The notes beneath the pieces were generated by a model. That model made no database searches, had not been told where the DNA came from, and saw only the letters and a program-made list of their open reading frames with translations. Shown here one piece after another: positions 1 to 64,000 of a stretch of DNA of 64,000 bases. How positions within the stretch are numbered: position 1 is the stretch's first letter; every line of letters begins with the position of its first letter. The stretch spans positions 197 through 64,196 of the forward strand of contig CALXUN010000007.1 in NCBI GenBank assembly GCA_944391705.1. Reading direction: 5' to 3'. The translations under genes were made by a program, and so were the position numbers. This stretch comes from an uncultured Alphaproteobacteria bacterium (GTDB lineage Bacteria; Pseudomonadota; Alphaproteobacteria; RF32; CAG-239).

Positions 1-908
1 AAGCGTTGACGCCTTTGCTTATTAAAATGTTAAGTGCCTTGTTCACGGCATTACGAGTGTCTGTTTTAGAAGTAAGTGTATCAAAATCGTATCCTCTTAA
101 AGATAAGAGTTCTGCATGAGCCGGCAAATACCAGTTGCCGGCACCGACAGCAGGGTCACCTTCAGCCACCCCGGGTGGATAAAAAGCTAAAGCTGCCAAT
201 GCCGCCGTCGGATAACAGTATCTTGCATAATTTTGCGTTCCCGGGGCAAAAGTACCGTCGGTACATCGACTGTATGTCGGTTTGGTTGCCGCCATCAAAG
301 CAGTATTTGGGTTACCGTTAAACAGCTGTTCATCTCTGTTTTTTAGACCGTTATTACGGAGTTCGGCTGTCGAATAATTGGTCAGGTTTATTACGTCTGT
401 ACCATGTAATCCCCAGGACATTTGAGTTACGTTTCCACCATACGGATCAAGCGGATTAAAACTATAATCGACATCAGATAAAGTAAGAAAATTTAGATTA
501 ACAATTTTTCCGTGATTACCCTCAGTATCAGCTTCAAAGACGATACCGACGGGGATTTTGGATCCGTCATAATTTTGGGCAAAGCCGCAAGTTCCGTCAG
601 CATAATAAACGGAGCCGATTTCGCAGACAGCCGGGACACAGTCTAAGCAGGATATATCTTTGTATTCGACTTCGAGGCAGTCGTCATTAATTCCGGCTTT
701 ATTTTTGTATCTGCCGTCTTCGCAGGTCCACTCATCGCAATACCAGCGGGGAAACATCGAACAGGCAGGCGATGCCGCCATAAGGGCAGAAACTTTCGGT
801 ATAACCCAGATTATCACATTTCAAGGTGTTGTTTTCGACGCATAAGGCGGCCCAAACGGCGGCCGGAAATGATAAAACGGTTGAGAAGACCCAAAAAAAT
901 ATTTTCAT
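1..908 (-). pseudogene. Secreted Cys-rich protein with DUF1566/C-type-lectin-like C-terminal domain; frameshifted and running off the window edge
   Basis: ATG at 908 gives MKIFFWVFSTVLSFPAAVWA-ALC...CDNLGYTESFCPYGGIACLFDVS, then a stop at 732-734. Removing one base of the G4 run at 748-751 continues RWYCDEWTCEDGRY...CEIGSVYYADGTC...PVGIVF...GAGNWYLPAHAEL open to base 1. Confidence 0.7.
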
Positions 909-944
909 AAAGCTTTTCCTGACAAAGTTCTTGAATTAAACTTC

Positions 945-972
945 ATCATAAACCGTTTTTTTTTTTTTGCAA
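945..972 (-). promoter_or_regulatory. Sigma70-like promoter with A13 tract in the -35/spacer
   Basis: Minus strand TTGCAA (972-967), 16 nt, TATGAT (950-945), 36 nt upstream of ATG 908; homopolymer at 956-968. Confidence 0.55.
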
Positions 973-1262
973 CTTTAAAGTTCGCGGCAAAAAAAGCCCC
1001 CTTGGAGAGAATGAATTTTCATGAGGGTCTTATACTTGAACGCAAGAGTGTTCTCTTAAGGCATGGCAGTTTCTGTACTGTCTCTCTTATAAGGACACAT
1101 TAATGTCCAAATACAAGGAGTCCAAAAACATAAAGCATAACGGCTTGAGAAACAGCTTCATGTTTTTGTAACCAGCAGAGCTCTTATATGTAGCAGGGTA
1201 TTGTGTTTATAAATTTACTGGCTTTTTAAAAATTAATTTGTTATCTTAAAATAAGATTTAAC

Positions 1263-1814
1263 ATGAAAAATTATATTGCTCATTTAATAGTAACTTTTTT
1301 TGGAAGCGGTTTTAATCATGTGGCACCGGCTAGTTTTTCGTGTTTAATGGCAACGCCTTTAATAATACTCATAGCTTGTTATCAGGGAACAAGAGGACTT
1401 ATAATTACAGCAGGGATTATATTTATTTTAGGTTTTTGGTCAGTACGGAAAACAATACACAGAAAGTCTGACAAAAATCCTGCAAAAATCGTTATTGATG
1501 ATGTGCTGGGCTTATGTATCAGTTTAATTTATGTTGCGCCGGAATTATATCGGAGTTACTCCTTTTATACACTTGCCGGAGCCCTGGCAGTTGCTTTTAT
1601 GTATATTTGTGTATCAAATATTTTTAAAATCATGAAACACGATGAAAAAGTCCTTGAAATTTTTAATAATGCATTTGGTGTCATGTTGGATGATATTTTA
1701 GTTGCCGGTTACACCATTTTGTTAATTATATTGATTCTTGGAACGTTTGACGGCTCTATTCATTCAACGGGAGCAACCATAGCGTTATCCAGACGATGGT
1801 TCATATCCCATTAA
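1263..1814 (+). CDS. Phosphatidylglycerophosphatase A (PgpA)-like membrane protein, divergent
   Basis: FFGSG..APAS N-terminus, NPAKIVIDDVLG and FGVMLDDILVAG motifs, multiple TM segments. Confidence 0.65.
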   Translation: MKNYIAHLIVTFFGSGFNHVAPASFSCLMATPLIILIACYQGTRGLIITAGIIFILGFWSVRKTIHRKSDKNPAKIVIDDVLGLCISLIYVAPELYRSYSFYTLAGALAVAFMYICVSNIFKIMKHDEKVLEIFNNAFGVMLDDILVAGYTILLIILILGTFDGSIHSTGATIALSRRWFISH

Positions 1815-1936
1815 ATATTGTAATAAACCTTCTTCATAAAAAGTTTATTAATTTTACCAAAGCCATTTTGGGGTAACGTTGAAAGGTCGGCAATTTATAG
1901 CAGACACCCAAAATAACCATGTAAAAATTTTTGATT

Positions 1937-2566
1937 TTATTTAACGGATGAAAATTTTTTAATAACTTTATCTAAAGAAGCATCAATTAATTTTTCGTGA
2001 TCAGCCGGCGTTAAATGGGTGTGAAGGTGTTTTTTGACCTTATCAACGGCTAAAGAAGCAATTGTTTTGTTAATTTCGTTTCTGACTTTTTCGGCAGACA
2101 AAGCAATACTGTTTTCAACTTCTTTGCGGCGGATTTCCAAATCTTGTTCCAACTTTTGCAATTCATCGTTTTTTAACAACTCGATTTCTTTTTCTGACCG
2201 CTCTAAAATTTCATTAGCTTCATCTTTGGCATGCAAAAATTTCTTTTCATACTGTGCCAGCAATTTTTGGGCATCATCACGCAGATGTTCGGCCTGAGTA
2301 ATTTGATCAATAATTTCACTGCGTCGTTTTACCAACATGGATTTTAACATTTTTCCAAGCGGCTTAAACAAAAGAACGACAACCAATATAAAGGCAAAGC
2401 CGACCCAAAATTCTGCCGTTTGATAAAAGACTTCTTCGCCATGCGCTTCAAGCACGGACAAGTTCTCGGTTTTATCAACCGTTGCGGCAACATCTTCGGA
2501 CACATTCAACAAAATATTATCATTTTCCGAAATTTTTATTTGATTATTTATTGTCTGTCCGGTCAT
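1937..2566 (-). CDS. atpF: F0F1 ATP synthase subunit b
   Basis: AEFWVGFAFILVVVLLFKP TM followed by a charged coiled coil; last gene of the F0 operon. Confidence 0.85.
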   Translation of the reverse strand: MTGQTINNQIKISENDNILLNVSEDVAATVDKTENLSVLEAHGEEVFYQTAEFWVGFAFILVVVLLFKPLGKMLKSMLVKRRSEIIDQITQAEHLRDDAQKLLAQYEKKFLHAKDEANEILERSEKEIELLKNDELQKLEQDLEIRRKEVENSIALSAEKVRNEINKTIASLAVDKVKKHLHTHLTPADHEKLIDASLDKVIKKFSSVK

Positions 2567-2569
2567 AAT

Positions 2570-3022
2570 TTATTCCTTGTTTATGCTTTTTTTTACGCCG
2601 AATTTAACCAAAATACGGTCTGCCAGCAATTCTGAAATCTGTTCAACTGTTTCCAGCGTCTCCTGGCGCTGTTTTTCCAGCATATATTCATTGTCGGCGA
2701 TTTTACGGTTAAGGATATCTTCAATTTCGGCATGCTTCTCCGAAATAGTTTTAACCAAATCGGTTTTATTTTGTTCAATGCGTAGATTAGCCTTTTCTTT
2801 GGCTTTTTTCAAAGCCTTTTCGTACTTTTCCAAGGATTGAAGCGCCTGTTTGTTGATTTTTTCGGCCTTTTGGATAAAGCCGTCAATTTTTTGGCGGCGT
2901 TGTTCCATAATATCTTCAATCCTCGGAATAATAAACCACGACATAAAAAACCACAGGCTGAGAAAAGTTAACAACAGCCAGAAAATTTGTGATAAATATG
3001 TCGAAGTGTCAAGCTGTGGCAT
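2570..3022 (-). CDS. F0F1 ATP synthase subunit b'
   Basis: MPQLDTSTYLSQIFWL signature of alphaproteobacterial b'. Confidence 0.9.
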   Translation of the reverse strand: MPQLDTSTYLSQIFWLLLTFLSLWFFMSWFIIPRIEDIMEQRRQKIDGFIQKAEKINKQALQSLEKYEKALKKAKEKANLRIEQNKTDLVKTISEKHAEIEDILNRKIADNEYMLEKQRQETLETVEQISELLADRILVKFGVKKSINKE

Positions 3023-3023
3023 A

Positions 3024-3245
3024 TTAGTTGCCTGTTAAAATGACAAGAGCAATGACCAGAGCATACAAAGCAATAGCCTCAATAGCGGCAAATCCGGCCC
3101 AGCCGTAAATATCAACATCTTTTTTTACTTGCGGATTGCGGCCGACGGTTTCAATGATAGTCATCCATAATTTGGCGACACCCCAGGCTGAGGCCATCAT
3201 GGATAAAGCGCACAAAGCAGCAGAAACATAAGCTAACGGTTCCAT
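3024..3245 (-). CDS. atpE: F0F1 ATP synthase subunit c
   Basis: 73-aa hairpin, RNP loop, ion-binding Glu in IEAIALY. Confidence 0.9.
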   Translation of the reverse strand: MEPLAYVSAALCALSMMASAWGVAKLWMTIIETVGRNPQVKKDVDIYGWAGFAAIEAIALYALVIALVILTGN

Positions 3246-3266
3246 AAAATTTTCCTTTCCTTAAAG

Positions 3267-3989
3267 TTAATGATAGTGAATGGCATCACTCAAATAAATA
3301 CAGCTTAACACGGTAAAAATAAATGCCTGTAAGACTGCAATAAAGATTTCAAAAATAATAATACATGCATCAAATAATAGCGGCACGGCGCCGGCCAAGC
3401 CTAATGTAACGACAAATCCGGCCAAAATCTTTAACATAATGTGTCCGACCGTCATGTTGGCAACCAAACGAACGGTCAGACTGAACGGTTTGGATAAAAG
3501 CGATATAGCCTCAATCGGCACCACCAGCGGCGCCAACGGCCACGGAATCCCTTTGGGCAAAAAGGTTCGCAAATATCCCCATTTTTTGGTATAAAAACCG
3601 ACAACGATATTAAATAACAACGCAAACACCGCCAGAGTTCCGACCGTCGCCAAATGTGAAGTGAAAGTAAAACTGTAAGGAAACAAGCCCAACAGATTGC
3701 CGAAAGCGATAAACAAAAATATGCTGAAAATAAATGAAAAATATTTCAAACCATCTTTTCCGGCGCAGTTTAACAAAAGATTTCGGATAAAATTATACAC
3801 CGTTTCCGGCACAAGTTGCGCCATTCCCGGCACGATTGTTCGTTTCCTTAGGCAAAAACCCAAAATAATCACAACGGCGGCAACGGCCAAAACCATAAAT
3901 AGGGAAGAATTTGTAAACGAAACGTCATATCCGCCGATGTTGAGCGGAATAAGCGGTTTAACGTTAAATTGTTCCAAAGGACTTGCCAT
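3267..3989 (-). CDS. atpB: F0F1 ATP synthase subunit a
   Basis: SPLEQF, FTNSSLFM, SLTVRLVANMTVGH, LQAFIF motifs. Confidence 0.95.
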   Translation of the reverse strand: MASPLEQFNVKPLIPLNIGGYDVSFTNSSLFMVLAVAAVVIILGFCLRKRTIVPGMAQLVPETVYNFIRNLLLNCAGKDGLKYFSFIFSIFLFIAFGNLLGLFPYSFTFTSHLATVGTLAVFALLFNIVVGFYTKKWGYLRTFLPKGIPWPLAPLVVPIEAISLLSKPFSLTVRLVANMTVGHIMLKILAGFVVTLGLAGAVPLLFDACIIIFEIFIAVLQAFIFTVLSCIYLSDAIHYH

Positions 3990-3995
3990 TTTTAA

Positions 3996-4298
3996 TTACT
4001 CCTTGGGCTTATTTTCCACCCGAAATGTTTTATAAATGTTTAAAACACCTGCGGCACCGCCCAAAATTGTAAAAATAGCAGCCAGCCACGGCCGTGTGGA
4101 AAACAAATCATCCAACAAATAACCGATTCCGGCGCCGATAAGCACGCCGGAAAGCAGCTCCACACTTATCTGAAAGCCTACTGCCGTTTGTGAATAAGTG
4201 TTTTTTTGCGATTCCGAAACTTTGGAAATATCAATGTGCTTCGTCTTAAAATCGCGAATCCGCTGATTGATATCCTTAATATCTTCCGGTTCTTTCAT
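3996..4298 (-). CDS. atpI: AtpZ/AtpI family protein
   Basis: ELLSGVLIGAGIGYLLDDLFSTRPW; first gene of the F0 operon. Confidence 0.85.
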   Translation of the reverse strand: MKEPEDIKDINQRIRDFKTKHIDISKVSESQKNTYSQTAVGFQISVELLSGVLIGAGIGYLLDDLFSTRPWLAAIFTILGGAAGVLNIYKTFRVENKPKE

Positions 4299-4313
4299 AA
4301 AAAAACTCCGAGT

Positions 4314-5045
4314 TTATGATAACAATCCGGATAAATAATTTTTTAAGTCCTCATAATCGGGAACGCCGTAAATAATGCTGTATTGCCCGTTATGAACAAT
4401 CAAAAAAGCCGGAGTTCCCTGCATTTTGAGCTTATCAATAGCTTCCTGCCGGTCGCTGATAATCTGTTGGGCAAGCGCATTATTTTTAAGGCATTCTTCA
4501 GCGGCCGTTTTTTTCAATCCGTTTGCCAGAGCATAGCTTTTTAAAATTTTTTCTGAATTGAAAGAAAGTCCCCATTCACGCTGGTTTTCAAAAACCATTT
4601 TTAAAAAATTCTCCCGGTTCTGTGCCGGAACACACTCTGAAAGCATAGCCGCCTGCATGGATTTGCGTTCCAGTGGGAAATTAATAAAAGCAACTTGCAA
4701 ATCACCATTGTCAATAAAATCTTTTTTAAGTTTCGGTAAAATGTTGAGGTGAAAATGGGCACAATGTGTACAGCCCAAAGAAGAAAGTTCATACATAACA
4801 AGAGGGGCGTCTTTCTTTCCGAGGGTATCAGCCAGCTTAAAATTCAAAGCCAGATTATCATCTAATTTAACGGCAATATCATGAGGGGCGTTGTCATCTA
4901 AGGCCTGTGCTGTGGCAGGCTGAACCAGAGTGAAAGTACCGTCATGAAAAACAAATCCTTTTAAAGACAGATAACCGTATGCGCAAATGACATAAATTAA
5001 AACTGTTGTAATTATAGAACTTAAACGGCGGATAAATTTTTCCAC
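4314..5045 (-). CDS. DsbA-family thioredoxin-fold protein
   Basis: LGKKDAP, SLGCTHCAHFH (CxxC), FPL, GTPAF; N-terminal membrane anchor. Confidence 0.85.
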   Translation of the reverse strand: MEKFIRRLSSIITTVLIYVICAYGYLSLKGFVFHDGTFTLVQPATAQALDDNAPHDIAVKLDDNLALNFKLADTLGKKDAPLVMYELSSLGCTHCAHFHLNILPKLKKDFIDNGDLQVAFINFPLERKSMQAAMLSECVPAQNRENFLKMVFENQREWGLSFNSEKILKSYALANGLKKTAAEECLKNNALAQQIISDRQEAIDKLKMQGTPAFLIVHNGQYSIIYGVPDYEDLKNYLSGLLS

Positions 5046-5055
5046 GGGAAACCTC

Positions 5056-5598
5056 CTAGTTATTGTTTTTAAATATGCTCTCGCCCAAACGTCGCAAACA
5101 TTCCTGCAGCTGCGGATGCCGGACGTCTTTTGTTACCATGTCAATATAATTTTGTTCATCAGCTGTTACAAGTTTTTTCTTGCTCTTATCATCAACATTG
5201 GGGGAAGGCTTGGTATGTATAAAGGCATCATTTTGCACGATTTTTATTTTTGCAACAGCCTGATAACCGAAAAAAGTATTGATTTTTTCTATAAGGAGCG
5301 GAGTTTTATGTTGAATTTCCACGGCAAAGGCGCCGCTTGCCACCAAAAGATACAAAGTTCCGCCATTTCTTGTGCCGGTTTTAAATTCGATTTTTTGCGG
5401 CAGGGAATGTTGAGCCAGTTCTTCCCCGGCGATAGTCGTCCAATTGGCCAGGATATCAATTTCTGCCAGTCCTTTATCGCCTAAAAGTTTTTTAACCAAC
5501 GGCGCCATTCCGGCAGACAATGCTTCCAGGCCGCGAGCCTGGTGTTCTTTGCTGATAATATCTTTGGGTTTGTTTTTCATGGGATTGATTTTAAGCAA
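5056..5598 (-). CDS. DUF721/DciA family protein
   Basis: NWTTIAGEELA..P.KI, AVEIQHKTPLLIEKINTFFGYQAVAKIKIVQ; upstream of dsbA as usual in Alphaproteobacteria. Confidence 0.85.
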   Translation of the reverse strand: MLKINPMKNKPKDIISKEHQARGLEALSAGMAPLVKKLLGDKGLAEIDILANWTTIAGEELAQHSLPQKIEFKTGTRNGGTLYLLVASGAFAVEIQHKTPLLIEKINTFFGYQAVAKIKIVQNDAFIHTKPSPNVDDKSKKKLVTADEQNYIDMVTKDVRHPQLQECLRRLGESIFKNNN

Positions 5599-5616
5599 AA
5601 ATTTTCAAACTGTAAA

Positions 5617-6522
5617 TTAAATTTTCAAAAATTGCAGAGGGTGTTTTTGTTTGACGGTTTCCATTAATTTTTGTGAGGTAATATGAGTATAAATTTCCGT
5701 GGTGGCCACGCTTTCATGTCCGAGCATTTTTTGCACCGAACGCAAATCCGCCTGGTGATTAATCAAATTTGTGGCAAACGAATGCCGTAGGGTATGAGGT
5801 GAAACAAGCCTGGCGTTAAAACCGCATTCCAAAGCCAGAAGTTTAAGCTGTTTGAAAAAAGCATCGCGGGTAATATGTCCGGCTGCTGCTGATTTTGAAG
5901 GAAACAGCCAGGTTGATTTTTTGCCTTTGGTGATAAATTTGTCCCGACAATGTAAAGCATATTCCAAAACCGATTCGGCGGCATTGCGGGAAATCGGGAC
6001 AATTCTTTCTTTGCTGCCTTTGCCTTTGACGCATATTTGATGTTTGTCATAATTAATGGCGTTTTCCGGCAGTGCCACCAACTCGGAAACGCGTAATCCG
6101 GTAGCAAACATCAGCCGGATCATCACCCCGATTCGCTTAAATGCAAAATTGTTGTGATTTTGTGCCTGATCAATCAGCCGGGAAATTTGTTCCGGTGTTA
6201 AAAACTTAGGCAGGGGTTTTTCTTGTTTCGGGGTTAAAATATTTGCCGTCGGATTGTCTTTTAAAATTTTTTCGGAAAAAAGAAAACGGCAGAATTCACG
6301 CAAGGCGGAAAGTTTTCGCGCCTGGGTTTTGGGGGTATAAGCCTGCCTGCCGAGTTCGTGGATATAATCGGAAACAACCTCAAACGAAATAGCTTCCGGT
6401 TCAGTTTTGGTAATGTCAAAAAATTGTTCGATATCACGGCGATATGCATCCAAAGTGTTTTCTGCCGCGCCTTTTTCAGCCGCCATCATATCCAAAAACC
6501 ATGATAAATATTTTTCCCTCAT
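5617..6522 (-). CDS. xerD: Tyrosine recombinase XerD
   Basis: EKGAAENTLDAYRRD, TGLRVSEL, KGKGSKER, SPHTLRHSFAT, LGH...TTEIYTH; divergent from aroK. Confidence 0.88.
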   Translation of the reverse strand: MREKYLSWFLDMMAAEKGAAENTLDAYRRDIEQFFDITKTEPEAISFEVVSDYIHELGRQAYTPKTQARKLSALREFCRFLFSEKILKDNPTANILTPKQEKPLPKFLTPEQISRLIDQAQNHNNFAFKRIGVMIRLMFATGLRVSELVALPENAINYDKHQICVKGKGSKERIVPISRNAAESVLEYALHCRDKFITKGKKSTWLFPSKSAAAGHITRDAFFKQLKLLALECGFNARLVSPHTLRHSFATNLINHQADLRSVQKMLGHESVATTEIYTHITSQKLMETVKQKHPLQFLKI

Positions 6523-6541
6523 GGCATTTCCTGTTTAGAGT

Positions 6542-6682
6542 TTATTTATCAAACTCAACACTGACATCTTGTTCAACATGGTGCGTAATTGGCGTAATGT
6601 CTTTGGTCGCAATATAAACAACCGCGCCCAGAACAATAACGATTAAAACGTAGTAAAGCCATTTATAGTTTTTCTGCCTCAT
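6542..6682 (-). CDS. Small single-TM protein (46 aa), not in the ORF track
   Basis: MRQKNYKWLYYVLIVIVLGAVVYIATKDITPITHHVEQDVSVEFDK*, with AAGG upstream; lies between aroK and xerD. Confidence 0.65.
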   Translation of the reverse strand: MRQKNYKWLYYVLIVIVLGAVVYIATKDITPITHHVEQDVSVEFDK

Positions 6683-6769
6683 GGTAAAATACCTTATAAA
6701 AAATGTTGCTAAATCCGGATAACCTTTATATTATTTAGCATAATAATTTTGAAAGAAGTGTTAAAAATA

Positions 6770-7327
6770 ATGGTAAAAAATATAAATAAAATAATTCTTC
6801 TGGTCGGGCTGATGGGCAGCGGTAAAACAAGCGTCGGCAAGAGGCTGGCGCAAAAGCTTGAACTGCCGTTTGTCGACGGCGACCAGGAAATTGAAAAAGC
6901 CGCCGGCTTGTCATTGATAGATGTCTTGAAATGTTTTGGCCCGGAAGAATACCGCGCCGGCGAAATGCGGGTTATGAAACGCCTGCTGCAAGGGGAACCG
7001 TGTGTTCTGGCTTCCGGCGGCGGTTCTTTTGTTGCCGAGCAAACGCGCGAGATGGCAAAACTTCATGCTTTGACAATCTGGCTCAAAGCCGATATTGATA
7101 CGCTTTATAACCGTACGGCCGGCCGTAAGCACCGTCCTTTTTTGATGGGAGCCGATTCGCGCCTGAAAGAAAAACTCGAAAATTATATCAAAGAAGAATA
7201 CCCATATTATTCTACGGCAGATATTGTGGTTGAAACCAAAGATGAAAAAGTAGACAATACGGTTGCCCGGGTTATGCGGGCGATAGATGATTTTTATCGT
7301 GCGGAGAAAAAAAATGCGTCTAAATGA
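6770..7327 (+). CDS. aroK: Shikimate kinase
   Basis: LVGLMGSGKTSVGKRLA, DGDQEIE, ASGGG, RPFL. Confidence 0.92.
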   Translation: MVKNINKIILLVGLMGSGKTSVGKRLAQKLELPFVDGDQEIEKAAGLSLIDVLKCFGPEEYRAGEMRVMKRLLQGEPCVLASGGGSFVAEQTREMAKLHALTIWLKADIDTLYNRTAGRKHRPFLMGADSRLKEKLENYIKEEYPYYSTADIVVETKDEKVDNTVARVMRAIDDFYRAEKKNASK

Positions 7328-8024
7328 CCGCTTGCCGGATGTTTTAAGAAAAGTAGAACTTATTCCGGATATTAACCCTTATGCCGAAGGTTCGTGCCTG
7401 ATAAAATGCGGTAATACGCATGTTTTGTGTACAGCCTCGGTTGATGATAAATTGCCGGCCTGGCTTAAAGGCGGAGAAAAAGGCTGGATTACGGCTGAAT
7501 ATGCGCTTTTACCCCGCTCGACCAAAACCCGCGTTTCCCGTGAAACGCACGGACCGTCCGGCCGCACGCATGAAATTCAGCGTTTAATCGGCCGTTCGCT
7601 GCGGGCGGTTACGGATTTATCCGTGTTAAAAGATTATGTTATTCAGATTGACTGTGATGTTTTACAAGCAGACGGCGGTACCCGCACGGCGTCTGTCACC
7701 GGTGCTTTTGTAGCACTGTACCGGGCATTGCAGAAAATGGTGGCGGAAGGAAAAATTGAAAAAAATCCGGTTCGCGAATTTGTGGCGGCAGTGTCCTGCG
7801 GCTTAAAAAATGACGACGTTTTGCTGGATTTGGATTATGCGGAAGATTCGTCGGCCCGTGCCGATACGAATTTTGTTTTAACTGAAAGCGGCAGAATTGT
7901 TGAAATCCAAGGCACGGCAGAAGGAGAGCCGTTTTCCGAAGAACAATTTGCCCGGTTGTTCGGTTTGGCTAAAAAAGGTATTGCCGAGCTGATTAAATTG
8001 CAAAAAAAAGCGCTTGATTTATAA
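7314..8024 (+). CDS. rph: Ribonuclease PH
   Basis: GWITAEYALLPRST, SGRTHEIQRLIGRSLR, DCDVLQADGGTRTA. Confidence 0.96.
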   Translation: MRLNDRLPDVLRKVELIPDINPYAEGSCLIKCGNTHVLCTASVDDKLPAWLKGGEKGWITAEYALLPRSTKTRVSRETHGPSGRTHEIQRLIGRSLRAVTDLSVLKDYVIQIDCDVLQADGGTRTASVTGAFVALYRALQKMVAEGKIEKNPVREFVAAVSCGLKNDDVLLDLDYAEDSSARADTNFVLTESGRIVEIQGTAEGEPFSEEQFARLFGLAKKGIAELIKLQKKALDL

Positions 8025-8036
8025 AAGGATAAAGTC

Positions 8037-8624
8037 ATGGACGAATTAATCTTTGCCAGTCACAACCACGGCAAAATTGTCGAAATAAAACAAATGTTGG
8101 AGCCCTTAAAAATTAAGGTATTATCGGCAGAAGAAATAGAATTGCCGGATGTTGAAGAAACCGGAACGACTTTTGAAGAAAATGCCGCGCTGAAAGCTTT
8201 AACCATAGCCGGATTAACCGGCAAGCCCTGTCTGGCTGATGATTCCGGTTTATGTGTCAATGCCCTGGGCGGCCGCCCGGGTGTTTATTCGGCGCGTTAT
8301 GCCCCGAACCGTGATTTTAATCTGGCCATGGACAAGCTTTTAAACGAACTTAAAATTTCCGGAAGCACTGACCGGACAGCATATTTTGCCTGTGTGTTGG
8401 TTTTAGGCCGTCCCGACGGTTCATATAAAAGTTTTGAGGGACGCGTTAACGGCATGATTTCCGAATGTAAACATGGCAGCGGCGGCTTTGGTTTTGATCC
8501 GTTGTTTGTCCCGGACGGCTATGATGAAACCTTTGCCGAGTTGGGCGCCGATATCAAAAATAAAATTTCGCACCGCGGGCGTGCATTGCAAAAATTTATT
8601 GCTTATTTACAGTCGTTGTCATAA
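8037..8624 (+). CDS. rdgB: dITP/XTP pyrophosphatase
   Basis: ETGTTFEENA..KA, ADDSGL, PGVYSARY, GFGFDPLF, KNKISHRGRA. Confidence 0.95.
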   Translation: MDELIFASHNHGKIVEIKQMLEPLKIKVLSAEEIELPDVEETGTTFEENAALKALTIAGLTGKPCLADDSGLCVNALGGRPGVYSARYAPNRDFNLAMDKLLNELKISGSTDRTAYFACVLVLGRPDGSYKSFEGRVNGMISECKHGSGGFGFDPLFVPDGYDETFAELGADIKNKISHRGRALQKFIAYLQSLS

Positions 8625-8636
8625 CGGAGCAAAACA

Positions 8637-11579
8637 ATGGCCGGCCGTATTTACAACATTCCGCAAAGCTGCTCCTTTGTTGATGTTTTGGCGCAAAAAT
8701 TCGGACTCATGTATCAAGACAACCCTGCCGGGCTGGCCGGACTGATGTTTTTGCTTCCCAACCGCCGCGCCTGTTTGTCTTTACGTGATGCTTTTGTGCG
8801 TTTAAACGGGTTAAGGCCGACCCTGCTGCCCAAGATTATTCCGATTGGCGATTTGGAAGAAGATGAAATCAGTTTAAGGACCGGCGACGGGCCGGAAATC
8901 ATACGCCGTCTGCCCCCGGCCGTAGATGAATTTGAACGATTATTTATTTTTGCCCGCTTAATTGTTTCCAAACCGGCCGAGTACGGTCTGCCGGAAATGA
9001 CAATCAGCCAGGCGGTTTCTTTAGCCCGTGATTTGGCAAAACTGATAGACATATCCCATAATGAGCAGCTTTCTTTTGATAAACTTAAAAATCTTGTGCC
9101 GGAACAATATGCCGTCCATTGGCAGGAAACTTTGCGCTTTTTACAGATTATCACGCAGTACTGGCCGCAAATTTTAAAAGAAAGACAAGTTGTGGATGCC
9201 GCCGAAAGAAAGAACATTCTGCTTGCGGCACAAGCTGAAATCTGGGCGGACTCTCCGCCGCCTGAAAAAATTATTGCGGCCGGCATTACGGCGGATTTTC
9301 CCGGATATAAAAAACTGTTAAAAACAATTTTGCAGCTGCCGGAGGGTGAAGTTTATCTTTACGGCGTAGATAAGTTTTTAGACGATTCGGTTTGGGCGCA
9401 GGTTGATGAAAGTCATCCTCAGTTTGAAATCAAAAAACTGTTGGAATTTTTAAACCTTGACCGCCAAGATATAGCGGATGCCGCTTTGCCGAAAAATCCG
9501 CAGCGGGAACGCCTGGTATCCGAAGTCATGTGCCCGGCGCCGGCAACAACCGGCTGGCGGCGTTTGTCAGAACAAAAGCTTTCGCCGGAGGCAATCGCCG
9601 GTCTGCAGACAATTAATTGCGGTGATATCCGTGAAGAAGCGGCGGCCATAGCCGTCATAATGCGCCAAACCTTAAATACGCCCGGAAAAACAGCGGCATT
9701 GATTACAACGGACCGTGAGCTTGCCCGCCGTACGGCATCGGAATTGGAACGCTGGAATATTAAGATAGACGATTCGGCAGGGCGGCCGCTGCATTTATCG
9801 CCGACCGGAATTTTTTTACGGCTGATACCTTTTGTCATTGAATCCGGGTTTTCAGATTCGGCAATGCTGTCGCTTGTTAAAAATCCGTTTGTCCGGTTGG
9901 AAACGGATAAATCGGTTTTGCGCCGGCAGATACGGGAATGGGAACTGGCCAAACGCCGCCCGCTTTATTCCGGGGAAAAACGTCAGATTTCAGCGGATGT
10001 CCAAGCCTGGCAGGATAAATTGCGCAAGGCTTTGGAACCGTTAACGGAATTATATACCCGGCCAAGGGCGTCATTGGAACAGTTGTTAAAAGCTCATTTG
10101 CAAGCAGCGGAAAACCTGGCGGCTGCCAAAAGTGTAGCAATGGACGGTAATTCGGAAAACAAGGCTGACAAACTTTTATGGAGCGGTGATGACGGTCGTG
10201 CTGCGGCGGCATTTTTCAGCCGTCTTCTGCCGCAGGCAGAAACTTTGGGTGAAATTGAACCTATCCAGTATGCGTCGCTGTTAACGGTTTTGTTGTCGGC
10301 ACAGACGGTACGCGCCGGTTACGGAACTCATCCGCGATTAAAAATATTGGGCCCGATTGAGGCGCGTTTCAACCATTATGATACGGTTATTATCGGCGGG
10401 GTTAATGAAGGCATCTGGCCGGATTTACCCGGAAGCGACCCTTGGCTGTCCCGTCCGATGAAAAAAGATTTCGGAATGTCTTTGCCTGAAAAGGCCGTCG
10501 GTATTACGGCGGCGGATTTCAGCCAGCTGCTGTGTGCGCCCGAAGTATATTTAACCCGTGCCGACCGGGTCAATGGTACGCCGATGAATAAATCACGCTG
10601 GCTGCTGCGACTGGAAACGGTTTTAAGAGCTTGTGCTTTTCCGGAGGATATTCTTGAAAACACTTTGTACCGCCGACTTGCCCGACAGCTTGTTAAAGCA
10701 CCGCAAAGCGAAAATATTACCCCGCCGGCGCCATGCCCGCCCGTATCGGCTCGTCCGCGCCGCTTATCGGCCAGTGCCGTGGAAAAGCTGATGCGTGACC
10801 CCTATGAAATATATGCTTCCAGAATTTTGCATTTAAAACCTCTGGATGAGCTGGATATGAAGCTCTCCCCCGGCGATTACGGTAATATCGTTCACCGGAT
10901 TTTGGAAATATTTAATACCCGCTACCCGGCACAACTTCCGGAAAATGCCCGGGAAGAGATTTTGGCAATCGGCGCCCGGGAATTTCAAAACAGTGAAATA
11001 GCGCCGGAAGTCCGGGCTTTTTGGTGGCCGAGATTTGAAAGTATGGTCACCTGGGTTTTACAAACAGAAGAATTGTACCGGCAGAACATTGCCCGTGTTT
11101 ACAGCGAAGTTAAGGGACAAATGGAATGGGAAGCGCCGGCCGGAAAATTTACGGTTGAGGCACGGGCAGACCGGATAGATATAACAAAAGACGGCACCAT
11201 TAATATCATTGACTATAAAACCGGCGAACCGCGTAGTCAAAAAGAAGTCCAAGCCGGCTATGCCCCGCAACTGCCGATAGAAGGTTTGATTGCCCTAAAC
11301 GGCGGATTTTATGATAAAGAGCAAAAACCAATAGCCGCAACCGTTGTCGAAAGGCTGATTTATTGGAAATTAGGAGTTAAAAAGACCGAGATTCCGCTCT
11401 CAAACGGCACACTTTTGGCAGATATAGAAAAAAAACTGAAAAAACTTATTTATGAATTTGATTTTGAAACCACACCGTATCTGGCGCGACCAAACCCGAA
11501 ACACCTGCTGAAATATTCCGATTATGAACATCTGGCGCGGGTTAAGGAGTGGTCGGTGCATGAGGATGATGGAGAATAG
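8637..11579 (+). CDS. addB: Double-strand break repair protein AddB
   Basis: LLPNRRA, ILGPIEAR, DPWLSRPM, RDPY, RADRID...IIDYKTG, PQLPIE. Confidence 0.95.
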   Translation: MAGRIYNIPQSCSFVDVLAQKFGLMYQDNPAGLAGLMFLLPNRRACLSLRDAFVRLNGLRPTLLPKIIPIGDLEEDEISLRTGDGPEIIRRLPPAVDEFERLFIFARLIVSKPAEYGLPEMTISQAVSLARDLAKLIDISHNEQLSFDKLKNLVPEQYAVHWQETLRFLQIITQYWPQILKERQVVDAAERKNILLAAQAEIWADSPPPEKIIAAGITADFPGYKKLLKTILQLPEGEVYLYGVDKFLDDSVWAQVDESHPQFEIKKLLEFLNLDRQDIADAALPKNPQRERLVSEVMCPAPATTGWRRLSEQKLSPEAIAGLQTINCGDIREEAAAIAVIMRQTLNTPGKTAALITTDRELARRTASELERWNIKIDDSAGRPLHLSPTGIFLRLIPFVIESGFSDSAMLSLVKNPFVRLETDKSVLRRQIREWELAKRRPLYSGEKRQISADVQAWQDKLRKALEPLTELYTRPRASLEQLLKAHLQAAENLAAAKSVAMDGNSENKADKLLWSGDDGRAAAAFFSRLLPQAETLGEIEPIQYASLLTVLLSAQTVRAGYGTHPRLKILGPIEARFNHYDTVIIGGVNEGIWPDLPGSDPWLSRPMKKDFGMSLPEKAVGITAADFSQLLCAPEVYLTRADRVNGTPMNKSRWLLRLETVLRACAFPEDILENTLYRRLARQLVKAPQSENITPPAPCPPVSARPRRLSASAVEKLMRDPYEIYASRILHLKPLDELDMKLSPGDYGNIVHRILEIFNTRYPAQLPENAREEILAIGAREFQNSEIAPEVRAFWWPRFESMVTWVLQTEELYRQNIARVYSEVKGQMEWEAPAGKFTVEARADRIDITKDGTINIIDYKTGEPRSQKEVQAGYAPQLPIEGLIALNGGFYDKEQKPIAATVVERLIYWKLGVKKTEIPLSNGTLLADIEKKLKKLIYEFDFETTPYLARPNPKHLLKYSDYEHLARVKEWSVHEDDGE

Positions 11580-11582
11580 GCT

Positions 11583-14500
11583 ATGCCGGAAAATAAAGAA
11601 ATTTCAGCAAGAAAAGAAAATTTAAGTAAAATTGCCCGCCGCCAGCAGGGAAAAGCGGCAAATCCTGAACTTTCGGTATGGGTTGAAGCTTCAGCCGGCA
11701 CGGGAAAAACCAAGGTTTTGTCCGATCGTGTGTTACGGCTGCTTTTAGACGGCGTGGAACCGACAAAAATTTTGTGCCTGACGTATACCAAAGCAGCGGC
11801 GGTGGAAATGAATGCCCGTATTTCTGCCCGGTTGGCAAAATGGGCGGTTATTGCCGACAATGAATTGGATGAAGAATTGGAAAAACTGCTGGAAAGTTTC
11901 CCTGATAAAAAACAATATGATACGATTATCGCCCGCGCCCGCACGCTGTTTGCCACATTGCTTGATGTTCCGGGCGGCATGAAAATTCAGACCATACACA
12001 GCTTTTGTCAGGAAATATTGAAACGGTTTCCGTTAGAAGCCGGCATTTCACCCTATTTTTCGGTCATGGATGACCGGATGTCGGCAGAAGCTTTGGATAA
12101 AATATGTCAGGAATTGATTTTAGAGGTTGAACAGGCGCCCGAAACGGAAACCGGGCAGGCAATTTCTTATCTGACCCGGCATATCAGGGAGTTTAAATTT
12201 CCGGAATTGCTAAAAACGTTGGCGGATAACCGTAATAAATTGACGCAAATGCTTTCCGGTTACAAAAATTTTGCAGATTTCTTACATGAATTAAGCCGCC
12301 GGCTGAACGTCCGGGAAGATGAAACGGAAGAAACGGCGCATGCTGAATTTTACACTTCTCTTAATAAAGATATTATAGAAAAAGCTGCCGGTATCTTGAT
12401 GCAAGGTTCTAAGCAAGATAAGAATAACGGAACGGTTTTGTATGAAACAATAAAAAAATACGATTATGAAAAATACAAGAATGTGTTTTTAACCCAGGAT
12501 GGCAAGATTCGTGCAACACTGGCGCATAAGGAAGCCGTAAAAATTTATCAGGAAATAACGGAGGTTATGCAAAATCTGGCGCAGGAAATTTTGATTCTGG
12601 AAGAAAAACTGCTGCGGATACGCCTGTACGCCTCCACCCGGGCGGTTATGGTGGTGGCCGCCCGCCTGTCGGAAGCGTATCATATTTATAAGCAAAAAAA
12701 TGCCCGGCTTGATTATGAGGATTTGATAGTTATAACCCGAAAACTCCTGGAAGATAAAAACGTGGCAGACTGGGTTTTATTTAAATTAGACGGCGGCATC
12801 AGCCATGTTTTGATTGATGAAGCCCAAGACACATCGCCAAACCAATGGGCAATTGTTAAAGCCCTGACGGCAGAGTTTTTTGCAGGCCTCGGCCGGGAAG
12901 GCAAAAAACGGACGGTCTTTGCCGTTGGCGACCGTAAACAGTCAATATACAGTTTTCAGGGTGCCGACCCGGAAGAATTTGACCGGATGCGCCGTTATTT
13001 TTCTAAAAATTCCGCTGATTTCTCCACCGTCCGGCTGGATGTTTCGTTTCGTTCCACGAAAGCGGTTCTGGAAACGGTCAATAATTTGTTTTCACTGCCG
13101 GAAGCGGCGTCGGGGGTTGTGGCAGAAGGTAAAGGGACAGAGCATATACCGTACCGACTGGGAGAAGCGGGAAGGGTTGAAATCTGGCCCCTGGCTGAAG
13201 GCGAAGAAGAAAGCGAAGATATCTGGTATCCGCCGGTGGAACGTCATACTAAAATTTCTGCCAGTACCCGCTTAGCCGGCCAGATTGCCCGGAAAATTTC
13301 ACAGATGGTTAAAGAAGGAGAGCTTTTGGCTTCAAAAGGTCGTCCGCTGCAGTATGGTGATTTTATGGTTCTGGTGCAGCGGCGTAATTCTTTCATGGAA
13401 GAGTTTGTCCGTGAATGTAAAAAAGAAGGCGTTGCCGTTACCGGCGTTGATAAACTTAAACTTTTGGAGCAAATAGCGGTGGAAGATTTGCTTTCGCTCG
13501 GGCGTTTCCTTTTATTGCCGCAGGATGATTTAAGTCTGGCGGAAATTCTGAAATCTCCGCTGTTTGGTTTAACCGATGACGATTTGTTTAAATTGTGCTA
13601 TAATCGGGGAAACATGTCCTTATGGAGCCGTCTTAATGCGGATAAGGCATATCAGGAACCGGCATCGGTTCTTTCCGCTCTTTTAAACAGAGCGGATTAT
13701 ATCCGTCCGTTTGAACTTTACAGCCTTGTTTTAAGTACGCTTGACGGCCGTAAAAAATTTGTTGCCCGGTTAGGCGCAGAGGCTGAAGATGCATTGGATG
13801 AATTTATAAACCTGACACTTCGTTTTGAAGAAGAGCATATTCCCAATCTGCAAAATTTTTTAGCCTGGATAACGGCCGATGATATTGAAGTCAAAAGAGA
13901 GCTTGAACAGGCAGAAGACAATGCGGTACGGATTATGACCGTACATGGTTCCAAAGGCTTGCAGGCACCTGTCGTGATTTTGCCGGATACCGTGCGGCTG
14001 CCAAACATCAAAAAATCTGCCGGATTAATGTGGGATAAAGATAATATGGCTTATTATCCGCTATCCGGCAACGATTATGATGCCGGCTGCGCAATGTTGT
14101 ATGAACAAGAAAAAAACAAAGCTTTTGATGAATACCGCCGGTTGCTGTATGTTGCATTGACCCGGGCGGAAGACCGGTTGTATATCTGCGGTTATAAAGG
14201 AAAAAACAATCCTGATGAACGTTCCTGGTATGAATTATGCCGGAAAACGCTGGAAGAATGCGGCAATGCTGAAGCAGACGGTTCGCTTTCTTATACCTGC
14301 GCACAGGAAAATGAAGTAGCAGAAGAGAAAAGAAAAGCACCGCCGAAAGAAGAAACACCGGCTGAACCCTGGTTATGGCAGGAGGCTTTGGAAGAAAGCC
14401 CGCTGGCTAAACCCTATACGCCGTCGCACCCTGATGATGAAGAGCTTGATTTGCCGGCAGCATCTCCGCTGGTTGATAATGGAAAGTATTACCGCCGCGG

Positions 14501-14954
14501 TCTGCTGATGCACCGGCTGTTGCAGTTTTTACCTGCGGATGCCGATATAACAAAAAAAGACAGTTTAATCGATTCTTTTTTGCAAAAGAATGCGGCAGAT
14601 ATGCCCTCAAAGTTCCACCGGCAGATTAAAACGGAAATATTGCGAATTCTGACGGACAATAAATTTAAATTTATTTTCGGCCCCGGTTCCCGGGCGGAAG
14701 TTCCGGTTATGGGCGAAGTCGACGGCCGGATTGTTTCAGCTCAGATTGACCGTCTGGTTATATCCAAAGATAAAATAACGGTTGTTGATTTCAAAACCAA
14801 TTGTCCGCCGGCCGAAACAACGGATAAAGTTCCGGCAGCATATAAAAAACAGTTGGCGGTTTATAAACAGCTGATAGAAAAGATTTATCCCGGATATCCG
14901 GTTGAAACCTTTATTTTATGGACCAATTCGGCAAATTTGATGAAGATTGCTTAA
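11583..14954 (+). CDS. addA: Double-strand break repair helicase/nuclease AddA
   Basis: ASAGTGKTKVL, LIDEAQDT, VGDRKQSIYSFQGA, MTVHGSKGL, LLYVALTRA, IDRL..VVDFKT. Confidence 0.96.
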   Translation: MPENKEISARKENLSKIARRQQGKAANPELSVWVEASAGTGKTKVLSDRVLRLLLDGVEPTKILCLTYTKAAAVEMNARISARLAKWAVIADNELDEELEKLLESFPDKKQYDTIIARARTLFATLLDVPGGMKIQTIHSFCQEILKRFPLEAGISPYFSVMDDRMSAEALDKICQELILEVEQAPETETGQAISYLTRHIREFKFPELLKTLADNRNKLTQMLSGYKNFADFLHELSRRLNVREDETEETAHAEFYTSLNKDIIEKAAGILMQGSKQDKNNGTVLYETIKKYDYEKYKNVFLTQDGKIRATLAHKEAVKIYQEITEVMQNLAQEILILEEKLLRIRLYASTRAVMVVAARLSEAYHIYKQKNARLDYEDLIVITRKLLEDKNVADWVLFKLDGGISHVLIDEAQDTSPNQWAIVKALTAEFFAGLGREGKKRTVFAVGDRKQSIYSFQGADPEEFDRMRRYFSKNSADFSTVRLDVSFRSTKAVLETVNNLFSLPEAASGVVAEGKGTEHIPYRLGEAGRVEIWPLAEGEEESEDIWYPPVERHTKISASTRLAGQIARKISQMVKEGELLASKGRPLQYGDFMVLVQRRNSFMEEFVRECKKEGVAVTGVDKLKLLEQIAVEDLLSLGRFLLLPQDDLSLAEILKSPLFGLTDDDLFKLCYNRGNMSLWSRLNADKAYQEPASVLSALLNRADYIRPFELYSLVLSTLDGRKKFVARLGAEAEDALDEFINLTLRFEEEHIPNLQNFLAWITADDIEVKRELEQAEDNAVRIMTVHGSKGLQAPVVILPDTVRLPNIKKSAGLMWDKDNMAYYPLSGNDYDAGCAMLYEQEKNKAFDEYRRLLYVALTRAEDRLYICGYKGKNNPDERSWYELCRKTLEECGNAEADGSLSYTCAQENEVAEEKRKAPPKEETPAEPWLWQEALEESPLAKPYTPSHPDDEELDLPAASPLVDNGKYYRRGLLMHRLLQFLPADADITKKDSLIDSFLQKNAADMPSKFHRQIKTEILRILTDNKFKFIFGPGSRAEVPVMGEVDGRIVSAQIDRLVISKDKITVVDFKTNCPPAETTDKVPAAYKKQLAVYKQLIEKIYPGYPVETFILWTNSANLMKIA

Positions 14955-15045
14955 ATTAAAGGTTGTTTTTAGAATATTTGGCTTTAATATAAGAAACAAA
15001 CATACTATATAAAAAGAAGACAATTTTTTTAGAAAGGGAAAAAAT

Positions 15046-15360
15046 ATGCTTTCAATCAGTGATAATCAATTTCAAAGTGAAGTTTTGAATTCAAAAGGAC
15101 TGGTTTTGGTTGACTTTTGGGCAGAATGGTGCGGCCCGTGCCGCCAACTCGGCCCGGTTCTGGAAGAAGTTTCCAAGGAAATGGGAAATGATGTTAAAAT
15201 TTGTAAGATGAATGTCGATGAAGCGCCGAATACGGCTGCTCAATACGGGATTCGCAGCATTCCGACCATGTTTTTGTTTAAAGACGGCAAACAGGTAGAT
15301 GTCAAAATCGGTTTTAATTCCCAGGCTTCAATTGTTTCCTGGCTTAATTCCCATAAATAA
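15046..15360 (+). CDS. trxA: Thioredoxin
   Basis: VDFWAEWCGPC; follows addA. Confidence 0.96.
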   Translation: MLSISDNQFQSEVLNSKGLVLVDFWAEWCGPCRQLGPVLEEVSKEMGNDVKICKMNVDEAPNTAAQYGIRSIPTMFLFKDGKQVDVKIGFNSQASIVSWLNSHK

Positions 15361-15374
15361 AAGATAAGTTGTTT

Positions 15375-15417
15375 AACATTAAAAAATCCGGGAATGTCCG
15401 GATTTTTTAATGTTTTT
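15375..15417 (+). terminator. Intrinsic terminator after trxA
   Basis: aacattaaaaaatccgg-gaatgt-ccggattttttaatgtt inverted repeat with T-run. Confidence 0.8.
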
Positions 15418-15494
15418 GTAATTTTATTTTGATTGAATTATTTATAATAATAAATTAAAATCATTCCAGTTTTAAAAAGTGAGGGTGTAAATTA

Positions 15495-16454
15495 ATGGTC
15501 AAAATTAATGATATATTTTTCTCGGATATTTATATTACGCCGGAAAAAGTGGCATATATTCCCGATGATTTGACTGAAAACGGTTTGCAGATATTTGTCG
15601 CTTCCGATTTTGAAGAGTTTTATAAACTCGTAGAGGATTCTTATGAAGGGAATTCAAGTTATTCGGTTTTATATGAAAACGTATTTTTCCGGGTAGAACG
15701 CAGCATGACCGTAACCGGTGTTCAGTATTGTATCCGTAAAATGCCTAAAGTTGTTCCGGATTTTAACACCTTGGGGTACCGAAAAGAATTGGCAGTATAC
15801 CTTAATAATTTGTGTAAAGCATCCGGATTGATTTTATGGGCCGGCGCAACCGGTTCGGGTAAAACGACATCCATTTCTTCTTTATTGAAGGAATTTTTAG
15901 TCCGCGAAGGCGGTTTTGCCTATACGATTGAAGATCCGTCAGAAATGCCGCTTGACGGCGAGTACACGGCATTAAACGGTTCATTTGGTTTATGTAAACA
16001 AACTCAGCCGATAAACAACAATTGGGGTGAATCTCTAAAGTCGGCATTGCGTTCTAAACCACGTTATATTATGGTCGGTGAGATTCGCACCCCTGATGCT
16101 GCCAGTGAATGCCTTCGTGCCGCGACATCCGGACACTTGGTATTATCTACCATTCACGCTAACAATATTCCGGATGCCATTAACTCTCTGGTAAAATACG
16201 CTTCTTCGGCCGATATGAGTGAATCATTGGCATATGACCTTTTGTCCCGCGGTATATTGGCTGTTTTGCACCAGTCTTTGCGCGGAGTTGGGCATAAAAC
16301 ACCGATTTTGCGCTTCTTGTTTGCCAATCCGGACACAACCAGAGGCTGTCAGGTCAGAAGCATTATCAAAAGCGGAAAGTTAAACCTGGCAACACCGATT
16401 GAAACCCAAATGACACGTATGGCACAAGGACGGCCGCTGTTTGAGGATATGTAG
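15495..16454 (+). CDS. PilT/PilU-like (retraction-type) secretion ATPase
   Basis: GATGSGKTT, TIEDPSE, SALRSKP.YIMVGEIR, AATSGHLVLSTIHA, and C-terminal QVRSIIKSGK resembling PilT AIRNLIRE; 319 aa with no Zn motif. Confidence 0.8.
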   Translation: MVKINDIFFSDIYITPEKVAYIPDDLTENGLQIFVASDFEEFYKLVEDSYEGNSSYSVLYENVFFRVERSMTVTGVQYCIRKMPKVVPDFNTLGYRKELAVYLNNLCKASGLILWAGATGSGKTTSISSLLKEFLVREGGFAYTIEDPSEMPLDGEYTALNGSFGLCKQTQPINNNWGESLKSALRSKPRYIMVGEIRTPDAASECLRAATSGHLVLSTIHANNIPDAINSLVKYASSADMSESLAYDLLSRGILAVLHQSLRGVGHKTPILRFLFANPDTTRGCQVRSIIKSGKLNLATPIETQMTRMAQGRPLFEDM

Positions 16455-16464
16455 TCATCACAAT

Positions 16465-16495
16465 AAAAAATTCCGGATTTTCCGGAATTTTTTTT
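16465..16495. terminator. Bidirectional terminator between the pilT-like gene and the pil operon
   Basis: aaaaaattccgga-ttt-tccggaatttttttt between convergent genes. Confidence 0.8.
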
Positions 16496-16502
16496 AATTA
16501 TT

Positions 16503-17093
16503 TTATTCAAATATCCAACTAATATTATTTTTATTCTTGCAAAAATTTTCAGCAGCCTTTTCTGTTATCGGCAAAGGATTATTACCCCCCCATTCAAATG
16601 TCTCCGTCTTATCAGAAACAGTCAACATAATTTTCAGAAGTCCCAAATGTTCTTCCTTTTTAAAAGGATGTGAAAGCATGGCCACACAAGCCGTTTTGCT
16701 TAAATTCGGGATAGTTATCATAAAATTGCGCTGACCGGGCATAACCATGTTGCCGTCAGCATCCTGGCCAAGAATAACTTCCCGGCCGATAGCGCTGATA
16801 ACTTTATCATGATGCAACATAGATACAGGCACTAATTTGTTTTTCAAAGCACTGGCCGTATCCAAGCCCCAGTAATCCGGCCGGACTTTATAATGATTGC
16901 GGATATTTCCGGCCAATTCGGTTAATTCCTGATGAGCCGTTTGAAAGTGTTTTTTTTGTCCCGGCTGCAAGAGCATAACCGTTACCAAAACCAAAAGCAA
17001 AACCCCTGCAAATCCCCACAGATATTTATTGTGAAAAATTTCCCGGAGTTTTGCTTTGTTAAAGTTTATGATACCAGCCATACGGTCAAACAT
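16503..17093 (-). CDS. PilS-like type IVb pilin-domain protein
   Basis: N-terminal hydrophobic helix, then IRNHY..DYWGL, LVP, GREV, FMITIPNLSKTACVAM...C..KNN (two-Cys D-region pattern); starts 2 nt after the pilR stop. Confidence 0.55.
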   Translation of the reverse strand: MFDRMAGIINFNKAKLREIFHNKYLWGFAGVLLLVLVTVMLLQPGQKKHFQTAHQELTELAGNIRNHYKVRPDYWGLDTASALKNKLVPVSMLHHDKVISAIGREVILGQDADGNMVMPGQRNFMITIPNLSKTACVAMLSHPFKKEEHLGLLKIMLTVSDKTETFEWGGNNPLPITEKAAENFCKNKNNISWIFE

Positions 17094-17094
17094 T

Positions 17095-18213
17095 TTAACC
17101 TCCCATGGCGCTTGTAATCTGGTCTTGCATCTCAAACACGCCGAACACGGCCCAGGCAATAACGCCGGCAACGGCCAGCAAGGCCACCATGTTTAACAAC
17201 GAGGCTTTTTGTTCAATCATGTAAACAGATTCTTCCAGCCAGTCATCAGCCAGTTTCCCCAAAGCTTCTTCAAAGTTGTCAAGTTCCGAATAAATTTTCA
17301 AATCGGAAATAATTTCCTTATCCGGGAAATTCAAGCCTGTTTTCATTAAAGCCTGACCAAGGTTGTCACCGTTTTTAATAAAAGTAAGGGTTTTATCAAT
17401 CCGTTCTTTTAAGTATGCGTTGGAATCTCTTCTCAAAGCTTGTAAAGCCGTTGAAACCGGAACGCCGCCTTTAACCAGGGCAGACAAGGCCAAAAGCCAG
17501 GTAATGCCCATAAAGACTTTATATAAAGACCATGGCGGAACATTATCAAATGCAGCTCTAATCGGACCTGTCCATATACCAATGGTAAGATAAATGACAA
17601 GCATAACGGAAGGAAAAGAAATAAATGCAAACAGCCAGTTAACTTTAATCCAGTCGGAAATATCAACCAGCGTCCGTGCCGTCCCGACCCACCGTACGCC
17701 CGGTGCCGCATCAATCATCGGCGGAACCATGTAAGCACCGATGGCCCAGATAATAACGATGGACATCATCATCAGAAATGACGGATAAGAGATTGCGCCG
17801 ATAATCGGACGGATCATTTTGGTAGAACCTTCGGTAACTTTAATCAGGTTTAACAAAGCGCTTTCCAAATCGGAAACATCACCCACAGAAAGCATCAGTC
17901 TTTCACGGCTCGGCGCCCAGCCTTTCAGGGCATCAGAAAAAGGTAAACCGTTTTGTAAAGCCCGTCCCCAGCTGGCAAGAGCAATAGCCATTGGCTCGCT
18001 TGGGTTTTTACCGCCGTTGGTGATACCGTCGTGGAGCATATCCAGAGCATCCATTAACGAGAACCTGTTGCGCATCAGGGCGGCCAGTTTACGATAAATT
18101 TTCAATCTGGCTTCATTAGAAAAATTACAAATCATTTTAGCGTAATAAACTTCAATGGAGTTTAATGAACGCATTGCTTTATTAAAAGATGTTGATTTTT
18201 TCTTTTCTGCCAT
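17095..18213 (-). CDS. Type IVb pilus platform protein PilR (GspF/PilC family)
   Basis: RLKIYRKLAALMRN, ALQNGLPFSDALKGW.P..ERLML..G, YPSFL, PPWSLYK, G.NFPD. Confidence 0.85.
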   Translation of the reverse strand: MAEKKKSTSFNKAMRSLNSIEVYYAKMICNFSNEARLKIYRKLAALMRNRFSLMDALDMLHDGITNGGKNPSEPMAIALASWGRALQNGLPFSDALKGWAPSRERLMLSVGDVSDLESALLNLIKVTEGSTKMIRPIIGAISYPSFLMMMSIVIIWAIGAYMVPPMIDAAPGVRWVGTARTLVDISDWIKVNWLFAFISFPSVMLVIYLTIGIWTGPIRAAFDNVPPWSLYKVFMGITWLLALSALVKGGVPVSTALQALRRDSNAYLKERIDKTLTFIKNGDNLGQALMKTGLNFPDKEIISDLKIYSELDNFEEALGKLADDWLEESVYMIEQKASLLNMVALLAVAGVIAWAVFGVFEMQDQITSAMGG

Positions 18214-18227
18214 AATATATACCACTC

Positions 18228-19892
18228 CTAGTAAACAGGACGCTGGTCAAGCAAGCCGCACCAACGTTCAACTTCATCTAAATCAATATAGCCCTTTAAC
18301 ATTCTTTCCAATGCTGCGTCACGAAGCGGCCGGCCGTCCAGTTCACTGGTCCAGTAATCAATGGCACGCTTGGTATCGCCGCTGATCATGAGTTGTAAAA
18401 ACATGGCATCCGGTAAAATAATTTCCGGCACGGACATACGCCCGCTAAAACCTTTATACCCGCAGTATTTACAACCTTCTCCCCGGACAAAAGTATTTTC
18501 AATACCAAAATCACCCAAAGCCGTTTTCAGGCGCTCAAACGAGGGGTCATTCATCCTTTCTTTAATGGATTTGCGGCAGTAGGGGCAAAGTTTACGGAAC
18601 AAACGTTGGGAAATTAATCCTTTGATTAATTCCGGATCGCCCAGCATATATGACTGAATGCCCATATCGCGCAAACGGGTAATAATTGCCGGGGCTGAGT
18701 TTGCGTGTAAAGTTGACCACACACCGTGACCGGATAAAGCACCTTTAAAAGTTAATTCGGCAGCAGATAAGGAACGAATTTCACCGACCATCATAACATC
18801 AGGGTCAGAACGCAAAGCAGCATTTAAGGCCTTGGTAAATTCGGCTTCTTTTTCCTCTTCGGTATTAGCGTTCGTCACCGGCATTTGTCTTGCACCGGGA
18901 ATTGGGTATTCCGGCGGATCTTCCACCGTAATTAAGTTAATTTCATAGTTTTTTTCCTGCAAAAGTTTAATCATGTTTCTTTGCAGGGTTGTTGATTTTC
19001 CGGAACCCGTCGGACCGGCAACGATATTTAAGCCAACCGGTACGGCTCTCAAGCGATAAAATAAATTTTCTTCCCGCTCGCCAAAACCTAAAGATTTCAA
19101 ATCAGAACTGCCGTCCGGGTTGTCATCGGCGTACAAAAGACGCATAACCAGATATTGCGAACCAAAAGCAATCGGGTTAAATTGCAAACGTATAGCCAAA
19201 ACGTTATGCGGCAGCATTAATTTACCGTTAGAACCACGCAACGGTGTTGCGCCCAGTTTCTGAGCACCTTGGAACTCGTTTTGGGCATAGTTTGAGTCGG
19301 AAATATCAGCAGACGCAAAAGCAGCACGAACAAAAGCCTCGCCCCAGTCTTTGTTGTATTCCATTTGCCGTTGCATCATACCGTTAACACGGAACATGAT
19401 AATTGTTGAATCGGCAACAATGACATGGATATCAGATACTTTTTGTGCAGAAGCCCGGGCAATGACATTAATAAAGTCAATTTGCATCTGCATCTGATCA
19501 TGCGATTCACTGTCAACGTTAGCCACGCCGGAACCGCGCTCGGCAAAAGCATAAATAGCGGTAATTTCATTTTGACTGACATATTCCGGAGCTTTGATAG
19601 GAATCTTTCTTCTTTTAATTGTTTTTTCAAAGTTATAAACCGGACCGTCAAAACGATGGTCTTTGGAAACAAGATAGGTTCCGTCTGAAAACAAAGCAAC
19701 CAGACGTCTTGTTTCGTCACTAATCAGAATATCGGAATCAGGCAATGTAAGAAGTTTGTTGCCATTGGCAAACAATTCTTCCAGAATATTTCTTTTCTTA
19801 CCTTGCTCAGTTTCACTCTCAGCTAAATAAGAACCGGAAGACGCTGAAGTCCCGGTCTTATTTTCTTTGCTGTTTTCCGTCTGAGTAGCCAT
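18228..19892 (-). CDS. Type IVb pilus assembly ATPase PilQ (GspE/PilB family)
   Basis: SDIH, GPTGSGKSTTL, TVEDPPEY, LRSDPDVMMVGEIR, GHGVWSTLHANS, CPYC...CKYC Zn motif. Confidence 0.9.
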   Translation of the reverse strand: MATQTENSKENKTGTSASSGSYLAESETEQGKKRNILEELFANGNKLLTLPDSDILISDETRRLVALFSDGTYLVSKDHRFDGPVYNFEKTIKRRKIPIKAPEYVSQNEITAIYAFAERGSGVANVDSESHDQMQMQIDFINVIARASAQKVSDIHVIVADSTIIMFRVNGMMQRQMEYNKDWGEAFVRAAFASADISDSNYAQNEFQGAQKLGATPLRGSNGKLMLPHNVLAIRLQFNPIAFGSQYLVMRLLYADDNPDGSSDLKSLGFGEREENLFYRLRAVPVGLNIVAGPTGSGKSTTLQRNMIKLLQEKNYEINLITVEDPPEYPIPGARQMPVTNANTEEEKEAEFTKALNAALRSDPDVMMVGEIRSLSAAELTFKGALSGHGVWSTLHANSAPAIITRLRDMGIQSYMLGDPELIKGLISQRLFRKLCPYCRKSIKERMNDPSFERLKTALGDFGIENTFVRGEGCKYCGYKGFSGRMSVPEIILPDAMFLQLMISGDTKRAIDYWTSELDGRPLRDAALERMLKGYIDLDEVERWCGLLDQRPVY

Positions 19893-19910
19893 TTTACGAC
19901 ACACCCCGCC

Positions 19911-21437
19911 TTATTTAACGAACATTCCCGTTCCCAATGAAGGTATGCCTCGTTCGGCTGCTACGCCACCGGATGATTTTCTAGGAGCAGCGACGGGTTT
20001 TCTCGGCGCTTTGGCACTTGTTGTTGCCGTTCCTTCCATATTTTCCGGTTCCATGGTCATGGCGCTTCCGCTGGTGTACAGATAATCTTTCAAGCCGTTA
20101 CGGTCAAACTGTATATAGTTGGGCGTAATCGCTTCAATAGCATGTCCGGTCTGCAAGATTGTACCCTTCCGTGCCAGAAAAGATTCTCCTTCCTTATTAA
20201 TAAGTTTTGCAACCAATTCATCACCTTGTCCGGTGATGTCCATTATGGCATATTCTTTTGAAATATTAACCGGAACAATTTTTGCGTCAATGGATGTCGT
20301 AACGGCAGCATTTTTATTTTCGCCGCCTTTATTGGCATCAAAAGGATTTTTTTGCCGGTTTTTGGCAGCCAGAGCTTCAGCTTCAATACGTTTTTTCAAC
20401 TGAATATTCTGAGCCGTCAAACTGGCCAGGGTGCGATCATGGTTGCTTTTGGCATTATTAGCGCTTTGAACGGCTTTATTTGATAAAGTATTCAAAGCAT
20501 CAAGCTTTTGTTTGAAGTTGTCAACCAAAGATTTTCTGTCAGCTTCAATTTGGCGCATTTGCTTATAAACCTCGGCATTTTCGGCAATCCATTTCTGATT
20601 TTGCTCCAACATGCGATTCATGTAAGCGTTTAACACTTTTTTCTGTTTGAGCTTTTCTAATTCGATTTCTTTTTCTTTTAACAGTTGTTGCTCTTTTAAA
20701 ACTTTGGCTTCTTGTTCTTTTTTCCATTCAAACTCTTTACGTTTTTTTTCTTCCTCGGCAGCGGCTTTTTCTTCCAGAGCTTTGGTTCTCTGAGCTTTAA
20801 TGGCTTCAATTTCATTACGAAGTTTTTCGCGTCGCAGTTCCAAGGTCAGCAAAGTTGTCTGTTTTTCAATGTCAGACATCTGGCTGAACAGATCGTTGTC
20901 TATTTTTGCCAGAACATCATCCCCGAATTCCTTTGTACTTTGAGGCTTGGGAGCTTCCTGCTTTGCAGCCATAAGCGGGTTAGTGTTTCCGGTTGTCGGG
21001 CCGGATGCCGCCGGTTTTGATGCCGTTGCAGGCAAAGGAGGAACATCGCTTTCAACGCCTAAAGAAAAATCCATATCCTGATCAAAGTTTTCAGGACTTG
21101 GCGCTGCTTCTGCATTTGTTTCGGCAGGCAAGGCCGGAACGGAAGCAGGCGCCGGAACAACATCATTAGAAGCGGCTTTGGGCGCCGGAGAAATTAAACC
21201 GGCATTGTCCAGGGGAATAACCTCGTCATTAGGCAGAGAACTTGGCAAATCAGTATCCATAGACAGTTCTGCCGAAGGGACAGCAGCCTCATTGGCATTG
21301 TTATCAGGTGCAGATGCTTCGTTGTCTTCAACCAGTGAGACAACGCCCTGCGCCTCACAGGGCTTGACTGCATTTAAAGTAATAAATGAAATCAAAGCGG
21401 CTGTAAGTAAATTTTTATATAAAAGCTTATAATACAT
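19911..21437 (-). CDS. Enlarged PilP-like pilus biogenesis protein
   Basis: Signal peptide, Pro/Ala linker, long coiled coil, C-terminal IMDITGQGDELVAKL..G...KGTILQTGHAIEAIT beta domain; lies between pilO and pilQ. Confidence 0.6.
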   Translation of the reverse strand: MYYKLLYKNLLTAALISFITLNAVKPCEAQGVVSLVEDNEASAPDNNANEAAVPSAELSMDTDLPSSLPNDEVIPLDNAGLISPAPKAASNDVVPAPASVPALPAETNAEAAPSPENFDQDMDFSLGVESDVPPLPATASKPAASGPTTGNTNPLMAAKQEAPKPQSTKEFGDDVLAKIDNDLFSQMSDIEKQTTLLTLELRREKLRNEIEAIKAQRTKALEEKAAAEEEKKRKEFEWKKEQEAKVLKEQQLLKEKEIELEKLKQKKVLNAYMNRMLEQNQKWIAENAEVYKQMRQIEADRKSLVDNFKQKLDALNTLSNKAVQSANNAKSNHDRTLASLTAQNIQLKKRIEAEALAAKNRQKNPFDANKGGENKNAAVTTSIDAKIVPVNISKEYAIMDITGQGDELVAKLINKEGESFLARKGTILQTGHAIEAITPNYIQFDRNGLKDYLYTSGSAMTMEPENMEGTATTSAKAPRKPVAAPRKSSGGVAAERGIPSLGTGMFVK

Positions 21438-22716
21438 ATATCGCTCCTTCGTAATACCAGTTATGGCTGTTTATATCATATTTAATAGTATTAATCTTAA
21501 GTCCTGAAAAATTCATTAACAAATCTTTCCATTGCAACGGATCATGATTTGATGTGAAATTGAATTTAACGGAACGGTAGACATTTTTTTGCGGGGAAGT
21601 CCATGTTTCCGTGTTCATATTAATTGACATCTGAATGGCCTGGAACAAATCATTAATCATATTAACCAAATCGACCCCGTTTTTTTCCGGCGGAGAATTT
21701 AAGTTTTTGACATCGGTTATCGGTACGGACACAACAACACTGTCGCCTCGGGCCGAAATTGACCGACTGGAAAAGGTAACGCCTGAATTATTCAACGCAT
21801 GATCCATCCATGACAGCCGTCCAACTTCACGTTTCCATGATGTCACCAATCCGGTCGGTGTACAGGTAATGCCCTCAATTTTCCATCCCGGTACAATAAT
21901 ACTGACCACATCTTGGGTTGCCTTATAACATTTTTCCAAAATGGCCTGCGGATCTGGAATACTTTCCCAGGGTTTGGGTTCCGGCGGCGGGGGAGCCTTT
22001 TCGATTTTTTTAACGGGAACCGGTGCAATAATAGGCTTTTTAGGAGGAGCAAGGAAAATTGAATTAATCAAAGTTGAAACCAACCAGATGGCCACAACGG
22101 CAATTGCAGCCACAACGGCAAACAACTTTGGTCCCCGGAGGGCACGTATTTTTTGTAAATATGCCGTAGCTCCCTTGTCAACCATACTTTCAAGAGACAT
22201 TTCTTCTGTCTCTTCAATTCCCCATTCGGCCGGTGCAATCTTGCGTCCCCAGTCAGGAACGGCCAGCATGGACATAAATTGTTCTCTGGCGTCTTCTTCA
22301 TTTAAGAACAGCATATCACCGTCAGAAAGGATAATATCATTTCTGGCGCAAACGTACCACCATCCGCTATTTACTTTAAAAACCGCCAAAAAAGACGATC
22401 TGTCCGATAATGCCGTAGCAACAGTAACAGCTGCTGCCGGCATTTTCTTTTTATATCCCTGATATGATACGCAAAGACCAAATTGAGGAGATTTGCCGGG
22501 TTTAAGACAGAATAAATCAGCTCCTTCCAAAACATTTTCGGAAGCTTCAATGATTTCCGTAAAAGGGTCGTCCCGGTTTTGTAACGGCTGCCAGAAGAGG
22601 CTGGCGGCGTAAGGCACACCGCCAATTTCAAAGTTGGTTCCCCAAGCTTTGGCTTCATCTCTTTCCGGAGCTGCTTCACCGGAATAGTTTTCATCTAAAT
22701 TAGCATCTTCCAGCAC
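21427..22716 (-). CDS. Type IVb pilus accessory protein PilO2
   Basis: YAASLFWQPL, AAAVTVA, WWYVCARNDIILSDGD, AP.EW, central TM, PPPEPKPW, PGWKIEGITC. Confidence 0.8.
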   Translation of the reverse strand: MLEDANLDENYSGEAAPERDEAKAWGTNFEIGGVPYAASLFWQPLQNRDDPFTEIIEASENVLEGADLFCLKPGKSPQFGLCVSYQGYKKKMPAAAVTVATALSDRSSFLAVFKVNSGWWYVCARNDIILSDGDMLFLNEEDAREQFMSMLAVPDWGRKIAPAEWGIEETEEMSLESMVDKGATAYLQKIRALRGPKLFAVVAAIAVVAIWLVSTLINSIFLAPPKKPIIAPVPVKKIEKAPPPPEPKPWESIPDPQAILEKCYKATQDVVSIIVPGWKIEGITCTPTGLVTSWKREVGRLSWMDHALNNSGVTFSSRSISARGDSVVVSVPITDVKNLNSPPEKNGVDLVNMINDLFQAIQMSINMNTETWTSPQKNVYRSVKFNFTSNHDPLQWKDLLMNFSGLKINTIKYDINSHNWYYEGAIYVL

Positions 22717-22731
22717 GGTTTTTCCTTTCCG

Positions 22732-24372
22732 TTAATAATTCATTCTCGATTCAGGAGATAAAGGTGTATTCAGCACCACCGGCGTCAGCATAATCACCAA
22801 AATACTTCTGGTTTTTTCAGCTGTGGCCGTACCACCCAAAAGCGAATTTTCCGCAGAGCCGACACCGGTTTTGTTTGCCGTGTTTTCAACTCTCTCATAG
22901 CCGCTCAAAATCAGCGTTTCGCCAGATTTCAAAGCAACTTCCTGCGTAAAGCCGCGAGTTTCAATAATCGGGTTTTGAATATACTGACCGCTGGTTTCTT
23001 CCGAACCTTCGCCGCTGCCGCCCAAGTCAACTCTTTCCAACTCAATCAAGTCAGACAATGTCAGGTTAAACATCAGCATCAAACGGCCATGTTCCAAAAT
23101 CCGCGGCAACACATCAAGTGTGAAACCTGTTTCAATTTCTTCGGTTTCCGTTGACAAGTCATAGTAGCTGCCATCGCTGCCTGAATTTGTCTTCGTGATT
23201 TCGGAAATATAATTCTGGGTTCGGACAACTTGAATAGGTGCCGGCTTATTATTTAAAGTCGTAACCGTACCGCTGGTAACCAACGTTGTCGTACCTTGTT
23301 CAGACAAAGCTTGAATAGCGCCTTGCAGCGTCCAGCTACCGGAAACAATCGCCATTGACAAGTTTTCGGTAATTTCAGCACCCAAACCGCTACCTGGGCT
23401 GGCAAATCCCAAGTCAGTAATGTGGCTACCGCTGATACCGCCGTCGGCTCTGGTGCCGTTAAACACGGCGCCCAAGTTCAAGCCGTATTGATCGCTGTCT
23501 GAAATCGTAACTTGCAACACTTTAACGCTGATAGCTACTTGCCGTGACAATCTAACGTTCTGTTCATTAACAAATTTTGCCACTTTACGGATATCTGTCG
23601 GTGTACCGGTTAAGGTAATGGTACCGTTGGACTGATCCATTGTCAGTTGTGCTCCTTGGCTGATCATTGATTTAATTGAGGATTCAATATTTGTCCACAA
23701 ATCAATGTTTGCCGTATTGGTCAAAGATACAGATGACGAGCCTGCACTGCCTTCCGTAGATGAGCCGCCGACATTAACCGACAGCGTCGGCTTGGTCGGA
23801 AGAGTGTATAATACGAAAGTTTTAGTAATATATTTATAAAAATAAATTTGCTTATTTTCATACTTCCACCAAATGCCGAAACGGTTTGATACTTCATCAA
23901 GCAAGCCGCTTAACGGACCTTTGTAAGAAACAAGCATTTTAGTGCTGTCTGTCCATTGGGCGCCGATAGTTTCCAGACTGGGGGCATTCCCATCAGCCAG
24001 ACTTTTAGAATTTTCTTCCAGTTCCTGATCATAGCGGACAGACAAAGAGGTGATTTTATTAATCATGTCACCGATTTCAAACAAAGTAATCGGGCGGTTA
24101 CTGATTAAAGTAACACCATCTGCCGTTTCCAGATAGCTGGGAACAGGGTCGCCTTCATACTCAATCTCGCTGGTATCTCCAAGCCATATATCATCCTTAA
24201 CCCGGATGACATCGGTAGGAGCAGGCGTAGTCGGCACTTTTGCCTCTTCTTTGAGAGCAACTGTGTTTTCGACCTCCCGGTCCAGCGTGGCGTCCAAATC
24301 GGTTGAAACGGAGCAGGCTGCCACAAGCCCGGCTACGGTCGTTCCAATAGCCAAATTGATAATTTTATTCAT
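22732..24372 (-). CDS. PilN-family lipoprotein secretin
   Basis: Lipobox LVAAC, YKGPLSGLLDEV..RFGIWW, RQVAISVKVLQV, TTLNNKPAP, LKSGETLILSG, LVIMLTP. Confidence 0.9.
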   Translation of the reverse strand: MNKIINLAIGTTVAGLVAACSVSTDLDATLDREVENTVALKEEAKVPTTPAPTDVIRVKDDIWLGDTSEIEYEGDPVPSYLETADGVTLISNRPITLFEIGDMINKITSLSVRYDQELEENSKSLADGNAPSLETIGAQWTDSTKMLVSYKGPLSGLLDEVSNRFGIWWKYENKQIYFYKYITKTFVLYTLPTKPTLSVNVGGSSTEGSAGSSSVSLTNTANIDLWTNIESSIKSMISQGAQLTMDQSNGTITLTGTPTDIRKVAKFVNEQNVRLSRQVAISVKVLQVTISDSDQYGLNLGAVFNGTRADGGISGSHITDLGFASPGSGLGAEITENLSMAIVSGSWTLQGAIQALSEQGTTTLVTSGTVTTLNNKPAPIQVVRTQNYISEITKTNSGSDGSYYDLSTETEEIETGFTLDVLPRILEHGRLMLMFNLTLSDLIELERVDLGGSGEGSEETSGQYIQNPIIETRGFTQEVALKSGETLILSGYERVENTANKTGVGSAENSLLGGTATAEKTRSILVIMLTPVVLNTPLSPESRMNY

Positions 24373-25114
24373 ATGCATTCTCATCCTCCATTGTTTCAAC
24401 CACTAAGACACGGTTTCCTTTATAAAAAGTTGCAATCGGTGCCGGCCGTGCTCTGGCAAAAGCTCTGATTAAAGCTGAACTGACGTCGGCAAACCGTCCT
24501 CTGAACATAGCGCCGGCACTTAAAACATAATTACGGTTGGTATTCCAGACCAGGCGCCAGCCGGATTTTTCACTCCATTCGGTTAAAAGGGCTTTTAAAT
24601 TCTGTCCTTCTTCGGCCAGCCAATCCTGAACAGGGTCTTCAATGTCTTCCATATCTTCTTCATCTTCAATATCACCGCTTAAGCCGTCTTCGGTGTCGGC
24701 AATTTCCTCTTCAACGGTTTCTGTTGTTTCAGAGGTTAACTCTGAGCCGGGATTGATTTGTTCTTCATATTCAATAACCTCGTCTTCAATGGACGGCGGA
24801 ATGGAAGCCGAAAGATTGTTGCCGGCTGCAGCCTGGGATATCATTGAATCACGAGGCGTTCTTTCGCCGTATTCTCTATAGTCAGCTGCCGTTCTCGTAT
24901 AATTGACAAACGGGTCCGTCGGGCACAATTCCGGATCATTCGTCGTCTGACAAATATAATCATCCGGCGGCAGGGTAACATTTTCCGCAGCGACAACCGG
25001 TACAGGACAATTGGGGCCGCTGCATTGAGCTGTATATGCGGAATTGTTGCGCACACAGCCGGCTATGCCCAAAAGGCCGATCAGGCAGGCCGGTAAAAAT
25101 AGTTTTTTATTCAT
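24365..25114 (-). CDS. PilL/TcpQ-domain lipoprotein
   Basis: Lipobox IAGC, acidic linker, C-terminal WLAEEGQNLKALLTEWSEKSGWRLVW...F.G.F TcpQ pattern. Confidence 0.75.
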   Translation of the reverse strand: MNKKLFLPACLIGLLGIAGCVRNNSAYTAQCSGPNCPVPVVAAENVTLPPDDYICQTTNDPELCPTDPFVNYTRTAADYREYGERTPRDSMISQAAAGNNLSASIPPSIEDEVIEYEEQINPGSELTSETTETVEEEIADTEDGLSGDIEDEEDMEDIEDPVQDWLAEEGQNLKALLTEWSEKSGWRLVWNTNRNYVLSAGAMFRGRFADVSSALIRAFARARPAPIATFYKGNRVLVVETMEDENAYE

Positions 25115-25198
25115 GTTTAATTCCCCTTTGTCATACTTCATAATATTTTCCAATCATACAGGCTGCAAATTAAATAATCAAGTTTTACAAAACACTTA

Positions 25199-27025
25199 TT
25201 ACCATGGACGATAATAAGAATTATTGCTGCTGTTTTTATTTACCACAACCTCTTCATTGTTGTTAAAACGAATATTCCTAATAATAAATGAATTTGGCTC
25301 GCGCGATGTGAAAACAATATTTATTTTTCTGAAATCAACACCGCGGTTGGCTAAAATGGTGCTTAGCAGGTTCAAACGCTTTTTTTGCAGAGCAAAAGAG
25401 CTGGTTCCGTCAATTCTGATTTCAATATACATGTCGTTGTTATCGCGGGCGGTGTCGGCAAAAGCGTGTATCCACCGCAGTGTTTGACCGGAAATTTCAG
25501 CCCTGTTCGGTTGAAATGAAAGGCGCAGCTCAGCCGGTAAAATTTGCGTATCTGTTTTATTTTCATCTTCACCGGAAACAAAGCCGAAAAAGTCAATGCC
25601 GCTTTTTTTGCCGGAAGTTTTCTTCTGAACTTTTTGTTCTTTGTTTGTCGTGCTTTCTTTATCATCGGAAAACCAGGAGGCAATGCTCTTAAACAAACCG
25701 CTTTGTTTTTCGTTCTCGTTTAACTTTTTGTTGTTAACAACTGTTTTTTGTGCGGCATTTTTTTCAGCTTTCTTCTCAGTATCGTCAGGTTTCTCTTGCG
25801 GCGATGCCGTTAACTGAGGCGTAAGGTTCGTGTCGTTCATAATATCTTCCGGAATAGGAATAAGCAGATTTTGTATCATCTGATAAGCAACTTTTGTTTC
25901 TGTTCCGTCTTTGGCGTTTGTTTCCGGTTTTAAAGCATCTGAAACTTTTTTACTTTCTTCATCGGTAATGCCCGGCGTATTTTCGCCGGCGGGAGATGTT
26001 TCTTTGGAAACGGAAGGATCTTCTTTGGAAAAACGTTCGACAATGGCTTGATTTTTGGCAAATTTGTTACCTTTTGCCACAACCCACGGGCTGTCATTTT
26101 CCTCTTTTTCCGACATTTGAGTCCATTCGTCTTGTTTCAAGTCGGCTTCGGCCAGCGTTTTTTCTTCAGGTTCTTCAATTTCTTCAATTGTGCTGACCAG
26201 GTTGTTTGGTTCCAGCATGGCAATTTGCGCCGAACCTGTATTTTGGGCAACATTTATATGTGCATGAAGGGTGTCGTTTCCTTCCAAAAGCGGAATATCG
26301 CTTTCTTCACCTTCAAGAAGAGATTGTTCGGAAATATTTGTTGTGTTCGGCAAGTCGTTTGCGGCAACAAGAAGTTTTTGCGGCTGTTCGGTGTTGTTCG
26401 CACCTTCGGGGGTATAGATGGCTTCCGGCAGATTTTCCGGTTCCGGATTGTTTTCATTATTGTTCGTATCAAAGGTGTCGCTGATGTCAGCATAAACGAT
26501 GCCGTTTTTTTCATAATCGTTTACCGGTTCGGCTTTGGTGATGATATTTTCTTTTTCCAGGATGATTTCTTTGGCGGCGGCCAGATCGGTATTAATTGTT
26601 TCTTTTTTTGTTTCCGATATAGCCGGGGTGATTTTTTGGACATCCGGTTCTTTAATGCTTGAAGCCGGCATTAAATCCGGCAGGTTTGCTCCGATAATAA
26701 TATTATCAGATGTGTCGGGCGGAGGCGGCGGCAGAGCACCGGCAGCAAACACAGCCGTACTTCGATGGTCTGTAATGTTTTCTAAAGGTGGAACGGCTGC
26801 TGTTAATTTTTCAATTTCGCTGATATCAACAGAGCTGTTTTCAACCATTGGCGTCAAATTATCAGAAGGAGCGGAAAATAAAGAAATGTTCTGAATTTTT
26901 GTGCTTTTTTCCGTTTTCCGATTTTCTGTTTCCGGGGCATGCATAAACACTTTATTGACGCAGATAACGGCCAATAAAGAAAATAAAAAGCTGCAAATAA
27001 AATTTTTTATGCTTTGTTTATGCAT
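25199..27025 (-). CDS. Membrane-anchored acidic protein with a degenerate OmpA-like C-terminal domain
   Basis: N-terminal TM, ~450 aa low-complexity E/N/P/T region, C-terminal LSFQPNRAEIS...LQKKRLNLLSTILANRGVD; heads the pil operon. Confidence 0.5.
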   Translation of the reverse strand: MHKQSIKNFICSFLFSLLAVICVNKVFMHAPETENRKTEKSTKIQNISLFSAPSDNLTPMVENSSVDISEIEKLTAAVPPLENITDHRSTAVFAAGALPPPPPDTSDNIIIGANLPDLMPASSIKEPDVQKITPAISETKKETINTDLAAAKEIILEKENIITKAEPVNDYEKNGIVYADISDTFDTNNNENNPEPENLPEAIYTPEGANNTEQPQKLLVAANDLPNTTNISEQSLLEGEESDIPLLEGNDTLHAHINVAQNTGSAQIAMLEPNNLVSTIEEIEEPEEKTLAEADLKQDEWTQMSEKEENDSPWVVAKGNKFAKNQAIVERFSKEDPSVSKETSPAGENTPGITDEESKKVSDALKPETNAKDGTETKVAYQMIQNLLIPIPEDIMNDTNLTPQLTASPQEKPDDTEKKAEKNAAQKTVVNNKKLNENEKQSGLFKSIASWFSDDKESTTNKEQKVQKKTSGKKSGIDFFGFVSGEDENKTDTQILPAELRLSFQPNRAEISGQTLRWIHAFADTARDNNDMYIEIRIDGTSSFALQKKRLNLLSTILANRGVDFRKINIVFTSREPNSFIIRNIRFNNNEEVVVNKNSSNNSYYRPW

Positions 27026-27129
27026 TATTTTATTATACTCCGATGTGGAAAAAGACGTAAAAACAATTTATTAAAAAGATTTACATGTTTTTCCGCGGTT
27101 TTGTTGCTTAAACGATACAACTAATAATA

Positions 27130-27144
27130 TTAAAATAGGGTTAA
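27130..27144. promoter_or_regulatory. Possible CtrA-type box TTAA-N7-TTAA in the divergent pil/virB intergenic region
   Basis: TTAAaatagggTTAA; the AT-rich background makes a chance match possible. Confidence 0.3.
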
Positions 27145-27455
27145 TAGAAAGAGTTAGGGTGTTTTTTTTGTAAAGCAGGCGTTGTTTTATTTAAATTGAA
27201 AAGTTTCAACATGCTTTTGCTGATTGATAAAATTTTTTAAGAAAAGAAATTAGAAGTTTATTTACTTTTATTGGCTATAAAATAATGGATTGGATGCCTG
27301 TGTTGAATGTGAATTTTTTGTTACACGGTTTATTTTTTTAATTAAAACAATATGTTGGTATGTTTTTGGTAATTGAAAAAAAACTGGTAAAATGATTTCA
27401 AATCTGGTATTCTAAAAATGTATAAGAAGTTTTGTGATAACTTAGGAGAAAAGCA

Positions 27456-27812
27456 ATGAAGTTTCTTAAAAATAATATCTTCACCCTGCTCGCCTTAGGG
27501 TTGGTGTTTGTCTTGGCAGTTACCTGCGATGCAAATGCTGGTAGTGTTGGCGGAGCCAGTGTTATGACAACAGCCAGACAGAAAGCGGTTGATGTGTTTA
27601 AGGCTGTTAAAACCATTGTTTTCGTAATTGGTGGTTTCGGTTTGGTAGCTTTAGCATTTCAGGCGATTTTCGGTAAAGTTAAATGGCCTTGGTTTGCGGG
27701 TCTTGCCGTTGGTCTGGCCATTCTGGCTGCTGCCGGGGCAATTGTTGAATATGCTACGGGTGATACTGATGCCGGTACGCAGGAGATGGGTGATACTTTT
27801 GGTAATATTTAA
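27456..27812 (+). CDS. TrbC/VirB2-like pilin 1 (probable major pilin)
   Basis: Signal peptide (ANA), two hydrophobic helices joined by AIFGKVKWPW; AGGAG RBS; upstream of virB3/virB4. Confidence 0.75.
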   Translation: MKFLKNNIFTLLALGLVFVLAVTCDANAGSVGGASVMTTARQKAVDVFKAVKTIVFVIGGFGLVALAFQAIFGKVKWPWFAGLAVGLAILAAAGAIVEYATGDTDAGTQEMGDTFGNI

Positions 27813-27828
27813 CACTCCGAAACAGTTA

Positions 27829-27859
27829 AGGGAAAAGCCATTTCGGCTTTTCCCTGTTT
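27829..27859 (+). terminator. Hairpin after the first pilin gene
   Basis: agggaaaagcc-atttc-ggcttttccct followed by gttt. Confidence 0.65.
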
Positions 27860-27997
27860 GGGAGGTTTTTGACCTGATTGGAAAATAAAGAAGCCGGGCT
27901 GAACAAAACATTGTACCTATTTAGGTTGCCGGAGTATTAATATAAACAGAGCGGTTTTCTTTAAGACGAATTTTACAGATAATGAAGGGGCTGATGG

Positions 27998-28351
27998 ATG
28001 TTGGGTGTAAATTTTAAGAAATATATTTGTGCAGGACTGCTGGCATTTGCACTTTCTTCGATTTTATGCGCAACAGATTCTTATGCCGTGTTTGAAAATT
28101 TAACCAGCACCGGCTGGGAAATTTTCGGCGGCATGCGTAAAATTATTTTCGGCGCCGCCGGCTTTGGTATCATTGCTATTGCCATCGGCAGTTTTTTTGG
28201 CGCCTTAAACTGGAAATGGCTGAGTGCAATTATTATCGGTTTGATCGTAATTGCCTTAACCGTTGGTCTGGTACAATATCTGGTAGCAGGTACCGGGGCG
28301 GATATCAGTGTTTCGGGCATAACCGATACATTGGTAAACGCGGAAGGATAA
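27998..28351 (+). CDS. TrbC/VirB2-like pilin 2
   Basis: Signal peptide, IIFGAAGFGIIAIAIGSFFGALNWKW; paralogous to pilin 1. Confidence 0.7.
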   Translation: MLGVNFKKYICAGLLAFALSSILCATDSYAVFENLTSTGWEIFGGMRKIIFGAAGFGIIAIAIGSFFGALNWKWLSAIIIGLIVIALTVGLVQYLVAGTGADISVSGITDTLVNAEG

Positions 28352-28382
28352 ATATTGATAACCTGATTTTAAGGAGGTGGTC

Positions 28383-29471
28383 ATGATGGGGAAAATAAAC
28401 AAGATGTTAGCTTTTTTATTGCTGGGGTTGATTGTATTTTCGCCGGCCGGCGCCTTTGCTGCCAGTGGTGATATTTTTACGATTATTTCCAATAAAATGA
28501 TCACCACCATCCAGGATGTTCGTAAAATTGTTTATATCATTGCCGGCTTCGGTTTAATTATGTTTGCCGTGCTGGCTGTTTTTAATAAAATCAGCTTTAA
28601 ACACCTTTCTTATATCATGATAGGCCTTTCGCTGTTATCGGTCATGATGCCGTTTATCAATTACTTTAGCGGTGCTAATTTGGAAGATTCCGAATATTCG
28701 TACGAAAATTTCATAGCCGGCGGCGATGCCAGCATTACAGGGAGTGATTTGGGCGATTTGACGGAATGTACGGGAGCTATCTGTCCCGATGGATTGGAAG
28801 GCGGTCTGGGAGATAATAATGGGCTTGCAGGATTGCCTAACGGTTTGCTGGATGATTTGAAATCTGATCTTCCGGATTTAGATTTGGCAAATATTACCAC
28901 GCCGTATGATAAGAATGGCTGCCGGACAGTAAACGGTGAGCAGGACTGTTGCGAAGGGACGGTTAAAAACGGCCAATGTAAAAAAAGCTTTAAGCAGACA
29001 TTTAAAGATATTGCAGAAACGGCAAAAAATATTATTGCCGGGGGAAAAAGCATTGTTGGCGCGGTGGATTCAGGCATCAATGCTGTTAATGCTGCTAAAG
29101 AAGGCATGGATAATATCGGTGATATTATTTCCGGTGATGGAAATGTGTTTGATAAACTAGGCGGCTTGGCAGGTACTGTTGGTTCTACGATAGGCTCAAT
29201 AACCGGTGGTACGGCAGCGGCTATGGGCGGCTTAGGCTCTGCTTTAGGTTATGCGGGAGCTGCCGGGGATGTTATTAAGGGAGATGACAGTACATCCAGT
29301 GCAATTGATAATTCCGGTGTCGGTGATGCTTTGGATGTAATTGGCAGTGGTGCCAACGATGTCGGCAACGAAGTTCGTGATTTTACAAGTACGACCGAAG
29401 ATTTGGCCGGATATGGCAATCAGGCTGTTAATATGGGCGAAAAGGTTAAAGATTGGTTTGGCAGAAAATAA
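28383..29471 (+). CDS. VirB2-like pilin domain fused to a Cys- and Gly-rich extension
   Basis: Signal AFA, IVYIIAGFGLIMFAVLAVFNKISFKH aligns with pilins 1 and 2; ~260-aa tail; AAGGAGG RBS. Confidence 0.6.
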   Translation: MMGKINKMLAFLLLGLIVFSPAGAFAASGDIFTIISNKMITTIQDVRKIVYIIAGFGLIMFAVLAVFNKISFKHLSYIMIGLSLLSVMMPFINYFSGANLEDSEYSYENFIAGGDASITGSDLGDLTECTGAICPDGLEGGLGDNNGLAGLPNGLLDDLKSDLPDLDLANITTPYDKNGCRTVNGEQDCCEGTVKNGQCKKSFKQTFKDIAETAKNIIAGGKSIVGAVDSGINAVNAAKEGMDNIGDIISGDGNVFDKLGGLAGTVGSTIGSITGGTAAAMGGLGSALGYAGAAGDVIKGDDSTSSAIDNSGVGDALDVIGSGANDVGNEVRDFTSTTEDLAGYGNQAVNMGEKVKDWFGRK

Positions 29472-29588
29472 GTGTTTTGTTGTTGAAATACTCTGGCCAA
29501 ATGTGTTGAAAGTGGATTATTTTCTAAAAACGGTTGACGAAAGGCTAAAGAGGTTTCACTATTAAAATAATTATTAAGAGGGATTAAG

Positions 29589-29879
29589 ATGCGTGATATG
29601 ATTTTAAAAGCCGTGGCTCAGCCGCCCAAGATTTTTTGGGGGCCGGTGCTTCCTGTCGCATTAAATGTCGGCCTGCAGTTTCCGCTCATGTTTATGATGA
29701 TTGGTGTTGGCGACATGAATCCTCTCTTTTTTATCTGTACGATTTTACTGGCACATGCTGCCATTGTTTTGGCCGGTACCCGCGAACCGCATTTGTCAGC
29801 TATGATTCAGGCTTTTGGCCAGACTAACAAAGTTTCGAACAATTTGTATCCGGAAAGGGGAAATAAATTTGAACCCTGA
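29589..29879 (+). CDS. virB3: VirB3-like protein
   Basis: KAVAQPPKIFWGP, two TMs, LAH...REPH; overlaps the virB4 start. Confidence 0.75.
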   Translation: MRDMILKAVAQPPKIFWGPVLPVALNVGLQFPLMFMMIGVGDMNPLFFICTILLAHAAIVLAGTREPHLSAMIQAFGQTNKVSNNLYPERGNKFEP

Positions 29880-32301
29880 TTTTGACTTTTTTACAATGTT
29901 TGTTGAAGGCTTGAGCAATGTAGAAGTTGCCGTGGCCATCATAGGTTTTATCTCGGCGGCAGCATTTGCCGTGCTTCTTTCAACCAAATTCGGTTCCTGG
30001 GTGCTGCCACAACCGAGAGAATCTCGCGTATCTGACTTTTTGCCTTTTGCCAAGCTTTTGGAAGATGGTATGACAATTCGCTGTACCAACGGGTCTTATG
30101 CGCGGGTTTTCCGTATAACCGGCATGGATTTATCTTCGGCAACGCCGGAGAAGGTTTATTCTATGATGGAGGCTCGGAAATCCTGGATTGATAACCTTTC
30201 GGAATTGCAAATCGTCTGTCGGGTTATAACGCTTCGTGAGCGCAGTGAAATGGAAGACGAACAGGGGGACTTCCAAAATGAGCTGTTGGAAAAAGTTTCC
30301 AAGGTTTGGGCGGAAAACATGAGCCGGATTTATACCAACCGGCATTATGTGGTTTTATCGGTTATTGACCGTAAAGATGCTTTGAAAGATTTAAACTATG
30401 CCAGTCAATCATTGATTGCAACTTTAGGTGAGTATGGCGTATCGCAAATGTATGAAGCGCCGGACAGCCCTGCAACAGATAGTCCTTTGTATGTTTTCAG
30501 CCGTTTATGCAGCCCCGTTTCCAAACCTGAGCCGAAAATCCGCAATGCCGAAGGGGCAGAATTAAATGAAATGCTTACATCTGATCATATACATTTCACA
30601 CGCGAGCAGGGAATTATCCGTTTCTTTTCCGGAGATAAAGAACTTTATGAAATAGCCATGGGTATTCGCACCACGGGTGATTTTATGGATGAAAGCATGA
30701 TTGTCTCACTGCTTTCGATTGACTGCGAATTAGTCTTAATGCACAACATCCGCCCGATTTTCAAGCCTCAGGCACGGATGATACTGATTCAGCAACAAAG
30801 AATGGCGGTTTTAACGAGCTTTTCACCGGAAGTCGTCAATCAATACAGCCAGGCGCTGTCCACCATTGAGGATAGCGATGCTGATTATCAGGCTTTAACT
30901 GAGTATTCCATGACGGTTTTGTTAAAAGGTTCCAGCAAAGAGGAGTTGGATTTCGGAGAAGCTGAAGTGCAGCGTATTTGCCGCAGTTTCGGCGTGACGC
31001 CGGTTCGCGAAGGCTGGGTGGCTCAGGCAACGTTTTTCAGCCAGTTTCCGACATATGACACCTATCCGAGAACTTACCGTTATTTATCGCGGATTGTTGC
31101 ACTGGCAATTTCTTTTGATAAACCGGCGGAAGGCTTTAATAAAAGCGACTGGGGGCCGGGAGCAATTACGGTTTTCCGGACGATGTCCGGTTCGGCATAT
31201 CGTTTTCAGTTCCATGTTTCTTCTGAAGAATCAGCCGTGGCACACTGTTGTATTATCGGACCGACCGGCCAAGGTAAAACGACATTGCTGACATTTTTGG
31301 CAGGACAGGCCATGCGTCACAGTGATTTGAAAGTGTTTTTCTTTGACCGCCACCGCGGTGCGGAAATTTTTACCCGTGCCATCGGCGGGGCGTATGTCGG
31401 CTTTGACGGTGATAATAAGAATGTATCGCTTAATCCGTTTGATGCGGATAATACGCCGAACAACAGAGCCTTTCTGCGCCGCTGGATGAAATCTATTACT
31501 TTGGCAGATGATGCGCTTTCCGAACGTGAAATTGCCCGCGCGGTTACAACGGCGTTTGATTATCTGCGGCCGGAAGAACGGATTATGAAAAACCTGTATA
31601 AGAGCTGTTTTTCACCGACCGGAACCATGCGTCGGGAATTATATCGTTGGATTAATCCGGATCAATACGGCAATATTTTCAATGCCGAAAATGATAGTCT
31701 GGATTTAAAATCCAAACGCTTTATGGCTTTTGATTTTACCCATATTTTTGAAGATGAAACCTTAGCGCCTGCCGTTATCAGCTACATTATGCACCGTATT
31801 CAGTCAGAAACCGGTGAAACCGGTGTTCCGTCCCTGATTATGATTGATGAAACGGCGCCGATGTTAAAACACCCGATGTTCAGGGATTATTTTATGATTG
31901 GTTTGCAAGAAGGCCGTAAAAAACGTCAGGCTTATTTGTGTGCTTTCCAACAGCCGAATATTATTGACAAGCTGGGTGTCGGCGAGGTTATCCGCGGTCA
32001 GTGCCAAACGGTTATTTTCTTCCGCAACCCGCAGGCAATGCCGGAAGATTATGCTACTTGGAATTTAACCCAGAGCGAGCTTGATTTTGTTTTTGGTAAA
32101 ACTTATCGTGATTTTCCGTATGCCATATTGTTATCGCGTCCGGCAACCGGAGAATCAGTAATCTTAGACGTCAATTTAGGCGCATTAGGCCCATACTTAA
32201 AGCTCTATAACTCCGGCCGGAAAAATGTTTTACTGGTTGAAGAGCTGATAAAAGAATATGGCGAAAACAACTTTGTTACAAAATATTTAAATATGGCTTA
32301 A
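29869..32301 (+). CDS. virB4: VirB4 family T4SS ATPase
   Basis: YRFQFH, HCCIIGPTGQGKTTL, FFDRHRGAEIF..A.GG.Y, LNPF, IMIDE, RKK...FQQP. Confidence 0.9.
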   Translation: MNPDFDFFTMFVEGLSNVEVAVAIIGFISAAAFAVLLSTKFGSWVLPQPRESRVSDFLPFAKLLEDGMTIRCTNGSYARVFRITGMDLSSATPEKVYSMMEARKSWIDNLSELQIVCRVITLRERSEMEDEQGDFQNELLEKVSKVWAENMSRIYTNRHYVVLSVIDRKDALKDLNYASQSLIATLGEYGVSQMYEAPDSPATDSPLYVFSRLCSPVSKPEPKIRNAEGAELNEMLTSDHIHFTREQGIIRFFSGDKELYEIAMGIRTTGDFMDESMIVSLLSIDCELVLMHNIRPIFKPQARMILIQQQRMAVLTSFSPEVVNQYSQALSTIEDSDADYQALTEYSMTVLLKGSSKEELDFGEAEVQRICRSFGVTPVREGWVAQATFFSQFPTYDTYPRTYRYLSRIVALAISFDKPAEGFNKSDWGPGAITVFRTMSGSAYRFQFHVSSEESAVAHCCIIGPTGQGKTTLLTFLAGQAMRHSDLKVFFFDRHRGAEIFTRAIGGAYVGFDGDNKNVSLNPFDADNTPNNRAFLRRWMKSITLADDALSEREIARAVTTAFDYLRPEERIMKNLYKSCFSPTGTMRRELYRWINPDQYGNIFNAENDSLDLKSKRFMAFDFTHIFEDETLAPAVISYIMHRIQSETGETGVPSLIMIDETAPMLKHPMFRDYFMIGLQEGRKKRQAYLCAFQQPNIIDKLGVGEVIRGQCQTVIFFRNPQAMPEDYATWNLTQSELDFVFGKTYRDFPYAILLSRPATGESVILDVNLGALGPYLKLYNSGRKNVLLVEELIKEYGENNFVTKYLNMA

Positions 32302-32385
32302 AGGACAAAATATCGTTTTGTGTTTTCAAAGCTGTGTGTTAAAATAAAAATTAGTATGAAAACGAACTTTATAAAGGGGGTCAGT

Positions 32386-34197
32386 ATGAACAAAAAGCAA
32401 TCTTTCAAAATTTTTTGTTTAACCTGTACGGGTATGCTCATGCTGGCTTTACCGGTAAAAGCGCAATGGCCGACGCTTGATTTATCGCAGGTAACCAACA
32501 TGATTAATGGATGGACATCCCAGATTGAATCAACATCTTCTACCATCCAATCGACATTATCTGTTGGTAATATTCAACAGCAGCTCGGGGATGCTATCGG
32601 CGGTTTGTCAAAATTTACCGACGCCAAAGAAAAAGCTGAAAAATTGGCAGAAAAAGTAGAAAAGCAGAAAAAGCGCGCTGAAAAATTAATAGAATTAAAG
32701 AAGAAGTTTGAAGAACAGGTAGAAAACGCCAAAAAATTTGCGGATAATGTCAAATCAGAAGTAAATAGCGTCGTTGATGCCGGCAAAAATTTATATGAAG
32801 AAGGCATGGAAATTTATGAAGAGGGAAAATCTATTTACGATGAAGGCATGGATATGTATGAAGAAGGGAAAGCTCTTTATGAAGAAGGAAAAGAAACAGT
32901 AGATGCTTTTCAAGATGTCATAAATGGCGGAGAATCTGCTACGGAAACAAATAGCGGTGATATAACAACGGAAAACGAAGAACAGCTCACCGAAGAAGAA
33001 ATTATGGACAGCGAGGCTTTAGACAATGAAGCGATTGCGGATTTGATTTCTGATGAAGAATTTTCCGAAGGAAGCTGGAGTGGTGAAGGCGGATATTTTG
33101 GAACAGAGGCAGAATTTTCCGAAGCAGGTGTTGATACGGCATTGCCGACAATTTCCGGGGAAACCTTATCTGTCGAAGAAGAAACGCTTATCGGCCGTCA
33201 GCCGTTTGCAAGTGGAAATTCAGAGGGAAAAAATGCGGTTTCGGATGAAACGCAAACATCGGAAGCTGCATCCAAAGGTGTTTTAACAACCAGTGGAATT
33301 AGTGCCGTTAAAACGGGTGTGGAAACTGTAAGTCCGACTGTTTCCAAAGAGTTAACCACTTCAGATGACAAAATTTCTGTTAAGACAAACGGAATATCAT
33401 CGACGTCAATCAAAGAAACCCCGGTACGCCGTGCTTTTACAACGCAGTCTGCTACAATGAAGAACACATCAGTAGAAACATCGGCGAAAGAATCTGATTT
33501 GTCAGCTAAAACAGCTGTGCAACCGGCAGTCAATTCGGTATCTGCTTCCGGGGCGGCTGTTTTGAAATCAAGTCCGGTTTCTGCGGAAACATCGGCCAGT
33601 TCCGTTTCACCGGCCAGTTCCGTTTCAGAAATAAAGACAGCACCTGTACGCCGTGCGTTTACGACATCTTCAGCTGATTTCTTGTATCAAGCCAGACAGC
33701 CAATGGCTTTTGCACAAACAACACCTGTGACCTTTAAAACCGGAACCAATAATGACGGCAAATTCATTTATTCGGATATTATTGCCAATAAATGCAGTAT
33801 AAATTTCGATGAAGTTGATGAAGAAAAAGTAATAGAATGCGTTAAAACCTGGGTTTTAGGTATGAATGATGCCAATGCCGAAACAGCGACAGACTGGAAA
33901 AACGAGTATAACAAGGCCAAGCGGGATCATGTCGCGGCAGATTTGGCTATGGCGCTGACGCAAAAAAACTATTCGGCATCATTTGATACGGAGGTTGCCG
34001 ATGATTTAGACAGCAAATCGGAAGCCTTAACCAACGAGCGTGAAGAAATTTCTTTTGTCGGCAAAGTCACTCAGACCAATCAGGAAGTCATTATTCGCTT
34101 GATGGAAGCTATGACCGGACAGGCCATAACGGAAGCCTGGTCAGCGATAGGAATCATGGATAAAGATTATTATGATGAGGAAGAGACCGATGAATAA
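32386..34197 (+). CDS. Secreted protein with VirB5/TrbJ-like N-terminus, heptad repeats and Ser/Thr linker
   Basis: VKA|QWPTLDLSQV start, coiled coil, acidic and S/T-rich middle, helical C-terminal domain; directly after virB4. Confidence 0.5.
   Translation: MNKKQSFKIFCLTCTGMLMLALPVKAQWPTLDLSQVTNMINGWTSQIESTSSTIQSTLSVGNIQQQLGDAIGGLSKFTDAKEKAEKLAEKVEKQKKRAEKLIELKKKFEEQVENAKKFADNVKSEVNSVVDAGKNLYEEGMEIYEEGKSIYDEGMDMYEEGKALYEEGKETVDAFQDVINGGESATETNSGDITTENEEQLTEEEIMDSEALDNEAIADLISDEEFSEGSWSGEGGYFGTEAEFSEAGVDTALPTISGETLSVEEETLIGRQPFASGNSEGKNAVSDETQTSEAASKGVLTTSGISAVKTGVETVSPTVSKELTTSDDKISVKTNGISSTSIKETPVRRAFTTQSATMKNTSVETSAKESDLSAKTAVQPAVNSVSASGAAVLKSSPVSAETSASSVSPASSVSEIKTAPVRRAFTTSSADFLYQARQPMAFAQTTPVTFKTGTNNDGKFIYSDIIANKCSINFDEVDEEKVIECVKTWVLGMNDANAETATDWKNEYNKAKRDHVAADLAMALTQKNYSASFDTEVADDLDSKSEALTNEREEISFVGKVTQTNQEVIIRLMEAMTGQAITEAWSAIGIMDKDYYDEEETDE
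32794..32898 (+). repeat. Five 21-bp degenerate repeats (YEEGxxx heptads)
   Basis: YEEGMEI YEEGKSI YDEGMDM YEEGKAL YEEGKET. Confidence 0.85.
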
Positions 34198-34858
34198 GCT
34201 TTTTTTAATAATACTTTGTATTATCGGCTTGGGAATAACTCTTCCGGCGCAAGCAGATATTGAATCAATAAGTGCGGCAATTAAGGGCGGCTATACCAAT
34301 GTTCAGGCGCAGCTTAAAACTGTACAGGATGCGGCAGATTCTGTGACGAAACTAAAGGATACTGCCATTCAGGGTGTTACCGGGATTATGGGAAACATAA
34401 ATGAAATTGTTGATACGGCAACCAATCCGACTTCTCTTATAGGCGATGTCAAGACATCTGTCATGGGGGGCTTAAAAGATGCTTTTGATGGTTCAAAAAA
34501 TGAAGACGAATTGGTCGAAAATGTTACTGAAAATTATACCCGGGTATTTGGTGCCGAAAACAGCATTACCGAAGCCAAAAAACTACAGGCTACAATTAAT
34601 AAAAACATGGGCGAAAACGCGGCAACTCTTTACGGACGAACGCTGGTACTGCGGCAGGAATTGATGAATGAAGAGAATCCCGAACATTCCCTGGAAACAA
34701 TTCAGGAGGCTTTACAGGCCAGCAATGAGATGGTCATTACCTCCTTAAGGCGCTGGAATAAGATTTTGGAAATGCAGGCCTACATTAATGAATATAAAAA
34801 TTCAGTTGCCATGCAGAATTTCACCCGCAATGCGGAGGATACCGCCGATGAAGAATAA
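34190..34858 (+). CDS. Secreted helical protein, T4SS-associated
   Basis: Signal peptide AQA|D; overlaps both neighbours (translational coupling). Confidence 0.6.
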   Translation: MNKLFLIILCIIGLGITLPAQADIESISAAIKGGYTNVQAQLKTVQDAADSVTKLKDTAIQGVTGIMGNINEIVDTATNPTSLIGDVKTSVMGGLKDAFDGSKNEDELVENVTENYTRVFGAENSITEAKKLQATINKNMGENAATLYGRTLVLRQELMNEENPEHSLETIQEALQASNEMVITSLRRWNKILEMQAYINEYKNSVAMQNFTRNAEDTADEE

Positions 34859-36143
34859 AGTTAAGAAAATAGTAATTATAATCGGTTGCTTTTTTGTAAT
34901 TGGCAATACGCAAGATGCACTGGCACAAATCAAATTTGGCACATCAGAAACGGCCGGGGCAATAATGAGTAATATTCAAAAGGCTGAGGAGTGGGTGCAA
35001 AATCAGGTCAACACGGCTTCACAGAAAATGCAGGAACTGATAACCGGGCCGAAAATTCAGGCGGCTATTGAAAAAATCCGGGCTTTAAAAGAAAGTATTA
35101 CAGCAGCAGCAAATGAAATCAAAGATGCTTACGACGACGTTTCAGGAAGCATTGATGCGGTTTCTGATAATATAAACGAAACCGTTGCCGGCATTAATGA
35201 ACAGGCAGATCAGATAACCGGTGAAGTTGATAATATAACCAGCGAAGTTGATAATCTAAAACAAACAGATGTCGGTACGGCGGCAAATTTGACCATGCAG
35301 TTGGCAGATATTAATCAACAGATAGAGGATAGGAAAACGGCAATTTCCGAAGAAGTGGCAGCCAAGGCGCAAGCGGCACAAGATAATTATGCCACCTTAC
35401 AGGCTATGTATGATGCTGCGGAAGATGAGGCGGATAAGGCTGTGATTTCTTCAGAGCTGGAAACTCTTACAGGAGAAATGGAGGAATATAATACCCTTCT
35501 TGAACAATTTGAAAATAATCAAGGAGATGATTATCTGAATAGTGACAGCGAGTATCAGGCTTTAATTGCCCAGCGTGACGATATAGAGGCGCAATTAGGA
35601 GATATCAGTGTCGCTGCTGCTGATTTTGCGGCGACAACCATCAAAAGCCTTTTAAGCAAAAATGATGCCGAAAAGCAGGAAGAATATAATAAAGTTATTA
35701 CCGAAAACTTCCTTAAACAAGATGAAGCAAATACGGCAGAAAATGTTGCCCGGATTATGAAACATCGCCGGGAAGTTTTTAAAGAGGATATTGCACATGT
35801 TTTATATACGGCAATTAAGCTGAAACTTCAGTTGGATGAAGATTTGGAACGTATCACGACCAAACAGGAAAATATGGCGGCTGCCGATTATAAAATGACA
35901 GCAGGAAATATGCTGGTTGAACAACGGATTGAAGATATCAAAATTTTATATAATTATACCAACTTGCTGATTGCCGATTTGCGCTTGAAAACGTCGCAGA
36001 ACATGCTTAATCAGGATCATCGGTTGAAAAATTATGATAAAAATCCGGCAGCACTTAATTTGGATAATTATATTTTTACCGAAGATGATATTCCTTCAGA
36101 TGAGGGGCAAAAAAGCTTTTTGGATTCTGTAACGGCAGATTGA
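34848..36143 (+). CDS. Secreted acidic coiled-coil protein, T4SS-associated
   Basis: Signal peptide ALA|Q, long heptad pattern; GGAGG RBS. Confidence 0.6.
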   Translation: MKNKVKKIVIIIGCFFVIGNTQDALAQIKFGTSETAGAIMSNIQKAEEWVQNQVNTASQKMQELITGPKIQAAIEKIRALKESITAAANEIKDAYDDVSGSIDAVSDNINETVAGINEQADQITGEVDNITSEVDNLKQTDVGTAANLTMQLADINQQIEDRKTAISEEVAAKAQAAQDNYATLQAMYDAAEDEADKAVISSELETLTGEMEEYNTLLEQFENNQGDDYLNSDSEYQALIAQRDDIEAQLGDISVAAADFAATTIKSLLSKNDAEKQEEYNKVITENFLKQDEANTAENVARIMKHRREVFKEDIAHVLYTAIKLKLQLDEDLERITTKQENMAAADYKMTAGNMLVEQRIEDIKILYNYTNLLIADLRLKTSQNMLNQDHRLKNYDKNPAALNLDNYIFTEDDIPSDEGQKSFLDSVTAD

Positions 36144-36153
36144 GGAGGGTATA

Positions 36154-39100
36154 ATGAAAGTAATTAAATTATATAAATGGGCCTTTATAATAAGTCTTGC
36201 CGTTATATTAAGAGCAGGTACAACGATGGCAATTGGTCCGTTTCCGCCCGGACCTTTAAGCCCGACGATAGACGCTCTGACTGATGCTGCCGAAACTGTA
36301 GAAGGAGCAAGTGCACAATTGTTGGCAGCTCAGGATAAATTGCAGCAGCTTCAGAGCGAGGTATTAAATCAAATCAAAAGCTATATTGAAAATTTGGGGC
36401 TTAATTTAAAAAATACATTGTTCAATAAAGAAAAAGGCGAACCGAATTTGGCCAGTGTCCGCACAATTGAGGAATGTAAAATTGCCGATATTACCGATGA
36501 AGATTCTGTGGCCGAAGCTTTTCATACTTTATTTTTAACTTATCCTGCGGATATTTTGGCAAAGTATCCGGAAAACCAGCGTGCCGTCAAGTTGGCGTAT
36601 AAGGAGAAAGCCGTTGAGTTCGGTAATGACGCCATGATTGAAATGTATATTACCGTACGGGACTTGGAAGAAAGAATGGAAGCCCTGAAAACGGAATATG
36701 ATGAGCTAAGCAAATGCTATGTTCAGGGTGAAAGTTCCAATGCCAGCAGTTGTGCCGGAGCATCATCCAGTGAAGAAGAGCTGGGTGTTTGGAGCAATTA
36801 TTATAAATTAAATGTTATTTATGATTCGATGCTTAAAATCACCGAAGAGCTGATGGCCTTAAAAGCACAATATGAGGTCGCTCAGGCTGTTTTGGGAGGA
36901 ATTGAACCGGTAGAGGAAAGCGAAGAAGAAAATTCCGGGGAAGAAAGTACAGGAGAAGACCAGGTCAGCCATAATGATATATTCCGTTATGTGCATACAG
37001 ACAGCAAATCATTTGCCCAAATGTTTTCAGCGATACAAACCTCTGCAACTAAGGACACCTCAATTGCCGCCGGGGCTTCAAATACGTCGTCTGCAGCCAA
37101 GACTTCAAGCACCTCTCTTACAACCGGAGTTTCAAAGGCATTGTCTGTCGAAAGCACCACAGAAACTCTCGGGGGCATGGTTTTAACCAACAAAAATGCG
37201 GTTGCTGAACAACCTGATCCTAATCAGGAAATTGTACAGGCAACATCTTATAACTTAAGTTCGCCTTTTGCCGGAACGGCTGAGCAGTTTCAATCTTCCA
37301 TGATTGCCAATAATGCCTATCAGACAGTTCAAAAAGCCTTAAAAGTTCACAATTTAAAACAGCAACTGCCGGAATATCGGAAAGTTTTTGTAGAATACAA
37401 TAAAATGAAAGCTTTGCATGAAAAAGCCATTGAACAGTTGGCCAAATCGGAAAATTGTGCCGTAAATTACATCGGTAAATATTATACAGATCCGGTTAAT
37501 GTATGGTATGGCGATGGCTGTAAATTGTCTGGTCAGACGATTATGTGTGATTCTGATAAAAGCCTGACATCGGAAACTTTGAAAAATCTGTTGCCGGGGG
37601 ATACTTTATGTGAAGATGACAAATCCAAAATCTGCAGCAGTTACGGTATAAACAGTTATTCTAGCCGAGGAGGGTTTTCCGGATGGCTGGTTTCGGCTTA
37701 TAAAGCGGCAAAAGCTGAAAAAACATTGGATTTAAATGAGGAAGACTTTGCAACCAGTATGACGGAAGAAGGGGTTGAGGCTGATGTATCAAATCTTGAA
37801 ACCTTGGGTGACCGCTACAGTACGGAAGCAAAAGAAGGAACGTCAGACAGCTCTTTGTTGCGCCCGAGTGATGAACCCAAGACGGAGGCTGCAATTCGTG
37901 AACAAAACCTGATTGCCTGGCAGATAGGGGCGGAAGCTGCTAAAGAAATAGGCGAAGACATGGCTTCCGGTTCGTCCGAATGGGGAACATTAAAAGCAAA
38001 ATATCCGTTGTGGAATGATGATAAATTAGTCTATCAACAATATTTGGATGAAAAATACGACAATATGCGCATCTACATTAAGACAATGGATTTACGACCG
38101 GCAATTGCCGAGCTGGCATTAGCAATCAGTGATCTTCTTCCCGGAGCGGGAACAATCGGAAATGTCAGCCTGAGCGATGTTAAAAATTATAATAATTCCG
38201 TATTAAATGCACTACTCCCCTCACTTAGAAATGATAAAGAAAATTCAACTGTCTTTGCTGATATTGAGCAAACCCAGGAACAAATAGATGATTCTATGGA
38301 AGAGCTTAGAAAATCTTTTAACACCGAAATGGCATTGCTTAACAATCAAAAAGCATCCCTTTACGAAAATCTGGATAATGCAAATATAGAATTAAATGAT
38401 TACAAAACGGCATACAATACGGCCATGCAGGATAAAGCGGCAGCAGAAGGAAACATTGAAGGCCAAAAGGTTGTTATTGAGATATCACAAGCCCGAAAAG
38501 CCAAGTCATCAGATGTGATGAGCAACTTTGAGTCAACGGCGGAAAGTTCCATTGGTGAATCTGATGAAACCATTACCCAGAAAGAACAAGAGGCCGAAAG
38601 TATTCTTCCGCAGATTGAAGATAAACGCGACAGTGTTGATTCATTAAGGCTCAACATGGAAAGTAAAGAAGAAGAAATAACCCGGGCCAAAAGCAGTTTT
38701 GCTGCAAATGCATCAAGTATGGAAGCTAAAGGTATATCAACAATTAAAGCCGCATTGTCTGATATGGAAAACTCAGCGGCCTCAAGCTCTCTTGGCAACA
38801 GCAGCTATCTTTCCGGCCTTTTGAATACAACGTCCTTAAATCGTGGTATGCTTAATTCTATTTTATCTGACATCATCGGAATAGCTGATAATGGTGCATC
38901 AAATATCCGTCAGCAGATTATTGACAGGATTAATACAGCGGCTGATCAGATAGAAAAGCTGCAGGAAAGCCGGTTTGATGAAGGTCGTTACAATGATATT
39001 GTTAATATTCACCGGCAAATGCTGGATGAGATTAAAAATCCGGATTTTGATGTAACAATAAGCGGCAGTTTCAATCTGGCTGCAATCTTAACGGCCAGTG

Positions 39101-40359
39101 CAGTGAAAAATTTGATAAAAGAAATTATTGTTGCCGAAATTTTTGAAGATATTTGCCCGAACAATGTCTGTTATGAAGCTGACAGCGATTATTTTGTCGG
39201 TTTGTCGCCTAAACCGCGCGATTTTATGGCACCGAAGATAATTACGTCAACACCGACAGCCCCCTTGCGCGAAATTGTGCATTTTGACACGGTTGATTTT
39301 GAGAACGTTGTTAAATCAGATACCTGGATGACAACGAGGTATGATTTCTTAAACCAGGGGCAGAATATGCCGGCAATCTGGCAGCGGATTTTAGGCGGCA
39401 AAGGGTTTGTTGAACGCGATATAGACGTTGAGGAAATATTATCACATAATACGGCCATATTGGATGAAATTAAAAAGGGAAACTACCCCTGTACGACAGG
39501 AAAGTACGATATTCAGATCCGTAACGGTGGTTATTATGTAACAGACGCAGCCGGCAACATTAATAAGTTTTGCTCGGATGTGCAATCAATAAGTATAAGA
39601 AGAAATGAAACAATCGGAAATGTCGGCTATAATGCTTATATTCGTTTTACAAACGGCGACAGTGCAATCGGAAGCGTATCTCAGGTGCCGGATGAAATGA
39701 TAACAAGCGAACTGGCAACAATTCTAACTTATAACAACGGCATAACATTTAATGATTACATAAAACAGATTATGGAGTTTTATGAAAATATGGAAACGGC
39801 CGATGATTTTAGTGAGGAAGATCAGGAGCGGGAAAAAATTTATAAAAAAGAATTGTTTACCCGTAATCAGTTTGGCAACTTCCTTGATTTTGTTGAACAG
39901 GAAATGCTCTTCCAGGATAATCTGGACCAGCTGGAAGTCAAAGTTGACAGTAATCGTGAAAAAATTACGGAACAACTGGTGGATGTCGGTTATACGCCGG
40001 AAGAAGATTTTGACCTTTCAGATGATAAAACTTATAATGAAATCATGGAAACATTGGATTCAACAAAGAATACATATGTAAAAGAAGCGATTTCTCTCAT
40101 TCAGTCAATTCAAAAATCAAATGATGTTGTTGACGAAAAAATAACCAAAATAAATAATATTACCGGGGCTCTGCAAATGGACAGCGATGAGCTGGTACAA
40201 TTAAATGACAATATGTCGGATGACAGTGAGCTGTCGGAAGAAATTAAAAGCAAACAGACGGATAATGCCGCACGTGATGAATATGACGAAGAGGCGCAAA
40301 GCGTTTATGAGGATAATCTAAACAGTTTTGAAGAACCTTATTGTGCAAATTACGATTGA
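36154..40359 (+). CDS. Large (1401 aa) secreted acidic protein, T4SS-associated
   Basis: Signal peptide, helical/coiled-coil segments, paired Cys, S/T linker; GAGGAGG RBS. Confidence 0.6.
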   Translation: MKVIKLYKWAFIISLAVILRAGTTMAIGPFPPGPLSPTIDALTDAAETVEGASAQLLAAQDKLQQLQSEVLNQIKSYIENLGLNLKNTLFNKEKGEPNLASVRTIEECKIADITDEDSVAEAFHTLFLTYPADILAKYPENQRAVKLAYKEKAVEFGNDAMIEMYITVRDLEERMEALKTEYDELSKCYVQGESSNASSCAGASSSEEELGVWSNYYKLNVIYDSMLKITEELMALKAQYEVAQAVLGGIEPVEESEEENSGEESTGEDQVSHNDIFRYVHTDSKSFAQMFSAIQTSATKDTSIAAGASNTSSAAKTSSTSLTTGVSKALSVESTTETLGGMVLTNKNAVAEQPDPNQEIVQATSYNLSSPFAGTAEQFQSSMIANNAYQTVQKALKVHNLKQQLPEYRKVFVEYNKMKALHEKAIEQLAKSENCAVNYIGKYYTDPVNVWYGDGCKLSGQTIMCDSDKSLTSETLKNLLPGDTLCEDDKSKICSSYGINSYSSRGGFSGWLVSAYKAAKAEKTLDLNEEDFATSMTEEGVEADVSNLETLGDRYSTEAKEGTSDSSLLRPSDEPKTEAAIREQNLIAWQIGAEAAKEIGEDMASGSSEWGTLKAKYPLWNDDKLVYQQYLDEKYDNMRIYIKTMDLRPAIAELALAISDLLPGAGTIGNVSLSDVKNYNNSVLNALLPSLRNDKENSTVFADIEQTQEQIDDSMEELRKSFNTEMALLNNQKASLYENLDNANIELNDYKTAYNTAMQDKAAAEGNIEGQKVVIEISQARKAKSSDVMSNFESTAESSIGESDETITQKEQEAESILPQIEDKRDSVDSLRLNMESKEEEITRAKSSFAANASSMEAKGISTIKAALSDMENSAASSSLGNSSYLSGLLNTTSLNRGMLNSILSDIIGIADNGASNIRQQIIDRINTAADQIEKLQESRFDEGRYNDIVNIHRQMLDEIKNPDFDVTISGSFNLAAILTASAVKNLIKEIIVAEIFEDICPNNVCYEADSDYFVGLSPKPRDFMAPKIITSTPTAPLREIVHFDTVDFENVVKSDTWMTTRYDFLNQGQNMPAIWQRILGGKGFVERDIDVEEILSHNTAILDEIKKGNYPCTTGKYDIQIRNGGYYVTDAAGNINKFCSDVQSISIRRNETIGNVGYNAYIRFTNGDSAIGSVSQVPDEMITSELATILTYNNGITFNDYIKQIMEFYENMETADDFSEEDQEREKIYKKELFTRNQFGNFLDFVEQEMLFQDNLDQLEVKVDSNREKITEQLVDVGYTPEEDFDLSDDKTYNEIMETLDSTKNTYVKEAISLIQSIQKSNDVVDEKITKINNITGALQMDSDELVQLNDNMSDDSELSEEIKSKQTDNAARDEYDEEAQSVYEDNLNSFEEPYCANYD

Positions 40360-40370
40360 TGGAATAAAAA

Positions 40371-41129
40371 ATGATTAATCAACTGGGAAACGGCAATGAG
40401 ACTTTGGCAATTACAGATGCTAATGCACCTAAGCAACAATTTGAATATATAACTGACCAAAGTCCGGAATTAAAGGGAGCTAAGGAAAGTTATTATTGCT
40501 GGTTATCACGCTTGGTGATTTTATTTGCCATATTGTCTCTGGGCTTTTTTGCCAGCGCATCGTTAGTGTTGTTTCGTTTGGCACCGGAAGTAACGGTTGA
40601 GCCGTTTCTGATTATAAGACAGGACAGTTCTGATACCATGGTTCGTTATGAGCCGATTGCACCGGATATGGCCTCTTCTAAACAAATGATGGAAAATTTC
40701 ATCCGCCAGTATGTTATTTTACGTAATACGGTTTTAAATGACGAACGGGAGATGCAGACGCGCTGGTTTGGCGGCGGGATGGTTGCATATATGTCATCTT
40801 CACAGGTTTTTGCTGATTTTAACAAAGGGCGTCAACAAATATTAAACCAATTGCTCCGGGATAAGATTGTACGCGATGTGGAAATTATTTCAATTGGCAA
40901 AGTGGGCGGCGAGAAAAGCCCGGTATGGAAAGTTGATTTCCGGACTTATGACTTATCGCCGGAAGTTCGAAATGAAGCAAGCGGCAGTTTGGTATTGGTA
41001 ACAAAATACTGGACGGCATCTGTAACGGCATTTTTTGTTCCGGAGCGTTTGTTTATGTCGAAACGTTTAATGAATCCGCTGGGTTTTACGGTAACAAGAT
41101 ATTCACAGACAGAAGTTGAAATTCTTTAA
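40371..41129 (+). CDS. virB8: VirB8 family protein (copy 1)
   Basis: Single TM, VEPFLI, FIRQYVILR, MSS.QVF, NPLGFTVTRY. Confidence 0.85.
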   Translation: MINQLGNGNETLAITDANAPKQQFEYITDQSPELKGAKESYYCWLSRLVILFAILSLGFFASASLVLFRLAPEVTVEPFLIIRQDSSDTMVRYEPIAPDMASSKQMMENFIRQYVILRNTVLNDEREMQTRWFGGGMVAYMSSSQVFADFNKGRQQILNQLLRDKIVRDVEIISIGKVGGEKSPVWKVDFRTYDLSPEVRNEASGSLVLVTKYWTASVTAFFVPERLFMSKRLMNPLGFTVTRYSQTEVEIL

Positions 41130-41276
41130 TTTATATTAATCTTTTTTATGTATGATAAACTAAAACAGTCTTCTAACTTGTTGATAAGTTGGGGATGTAG
41201 AAGCTTCATGTTAGACTTTTAAAAAGAAAGAGTTTAATGTGAATATGTCTGGACATATATAAAAAGGAACATTGCA

Positions 41277-41465
41277 ATGTATAAAAAAGTTGTTTTACTG
41301 ATTGCCGTTTTGGTTTTGGCAGCATGCGGAATGTTTGGTACATATTATGAACCGGAACCTGTTGGTGTTGGTAAAGATGTCAATGAGTTGAAGCTTTCGC
41401 CATGCGCCTGTATTGAAATTGAGCTGCCCAAAACGCTTCCGGATTGGTTTGTAGCAACAATATAG
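41277..41465 (+). CDS. Small lipoprotein, VirB7-like
   Basis: 62 aa, lipobox LAAC, later SPCAC; between the virB8 copies and upstream of virB9. Confidence 0.6.
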   Translation: MYKKVVLLIAVLVLAACGMFGTYYEPEPVGVGKDVNELKLSPCACIEIELPKTLPDWFVATI

Positions 41466-41472
41466 GTGTAAC

Positions 41473-42222
41473 ATGGCAGATCGTTTAGGCATAAATAATA
41501 CAGAACAACGATTAATAGGTAACCGTGCCGGTATGCCGCGGCAGGTTGTGCGTAAACCTCAGCCTCGTAAGCGCCGTGATGAAGATGAAATAGTTGTCAA
41601 CGCCAGTGAGAAAAGGTATTTATGGACAGCAAGAGCTTTTGCAGTTGTTGTTGCAATCAGTTTATGCTGCAATCTGGTGTTGATTTTGGCAATTACCCAA
41701 CTGTTGCCGTTATATCGGATAGAACCGTTTCTTTTGACATTTGAAAATAAAGAAGAACAGGTCTATGATATTGTACCGCTTGCCAATATGGAAAATCAGA
41801 AAGCCATTACCGAGGTTTTCGTAAGAGAATATGTTCTGTTACGAAGCTCTTTTACCAATGATGTGCAGGAAATGGAATCCCGCTGGATGCCAGGCGGACC
41901 GCTGCAAGAGATGTCGTCATCTGCTGTTTATCAGGCTTTTATAGACCGGACGGCAACGCCTGCTTTGGATATTATCAGAACCAGAGGGCTTAACCGGATG
42001 GTTCGGATTATGACGGTTAACGAACTAAGCAGGGGGTTGTGGCAGGTAGAATATGAAACCAGGGACATGTATCCGGATTCGGCAGCGCCGGAAGTTAATT
42101 ATTGGACGGCTTCTTTAAGAGTTATGTATCGCAAAAAAATTGTTAAATATGGTGAACGTCTGAGTAATCCGGTCGGTTTTACCGTAACCAGATACTCACT
42201 TTCGCACAATGAAGCGGAATAA
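41473..42222 (+). CDS. virB8: VirB8 family protein (copy 2)
   Basis: TM, LLPL..IEPFLL, FVREYVLLR, MSSSAVY, NPVGFTVTRY. Confidence 0.85.
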   Translation: MADRLGINNTEQRLIGNRAGMPRQVVRKPQPRKRRDEDEIVVNASEKRYLWTARAFAVVVAISLCCNLVLILAITQLLPLYRIEPFLLTFENKEEQVYDIVPLANMENQKAITEVFVREYVLLRSSFTNDVQEMESRWMPGGPLQEMSSSAVYQAFIDRTATPALDIIRTRGLNRMVRIMTVNELSRGLWQVEYETRDMYPDSAAPEVNYWTASLRVMYRKKIVKYGERLSNPVGFTVTRYSLSHNEAE

Positions 42223-42247
42223 GTAAAATTTTAAGGTGTATTAAAAC

Positions 42248-43876
42248 ATGAAACGTTATCTGACAAAAATATTTTCTGTTTTGACTTTAGCAGCAGTCCC
42301 GTTTTCTGTTAACGGACAGGCAACAATAGACAGCTTGAATCAAAATGCAGACCAGAGCCAGGGTATGTATCAGCCTATGAATATGGGGTATACGGGCATC
42401 AGCTCATTGGGAATGATGCAAAGTGCGTGGTTGGATCCGTTGCAAAATTTGGGTGAAGGACAAAGTAAACCGGCATATTCAAGATATTATTGGACGCCGG
42501 ATTTGGTGCTGCCGATACGCTTGCGCGAGGGGATGATAACGTTGATTAATTTTCCGGAATGGGAATTGGTAGAAGACGTATATATCGGTGACAGTAAAAC
42601 TTTTGATGGACGGATTTCAGGGCCGAGTACTTTGCTTTTATATCCGAAGCAGGGTGCTATGGTTGGCGTTGATACCAATATCATTGTTTTTGGCCGTTCC
42701 GGGAACAAATATGTTTTTTACGCCCGTAGTGAAGGTGTAAATACGGAACGTCTGACGAACTCAATTATTGATATTGAAGTGGTTGATGCAGGAAAAAATG
42801 GTAGTACCGCCGGAAGTCTTGGCAGCAGTTCCGGCGGTGGACGTCTCAATGCCAGTGCTTATCGGGGTGGAAACGACAAGTCTGTTGATTCAACATTTAC
42901 CAAGAGATACCAAAAAGAAGACTGGATTAAAAGCATTCCGCTTGATCCCTCCCAGTTCCGTTTTGATATTGAAATTTATGTTCCCAATCCCGATGATGTG
43001 GTGATTGCACCGGAGCGGGTCTGGCGTGATGACATTTTTACCTATATTGATTTTGGCGAGAGAGCTTTAAATATGGTACAGCGCCCAATTGTAACCCTGA
43101 TTGTTGAAAGGGTCGAAACACCGGTTGGTTTCAGAACCAAAGGGCCGAACAATCGTTTGATAATTGTTGAAGGCGTCGGAGATATGGTTTTACGTAACGG
43201 TAAACGCATCGTATGTCTTAAGTTGCGCCGGGATGATGCAGAAGGTTTGGAAAATGTAAGCTATGCCGAAACCAATGATTGGGATGTACCGCCGGCAATG
43301 CCGGGCAACGCCAAAGCCTCTTCGTCAGAAGGTAATAATTCCGGCACCGGCATGCTGGGATATGGTTTTGGAAGCAATGACGGCAGCCGTCGTGCTTCCG
43401 GGGCTTATGGTGCAGATGGTGAGGTTGTTGGTGAAAAAAGCTTCAGGATTGGTCCGGATGGAGAACTGCTGATGCCGGAATATGCTGATGGTGCCAATGA
43501 CGGCGTAGATTATAGTAAAATGCACCGTCTTTCCCGTCAAAATAAGACGGCAGCTGAAAATGACGATGAGCTTTTCTCCAAATATCGTTACGGCAGCGGC
43601 TTTGAAGGAGAAGATGCCGCCAGTATTTCTGTAGAACTTGGAACAGATGCTGATGTCAACAATTTGGAAAATTTATGGAGCGAATTGTCGAAAAAATATT
43701 CCTCGGTTTTAGGCTCGTATCAGCCGTTTTATTCGGTTGATGCGCCGGCAGACGGACAGGGTAAAGAGCTGTTTCATTTAAGAATAGGCCCGGTTCAGTC
43801 AATTGATGCCGGAGACAGCATTTGCAGCCAACTTGGCCGTAACGGTGTCTTTTGCAGTGTCGTCAGAGTGCAGTAA
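42248..43876 (+). CDS. virB9: VirB9/TrbG family protein with C-terminal SPOR domain
   Basis: Signal peptide, IRLREGMITLINFP..E, DTNIIV, IAPERVWRDDIFTYIDF..P, LRNG..VC; C-terminal VELG...W..L...FHLRIGP.....ICSQL...GVFCSVV. Confidence 0.8.
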   Translation: MKRYLTKIFSVLTLAAVPFSVNGQATIDSLNQNADQSQGMYQPMNMGYTGISSLGMMQSAWLDPLQNLGEGQSKPAYSRYYWTPDLVLPIRLREGMITLINFPEWELVEDVYIGDSKTFDGRISGPSTLLLYPKQGAMVGVDTNIIVFGRSGNKYVFYARSEGVNTERLTNSIIDIEVVDAGKNGSTAGSLGSSSGGGRLNASAYRGGNDKSVDSTFTKRYQKEDWIKSIPLDPSQFRFDIEIYVPNPDDVVIAPERVWRDDIFTYIDFGERALNMVQRPIVTLIVERVETPVGFRTKGPNNRLIIVEGVGDMVLRNGKRIVCLKLRRDDAEGLENVSYAETNDWDVPPAMPGNAKASSSEGNNSGTGMLGYGFGSNDGSRRASGAYGADGEVVGEKSFRIGPDGELLMPEYADGANDGVDYSKMHRLSRQNKTAAENDDELFSKYRYGSGFEGEDAASISVELGTDADVNNLENLWSELSKKYSSVLGSYQPFYSVDAPADGQGKELFHLRIGPVQSIDAGDSICSQLGRNGVFCSVVRVQ

Positions 43877-43891
43877 GCAGGCAGGATAAGA

Positions 43892-46800
43892 ATGAGCAAA
43901 GAAGTACTGACACATTCGGAAAGGTATGTACGTAAAACCAATCGTATTATTTTAATCGTTGGCATAACCTCTTTTGTTGTGTTTTTGTTCGGACTTTTGC
44001 TCTTGTTTTCCAGCGGTACGCCGACAACCGAATACGAAGAACCTGTTTTCAATGAAGATGATGATGCGCTAAATTTAGGCAATAATGATAATCCGTTATT
44101 AAATAACATTGAATTTGAAGAGGTCGACGAAGGTGAACTGCCGATTACGACAACGCCGAACCCGGTTAATATGGGGCAGGTTGTCTTAGGTACGGAAGCA
44201 AAAAATGTATTAACCATCGGAACAAACGGAAAAACGGCAATCCGGATAGTTTCTGTCAAACTGGCAGAACCGCCGTTTGAAGGTTTTACGTTCAGCGACG
44301 GATGCACCAGCGCCGAATTAAGAGGCAATCAAACCTGTAATATTACCATGAACTGGGTACCGGTTTCTGCAGGTAATGTGCAAAATAACTTCATTGTTTC
44401 CTGGCATGAAACAAATGTCAGCGCGCAAAATGCCAAGGCTCAGAAAGTTCCGGTTGACGGCAAGGCAATCAGCAAAGAAGATTGTAATTTCTGTGCAACA
44501 GCACCTGGAGCAGACTTGGGCGAAGGAATGGTTATCCGGGATGAAAATGGCAATATTATCGGCTATATTACCCCGGACGGCCGGGCGGTTGATTTAAATG
44601 GCAATGAGTTAGGAATAATAAATTCTGATAATCAGGTTGTTGACAAAGACGGCAATGTTATTGGCCGGATATCTGCGGACAATACCAAAACCCGCGTAGC
44701 CTATGGCCCGAACGGTGAGATTATAGGTTATATTGACGAAGATGGTTATGTGCGTGACGAGAACGGCAACATTATCGGCCGTGTCAATGAAGACGGATTA
44801 ATTGTCGATGAAAATGGAAATATTATCGGTGTTGCCGGTAACAAAAAACTGATTTATGATGAAAACGGTAATGTTATTGGTTATGTAACGGCAGATGGAC
44901 AGGCTGTTGATTTTAACGGTAATCCCATCGGCCATTTAAATGCCGACGGCAGTGTTGTTGATCAAAACGGTCAAAAAATCGGCAAAGCCGTTGAAGCCGG
45001 TTTTGTATATGATGAAAATGGCAATATTATCGGCCGGGTTTTGGAAGACGGAACGGTTGTCGATATGGAGGGAAATGTTATTGGCCGAATGAACGAAAAC
45101 GGTGAAGTCGTTGATATGAACGGTAATGTTATCGGTTATGTCAGTCGTCCCGGACAAACAGCCATTGATGAAAACGGAAATCCTCTGGGTGTTGTCATGC
45201 CGGATAATTCCATTGTTGACGAAAACGGTAATGTTGTCGGGTATGTTGATGAAAATGGCGATGCATATAAATTAACGAATGAAAAAATCGGTAAAAGCGG
45301 AGCTTCAAGGCGTCTGTATTATGACGAAAACGGCAATCCGATAGGCTATATTGACGAAAACGGCAATATTATTGATTTTAACGGCAATAAAATCGGCCAG
45401 ATTTTAGAAGACGGAACGGTTTTGGATGCTAACGGCAATGTTATCGGCAGGATGCTGGAAGACGGAACAATTGTTGATGCTAACGGCAATGTCATCGGCA
45501 AAGCCAGCGAATATGTCAACTTGGCTCTTGATGAAAACGGTAATGTTATCGGCTACATCAACAGCAAGGGCGAAGTAATCGGCAAGAATGGCGAGATTAT
45601 AGGCTATGTCGATAAAGATGGCAACATTATCAGTAATCAGGCGGTTAAAATCGGGGCTGTCGTCCGGACGGAATTGATTCCGGTAACACCGGCCGGAACA
45701 ATCCTGGGAACAGTTTCTTCAACCGGAGAAATCGTTAATGAAAAAGGACAAAGCTTTGGCCGGATTTTGCCCAATACATTGGTGCGCGATGCCAATGGCT
45801 CGAAAATAGTCGCGCGGGGTTTGCCAGGAGGTATGATTGTCGGCTGGGGCTGCAGCAATGTCGGCCAGCTTAATCAGGACGGAACAATCACCAAAAACGG
45901 ACAGGAAATGCCTTATAGTATTTACCCGGATGGCGGCGTATATAACAGCAACGGTCAGTTTCTCGGCAATGTCGTGCCGACGGGAAGGGTATTTGACCGG
46001 CAGTGTAATTATCTTGGCACGGCCAACGAACAAGGTATTGTCCAAACGGATAACAAGCGTTATGTCGGCTGTGTAAATCCTGACGGAACCGTATTAAATG
46101 ACAACGGCGATATCATTGGCAAAATAGCTCAATATAAAACAGCGGTTAATGCCAAAGGCGAGGTCATTGGCCAGATGACACCGAATGGAACTGTCGTATC
46201 CGGAGCAATGTTACCTGTAGGCTGTGCCAATGAAGACGGCGAAGTGTTTGATGAAGACGGGGCATACAGAGGAAATCTGGTTGATAAATTTTATGCCTTT
46301 GATTTGAACGGAACATATTTAAATACCTTTCAAAATGATGGCTCTTTGAACTTAAAACAATATCCGGATGCCCGCTTGTTTTTACATAAATATATTGTTA
46401 ACGGCAATAACAAAATAATCGGAATGGCGTTTCCGGAAAGAAACGTTATTGTTAATTCAAACGGAGACATATTGGGGCGCTTGTTTGCTGATGGAAATGT
46501 ATATGATGGCAAAGGGGTTGTGGTCGATAAAATTTTTGGTGACGGGTTAAGTTTTTATGCCGGCACGGCCGGAAAGCTTCTTCCTTTGAGTGCTGTTGTC
46601 AATAATGCTGGTCAGAAAGCGGGATTTATTAATCCGGACGGCCGTGTATTAACCCGTTTTGGGGAATATCTCGGTCGGGCGGATGCGAAAGGCAGATGGT
46701 TGGATGCTAAAGGCATTTATGCCGGAGGTACCGTTATCCCTGGCGCGGCTATCGGTTATGACGGTTCATATCTCGGGTATGTTAAAGCAAACGGAGAGGT

Positions 46801-47518
46801 TGTTAATATGTCAGGAAAAACAACCGGATATGAAAACGGCAGCGGTTTGATTTTAGATGCAGAAGGAAAAGTATTGGGAGAAGTTGTTCCGATGACCCTT
46901 TTGGTAGATTTATTCGGAAATTATAGCGGCTACACCAATGAAATTGGAGATGTTGCAGATTTGACCGGAAAAGTGACGACGGCAATTTTACCCGGAGGTT
47001 CGACAGACAAAGGATTAAGCATCTTAAAACGAGGTATTGTCATAGATTTTGGCGGTAATATAATCGGGTCGGTTATGCCCGACGGGTCGGTTATAAACAC
47101 TAAAAATGTTGTTATCGGCAAAATTTATTCAGATGGCAAAGCTGTCAATACGGAAGGTCATTTAATTGGTGAAGTTGTTTTTGGGGATATCGTGATTAAT
47201 AATCAGGATCAGGTTGCGGGATATGTAAGTTTTGACGGAACGGTCAGAAACAGCGGCAATGTCGTTGTCGGAAAAGCTTTGTCAGGTGGCTTGGCAGTAG
47301 ATAATCAGAATAACATCTTCGGAACAATATATAAGATTGGAACAGGTGTTCTTTCGGATGACGGACGCTATCTCGGTCATTTAACAGCGAATGGAAAAGT
47401 GGCTGGAACAAGCGGTGAAGACATTGGATATTTAAAAAATAACGGTTCATTTGTAGATTTGGATAAAAAAGTTGCAGGCTATGCTTTGCAGGATGTTGCG
47501 CAAAATCGGAGGAACTAA
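43892..47518 (+). CDS. Inner-membrane-anchored protein: TM, Ig-like domain, ~990 aa of DxNGxxIG repeats
   Basis: TM at about aa 19-39, Cys-bridged beta domain (DGC..L...QTC.I...W.P), then dozens of vDENGNIIGyv..dG units to the C-terminus. Confidence 0.75.
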   Translation: MSKEVLTHSERYVRKTNRIILIVGITSFVVFLFGLLLLFSSGTPTTEYEEPVFNEDDDALNLGNNDNPLLNNIEFEEVDEGELPITTTPNPVNMGQVVLGTEAKNVLTIGTNGKTAIRIVSVKLAEPPFEGFTFSDGCTSAELRGNQTCNITMNWVPVSAGNVQNNFIVSWHETNVSAQNAKAQKVPVDGKAISKEDCNFCATAPGADLGEGMVIRDENGNIIGYITPDGRAVDLNGNELGIINSDNQVVDKDGNVIGRISADNTKTRVAYGPNGEIIGYIDEDGYVRDENGNIIGRVNEDGLIVDENGNIIGVAGNKKLIYDENGNVIGYVTADGQAVDFNGNPIGHLNADGSVVDQNGQKIGKAVEAGFVYDENGNIIGRVLEDGTVVDMEGNVIGRMNENGEVVDMNGNVIGYVSRPGQTAIDENGNPLGVVMPDNSIVDENGNVVGYVDENGDAYKLTNEKIGKSGASRRLYYDENGNPIGYIDENGNIIDFNGNKIGQILEDGTVLDANGNVIGRMLEDGTIVDANGNVIGKASEYVNLALDENGNVIGYINSKGEVIGKNGEIIGYVDKDGNIISNQAVKIGAVVRTELIPVTPAGTILGTVSSTGEIVNEKGQSFGRILPNTLVRDANGSKIVARGLPGGMIVGWGCSNVGQLNQDGTITKNGQEMPYSIYPDGGVYNSNGQFLGNVVPTGRVFDRQCNYLGTANEQGIVQTDNKRYVGCVNPDGTVLNDNGDIIGKIAQYKTAVNAKGEVIGQMTPNGTVVSGAMLPVGCANEDGEVFDEDGAYRGNLVDKFYAFDLNGTYLNTFQNDGSLNLKQYPDARLFLHKYIVNGNNKIIGMAFPERNVIVNSNGDILGRLFADGNVYDGKGVVVDKIFGDGLSFYAGTAGKLLPLSAVVNNAGQKAGFINPDGRVLTRFGEYLGRADAKGRWLDAKGIYAGGTVIPGAAIGYDGSYLGYVKANGEVVNMSGKTTGYENGSGLILDAEGKVLGEVVPMTLLVDLFGNYSGYTNEIGDVADLTGKVTTAILPGGSTDKGLSILKRGIVIDFGGNIIGSVMPDGSVINTKNVVIGKIYSDGKAVNTEGHLIGEVVFGDIVINNQDQVAGYVSFDGTVRNSGNVVVGKALSGGLAVDNQNNIFGTIYKIGTGVLSDDGRYLGHLTANGKVAGTSGEDIGYLKNNGSFVDLDKKVAGYALQDVAQNRRN
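44530..47490 (+). repeat. Intragenic ~17-aa (51-bp) degenerate repeat array
   Basis: e.g. LEDGTVLDANGNVIGRM/LEDGTIVDANGNVIGKA at 45404 and 45455; most regular at 44530-45630. Confidence 0.85.
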
Positions 47519-47519
47519 A

Positions 47520-50500
47520 GTGTTAGGCAAAGTTAAAAAAATAGCGTTTTTATTTAAAGTAAGCTTTGTTATTATGATACTGGCTGTCAAACCGGTATAT
47601 GCGCAGGAAATCACGGCGATTGACTTTAATGGTGATTTAATCGGTAAAGTTATTCCGGATGGAACGGTTATCAGTTTTGACAACGCTATCCTTGGCAATG
47701 TGACGGCAGACAGCTTTATTGTAAATACAAAAGGTGAACTCATCGGCGGCGTCATTCCGCAAGGGATTGCTATCGGCAATGATAATAAACTTTTGGGACG
47801 TGTTAATAATGACGGCTCAGTACGTCTTCCGTCGGGAAAAATAGTCGGTAAGGTATTGCCTAATGCTCTGGTTGTAGATGATTCTTATAATGTGCTTGGT
47901 TCGGTATTATATCCGGGATTAATATATGATGACAATGGCAGAACGGTTGGACGTTTGACCGGAGATGGGGCTTACATCAGTTTGGAAGGACAGAATATAG
48001 GCTTTGTTTCACCGCTTGGATATGCATACCGTAATACCGGGAATGGTTTTGTTCTGGACGGTAAACTGATTTCTTCCAAAATGGTTGTTTCACCGGACGG
48101 AAATTTTATCGGCAGCGTTACGCCGGGCGGCCGCGTAACTGATTTTAATTCCAAAGCCATCGGGTTTGTACATGCCAACGGATATGTTTATGATGAAAAC
48201 GGACGGATAGTGGGAAAAACGGTTTCCAACAGTTATGCCTTTGATAATTTGGGAAAATATTTAGGGTTGGTTGCTTATAACGGAGAGGTTGTTAATGAAG
48301 GAAAAACGGTTGCCCGGTTGCGTGCTGATAATAAAGTTGTTGATGAAAACGGTTTGGTCATCGGTTTTGTTTTGGATATAGCGGCAACGGCGACGGATTT
48401 ACAAGGCCGCTATCTGGGGCGGCTTATGCCGGATGGCAAAATCGTCAAAGCACGCGAAACAGTCGGCACTGTCGGAGCCAGAGGATTTGTTAAAAACGTT
48501 GACGGTGAAATTATCGGTCAGATTGTTCAGTCAGGTCCGGTCTTTGATTATTTGGGAAATTTGGTTGCCCAGGCTTTGCGTAACGGCACAGTTCTTTCAA
48601 CGACGGGTACACCTTTAGGATATGTCAAGGGAAGTTTTGCCTATGATAATATCGGCAGACTTCTTGGTGCCGGTATGGACAACCGTCTTGTTTTTGACAA
48701 CAGTAATAATTTGTTAGGTTTAAGCGGTATCGGCTCTGATTTTACCAACAACGGTCTCAAACTGAAAATATCACCGTTCGGCTATGTTTATTCTGCCGAT
48801 AATTTACTGACAGGCCATACGGTCGGCTTAGATGCTTTATATGGTCAAAGCGGCAAAACGGAAGGATATGCCGGGGCTGATGGCAATCTGCAAGGCATAC
48901 CGCAAGAGCGTAATTATAAATTAACCCAGTTTGGAAACGTAATTAATCCTGAAAACACGGTTATGGCAGCCGGTATTAATCCGTTTTTTGCCATAGCAGA
49001 AGGTGCAAAAAATTTATTTTTTGCGGAAAATAATTTATTGATGAATGAAAAACAGGATGTGGTGGCAAAAATTTTGCCGGAATATAAAATTGTTGCAAGC
49101 TCGCAAGAGATAAATGACAAGATTATGCCGGTTATCGGTTCCGCCGGCACATCACCGCTTGCGGTCGGTATCAACGGGAATATGCTTGGTTATGTTGATT
49201 TTAACGGTATTGTCAGGGATTATTCCGGCAATCGCATTGGTTCAATGTTAGATGGAGAAACGGTTGCCGATACGAACAATGCCATTATCGGAAAAACAAT
49301 AGATTTTAAAGGTGTCGTTAATGATGAATGTACGTTTTTGGGCGTTATTGGCACAAAAGGCGAAATCCGCAACAGCCGCGATGTTATTTTAGGTAAAATT
49401 TTAACGAATGGCCAGGCGATTTCAGAAGTCGGAAATGTTATTGGTTTTGGTATTACCTCCGGAAACATTACGGATTTTGAGGGTAAATCGCTGGGCAATG
49501 TTAATACGGTTGGCCGGGTTTTGAACTATGCACAGGAAAATTTGGGCTGTATTCGTCGCGACGGAAGGTTTTATAACAGCGATAATCATTTTGTCGGCAG
49601 CCTTGTACAGCCGGCGCCGGTTATGAATTTTGAAAATATGTTGATAGGCCGCAGTGATTTAAACAGCCGCCTTGTCAATGATAAAAGCGAAACGATAGGA
49701 TATATTCGCCCGGATGGTACGGCTGTTTCGGATGAAGGCGAAGTTTTGGGAACTTCCTTCAGATATAAAGTCGCTTTTGATAATGAAAACAGCTTTTTAG
49801 GCAGAGTTATAGAAAACGGCAATGTTGTCAGCAATAAAAATGATGTATTGGGGCAGGTTCAGTTTGACGGGACGGTTGTTGCCGATAATAAGCCGATAGG
49901 TTATGCATTATATGATTTTTATATTTATGATGAAAACGGCCAGGCCATAGGTTATTTAACCCGTGACGGCATGGTTTCCAATTTTTCGGGCGGTCGTCTG
50001 GGTAAAGCTGATAAAGGCTTTTTGGTTGATAAAAACTATGTTTTAATCGGCCGCGGCAACCGAGATTATTTTATTCGGGACGAGGAGAATCAAGTCATTG
50101 GTGAATTGATGTTAAATGGCGAAGTCATTAACACAGAAGGTACGGTAGTGGGTAATATCACCGGCAGCGGCGAAATCAGGGATGCTGAGGAGAATATTTT
50201 GGCCACCGCCCGTGAATTACAATATTATAATGTCCACAAGCCGGAACCTGTTAAACCGGCGGATTGGGCAACACCGCCCACAAGTCAGATAAAAGTTGAT
50301 GCCGTACCGACGCCGCAGCCGGAGGAAGCCGGAGAATATGGTATGAAAACCATAGGCATAGCTTTAACGCCGGATGGAAATTATTTAGGCGATATTCTGG
50401 CAAACAATGATGTTATTGATAAGTTGGGAAATTTATTAGGCAAAAAGATGCCGGACGGCTTGATTATTGATGATGATGGAAATTTAATCGGTATTGAAGA

Positions 50501-51758
50501 AGCTAAAAATGTAACAGCAGGGCAAATGTTTGTTCCTGCCGGTACATTCGGCTCCGGTGGCGCATACGGTACTGGTACGGCGCCGATAAATTTAGGTCCC
50601 GGCGGCGGTTTTGGCCCGGGAGAAAGATATGATCCTGTTCGGGCGCAGGCCTTGGCGGCAGCACAAGCGGCTCGTCGTAGCGAAATGACGGTTGGACAGT
50701 TATCGACAACCGTTAAAAGAGAAGATTTTGACGGCCGTCAAAATTACTGGGAAGGTGTTGATAGAAGAATATCGACATGGCCGGTTGATATGAGCGAGAT
50801 GATTTTGGCTGACAAACCGATACCGGCAGTTTTGGCCAGAACAATTATGCCCGGAAGCACAGGAAATGTTCCGGTTACGGCAATTGTCGAAAGAAATGTT
50901 TATGCTGAAGACGGACGAAATATTGTCATTCCTGCCGGCAGCCGGGTCATGGGAGAATCATCGGGAGGTTCTGGCGGTGGGGGTAGCGGTGGTAACGGTG
51001 GTCCAGTCAGAGTATCCATTACCTGGAAACGTTTAATTCGTCCGGATGGTTCGGCGTTTGAATTTTCTGATGCTCAAACCGGTGATGCACAAGGAAAAGG
51101 CGGAGCATTGGGATATGTAGACGAACAATTGGCTAAAAGGTATACTTTACCGATAGTTACCAATCTTTTAAGCAGTGCCGTGGCATATGTTATGGCCGAT
51201 GGTGAGTCAACGACCAGCAGTGATGGCGGTACGACAGAAGACAGCAAAGCAGAAGCTGCCAGTGATGCTCGAGCGAGCTTCTTAGCTAATATGGATCAGA
51301 TGTTCCAGGATATTCTCAGAGATAAAACGAATATAGAATCGGTTACCTATGTTCCGGCCGGCACGCGTTTGATTATTTATCCGAAAGTGGATCTTTGGAT
51401 CAGGACGCCGGAACGTAGCGAAGATGAGGATCTGCAGGATAGAGAGAAACCGACAGTATTTATTGATAAAAGAAATCCGACGGGAGCGGGAGGTAGTAGC
51501 AGTAGCAGCGGTGGCAGTGCTGGTGGCAGCAGTACCACAACCGGAACTTCACCGGGGACCAGCGGTGTGGTATATCTGGATGAAAATGCAGAAGATATTC
51601 AGGCGACAAGACCGCTTATTGATAATACATCAAACAATAAGAAAAAGACGCCGGCATCAACAGCTATTCCGCCTGTAACCTCAACCGGAGCCACGCCGCC
51701 GCCACCGTCAACAACGAGTAAAACTTCCAACAACAACACTTCGGCTCAACTGTTTTAA
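47520..51758 (+). CDS. virB10: Giant VirB10/TrbI protein with N-terminal repeat array
   Basis: GTG start with GGAGG; signal PVYA|QE; ~870 aa of repeats; C-terminal IPAVLARTI, VERNVYAEDGRNIVIPAGSRVMG, WKRLIRPDG, DAQGKGG..G.VD, VPAGTRL. Confidence 0.88.
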   Translation: MLGKVKKIAFLFKVSFVIMILAVKPVYAQEITAIDFNGDLIGKVIPDGTVISFDNAILGNVTADSFIVNTKGELIGGVIPQGIAIGNDNKLLGRVNNDGSVRLPSGKIVGKVLPNALVVDDSYNVLGSVLYPGLIYDDNGRTVGRLTGDGAYISLEGQNIGFVSPLGYAYRNTGNGFVLDGKLISSKMVVSPDGNFIGSVTPGGRVTDFNSKAIGFVHANGYVYDENGRIVGKTVSNSYAFDNLGKYLGLVAYNGEVVNEGKTVARLRADNKVVDENGLVIGFVLDIAATATDLQGRYLGRLMPDGKIVKARETVGTVGARGFVKNVDGEIIGQIVQSGPVFDYLGNLVAQALRNGTVLSTTGTPLGYVKGSFAYDNIGRLLGAGMDNRLVFDNSNNLLGLSGIGSDFTNNGLKLKISPFGYVYSADNLLTGHTVGLDALYGQSGKTEGYAGADGNLQGIPQERNYKLTQFGNVINPENTVMAAGINPFFAIAEGAKNLFFAENNLLMNEKQDVVAKILPEYKIVASSQEINDKIMPVIGSAGTSPLAVGINGNMLGYVDFNGIVRDYSGNRIGSMLDGETVADTNNAIIGKTIDFKGVVNDECTFLGVIGTKGEIRNSRDVILGKILTNGQAISEVGNVIGFGITSGNITDFEGKSLGNVNTVGRVLNYAQENLGCIRRDGRFYNSDNHFVGSLVQPAPVMNFENMLIGRSDLNSRLVNDKSETIGYIRPDGTAVSDEGEVLGTSFRYKVAFDNENSFLGRVIENGNVVSNKNDVLGQVQFDGTVVADNKPIGYALYDFYIYDENGQAIGYLTRDGMVSNFSGGRLGKADKGFLVDKNYVLIGRGNRDYFIRDEENQVIGELMLNGEVINTEGTVVGNITGSGEIRDAEENILATARELQYYNVHKPEPVKPADWATPPTSQIKVDAVPTPQPEEAGEYGMKTIGIALTPDGNYLGDILANNDVIDKLGNLLGKKMPDGLIIDDDGNLIGIEEAKNVTAGQMFVPAGTFGSGGAYGTGTAPINLGPGGGFGPGERYDPVRAQALAAAQAARRSEMTVGQLSTTVKREDFDGRQNYWEGVDRRISTWPVDMSEMILADKPIPAVLARTIMPGSTGNVPVTAIVERNVYAEDGRNIVIPAGSRVMGESSGGSGGGGSGGNGGPVRVSITWKRLIRPDGSAFEFSDAQTGDAQGKGGALGYVDEQLAKRYTLPIVTNLLSSAVAYVMADGESTTSSDGGTTEDSKAEAASDARASFLANMDQMFQDILRDKTNIESVTYVPAGTRLIIYPKVDLWIRTPERSEDEDLQDREKPTVFIDKRNPTGAGGSSSSSGGSAGGSSTTTGTSPGTSGVVYLDENAEDIQATRPLIDNTSNNKKKTPASTAIPPVTSTGATPPPPSTTSKTSNNNTSAQLF

Positions 51759-51775
51759 GAAAAAGGAAAGGGAAA

Positions 51776-52747
51776 ATGAGTACATTTACGGTTTTGGAAT
51801 CTGTTTTACGGCCCTTAGCCTACTGGTATAACCAGGAAAACATAGAGGAAGTGGCTATTAACCGCTCGGAGCAGATTTGGCTGCGTCTGCGTGGAAAAAG
51901 AGCTTATCCGTGGGTGATGTATAAAGATGAAAAACTAACCAAAGAATATTTAACAGATCTTTTATATATTGTTGCCAATACGTATGAATTGCCGTTTGAT
52001 CCGATTTCCGGTTCACCGGTCGTTTATGCGACCATCCCCGGTGATCATCGTTTTTCAGCCATAGCCGGGCGGAACGTGATGTACGATGAAGGGGATTTAA
52101 CCGGCGGGGTTGCTTTAACAATCCGTGTTCACAGTGATGACGTTGCTTTCGGTTTGGAAGATTATGGTTTGGCACAAGGAAAAGGTCTGCATAAAATAAA
52201 CCCTTTGAAACAAATTAAAGATCCGGAAGATCCGTATGAGCGTTTGTTGTTAAGCATTAAACGAGGTGATCATATTTTAGTCAGCGGGGCGACATCAACC
52301 GGTAAAACAACATTTTTAAACAACCTGCTTAAAATTCTGGATATTCATAAAAGAATAGTAACAATTGAAGATACACGCGAATTGTTGGTGCCGCACCCCA
52401 ATCGTGTTCACTTGGTTTTATCGCGTACCGAACAAACCAATGAAATGGATTATGCCAAAATCATTGACTTGGTGGTGCGTTTTACGCCGGATGCTATTAT
52501 CGGCGGTGAGATTTCGACCAGCAATGCCGGGGCGTTATGGGAGCTTATGGGCTCCGGTCACGATAACTGTCTGGCTACCATCCACGCCGAAAGTTCTGAG
52601 GCGGCGTATCAGGCTTTTACGGATCGTATTTTGCATACTTATCCGACAATTGACAGAGCCAAAACAATTGAAGAAATGCGTCACAAACTTCGTGTCGTTC
52701 AAATTAATCGTGACGGCAACCTGCGTGCAATTACGGAAGTTACGTAA
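51776..52747 (+). CDS. virB11: VirB11 family ATPase
   Basis: IEEVAINR, ILVSGATSTGKTTFLN, RIVTIEDTREL, RFTPDAIIGGEI, SGH..LATIHA. Confidence 0.9.
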   Translation: MSTFTVLESVLRPLAYWYNQENIEEVAINRSEQIWLRLRGKRAYPWVMYKDEKLTKEYLTDLLYIVANTYELPFDPISGSPVVYATIPGDHRFSAIAGRNVMYDEGDLTGGVALTIRVHSDDVAFGLEDYGLAQGKGLHKINPLKQIKDPEDPYERLLLSIKRGDHILVSGATSTGKTTFLNNLLKILDIHKRIVTIEDTRELLVPHPNRVHLVLSRTEQTNEMDYAKIIDLVVRFTPDAIIGGEISTSNAGALWELMGSGHDNCLATIHAESSEAAYQAFTDRILHTYPTIDRAKTIEEMRHKLRVVQINRDGNLRAITEVT

Positions 52748-52759
52748 AAAACAGCATAT

Positions 52760-52788
52760 AAAAAGCACCCGGTTTCGGGTGCTTTTTT
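52760..52788. terminator. Bidirectional terminator between virB11 and engB
   Basis: aaaaagcacccg-gttt-cgggtgctttttt. Confidence 0.8.
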
Positions 52789-52803
52789 ACAAAATTTTTT
52801 ATG

Positions 52804-53442
52804 TTAAAGAAGTCCGGCAATTTCAGCACGCACATTTTCAACCCCCTGCTGTTTTTCGGCACTGACTGCCAAAATACGGGGATAACCGGCCGGATGAATT
52901 TTAAGACTTCGTTGCGCTTCATGCATAACTTTAATCAACTCTTTGTAACTTATTTTATCAGCTTTGGTAAAGACAATTTGGTAAGTAACGGCAGATTTAT
53001 CAAGCATTGACATAATATCGGTATCAATCTTTTTTAACCCATGCCGGCAGTCAACCAATAAAAACACCCGTTGCAAGTTTGTCCGTCCTTTTAGGTAAAC
53101 AAAAATCATATCCTGCCATTTTTTAGCTTCAGCGGTCGGTGCTTTGGCATATCCGTAACCGGGCAAATCTACAAGATACAGGCTGTTATCAAGCTCGAAA
53201 AAATTTAGATGTTGGGTTCTTCCGGGGGTTGAAGAAGTTTTAGCCATGTTTTTGTTGTTAAACAAAGCATTAATCAGTGTCGATTTTCCAACATTTGACC
53301 GGCCGATAAACGCGACTTCTTTTTTATCATCAACAGGAAGCTGGGAAAGACTGGCCACACTCAACAGAAAACGTGCCGGACGGGAAAATAACATACGCCC
53401 TTTTTCCAAAGTTTCGGCATCAAAAACAGGTTCTCTTCGCAT
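52804..53442 (-). CDS. engB: GTP-binding protein EngB/YihA
   Basis: GRSNVGKSTLIN, TSSTPGRT, DLPGYGY, TKADK. Confidence 0.95.
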   Translation of the reverse strand: MRREPVFDAETLEKGRMLFSRPARFLLSVASLSQLPVDDKKEVAFIGRSNVGKSTLINALFNNKNMAKTSSTPGRTQHLNFFELDNSLYLVDLPGYGYAKAPTAEAKKWQDMIFVYLKGRTNLQRVFLLVDCRHGLKKIDTDIMSMLDKSAVTYQIVFTKADKISYKELIKVMHEAQRSLKIHPAGYPRILAVSAEKQQGVENVRAEIAGLL

Positions 53443-55136
53443 CAGTTCACTCCGTATTTACGCATAATGGCTCTTTGTTGCAAAATTGATAACACATTGC
53501 TTAGTGTCCAATATATTACCAAACCGGAGGCAAAATGTCCAAGCATAAATGTAAAAATCAAAGGCATTAAAGCAAACATTCTGGCCTGGTCTTTATTTGC
53601 CGGTGCCGGATTAAGCTTTTGTTGAATCCACATTGTAAGCCCCATTAAAATCGGCCAGATCCCGATATCAATCAGTCCCGGCAGCGGGATATGCGACCAA
53701 ACAGAAATCGTCAACGGGTCTGGCGCCGAAAGGTCTTTAATCCAACCGATAAACGGTGCATGCCTGATTTCAATAGAGATGTTTAAAACCTTATATAATG
53801 AGAAAAAGACAGGAATCTGAATAAACAACGGAAGACAACCGGATGCCGGATTAATTTTTTCCCGCCGGTACAAATCCATGGTAGATTGTTGCAAAAGCAT
53901 TTTGTTATCTTTGTATTTTTCCTGCAATTCCATGACCTTAGGCTGGATTTTTTTCATTTTGGTCATGCTCTCATAAGATTTGTTGGCAATCGGAAACATC
54001 AAAAGCCGGAGCAGGGCCGCAAACAATAAGATTGCCCAGCCCATATTGCCGATAAGCCCGTATAAAAATGTCAGGATATAGAAAAACGGCTTGGTTAAAA
54101 AATAATACCAGCCAAAATCAACGGCCAGGTCAAGTTTCTGGATATGTTCTTCATCGGTATAACGGTCCAAAAGTTTAATTTCTTTGGCACCGGCAAAAAA
54201 GCGGACTTGCTTGGAAGCGGCAGCACCGGAAGCAATTGTCAGTGGTTCGCCGCGGTAATCAACCTGATATGTTTCATTGCCGTTATTAGAAAATTTTAAG
54301 GTGTTTTTTGCCCCGTTATCAAAAATAAAAGCCGTAAACCAATAACGATCGGAAAAACCGGTCCAGCCTTCGCTTAATTCAAAAGTTTCCGGTTTTCCCT
54401 CTTTCAAATCTTTATATTTAAATTCTTCCAGACTGCCGTCAATAACACTGCTGATGCCTTCATGCACCACCGCGCTGCGGGATATATTGTCAGGGTCATA
54501 AACCTTGCTGATAAGCCCGTAAGGATATAAAACAACCGGATTTACGGTATTATTTTCAACCGTCTGGGTAATGGTAAATAAATAGTTTTCATCAACGGTA
54601 ACGGTACGAATAAATTTTAAGCCCTGGCCATTATCCCATTCAAATGTAACAGGTGTCTGCGGGGTAAGCTCTTTGCCTCTGACTGTCCATAAAGTTTCAG
54701 AATTCGGCAGTTTAAGCCCGGCATCCGAACTCAGCCAGCCGAGTTCGGCAAAATAAGGTGTTGCAGAGCCGGATGGTGCCAAAAGCTCAACATCAGGACT
54801 GTCAGCTTCTAATGTTTGTTTGTATTTTGTGAGGTTAAGGTAATCAAACCGGGCGCCTTTTATACGAATGCTGCCATTCAAACTGGGAGTTTTTACGGTT
54901 ATTCTTTTTTCATTTTTGACAATGTCTTGCGGCGTTTTCGCGGTTACAACAGCATCATCGGCGGAAGTTTTCTTTTCTGTCCCGGTCTCATTGACTGAAG
55001 AAACCTCCGGAACGCTTGAACCCGGAGCAACACCGTCATCAACCATTTGCTGGGTCGGCATAAAATAGTTAACGGCAAAGATAATTAAAATAGACAGCAA
55101 AACTGCCAAATACAAACCTTTTGTTTCTTCTTTCAC
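53442..55136 (-). CDS. yidC: Membrane protein insertase YidC
   Basis: DFGWYYFLTKP, GNMGWAI, NPASGCLP..IQIPVF, WIKDLSAPD, GLVIYW. Confidence 0.96.
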   Translation of the reverse strand: MKEETKGLYLAVLLSILIIFAVNYFMPTQQMVDDGVAPGSSVPEVSSVNETGTEKKTSADDAVVTAKTPQDIVKNEKRITVKTPSLNGSIRIKGARFDYLNLTKYKQTLEADSPDVELLAPSGSATPYFAELGWLSSDAGLKLPNSETLWTVRGKELTPQTPVTFEWDNGQGLKFIRTVTVDENYLFTITQTVENNTVNPVVLYPYGLISKVYDPDNISRSAVVHEGISSVIDGSLEEFKYKDLKEGKPETFELSEGWTGFSDRYWFTAFIFDNGAKNTLKFSNNGNETYQVDYRGEPLTIASGAAASKQVRFFAGAKEIKLLDRYTDEEHIQKLDLAVDFGWYYFLTKPFFYILTFLYGLIGNMGWAILLFAALLRLLMFPIANKSYESMTKMKKIQPKVMELQEKYKDNKMLLQQSTMDLYRREKINPASGCLPLFIQIPVFFSLYKVLNISIEIRHAPFIGWIKDLSAPDPLTISVWSHIPLPGLIDIGIWPILMGLTMWIQQKLNPAPANKDQARMFALMPLIFTFMLGHFASGLVIYWTLSNVLSILQQRAIMRKYGVN

Positions 55137-55250
55137 TTTTTTAAAAACTCCCTAAATATCAGACATTGTTTTCTTGTTGTAATATATATTTTTAGTAAAC
55201 GCAAGCAGATTAAAACCGGGGCCGGCCGGTTGTTGATTAAAAAGAATAAA

Positions 55251-55487
55251 TTACGATGGCTTTTTTTTCGTTTTTTTCTCCGGTACGGGGTCATAGCCCG
55301 AACCACCCCACGGATGACAGCGTAAAATCCTCCGGATACCAAGGTATAATCCCTTAAAAATGCCGTGAATTTGTATGGCCTCAATCATGTACTGTGAGCA
55401 CGTCGGACGATAACGGCAGCACCCCGGGCAAAACGGGGAAATAAATTTTTGATAAAATCTGACAATATAAATCAGAATACGTTTCAT
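55251..55487 (-). CDS. yidD: Membrane protein insertion efficiency factor YidD
   Basis: [34 protein letters not shown]. Confidence 0.95.
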
Positions 55488-55507
55488 AAAAAAATCCAGA
55501 TACTTTT

Positions 55508-55945
55508 CTACTCCGGAACACATTCCCCGTCTGTTATGGACGTTTGTGCGGCCGTTTCGGGTTCGGTAGTTTCATTTTCCGGCGGATTTTGTGCTTCCAG
55601 AAGCATTTTATTGGTTTTTTTCAATGCCCATTTAATATCGCTTTTTAAGGTTTTAAACCGGCAGTCTGCTGTGTTGTAGCGCCCGATAAGCACGTATTCG
55701 ACATTGGGCAGTGCCAAATCCGGAAACACTTCCCGTACCACGGCACGCAGCCGGCGTTTGGTACGATTGCGGACATGCGCTTTGCCGATTTTTTTTGTTG
55801 CGGTATACCCGATCTTAAACGGTACCGGGTCTTTAGATAAACTTGGAGCCGCCTGCAGGATAGCCGTTGATACGACCATACGAATCCCTTGGGCGACTCT
55901 CAAAAAGTCTTTTCTTTTTTTTAAGACTGAAATTTTCTTCTGCAT
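55508..55945 (-). CDS. rnpA: Ribonuclease P protein component
   Basis: [29 protein letters not shown]. Confidence 0.93.
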
Positions 55946-55964
55946 AACTTAAGCAACATAAGAC

Positions 55965-56099
55965 TTAAGCGGAAAGTTTTTTACGGCCTCTCAAACGACG
56001 GGCGGCTAAAACTTTACGTCCGCCGGCGGTAGCCATACGGGCGCGGAATCCATGGCGGCGTGCTCTGACGAGCTTACTGGGTTGATATGTTCTTTTCAT
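55965..56099 (-). CDS. rpmH: 50S ribosomal protein L34 (not in the ORF track)
   Basis: [44 protein letters not shown]. Confidence 0.97.
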
Positions 56100-56449
56100 A
56101 TTAAATCTCCGGTTAATTATTGATTATTTAAAGCTTTTTTTATTTTTAAAAAGCTCTCGGGTTCACCCTGCTTATACTGATTATTTTTTTTAAAGTCAAG
56201 CACTATTGCAAATGTCTTGATATAAAAGGAAATTGCCGATTACTGCGACATGTCCGAATTTTAACGCTGATTTGAGGCTGTCTTGCGAGATGCTTGTTGT
56301 TTATTATGTTCATTGATGACGTTATGATTTTGCGGATTTTGGCGCTTAATAGTGACAACCACATCCAATAAATAAGCGATACTGTCTTTCAGGCAAAGAA
56401 TATTGACTGTAAAAGCAATATCTGATATGTTTAGTATATAAAATTTTAG

Positions 56450-56997
56450 CGGAGCAAGAAACATGGACAAGGCAAAAGCGATAGAAGCAGCATCAAAGTT
56501 CAAGGAAGATTGGGAGATAGATCCGAAAGAACAGCATGGATTGCATAAAAGGACGGGGTTTGAGATAGATTTAGGTTCAGTATGGTATGATGAAGAAGGA
56601 CAGATGAAGTATGATGCCGTATTTTGGTATAATGAAGGATATAAAGACCGGGAAGGGACGATAGAAGAGATAAACGAGTTACAGCGTCAGTTTGGGATCT
56701 TGTATGAAGCCGGTTATATGCCCGGTATGACGGATGAAGAATATGAAGAAGAAAGTCGTCGGATACATGAAGAAGCTGCTAAAGCTCGAGCGGAGTTTCA
56801 AGCGCAAGCGGCGAAAGAAGAGGAGTGGCGCCGCACCCACCCGGAGGAATATCAGGCTATGATAAAGAAGAATTTGGAAAATGCCCGCAAGCGCAAAATT
56901 CAATGGTTTCTTGACCGCGATTTGCCGGTACCGGACAGCTTAAAGAACAATGAACGCTAATCCGGAGCAAGAAATATGGACAAGGCAAAAGCGATAG
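56450..56997 (+). repeat. 35-bp direct repeats (56450-56484 and 56963-56997, one mismatch)
   Basis: cggagcaagaaa(c/t)atggacaaggcaaaagcgatag occurs twice. Confidence 0.9.
56463..56960 (+). CDS. Hypothetical acidic cytoplasmic protein
   Basis: 165-aa ORF with GGAG RBS; no recognisable family. Confidence 0.65.
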   Translation: MDKAKAIEAASKFKEDWEIDPKEQHGLHKRTGFEIDLGSVWYDEEGQMKYDAVFWYNEGYKDREGTIEEINELQRQFGILYEAGYMPGMTDEEYEEESRRIHEEAAKARAEFQAQAAKEEEWRRTHPEEYQAMIKKNLENARKRKIQWFLDRDLPVPDSLKNNER

Positions 56998-57049
56998 TCA
57001 ATTAATAAAAATTGCAATTACAGCAGCAAACAATCATTAAACAAAAAAT

Positions 57050-57074
57050 AAAGAGACTGAAATGCAGTCTCTTT
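57050..57074. terminator. Terminator hairpin between convergent genes
   Basis: aaagagactg-aaatg-cagtctcttt, with an A-run at its left (T-tail on the minus strand). Confidence 0.65.
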
Positions 57075-57103
57075 ACCAAAACACATATTTTCGTATGTGA
57101 CCG

Positions 57104-58459
57104 TTATAAGGGAATAGAAATGAGTACCCTCAAGCCTCCCATACTGCTGTCGCCAAGCTCGATTGTTCCGCCGTGCGAAGTGATAACATCTTTGGCAATG
57201 GATAAGCCCAGACCGACGCCACCGGTTTCTTTGTTACGGGAACCTTCAATCCGGTAAAATGCTTTAAAGACATCTTCACGCTTATCCGGCGGAATACCCG
57301 GTCCGTCGTCTTCCACCGTAATTTCCATTTTTTTGCTGTTGCTTTCCAGGCTGACGGCAACGGTTTTGCCATAATAAAAAGCATTGGAAATAATGTTGGT
57401 AATGGCCCTCTTCAAAGCCTGCTCGCGACCCTGAATGGCGCTGACCTGGTCGTTGGTGGAATAACGTATCATGGTTTTTGAGTTGCGGAATTTGTTCAAA
57501 ATACTCAAAATCATCTCATTCATGTCAACAAATGTGTTGGGCTCACCGCCTTCGCCGCTGACAAATGCCAGATAGCCGTCCAGCATTTTTTCCATCTCGG
57601 AAATGTCTTCGACAAACTCTTTGTTGTCTTCATTTTTCGGCAGCATGGCCAGCTGCAGTTTCATTCGCGTTAACGGCGTACGCAAATCATGCGAAACCCC
57701 GGCCAGCATTTGTGTCCGTTCGGAAATCTGTCGGTTAATTCGTTCCTTCATTTTGGTAAAGGCAATGCCGGCTTTGCGCACTTCGGAAGAGCCATAGGGT
57801 TTAAAAGGTGTATCAATACCTTTACCGAAATCTTCCGCGGCTTCAGCCAGTTGTTTAATAGAACGAGCCTGAACGCGTAAAAACAGCGCAGATACCACAA
57901 ACAAAAGCAATGATGTCCCAATCATCCAGGCAATAAAGCCGAACACGGAAGTACTGAAGATGTTTTTAGTAGAAGTTTCAAACCTGAACAAGCCTTCTTT
58001 TGTATCAATCAGGGTAATCAGCATAGCCCGGCCGTCTGTCAGATAAGTTGAAGTAACGGCATCAGGAAAATCATGCTGCAAAGAATCTTCAAAAAAACCG
58101 GTAACCAGTTTATTGTTGCGGGAAGTACGGTTCATTTCCGAATGCTTGATATTATTGTCAAAGTATTCAACTTCAAGCTGATAATTCTTTTTTGCCAATG
58201 CTTTAATTTCTTCAAAACTATCAGGATAATTTTCGGTCAGCTGAACAACAAAAGCCATGTTGGCGCTTAAATTATCGGATAAGCGTCGTCCGACTTTTCC
58301 CCAGCTGCCACTGAAATAAGCAATGATAGATACCACCTGAACCACAATTAAGGGGATAAAAATCAACAGCATCGTTCTGAAAAAAAGCGTTTTCGGCAAG
58401 AGTTTTAATTTTAAAAAACGCATAACATTTTCAACTTTTTCCGGATAATTAATATGCAT
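57104..58459 (-). CDS. EnvZ-like sensor histidine kinase
   Basis: LLPKTLFFR, two TMs, HAMP, GVSHDLRTPLTR, N.ISNA, DDGPGIP, GGVGLGLSI. Confidence 0.92.
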   Translation of the reverse strand: MHINYPEKVENVMRFLKLKLLPKTLFFRTMLLIFIPLIVVQVVSIIAYFSGSWGKVGRRLSDNLSANMAFVVQLTENYPDSFEEIKALAKKNYQLEVEYFDNNIKHSEMNRTSRNNKLVTGFFEDSLQHDFPDAVTSTYLTDGRAMLITLIDTKEGLFRFETSTKNIFSTSVFGFIAWMIGTSLLLFVVSALFLRVQARSIKQLAEAAEDFGKGIDTPFKPYGSSEVRKAGIAFTKMKERINRQISERTQMLAGVSHDLRTPLTRMKLQLAMLPKNEDNKEFVEDISEMEKMLDGYLAFVSGEGGEPNTFVDMNEMILSILNKFRNSKTMIRYSTNDQVSAIQGREQALKRAITNIISNAFYYGKTVAVSLESNSKKMEITVEDDGPGIPPDKREDVFKAFYRIEGSRNKETGGVGLGLSIAKDVITSHGGTIELGDSSMGGLRVLISIPL

Positions 58460-58477
58460 TAAAATTCTCCTTTATGT

Positions 58478-59167
58478 TTATTCGGCCAAGAGCATATATC
58501 CTTTGCCGCGGATAGTCTGCAGATAGCGCGGATTTTTAGAGTCTTTTTCGATTTTTTTGCGCAGTCTTGTAATTTGAACGTCAATTGAACGTGGGCTTTG
58601 ACCGGATCCTAAAGTTTCGGCCAGCTTTTCCCGGGTAAAAATCTGTCCCGGATTTTGCCCTAAAATATTTAACAAGGACTGCTCCACCGGTGTGATATGA
58701 ATAATATCACCCTGTTTGGTCGTTAGTTCTTTTTTAACGGCATCATAAAAACACAACCCCAAATTTAACGGTGCGGGAATATCAAAACGCTTTTCCGGCG
58801 TCCTTTTCAAAATATTACGAATACGCAAAACCAGTTCTTTGGGCTCAAAAGGCTTAGGCAGATAATCATCAGCGCCGTTTTCCAAGCCGTTAATCCTGTC
58901 AGCCGTTTCACCCATGGCGGTTAACATGATGACCGGAACATTATCTTCCTGTCGAAGTTTTTTTAAGAACTCAATACCGCTTTCCCCGGGCATCATGACA
59001 TCAACAATAAGAATGTCAAATTTATATTGTTCCAAAAGCATTCGGGCTTCCGGTGCGTCTTTTGCCGTTGAAACGGCAAAAGACTGCTCACGCAAAAAAC
59101 GCTGCAACAGGTTGCGCAACCGGGTATCATCATCAATGACGAGTATATGGGCAGAACCTTTATCCAT
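58478..59167 (-). CDS. OmpR-family response regulator
   Basis: ILVIDDD, DVMMPG, MLTA, GADDYLPKPF, RSIDVQITRLR..IE, TIRGKGY. Confidence 0.95.
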   Translation of the reverse strand: MDKGSAHILVIDDDTRLRNLLQRFLREQSFAVSTAKDAPEARMLLEQYKFDILIVDVMMPGESGIEFLKKLRQEDNVPVIMLTAMGETADRINGLENGADDYLPKPFEPKELVLRIRNILKRTPEKRFDIPAPLNLGLCFYDAVKKELTTKQGDIIHITPVEQSLLNILGQNPGQIFTREKLAETLGSGQSPRSIDVQITRLRKKIEKDSKNPRYLQTIRGKGYMLLAE

Positions 59168-59170
59168 GGT

Positions 59171-59905
59171 TTAAGCTGTTTTTTTTGCTGTCTTGGCTTT
59201 TTTTACCGGAGCTTTCCGACCGGAGACCTTTTTAGTCGTTGTTTTTTTTGCAGCTGTCTTTTTAACAGTTGCTTTTGTTACAGTTTTTTCAGCTTTTGCC
59301 GCGGTTTTGGCGGCAGTTTTTTTAACCACGATTTTAGCTTCGACGGTTTTAGCCTTTTCAATTGAGCGAATATAATTAAGGCTTTTCTGAAAATACTGAT
59401 AACCGGTAATAAAAGTCAGAGCAGCGGCAATCCAGAGTAAAAATTCACCGATATACGGCCAAATCCAAAGTCCGTGAAACAGCATCATGGAAAGCGCGGT
59501 CATCTGAAAACCGGTTTTCCATTTTGCCAGGCGTGTAACCGGCAAACCGACATTAACTTCGCGTAAAAATTCCCTTAAGCCGGAAACCAGAATTTCACGG
59601 CATAAAATGATAAATGCCGGAATATAACTCAAATCGCTCCATACCATGCCGGGTTTGGCCAAAATCACAACCAGGGCAGAGGCTACCAAAAGCTTATCGG
59701 CAATCGGGTCAAGCAGCCGGCCGAAAGCAGAAGTTTCATTGCGGCAGCGGGCCAGATAACCGTCAAAATAATCGGTAACGGCTGCAGCGACAAACAACAC
59801 GGCAACAAACATTGTCCAGACAAAAGAATGAATGTACAAAGACAGAAAAATAACCGGAATCACGACAATTCTGGATATCGTCAGAAGATTAGGCAAGTTA
59901 TACAC
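59171..59905 (-). CDS. pgsA: CDP-diacylglycerol--glycerol-3-phosphate 3-phosphatidyltransferase with Lys/Ala-rich tail
   Basis: NLPNLLTISRI, TDYFDGYLAR, GRLLDPIADK, REILVSGLRE, KWKT; downstream of uvrC. Confidence 0.93.
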   Translation of the reverse strand: MYNLPNLLTISRIVVIPVIFLSLYIHSFVWTMFVAVLFVAAAVTDYFDGYLARCRNETSAFGRLLDPIADKLLVASALVVILAKPGMVWSDLSYIPAFIILCREILVSGLREFLREVNVGLPVTRLAKWKTGFQMTALSMMLFHGLWIWPYIGEFLLWIAAALTFITGYQYFQKSLNYIRSIEKAKTVEAKIVVKKTAAKTAAKAEKTVTKATVKKTAAKKTTTKKVSGRKAPVKKAKTAKKTA

Positions 59906-59971
59906 GTTTAGTCCCTTTCTAAAAAAAGATAAATAATTACACTAAAACAAGCGTATCATAAAACAAAAAAA

Positions 59972-61777
59972 TTATTTGTGGAAGAAATTATACACTTTTT
60001 CAGCTGTTTTTTTGCTGATTCCGGAAACTTTCATCAACTCGGCAATATTTGCCTGAGAAATTTCTTCTGCCGAACCGAAATGATTTAACAAATCACGCTT
60101 TCTTTTGGCGCCGATTCCCTCAATTTCATCTACCCGGGATTTATAAACGGATTTTGCCCGTTTTTTACGGTGTGTTCCGATGGCAAACCGGTGCGCTTCA
60201 TCACGGATATTTTGCAGATAAAAAGCCACCGGAGAACGATACGGCAGTGAAAAGCTTTCTTTTCCCAGGATATGGTAAAATTCTTTACCGGCATTGCGTT
60301 CCGGCCCTTTGGATATGGCAATGATGGTAATTCCGCTTAAATCATAACCGTTTAAAGCCTCATGTACGGCATGAAGCTGCCCCAGACCGCCGTCAAGCAG
60401 GATAATATCAGGTTTGTTTTCAGGGGTCATCTTGTCAAACCGACGGGTTAAAACTTCCTTCATCATGGCAAAATCGTCATTGGTAATGGCCGGGTTTTTA
60501 ATGTTGAAAGTGCGATATGCTTTTTTATCAAATCCGTCGGGCGTGGCCACAATCATGGCACCCACCGCATAACTGCCCTGAATGTGTGAGTTATCATAAA
60601 CCTCAATCCGCTGCGGCATTTTTTTAAGCCCGAAATAGAGCATCATTTCTTTTAAGTTGTTTTTAATTGAAGTTTCTTCGGCAATTTTTCGCTCTAAAGC
60701 AGCCAACGCATTTGCTTTGGCGTTTTCAATCAATTTAGCTTTTACCCCGCGGGAATAATTATAAATTTTAACCCCGAGCGCCTCTTCCAAAAAAGTTTTA
60801 TTTTCCAAATCTTCGGAAACATAAATTTCTTTAGGCGGAATGTGCGTGGCATAAAAATCACTGATAAATGCCTCCAAAATTTCCGTCTCTGTGGCGTCTT
60901 CCGCTTGTTTGGGAAAATACGGAACGTTGCCGCAATTTTGCCCGCCGCGGATAATAAATAACTGGATGCAAACCATATCCCCTTTGCGGGCGATGGCGAT
61001 AATGTCAACTGATTTTAAGCCGGAATATTCCACCACGTTGCCGCTCTGAATGGATGTCAGCGCTCTGATGCGGTCGCGCAGCATGGCGGCAGTTTCAAAA
61101 TCCGTGCGTTCACTGGCTTCTTGCATTTTTTGCGAAAGTTCTTCTTGAATTTTGGTGTTTTTTCCTTCCAAAAAATCAATCACCTCATCAACCAGTTTAT
61201 GATAATCTTCTTTGCTGATTTTCTGCACGCACGGCGCCGAACAACGTTTAATTTGGTATAAAAGGCAGGGGCGTTGACGGTTTTTAAAATCGCTGTCGCG
61301 GCAGGAGCGCAGCAAGAATGCCTTTTGGATGATGTCCATGACGTTGTTAACGGCTGCCGCACTGACAAACGGTCCGAAATAACGGAATTTTCCGTTGCGC
61401 TTGCCGCGTTGTTTACGTAAAGCCGGATAATCTTCCGCTGGATTAATCATTAAATGCGGAAAGGTCTTGTCGTCTTTTAAAAGAATATTAAACCGCGGAG
61501 AAAAGCGCTTAATGAGTTCATTTTCCATCAATAACGCCTTGGCCTCGTTTTCAACAATGATAAATTCCATCCGTGCCACTTCGGCAACCATGCGCTTTAA
61601 CCGTGTCGGAAGTTTATCAAATTTCGTATAGGCAACAATTCTTTTTTTGATGTTTTTGGCTTTACCGACATATAAAACTTCGCCGGACGTACTGATCATC
61701 CGGTAAACGCCAGGTTTTTCAGGAGCAATTTTAACGTTGTGTCTTAAGACTTCCAACCCGTGTTTAATGTCTGCCAT
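59972..61777 (-). CDS. uvrC: Excinuclease ABC subunit C
   Basis: GVYRM..VLYVGKAKN, DDKTFP, CLLYQIKRCSAPC, RIEVYDNSH, DGGLGQ, RDEAHRFA, HhH. Confidence 0.96.
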   Translation of the reverse strand: MADIKHGLEVLRHNVKIAPEKPGVYRMISTSGEVLYVGKAKNIKKRIVAYTKFDKLPTRLKRMVAEVARMEFIIVENEAKALLMENELIKRFSPRFNILLKDDKTFPHLMINPAEDYPALRKQRGKRNGKFRYFGPFVSAAAVNNVMDIIQKAFLLRSCRDSDFKNRQRPCLLYQIKRCSAPCVQKISKEDYHKLVDEVIDFLEGKNTKIQEELSQKMQEASERTDFETAAMLRDRIRALTSIQSGNVVEYSGLKSVDIIAIARKGDMVCIQLFIIRGGQNCGNVPYFPKQAEDATETEILEAFISDFYATHIPPKEIYVSEDLENKTFLEEALGVKIYNYSRGVKAKLIENAKANALAALERKIAEETSIKNNLKEMMLYFGLKKMPQRIEVYDNSHIQGSYAVGAMIVATPDGFDKKAYRTFNIKNPAITNDDFAMMKEVLTRRFDKMTPENKPDIILLDGGLGQLHAVHEALNGYDLSGITIIAISKGPERNAGKEFYHILGKESFSLPYRSPVAFYLQNIRDEAHRFAIGTHRKKRAKSVYKSRVDEIEGIGAKRKRDLLNHFGSAEEISQANIAELMKVSGISKKTAEKVYNFFHK

Positions 61778-61819
61778 TTCTCTCTCTTTTTATCTGTCAA
61801 AGACAATAACGGCATCAAA

Positions 61820-62272
61820 TTACATCGCCATCGGGTCAACGGCTTTCATGATGGCGTCATAATTTTCTTTTAATTCTTTTTGTTGGTTTTTAATATCCTG
61901 CTCAATCTGGGTAAAGCCCGGAAGTTCGTCGTAATCAACCTCTTCTTCCGCGCCGCCGAAAGATATAGACATCACAAACAGCATGCTGAGGATAAAAGAA
62001 ACAACCAGCATTAAAAAATGTCCGACCATGGTTTGAATGGTTGCTTTCCAGTCCGTATCATAACCGTTTTGCATAAAAGTACGTTTGAAAAAATAAACAT
62101 AAAGACAGGCAATCAAAAGCATTAAAAGGTATAAATGATAATTGGTATAAAGTGCGTGCAGTTGTTCATCTTCCAAAGCGCCCATGGCAATAAACCCGGT
62201 TAATATACCCAAAAGCACCATCGGGTTATAAATCAACCCAAGATTAAAAAGTGCTAATATACCTTTTATCAT
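61820..62272 (-). CDS. Hypothetical membrane protein
   Basis: About three hydrophobic segments, AGGAG RBS. Confidence 0.6.
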   Translation of the reverse strand: MIKGILALFNLGLIYNPMVLLGILTGFIAMGALEDEQLHALYTNYHLYLLMLLIACLYVYFFKRTFMQNGYDTDWKATIQTMVGHFLMLVVSFILSMLFVMSISFGGAEEEVDYDELPGFTQIEQDIKNQQKELKENYDAIMKAVDPMAM

Positions 62273-62348
62273 GTTATAAAATCTCCTTTTAAGGCAAGAA
62301 TACTTAAGAAAGATAATAAGCCTTTTAAGTAAATAAAGGGTTTAAGTT

Positions 62349-63695
62349 CTAACTGTATTTTGCAATTTCGGTAACAATCATATTACTCAAAATTTTAACC
62401 AAAGCGGCATCTTCACCTTCTACCCTGACTTTAATGACCGGTTCGGTGCCGGATTTACGGACAATCACCGAGCCTTTTCCTTCGATTTTTTGTTTGGCAG
62501 AATCGATGGTACTCTGAACGATTGAGCTGTCCATGGCAACGCTGACTTCCTCGGCGGATTTGAAACGTATGTTGGTAATTTCGCACGGACAGTTTTCAAA
62601 CAACGGGAAAATTTCGCTCATTTTTTTACCGCTTTTAACCAGTCCGCAGCATATAACAATGGCGGTAAGCAGGGCATCGCCGGTTTTGGCATAATCTGAA
62701 AGCACCATATGTCCGGATTCTTCACCGCCGACGTTAGAGCCGGTTTCGCGCATTTTTTCAATGACATAACGTTCGCCGACGGCGCTGCGGTAATAATTGA
62801 TGCCAAGGGAATGCAAATATTTTTCCAAGCCTAAGTTTGACCAGATGGTTGCCACCACGGCATTGCCTTTTAACAATCCCTCTTCTTTAAAATAAGTTGC
62901 AAGATAGGCAATAATCTGGTCGCCGTCGATTCGTTTGCCGTTTTCATCGCAGATGATAATCCGGTCACCGTCGCCGTCAACGGCAATGCCGACATGGGCA
63001 TGGCTTTCACACACGACTTTTTGTAAATTCTCTGTATGCTGCGAGCCGCAATCCATATTAATGTTGCGCCCGTCCGGTGTGTCGGAAAGTGTAATGATGC
63101 CCGCACCCAGATCCTTAAAAATCTGTGGCATGATTTTTGAAAAAGCACCATTTGCACAATCAAGAACCGCTCTCAAGCCTTTTAAGGCATTGTAATTCGG
63201 CGCAACCTTGCGGGCATTTTCCATATAAGCGGCAATGCTTTTATCATCTTCAAAAATCCGCCCGATAGAGTCTTTATTATGCTCAAAAACAGTTTCGGAA
63301 GTTAACAACTCTTCGATTTTGGCAGTCTGTTCATCGGAAAACTTATCACCTTCAGCGTTAATCAGTTTAATACCGTTATCATGATACGGGTTGTGCGAAG
63401 CGGTAATCATCACCGCCATATCAACGTTTAAGTTTGCGGTTTGTGCCGTTAAAAGCGGGGTTGGCACCACGCCGAGTTTGACAACGTCAACCCCCATGGA
63501 AGTAAAGCCGGCCGCCATGGCCGCTTCCAGCATATCACCCGAAAGACGTGTGTCTTTGGCAATGGCTGCCCGTTTTTTTTGTAAGCAGACAAGCTGTCCC
63601 AAAGTTTGTGCAAGCCGGAAAGCAAATTCTGCCGTCATCGGAAATTCATTGGCAATGCCGCGCACCCCGTCGGTGCCGAAAAGTTTGTTTCCCAT
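62349..63695 (-). CDS. glmM: Phosphoglucosamine mutase
   Basis: FGTDGVRG, ITASHNP..DNGIK, DGDGDR, GGEESGH, RKSGTEP. Confidence 0.95.
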   Translation of the reverse strand: MGNKLFGTDGVRGIANEFPMTAEFAFRLAQTLGQLVCLQKKRAAIAKDTRLSGDMLEAAMAAGFTSMGVDVVKLGVVPTPLLTAQTANLNVDMAVMITASHNPYHDNGIKLINAEGDKFSDEQTAKIEELLTSETVFEHNKDSIGRIFEDDKSIAAYMENARKVAPNYNALKGLRAVLDCANGAFSKIMPQIFKDLGAGIITLSDTPDGRNINMDCGSQHTENLQKVVCESHAHVGIAVDGDGDRIIICDENGKRIDGDQIIAYLATYFKEEGLLKGNAVVATIWSNLGLEKYLHSLGINYYRSAVGERYVIEKMRETGSNVGGEESGHMVLSDYAKTGDALLTAIVICCGLVKSGKKMSEIFPLFENCPCEITNIRFKSAEEVSVAMDSSIVQSTIDSAKQKIEGKGSVIVRKSGTEPVIKVRVEGEDAALVKILSNMIVTEIAKYS

Positions 63696-63782
63696 TAAAA
63701 GACCTCCGTATTAAAATAATGCTACAATTTTAATTCATGGCTGCCAAAAAACAAGCATAAACCGGCAATATCGCACAAAAAA

Positions 63783-63804
63783 AAGAGCCTTCGAAAAGGC
63801 TCTT
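63783..63804 (-). terminator. Terminator after the outer-membrane protein gene
   Basis: aagagcctt-cgaa-aaggctctt, with an A-run on its left. Confidence 0.75.
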
Positions 63805-63824
63805 GCTGTTTTTTTTTAATAAAA

Positions 63825-64000
63825 TTAGAAAACGTAACGCACGCCGGCGTAAATTTCCTGAGCCGTGACATCGCTGCTTTTAATGCTGCCCATGTCATAA
63901 TAACGATAACCGGCATCAACATTGAAACGGTTGGTAACCTTCAAAGATAAACCGGCGCCGACCGACCAGGTAAACTTCATCGGATCATAATCGGCATTGG
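63825..64000 (-). CDS. C-terminus of an outer-membrane beta-barrel protein (partial)
   Basis: ...KFTWSVGAGLSLKVTNRFNVDAGYRYYDMG...QEIYAGVRYVF*, with a terminal Y-x-F beta-signal. Confidence 0.8.
   Translation of the reverse strand, partial: NADYDPMKFTWSVGAGLSLKVTNRFNVDAGYRYYDMGSIKSSDVTAQEIYAGVRYVF

Follow-up and report, generated by a model that had tools for sequence, protein, structure and literature searches.

Three tandem open reading frames (ORFs) encoding VirB2/TrbC-type pilins sit directly upstream of virB3 and virB4 in the window, the 64,000-nucleotide stretch of DNA that was analysed. The original prediction had described three tandem pilins, the third with a long tail, and this arrangement is confirmed. 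The genes and signals at the locus are the following.

27366..27393, + strand: promoter-like site upstream of pilin 1, TTGGTA-16-TAAAAT with TG, from a consensus scan only
27456-27812, + strand: pilin 1 ORF, 118 aa, a canonical VirB2/TrbC pilin
27815..27870, + strand: RNA hairpin and T5 run, immediately 3′ of the pilin 1 stop codon
27998-28351, + strand: pilin 2 ORF, 117 aa, a second VirB2-type paralogue
28377-29471, + strand: pilin 3 ORF, 364 aa in its longest frame
29589..29879, + strand: VirB3-like small membrane protein, 96 aa, with two hydrophobic segments
29815..32301, + strand: VirB4 ATPase (PF03135, E 1.1e-14; TIGR00929, 379.9 bits)

The promoter-like site falls within a 430-nt divergent intergenic region (27026-27455), and the nominal TTG start of virB4 overlaps virB3. 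The name VirB3 rests on position and size because the protein has no Pfam match; a VirB3-like gene lies directly 3′ of pilin 3 in 31 of the 32 loci with any match. An AGGAGG at 28369-28374 precedes the pilin 3 ATGs at 28383 and 28386, and this site, together with a database twin of 361 aa (P0001), suggests that one of these two ATGs is the true start of pilin 3. The pilin genes head a virB-type operon, and the triad, in the order pilin 1, pilin 2, pilin 3, virB3, virB4, recurs in 33 of the 35 related gut-MAG loci, the remaining two ending at a contig edge, as well as in 6/6 other-genus genomes examined.

Hydropathy analysis assigned each of the three pilins a signal-peptide-like segment and two hydrophobic helices with a short basic loop, and predicted cleavage sites of the Ala-x-Ala type precede the mature part in all three. 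The hydropathy peaks of pilin 3 lie at residues 10-28, 51-69 and 76-98. Fourteen columns are invariant across the three proteins, I-x5-GFG among them, and pairwise core identity between the paralogues is 27-28%. The core motif originally proposed to be shared by the three is real but was slightly out of register; corrected, it reads [KR]-x-I-[VI]-[FY]-x3-GFG-[LI] ... F-[GN]-x3-[WF]. When the PF04956 (TrbC/VirB2) profile was run on each pilin, as had been proposed, pilin 1 scored 35.6 bits, above the curated cut-off of 27.9 bits, whereas pilin 2 (23.3 bits, E 7.8e-5) and pilin 3 (19.1 bits, E 1.5e-3) fell below it. A precomputed PF04956 match is present in 15 of 99 pilin-3 homologues. Pilin 1 has 917 homologues, the best 120 of which all carry PF04956; names in these records include 'TrbC/VirB2 family protein'. 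Comparison of a pilin-3 profile (71 homologues) with a pilin-1 profile (31 homologues) by hhalign gave a probability of 98.8% (E 8.1e-17) over 103 columns. Taken with the structural matches below, the PF04956 scores and the profile alignment uphold the assignment of all three proteins to the VirB2 type.

Pilin 3 can be divided into five segments.

28377..28676, + strand: residues 1-100, signal peptide and VirB2-like helical-hairpin core
28677..28796, + strand: residues 101-140, post-core linker and Cys131-x4-Cys136-Pro loop
28797..28910, + strand: residues 141-178, variable acidic Gly/Leu/Asp-rich spacer
28911..28988, + strand: residues 179-204, four-Cys mini-domain (Cys182, 191, 192 and 201)
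28989..29471, + strand: residues 205-364, heptad-periodic amphipathic helical tail, including Gly-rich residues 263-297, and stop codon

The AF2 model of pilin 3 contains helices at residues 33-68 and 74-98 (pLDDT 76-83). This check by AlphaFold had also been called for, and the core is modelled as a helical hairpin whose two best PDB matches are conjugative pilins. Of 48,161 PDB chains, the R388 pilin 8s6h_A ranked first against model residues 31-99 (Z 7.9, rmsd 2.6, 69/69) and the N-pilus 8cw4 second (Z 7.2), although Z values of 6-8 are modest for a helical hairpin and within the range of common arrangements. In the same ranking the T-pilus 8cue stood 16th and the H-pilus 9hvc 35th. A further structural match, 7o3v_A (Z 6.7), spans the hairpin at residues 28-101 only, and a Foldseek search of the PDB with the full pilin 3 model returned nothing at E <= 0.001. 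Mean column conservation of residues 1-100 is 0.80; of the core columns, 16 are invariant and 24 nearly so across 71 sequences, especially in the inter-helix loop. The locus resembles those of known VirB2/TrbC pilins (R388 TrwL 8s6h, pKM101 N-pilus 8cw4, Agrobacterium T-pilus 8cue) in the signal peptide, the two-helix hairpin and the position upstream of virB3-virB4. Known mature proteins of this family have ~70-120 residues, whereas pilin 3 adds ~235 and its orthologues up to ~1900, on both sides.

In a phylogeny of the pilins, the three paralogue groups are each set apart by a supported branch (95/90, 97/91 and 98/95, pilin 2 being the clade with 97/91). Orthologue cores are 73-79% identical on average (pilin 1, mean 0.79 over 25 loci; pilin 2, mean 0.78), with a range of 62-98%, against 27-28% between paralogues. 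As judged from these comparisons, the three pilin genes are old, distinct, non-redundant orthologue groups under strong purifying selection. The original prediction had likened them to the multiplied virB2 genes of host-interaction systems. Such tandem multiplication is documented: Anaplasmataceae VirB2 arrays hold 8-15 copies (PMC3556328), Bartonella Trw systems carry multiple trwL and trwJ genes (PMC3406051, PMC4676284), and copy number and sequence vary by strain, all copies being small. What those arrays share with the present locus is that several virB2 genes stand in tandem within the type IV secretion system (T4SS) of a host-associated alphaproteobacterium, and one relative (L014) has an additional pilin 1 copy. 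Nevertheless, an explanation by three interchangeable copies that serve antigenic or host-range variation, as for Anaplasma virB2 and Bartonella trwL, is already disfavoured and very improbable. The copy number is three in 32 of 33 complete loci, the groups form separate deep clades with the orthologue core identities given above and a pilin 3 core dN/dS of 0.00-0.08, and the three pilins differ in architecture. The comparison thus fits poorly, since the locus holds exactly three deep, conserved orthologue groups.

The strong hairpin described after pilin 1 was found in the position claimed for it. Its stem spans 27815-27864, with an inner 10-bp stem at 27830-27854 and the T5 run at 27866-27870; its minimum free energy of -28.7 kcal/mol corresponds to z = -4.46, and 0/200 shuffles were equally stable. 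Hairpins of <= -18 kcal/mol occur within 110 nt 3′ of pilin 1 in 33/33 related loci. In a control set, hairpins followed pilin 1 in 31/31 cases, pilin 2 in 1/31 and pilin 3 in 17/30, and were found in 12/124 random windows. The position of the hairpin is conserved and its sequence is not, and among the other-genus loci it is present in 4/6 and absent from 2/6. It may act as a leaky terminator or a 3′ stabiliser. Fimbrial operons similarly carry a stable stem-loop directly behind the major subunit gene and before the minor subunits and machinery, for example after papA; this likeness is an analogy only, a T-rich tail following the hairpin in 16/34 loci here and no clear U-tract being seen in 18/34. 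The proposal that pilin 1 is the abundant major subunit accords with a hairpin whose position is conserved in every related locus. In RNA libraries of two studies, Logan contigs run across the pilin 2–pilin 3 junction and cover part of pilin 3, although they say nothing on expression level and DNA carry-over is possible; none of these RNA-library contigs matched the pilin 1 gene or its hairpin with >= 90% likeness.

Beyond the core, the alignment of pilin 3 with pilins 1 and 2 continues along their C-terminal tails as far as residue ~128 of pilin 3, so the extension starts there. All six predicted cysteines are present, at residues 131, 136, 182, 191, 192 and 201. Cys131 is kept in 58/71 homologues and Cys136 in 60/71, Pro137 is nearly invariant, and the Cys-x4-Cys-Pro loop is found in giant relatives too. 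The spacer that follows (residues 141-178) has the lowest conservation (0.26) and the most gaps (0.22) in the pilin-3 alignment, with pLDDT < 50. In a tail-only AF2 model, residues 170-209 form four short strands at pLDDT 73-89, and the residues of the four-Cys cluster are kept in 37-43 of 71 homologues. The term 'disulfide knot' overstates this 2+4 pattern of a Cys-x4-Cys-Pro loop and a separate cluster: one Cys pair and a four-Cys cluster ~45 residues downstream allow at most 1+2 disulfides, whereas a cystine knot has at least three, in a knotted arrangement, within one compact domain.

The remainder of the tail is helical and periodic, with a hydropathy autocorrelation of 0.40 at lag 7 and 0.37 at lag 14, and lag-7 z exceeds 2 in 71/71 homologue tails. 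The helices are predicted at pLDDT 25-43 in both the full-length and the tail-only models. The tail evolves fast (mean identity 0.30; dN/dS 0.03-0.46 vs 0.00-0.08 in the core). Because dN/dS is below 1, the tail Cys count is even (0, 2, 4 or 6) in 70/71 homologues, a DsbA-like gene is present within the window and heptads occur in every homologue, the tail is, on sequence evidence, real coding sequence and functional. The same observations favour the view of pilin 3 as a pilin core joined to a conserved, predicted extracytoplasmic module; the interpretation originally placed on the locus is, overall, partly supported.

Searches with the tail pointed to no known fold. By Pfam, neither the tail nor 26 giant relatives (20 long relatives and six giant orthologues) showed any known adhesin or receptor-binding domain, and the relatives gave only weak TrbC matches. 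A protein atlas search with residues 125-364 gave no usable match, a wide VIA-align search with the tail-only model reached a best Z of 5.4 from generic helix pairs, and comparison with an 11-sequence set of other T4SS-locus proteins gave nothing (best E 0.029). PDB profile matches to MCP, syntaxin, spike HR1 and vinculin (E ~1e-5 or weaker) were set aside as biased coiled-coil or helical-bundle hits reflecting shared composition and periodicity, not homology.

The Gly-rich segment at residues 263-297 is also present as described, with 32% Gly over 263-300 and 3% polar or charged residues, but it is not a conserved zipper. In this protein and its closest relatives, G/A/S recur every 3-4 residues, and weak matches to phage tape-measure proteins (phrog_58, E 0.002; phrog_305, E 0.0023; TIGR01760, E 0.0065), here judged compositional, could be read in the same direction: a zipper that enters the target membrane would turn pilin 3 into a pore-former or membrane-attack module carried on the pilus. 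Among 14 homologues inspected, however, the aligned segment contains 8-28% Gly and 9-37% D/E/K/R/N/Q, and 12 of the 14 lie at 8-21% Gly and 18-37% polar or charged residues; the Gly-rich character is limited to close relatives. The mean hydropathy of the segment is 0.85 and its maximum over a 19-residue window 1.15, too low for a membrane span, and all 19-residue windows of the 71 pilin-3 tails stay below 1.6. Pilin 3 matches no Pfam glycine-zipper family at E <= 1, and the segment lies inside the continuous heptad pattern. The features of a membrane-spanning glycine zipper are thus missing from pilin 3, and the membrane-attack reading, already disfavoured, has very little probability left.

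The point at which the extension begins bears on whether it stays attached. Pilin 3 could be a pro-pilin whose tail is cleaved at maturation, leaving an ordinary small pilin as the mature product; the tail would then be either a propeptide with a chaperone-like role or a free protein, periplasmic or secreted. The extension starts exactly at the pilin 1/2 ends, the flexible spacer comes after the conserved Cys-x4-Cys-Pro loop, and C-terminal trimming is a family trait, known for TrbC/VirB2 proteins such as RP4 TrbC and Ti VirB2. Yet a single S26-type peptidase gene, which is LepB-like, was found in the genome, and PF10502 found no TraF-like maturase in it; the N-terminal extensions of the giant relatives would require a second cleavage. 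Purifying selection along the entire tail also speaks against removal, though it is compatible with a released product. Cleavage is accordingly considered improbable.

Relatives from other genera extend the picture. Their third pilins have 944-2058 aa and are extended at both termini, entirely outside the two membrane helices: K/E/A-rich coiled coils flank the hairpin on both sides, the N-terminal extension sitting between the signal peptide and helix 1. By the same comparisons, the long-tailed third pilin appears to be a design kept across the whole bacterial order. Proteins of up to 2058 aa would be bulky for a helical pilus lattice, and other envelope parts are unusually large as well (VirB10 of 1428 aa; a beta-flower protein of 1208 aa). 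Both observations, and the near-invariant core with its inter-helix loop, as expected of a fixed docking contact, are in keeping with pilin 3 as an unpolymerised, inner-membrane-anchored assembly or structural part. The VirB2 hairpin would then serve as anchor and dock (e.g. for VirB6 or VirB4), and the coiled-coil extensions would reach across the periplasm or organise it, as a TolA-type tether or a spacer for an enlarged VirB9/VirB10 complex. This alternative is the more serious one, though still unlikely. The pilin 1 and pilin 2 cores are equally conserved, so conservation does not discriminate; moreover, a fast-evolving tail with a variable spacer is more readily understood as exposed on a surface than as a fixed strut inside the machine, and many homologues do without the Cys-rich mini-domain.

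The best explanation, on balance a probable one by a small measure, is that the locus encodes three non-redundant VirB2 paralogues, with pilin 1 as the major subunit and pilin 3 as a minor pilin or anchor that displays a fibrous module. It is proposed that the three paralogues head a chromosomal, vertically inherited, rvh-like T4SS, in which pilin 1 would form the major subunit and the conserved hairpin should, through partial termination or by protecting the 3′ end, raise its mRNA above that of the genes that follow. As sequence and model predict, the signal peptide and helical hairpin of pilin 3 would insert into the inner membrane as in any VirB2. The C-terminus of VirB2/TraA faces the periplasm as long as the protein sits in the membrane, and the outside once a conjugative pilus has assembled; by this analogy, the ~235 residues appended at the C-terminus of pilin 3 would lie outside the membrane or on the pilus surface. 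The appended part would open with the Cys-x4-Cys-Pro loop, closed by a disulfide, and continue through a flexible acidic spacer into a beta mini-domain with four Cys. Some ~160 residues of amphipathic helix in heptad repeats would follow, probably packed as a coiled coil or helical bundle around small residues. The Gly-rich stretch would be a local, lineage-specific form of this small-residue helical repeat rather than a membrane-inserting zipper. Pilin 3 may be incorporated into the pilus in few copies, whether at its tip, at its base or scattered over its surface, and the fibrous module may be displayed there for contact with a target surface, in a putative adhesin function that possibly fills the role of the undetected VirB5.

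In the usual picture, a T4SS pilus is built from a single small VirB2 pilin and carries VirB5 at its tip. No VirB5 (PF07996) was found at E <= 0.1 in the 100%-complete, 1.49 Mb genome of this gut alphaproteobacterium, and pilin 3 itself has no PF07996 match at E <= 1. The VirB5/TraC/TrwJ tip protein and pilin 3 would share a proposed role as low-copy, helical, pilus-exposed proteins that contact a target, but they are unrelated in sequence, and VirB5 is without a VirB2 core. A 625-aa ORF at 32320-34197 occupies the virB5 position and could be a divergent VirB5, which would weaken the idea that pilin 3 replaces it. Two-domain minor pilins such as TcpB/CofB (type IVb) and FimH (chaperone-usher) likewise join a pilin domain to a functional domain and are encoded beside the major pilin gene; their folds and assembly machines are unrelated, and the parallel is an analogy only.

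Other parts of the system are scattered. The window holds two VirB8 genes, three tandem TrbL/VirB6-like frames lie on another contig, VirD4 is encoded away from the pilin locus, and no PF03432 relaxase was found. A 1401-aa ORF was considered as VirB6 and rejected, its sole hydrophobic segment being N-terminal and VirB6-like genes lying on the other contig. To our knowledge, the rvh T4SS lacks VirB5. Its likeness to the present system is one of gene content: a chromosomal, scattered gene set, two VirB8, three VirB6-like frames, enlarged subunits and no VirB5 match found. Rickettsiales T4SSs are described in which some components are absent, others are duplicated and VirB6 carries giant extensions (PMC7648143). 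The present system differs in belonging to a gut MAG lineage of apparently free-living size (1.1-2.0 Mb) and in having VirB2 as well as VirB10 enlarged.

More speculatively, the whole order may build its T4SS pilus from three VirB2 paralogues, with pilin 3 as a 'fibre pilin' whose coiled-coil, disulfide-stabilised extensions, from 260 to ~1900 residues, would replace the VirB5 tip or adhesin role; this broader version is tentative and clearly less probable than the reading of pilin 3 as a minor pilin or anchor at this locus. If true, the extensions would cap or decorate the pilus and attach host or neighbouring cells on which reduced bacteria may depend, and pilin 3 would give T4SSs their first modular minor pilin derived from VirB2. 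A conserved set of three pilins, one of them bearing large modules outside the cytoplasm, would be a novel means of functionalising T4SS pili and would offer a handle on tip or base assembly in VirB5-lacking systems such as rvh.

Public records name the pilin 3 protein only 'TrbC/VirB2 family protein', and the literature searched contained no description of extended VirB2 proteins or of the T4SS of this lineage. A match is present in 197 of 201 genomes of the host order, all of 1.1-2.0 Mb; the system is core to a widespread uncultured gut lineage and may therefore be central to its contact with hosts or other microbes.

Pilin 3 is a VirB2-type membrane hairpin to which a conserved, Cys-bearing helical region is appended. 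It is encoded by the last of three tandem VirB2/TrbC-type ORFs, which are followed by virB3 and virB4 as listed below, and these three are the PF04956 matches in the whole genome (1.49 Mb, 37 contigs, 100% complete by markers).

27456–27812, + strand: pilin 1, ORF of 118 aa
27998–28351, + strand: pilin 2, ORF of 117 aa
28377–29471, + strand: pilin 3, ORF of 364 aa
29589–29879, + strand: VirB3-like, ORF of 96 aa, directly 3′ of the pilin set
29815–32301, + strand: VirB4 (PF03135, E 1.1e-14; TIGR00929, 379.9 bits)

The original prediction held all three to be VirB2-like, and profile homology, shared columns and predicted helices uphold this, although only pilin 1 passes the 27.9-bit PF04956 cut-off (35.6 bits), while pilin 2 falls short at 23.3 bits (E 7.8e-5), as does pilin 3 at 19.1 bits (E 1.5e-3, residues 6–87). 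By hydropathy, all three proteins show a signal-peptide-like segment plus a pair of hydrophobic helices; 14 invariant columns are common to them, and the paralogue cores are 27–28% identical. Of the 917 homologues of pilin 1, the top 120 all carry PF04956, those named being VirB2/TrbC. Profile–profile comparison of 71 pilin 3 with 31 pilin 1 homologues gave 98.8% probability (E 8.1e-17) over 103 columns that begin in the signal peptide and run through helix 2.

An AlphaFold model of pilin 3, made with the 71-sequence alignment, has a mean pLDDT of 48.9, but its core helices (residues 33–68 and 74–98) reach 76–83. Among 48,161 PDB representatives, the top two matches to this model are conjugative pilins, namely R388 TrwL (8s6h_A; Z 7.9, rmsd 2.6, 69/69 residues) and the N-pilus (8cw4; Z 7.2); the T-pilus and H-pilus rank 16 and 35. 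A Foldseek search with the model found nothing at E ≤ 0.001. For a helical hairpin such Z-scores are modest, and Foldseek returned no match, so the structural resemblance may be taken as supporting, not decisive.

Residues 101–128 of pilin 3 align to the C-terminal tails of pilins 1 and 2, which places the onset of the extension near residue 129. The parts of the tail listed next rest on the 71-sequence alignment together with the models.

Residues 131–137: Cys131-x4-Cys136-Pro loop, kept in 58–60 of 71 homologues, and found in the giant relatives too
Residues 141–178: variable acidic spacer (conservation 0.26, gaps 0.22)
Residues 179–204: four-Cys stretch, kept in 37–43 of 71 homologues; pLDDT 73–89 with four short strands in a tail-only model
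Residues 205–364: helical tail, predicted helix at pLDDT 25–43

The tail contains 0, 2, 4 or 6 Cys residues in 70 of 71 sequences, and the window encodes a DsbA-like protein (4314–5045); the even counts would fit disulfide pairs made outside the cytoplasm. The pilin 3 tail is acidic (41 D+E vs 18 K+R). Hydropathy over residues 206–364 autocorrelates at lags 7 (0.40) and 14 (0.37), and the lag-7 signal exceeds that of shuffled sequences at z > 2 in 71/71 tails and at z > 3 in 66/71. Pairwise dN/dS is 0.03–0.46 for the tail and 0.00–0.08 for the core, with many pairs saturated at synonymous sites and the five unsaturated pairs giving 0.03–0.26 for the tail. From these ratios and the lag-7 periodicity, the tail is a constrained, fast-evolving, heptad-repeat helical region and not disordered filler. 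Across 25 related loci (10 others being excluded as near-duplicates, truncated or short), mean core identity to the window orthologue is highest in pilin 1 (0.79), with pilin 2 at 0.78 and pilin 3 at 0.73; the pilin 3 tail has a mean identity of 0.30.

A glycine zipper had been proposed within this tail, a reading that comparison with homologues does not sustain. Gly makes up 32% of residues 263–300 in the window protein and charged or polar residues 3%, and the Gly-rich stretch has a mean hydropathy of 0.85, but the aligned segment in 14 homologues is 8–28% Gly and 9–37% charged or polar (8–21% and 18–37% in 12 of the 14). No 19-residue window in the 71 tails attains a hydropathy of 1.6, the window protein peaking at 1.15, and the Pfam glycine-zipper families have no match at E ≤ 1. 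The Gly-rich stretch is read as a putative lineage-specific, small-residue form of the helical repeat.

The pilin triad is ancient, fixed and non-redundant. A near-length search returned 99 pilin 3 homologues, most with 93–100% coverage at 30–99% identity, and a representative library yielded 341 at E ≤ 0.001. Thirty-five loci in public genomes encode a pilin 3 relative, all from MAGs of gut, rumen or faecal origin that bear the label uncultured Alphaproteobacteria, Azospirillaceae or 'Azospirillum sp. 51_20'. The order pilin 1–pilin 2–pilin 3 is kept in 33 of them, the other two ending at a contig edge before pilin 2. VirB3 and VirB4 come next after pilin 3 in 31 of the 32 loci giving hits, and PilN–TcpQ–608-aa genes lie upstream on the opposite strand in 26–27 of 32. 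In a maximum-likelihood tree of 65 cores (window plus 21 loci, 70 columns only, one pilin 3 row lost to a motif filter), a supported branch sets each paralogue group apart (95/90, 97/91, 98/95). The third gene is short in two related loci (144 and 178 aa). A single locus, L014, has a tandem pilin 1 pair (133 and 126 aa; 5120–5928) ahead of pilins 2 and 3.

Across the order, 197 of 201 sampled genomes match at E ≤ 1e-5 (22/22 genera, all 1.1–2.0 Mb), a figure that counts such VirB2 proteins generally, since the query also picks up pilins 1 and 2. Among the matches listed, the pilin-3-type core lies in open frames of 330–2063 aa in at least 15 of the 22 genera, and three genera have short frames only. 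Six genomes from other genera (loci L041–L046) were read fully, and all six encode pilins 1, 2 and 3 followed by virB3 and virB4. Their third gene spans 944–2058 aa, with the VirB2-like core internal, after a signal peptide and a long coiled-coil, Cys-containing extension. The PilN–TcpQ–608-aa arm is divergent and adjacent in five of the six, and L042 has no upstream hit listed. The pilin 2 orthologues of these loci (148–230 aa) have an N-terminal extension before the VirB2 core, so extension is not limited to pilin 3. In L045, VirB4 occurs as two adjoining ORFs (3056–5488, − strand; 368 and 435 aa), which could reflect a split gene, a frameshift or an assembly error. Class-wide, matches occur in only 22 of 301 genomes, and those from outside the family are confined to the core (query residues to ~128), mostly in frames of 107–199 aa. 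As these matches stop at the core, the genomes searched show the pilin 3 tail in this order alone.

The strong hairpin noted after pilin 1 is borne out: 27815–27864 folds at −28.7 kcal/mol (z −4.46, 0/200 shuffles equally stable), with a T5 run next to it. Scanning with a 45-nt window at ≤ −18 kcal/mol found a hairpin within 110 nt past pilin 1 in 33/33 loci, with differing stem sequences; onset is 2–23 nt past the stop codon in 33/34, a T-rich tail follows in 16/34, and 4/6 other-genus loci have the hairpin. In a control set of 31 loci, hairpins occur after pilin 1 in 31/31, after pilin 2 in 1/31 and in 12 of 124 random windows. On the 3′ side of pilin 3, 17/30 relatives (L001–L035) have a strong hairpin, which the window does not (−4.9 kcal/mol). 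The conserved hairpin supports a probable skew of expression to pilin 1, with a leaky terminator or a 3′ stabiliser as candidate roles. RNA-library contigs from two studies span the pilin 2–pilin 3 junction, consistent with co-transcription of pilins 2 and 3; they give no expression levels, and none lies on pilin 1.

Both termini of VirB2/TraA pilins are periplasmic in the membrane and outside in the assembled pilus. The extensions, C-terminal here and at both ends in other genera, would lie exposed, either in the periplasm or on the surface of the pilus. We infer that pilin 3 may be a subunit present in few copies, at the tip, base or shaft, where it would bear a fibrous contact module; it may take the place of VirB5, for which PF07996 matched nothing across the genome. 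The main rival to this displayed contact module, which fits the same data, is that pilin 3 does not polymerise and serves as an anchor in the inner membrane or as a strut in the periplasm. Pilin 3 might instead be a cleaved pro-pilin, but no second S26 peptidase was found in the genome and the N-terminal extensions of relatives fit this badly.

VirB2 is multiplied to 8–15 variable copies in Anaplasma phagocytophilum (PMC3556328), and its multiplication is documented for Bartonella Trw (PMC3406051, PMC4676284); both differ from the triad in being arrays of similar small pilins. In gene content only, the system resembles Rickettsiales rvh, with duplications, scattered loci and undetected VirB5. 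Literature searches, with most subscription journals outside their full-text scope, found no paper on a VirB2 bearing large extensions or on the T4SS of the present lineage.

Away from the main operon, the window's genome (G000) encodes VirD4 (739 aa; contig C1:156015–157586) and, on another contig, three tandem TrbL/VirB6-like frames (766, 452 and 1179 aa; C14:2852–9921); no PF03432 relaxase matched across the genome. Within the operon, VirB4 in its longest frame (from TTG 29815) shares 65 nt (29815–29879) with the VirB3-like ORF, and its true start is probably later, because relatives' VirB4 is often called at 810 aa, starting ~10 nt before the virB3 stop. VirB4 is followed by ORFs of 625, 228, 451 and 1401 aa. 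The 625-aa ORF (32320–34197) occupies the virB5 position. It combines a signal peptide and an N-terminal coiled coil with a long middle rich in Ser, Thr and Ala and a C-terminal part that is conserved. Apart from a weak DUF4141 hit (E 0.11), neither protein families nor PDB sequences matched it, and it might be a divergent VirB5. The 1401-aa ORF (36154–40359), without a match in the family search, was ruled out as VirB6, its sole hydrophobic segment being N-terminal.

Next come two tandem VirB8 paralogues (40371–41129 and 41473–42222), a CagX-family VirB9 (42248–43876) with a C-terminal, peptidoglycan-binding SPOR domain, a 1208-aa protein (43892–47518), a 1428-aa VirB10 (47472–51758; TrbI domain at residues 1111–1308) and VirB11. 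The 1208-aa protein and VirB10, both with many beta-flower repeats (PF21785, PF21784, DUF3659), form an envelope-spanning part of unusual size. Upstream and head-to-head with the T4SS operon lies a complete-looking type IVb pilus cluster (15495–27025, mostly − strand) encoding a PilN secretin, TcpQ, PilO, an ATPase, a platform protein and a bundlin-like pilin, as well as a second ATPase and the 608-aa unknown. The island is flanked by housekeeping genes (AddAB-type nucleases, thioredoxin, YidC, RNase P).

Follow-up and report, generated by a model that had tools for sequence, protein, structure and literature searches.

Background

The best-studied conjugative stalk is that of R388, in which VirB5 and VirB6 are both homopentamers; a VirB5 pentamer has been modelled as docking on a VirB6 pentamer, starting pilus growth and ending at the pilus tip, and the model is described as untested in the review concerned (PMC12857230). 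According to the same source, the Ptl system of Bordetella has neither VirD4 nor VirB5. The rvh type IV secretion system (T4SS) of the Rickettsiales carries tandem virB6 paralogues, with five described in Rickettsia (PMC2653234) and four in Anaplasma (PMC7648143), and is described as being without virB5 (PMC2653234, PMC7648143, bioRxiv 10.1101/2025.08.29.673095). The purpose of these virB6 duplications has been called a mystery (bioRxiv 10.1101/2025.08.29.673095), and it has been suggested that rvh arose as a bacteria-killing system (PMC9352585).

The present analysis concerned four genes, A to D, within a 64,000-nucleotide stretch (the window) of the genome of an uncultured gut alphaproteobacterium (lineage RF32/CAG-239; 1.49 Mb, 37 contigs). 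A, B and C, together with the N-terminal unit of D, are probably four VirB5/TrbJ-derived paralogues that would form a mixed tip on a VirB6 platform within a chromosomal VirB/VirD4 system, which can be described as a variant of that type with probable VirB5 paralogues.

Organization of the locus

The operon begins with three virB2-like pilin genes (27456..29471, +; 118, 117 and 364 aa; Pfam TrbC E-values of 1e-8, 8e-5 and 1.5e-3), followed by a probable virB3 (29589..29879, +; 96 aa), which matched no family and was assigned by position and hydrophobicity alone, and the virB4 ATPase (29815..32301, +; TIGR00929, E 2.5e-113). After A-D come a virB8 gene (40371..41129, +; PF04335, E 3e-17), a probable virB7 lipoprotein of 61 aa with a LAAC lipobox (41277..41462, +), assigned by position and lipobox alone, a second virB8 (41473..42222, +; PF04335, E 2e-20), and then virB9 with a SPOR domain, a 1208-aa beta-flower repeat protein, virB10 with beta-flower repeats, and virB11 (42248..52747, +). 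The third pilin (28377-29471) has a long tail, its relatives ranging from about 126 to 2058 aa, and is possibly a pilin-adhesin fusion. Many beta-flower repeats occur in the 1208-aa protein and the 1428-aa VirB10 (43892-51758), and a far longer version is found in another locus (L155). Upstream of the virB operon and divergent from it, an operon for a type IVb pilus encodes a bundlin-like pilin, PilO, PilP, a secretin and TcpQ, and a PilT-like ATPase gene lies in the same region (15495-27025); pilus genes adjoin T4SS genes in two other loci (L167, L169) too. Housekeeping genes flank the virB and type IVb pilus operons on both sides.

Gene A (32386..34197, +; 603 aa) specifies a signal-like N-terminus, a WPTLD motif and helix (residues 27-125), a variable low-complexity linker, and a helical domain shared with the other three (residues 440-600, nt 33703-34185). 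Gene B (34190..34858, +; 222 aa) is a compact single unit, with an N-terminal helix and the shared domain (residues 95-215), while C (34848..36143, +; 431 aa) has an N-terminal helix, a helical insertion, and the shared domain (residues 262-412, nt 35631-36083). In D (36154..40359, +; 1401 aa), an N-terminal unit with a PTID motif and the shared domain (residues 27-257, nt 36232-36924) is fused to a module of approximately 1,100 aa. The genes are tightly coupled, with overlaps of 8 nt at A/B and 11 nt at B/C and a gap of 10 nt at C/D, and the four ORFs were confirmed to be as described in an earlier, sequence-only reading, as were the places of all the motifs it quoted. The acidic composition it described is also real (D+E 14-18%, K+R 9-10%), and, in agreement with its statement that polytopic transmembrane regions are absent, each protein has one N-terminal hydrophobic stretch by Kyte-Doolittle hydropathy, the sole further peak being a marginal 1.51 at D975. 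It had called the proteins secreted and helical: signal-like N-termini, as read from hydropathy and A-x-A ends, agree with the first term, but a helical character was shown for B only, by a structure model, and much of A (residues ~130-430) is low-complexity linker.

Profile searches with A-D gave nothing above the cut-off for any Pfam or NCBIfam family, and no enzyme or toxin family above chance level. Compared with four close relatives, dN was 0.15-0.47 for whole A-D and 0.07-0.26 for the cores of A, C and D, against 0.03-0.045 for VirB4, with dS above 1 or saturated. A-D are real, selected, fast-evolving genes, and show purifying selection with fast divergence.

A common domain and its probable relation to VirB5/TrbJ

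Each of A-D contains a conserved helical core of 120-150 residues. With deepened profiles, HHalign gave 98% for A/B, 88% for A/D, 86% for A/C, 71% for C/D, 62% for B/C and 1% for B/D, the A/B value being partly circular, since the iterated A profile had taken in B members (44-47% before deepening). The five pairs other than B/D align in a single register, and all 40 controls, reversed or with other segments, stayed at 17% or less. The segments that had been noted as faintly similar are therefore one homologous domain, which the N-terminal unit of D has in common with A, B and C, and the four are read as paralogues. Their cores differ strongly among themselves.

Descent of these four units from VirB5/TrbJ is likely, on moderate evidence from sequence and fold. 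As with VirB5/TrwJ/TraC/TrbJ (PF07996, TIGR02780; R388 stalk, PDB 7O3V), the genes follow virB4; in A and D a signal-like N-terminus leads into the P(V/T)xD motif and a helix, and a C-terminal helical hairpin appears to be in shared register. They differ from that single-copy family in being present as four to six divergent copies, in the long insertions of A and C, in the fusion of D to an extra module, and in the unlinked position of virB6. The curated cut-offs of PF07996 and TIGR02780 were not reached by A-D or anywhere else in the genome, and profile searches found no further VirB5/TrbJ elsewhere in it; the best orthologue (1/21) scored 21.3 bits against a curated VirB5/TrbJ cut-off of 24.7. 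The N-terminal part of A gave 41% and 47% with TrbJ and VirB5, respectively, and the window cores of A-D, compared directly with VirB5/TrbJ, gave 0-24%. The link of these cores to VirB5 is transitive, by way of compact orthologues (g1-g4), one of which (g1) matches the VirB5 profile and PF07996 over its full length, at 90% over 149 columns for VirB5, a motif-dependent value: without the N-terminal motif the signal is lost, and the positive control collapses as well. Among relatives, a motif of this type (PxxD) occurs in 40/44 A, 27/44 D, 2/44 B and 0/44 C proteins.

In TraC and TrwJ the VirB5 fold is a three-helix bundle bearing a globular appendage. A comparison of folds with VirB5, which had been proposed earlier, gave a divided answer, in that the C-terminal hairpin has the VirB5 register by sequence and by structure, but the fold score is tied with those of generic hairpins and Foldseek returned no match at E ≤0.001. 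The genomic setting is that of VirB5, a slot 3' of virB4 in a virB operon of a genome that also encodes VirB2 and VirB6 partners. The shared domain, the bridge through compact orthologues, the fold rank and the family-wide synteny together support the earlier proposal of a paralogous VirB5-like family for A, B, C and, in D, the N-terminal ~260 residues; the rest of the 1401-aa protein falls outside it.

Distribution and other components of the system

The closest virB4 loci come from uncultured gut and rumen Alphaproteobacteria, e.g., Ca. Scatocola and CAG:495. D was present in 35/36 genomes of the family, the exception being 59% complete, and in the one genome of the sister family (1/1); as a query it found none in 23 other genomes, two of which hold distant homologues. 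The 80 virB4 loci included 58 that span virB4 to virB8, with four genes between them in 44, five in 4 and six in 10. Often, an extra gene is a stand-alone copy of the A C-terminal domain with a signal-like N-terminus of its own. Of 20 further regions, selected by a match to D, all 20 had the C and D cores, while the A core was found in 18 and the B core in 18. All four types keep a fixed order in different genera and also in a second order, and the co-occurrence with this T4SS that had been expected in relatives was borne out by a family-wide gene order between virB4 and virB8. In the nearest outgroup of the VirB4 clade (L212:3366-4885), virB4 is followed by one 257-aa gene and virB6, a plain order that is a possible single-copy ancestral state. 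One clade member (L166) has virB8 directly after virB4.

The four genes had been thought to replace virB5-virB6, but five tandem virB6-like membrane-protein ORFs were found on another contig (C14), the best TrbL match being at E 2e-8, so A-D are not stand-ins for virB6. They did not match PF04610 (VirB6/TrbL) and have one hydrophobic stretch, not several helices. The third ORF of C14 corresponds to the N-terminal half of the others and the fourth to their C-terminal half, which gives four VirB6 units, and one of these sequences as a query had matches in 24/24 family genomes, with 3-5 in each. The split gene (L150:5403-7981; N-half 270 aa, C-half 589 aa) has like ORF pairs in many genomes of the same genus. 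The largest paralogue (L150:7972-11412) carries an M23 peptidase domain (E 3e-17), and may substitute for VirB1 in opening the cell wall or else be directed against the wall of a target.

A full-length VirD4 (736 aa; PF02534, E 8e-56) is encoded on a third contig (C1), and VirD4 was found in 23/24 family genomes. The alternative that A-D are exported as in Ptl had assumed that VirD4 was missing, a premise that was wrong, and the presence of this gene does not fit a VirD4-independent exporter of the Ptl type. A second, divergent VirD4 (27-39% identity) occurs in 8/25 family and order relatives (G012, G015, G017, G019, G021, G022, G023, G037) and is absent from the genome of the window. Relaxase families PF03432 and PF03389, the two that were searched for, were not found in the genome; ComEC is present. 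The housekeeping flanks and the family-wide presence argue against mobility of the T4SS locus.

Comparison with rvh and Ptl

Like rvh, the system has tandem extended virB6 paralogues, a virB8-virB7-virB8 order (virB7 here by lipobox and position), several virB2 genes and scattered chromosomal components; unlike it, rvh has no virB5 and has duplicated virB4 and virB9. On PRK13898 the genome had a single match, the window VirB4, at 203 bits against a cut-off of 1050. A quickly built tree, which carried long-branch warnings, placed it in a clade of 30 entries (SH-aLRT 99), apart from two genomes over the PRK13898 cut-off, which are probably Rickettsiales judging by their gene order. By its VirB4 the system does not fit the rvh pattern of a VirB4 in the rvh clade, duplicated virB4/virB9 and no virB5, and, given the separate VirB4 clades, the resemblance looks parallel. 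Ptl is similar in having signal-bearing genes inside or beside the virB operon, but this genome has both VirD4 and VirB5-like genes, and A-D have no toxin family match.

A proposed mixed tip and its alternatives

From their hydropathy, A-D would be exported by Sec to the periplasm. By analogy with the R388 model, the VirB6 ring would then be the docking site of the paralogues, which would start growth of the VirB2 pilus and be carried at its tip, where the variable linkers and the 1,100-aa module of D may face outward and touch a target cell; after contact, proteins recruited by VirD4 would be delivered. A mixed tip on a mixed platform is suggested because both partners have multiplied and four VirB5-like types occur in fixed order and tightly coupled. 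The counts across genomes are not one-to-one (4-6 VirB5-like, 3-5 VirB6).

Were the four proteins used singly, they would be interchangeable homo-oligomeric tips, each with one VirB6 paralogue, in machines for different targets. The four VirB6 and four VirB5-like units of this genome, the homopentamers described for R388 (PMC12857230), and the extra A-type domain copies of some lineages would suit such an arrangement, which is nevertheless unlikely, as the fixed order, the conservation of each of the four types between genera and in a second order, and the overlapping or close start and stop codons suggest a joint need, and the cores have diverged strongly. A comparably low probability attaches to a lineage-specific family of periplasmic helical scaffolds, unrelated to VirB5, in which signal peptide, short PxxD motif and hairpin are convergent. 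Against it stand the full-length matches of g1, the common C-terminal register and the operon slot; the weak direct VirB5 matches, the tied fold score and the Foldseek result would be in keeping with it, as would the loss of signal without the motif, except that the positive control fails in the same way.

It is very improbable that A-D are Sec-exported substrates that assemble in the periplasm and leave through the T4SS in the way that pertussis toxin leaves through Ptl, with the C-terminal module of D as cargo. Signal-like N-termini, tight coupling, fast divergence and a module of no assigned family would all be expected of substrates, and the Ptl toxin has itself been proposed as a VirB5 analogue (PMC12857230), but VirD4 is present and conserved, enzyme or toxin matches do not rise above chance, and A-D carry VirB5-like signals.

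If the mixed tip is correct, four core genes that lack annotation in a common uncultured gut lineage acquire a likely role, and the multiplication of both VirB5 and VirB6 makes a mixed stalk testable. The system also points to a contact-dependent way of life. A wider picture can be offered only tentatively: an undescribed, vertically inherited T4SS class, present in many uncultured alphaproteobacterial families of small genome size, in which both five-fold stalk proteins have turned into sets of different subunits. Four VirB5 paralogues (one bearing a new 1,100-aa module) would make up an asymmetric tip, seated on a VirB6 ring that is itself mixed, and A and D would be fused precursors with a cleavage site at the internal AFAQ, which is signal-peptide-like. 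Such a class would parallel the VirB6 expansion of the Rickettsiales, apparently independently, yet with VirB5 partners kept. No description of this system was found in searches of the openly accessible literature.

The C-terminal module of D and the internal FAQ motifs

The C-terminal module of D (37021..40359, +) is not VirB5-like, and no Pfam family was found for it. In a related order, it is a separate gene (g5) with its own signal-like N-terminus, which matched segments of D at 97-99%. Windows of g5 gave ≤2% with the VirB5/TrbJ and g1-g4 profiles, and D is therefore a VirB5-like unit fused to a second secreted protein. An internal FAQ motif lies near the fusion joint of D (37012..37020, +) and another in A (33709..33717, +), at the place where homologues consisting of this domain alone start, behind a signal peptide of their own, so that both proteins keep FAQ near the point at which relatives begin a separate gene. 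Processing of A and D at this motif is a guess. In both, the sequence (L/M)AFAQ resembles a signal-peptidase site without a hydrophobic core, placed at a gene-fusion joint, a likeness between the two that was judged mostly by eye; a model of the A motif matched 24 proteins of type A and 2 of type D, and within this genome each model matched its own gene only.
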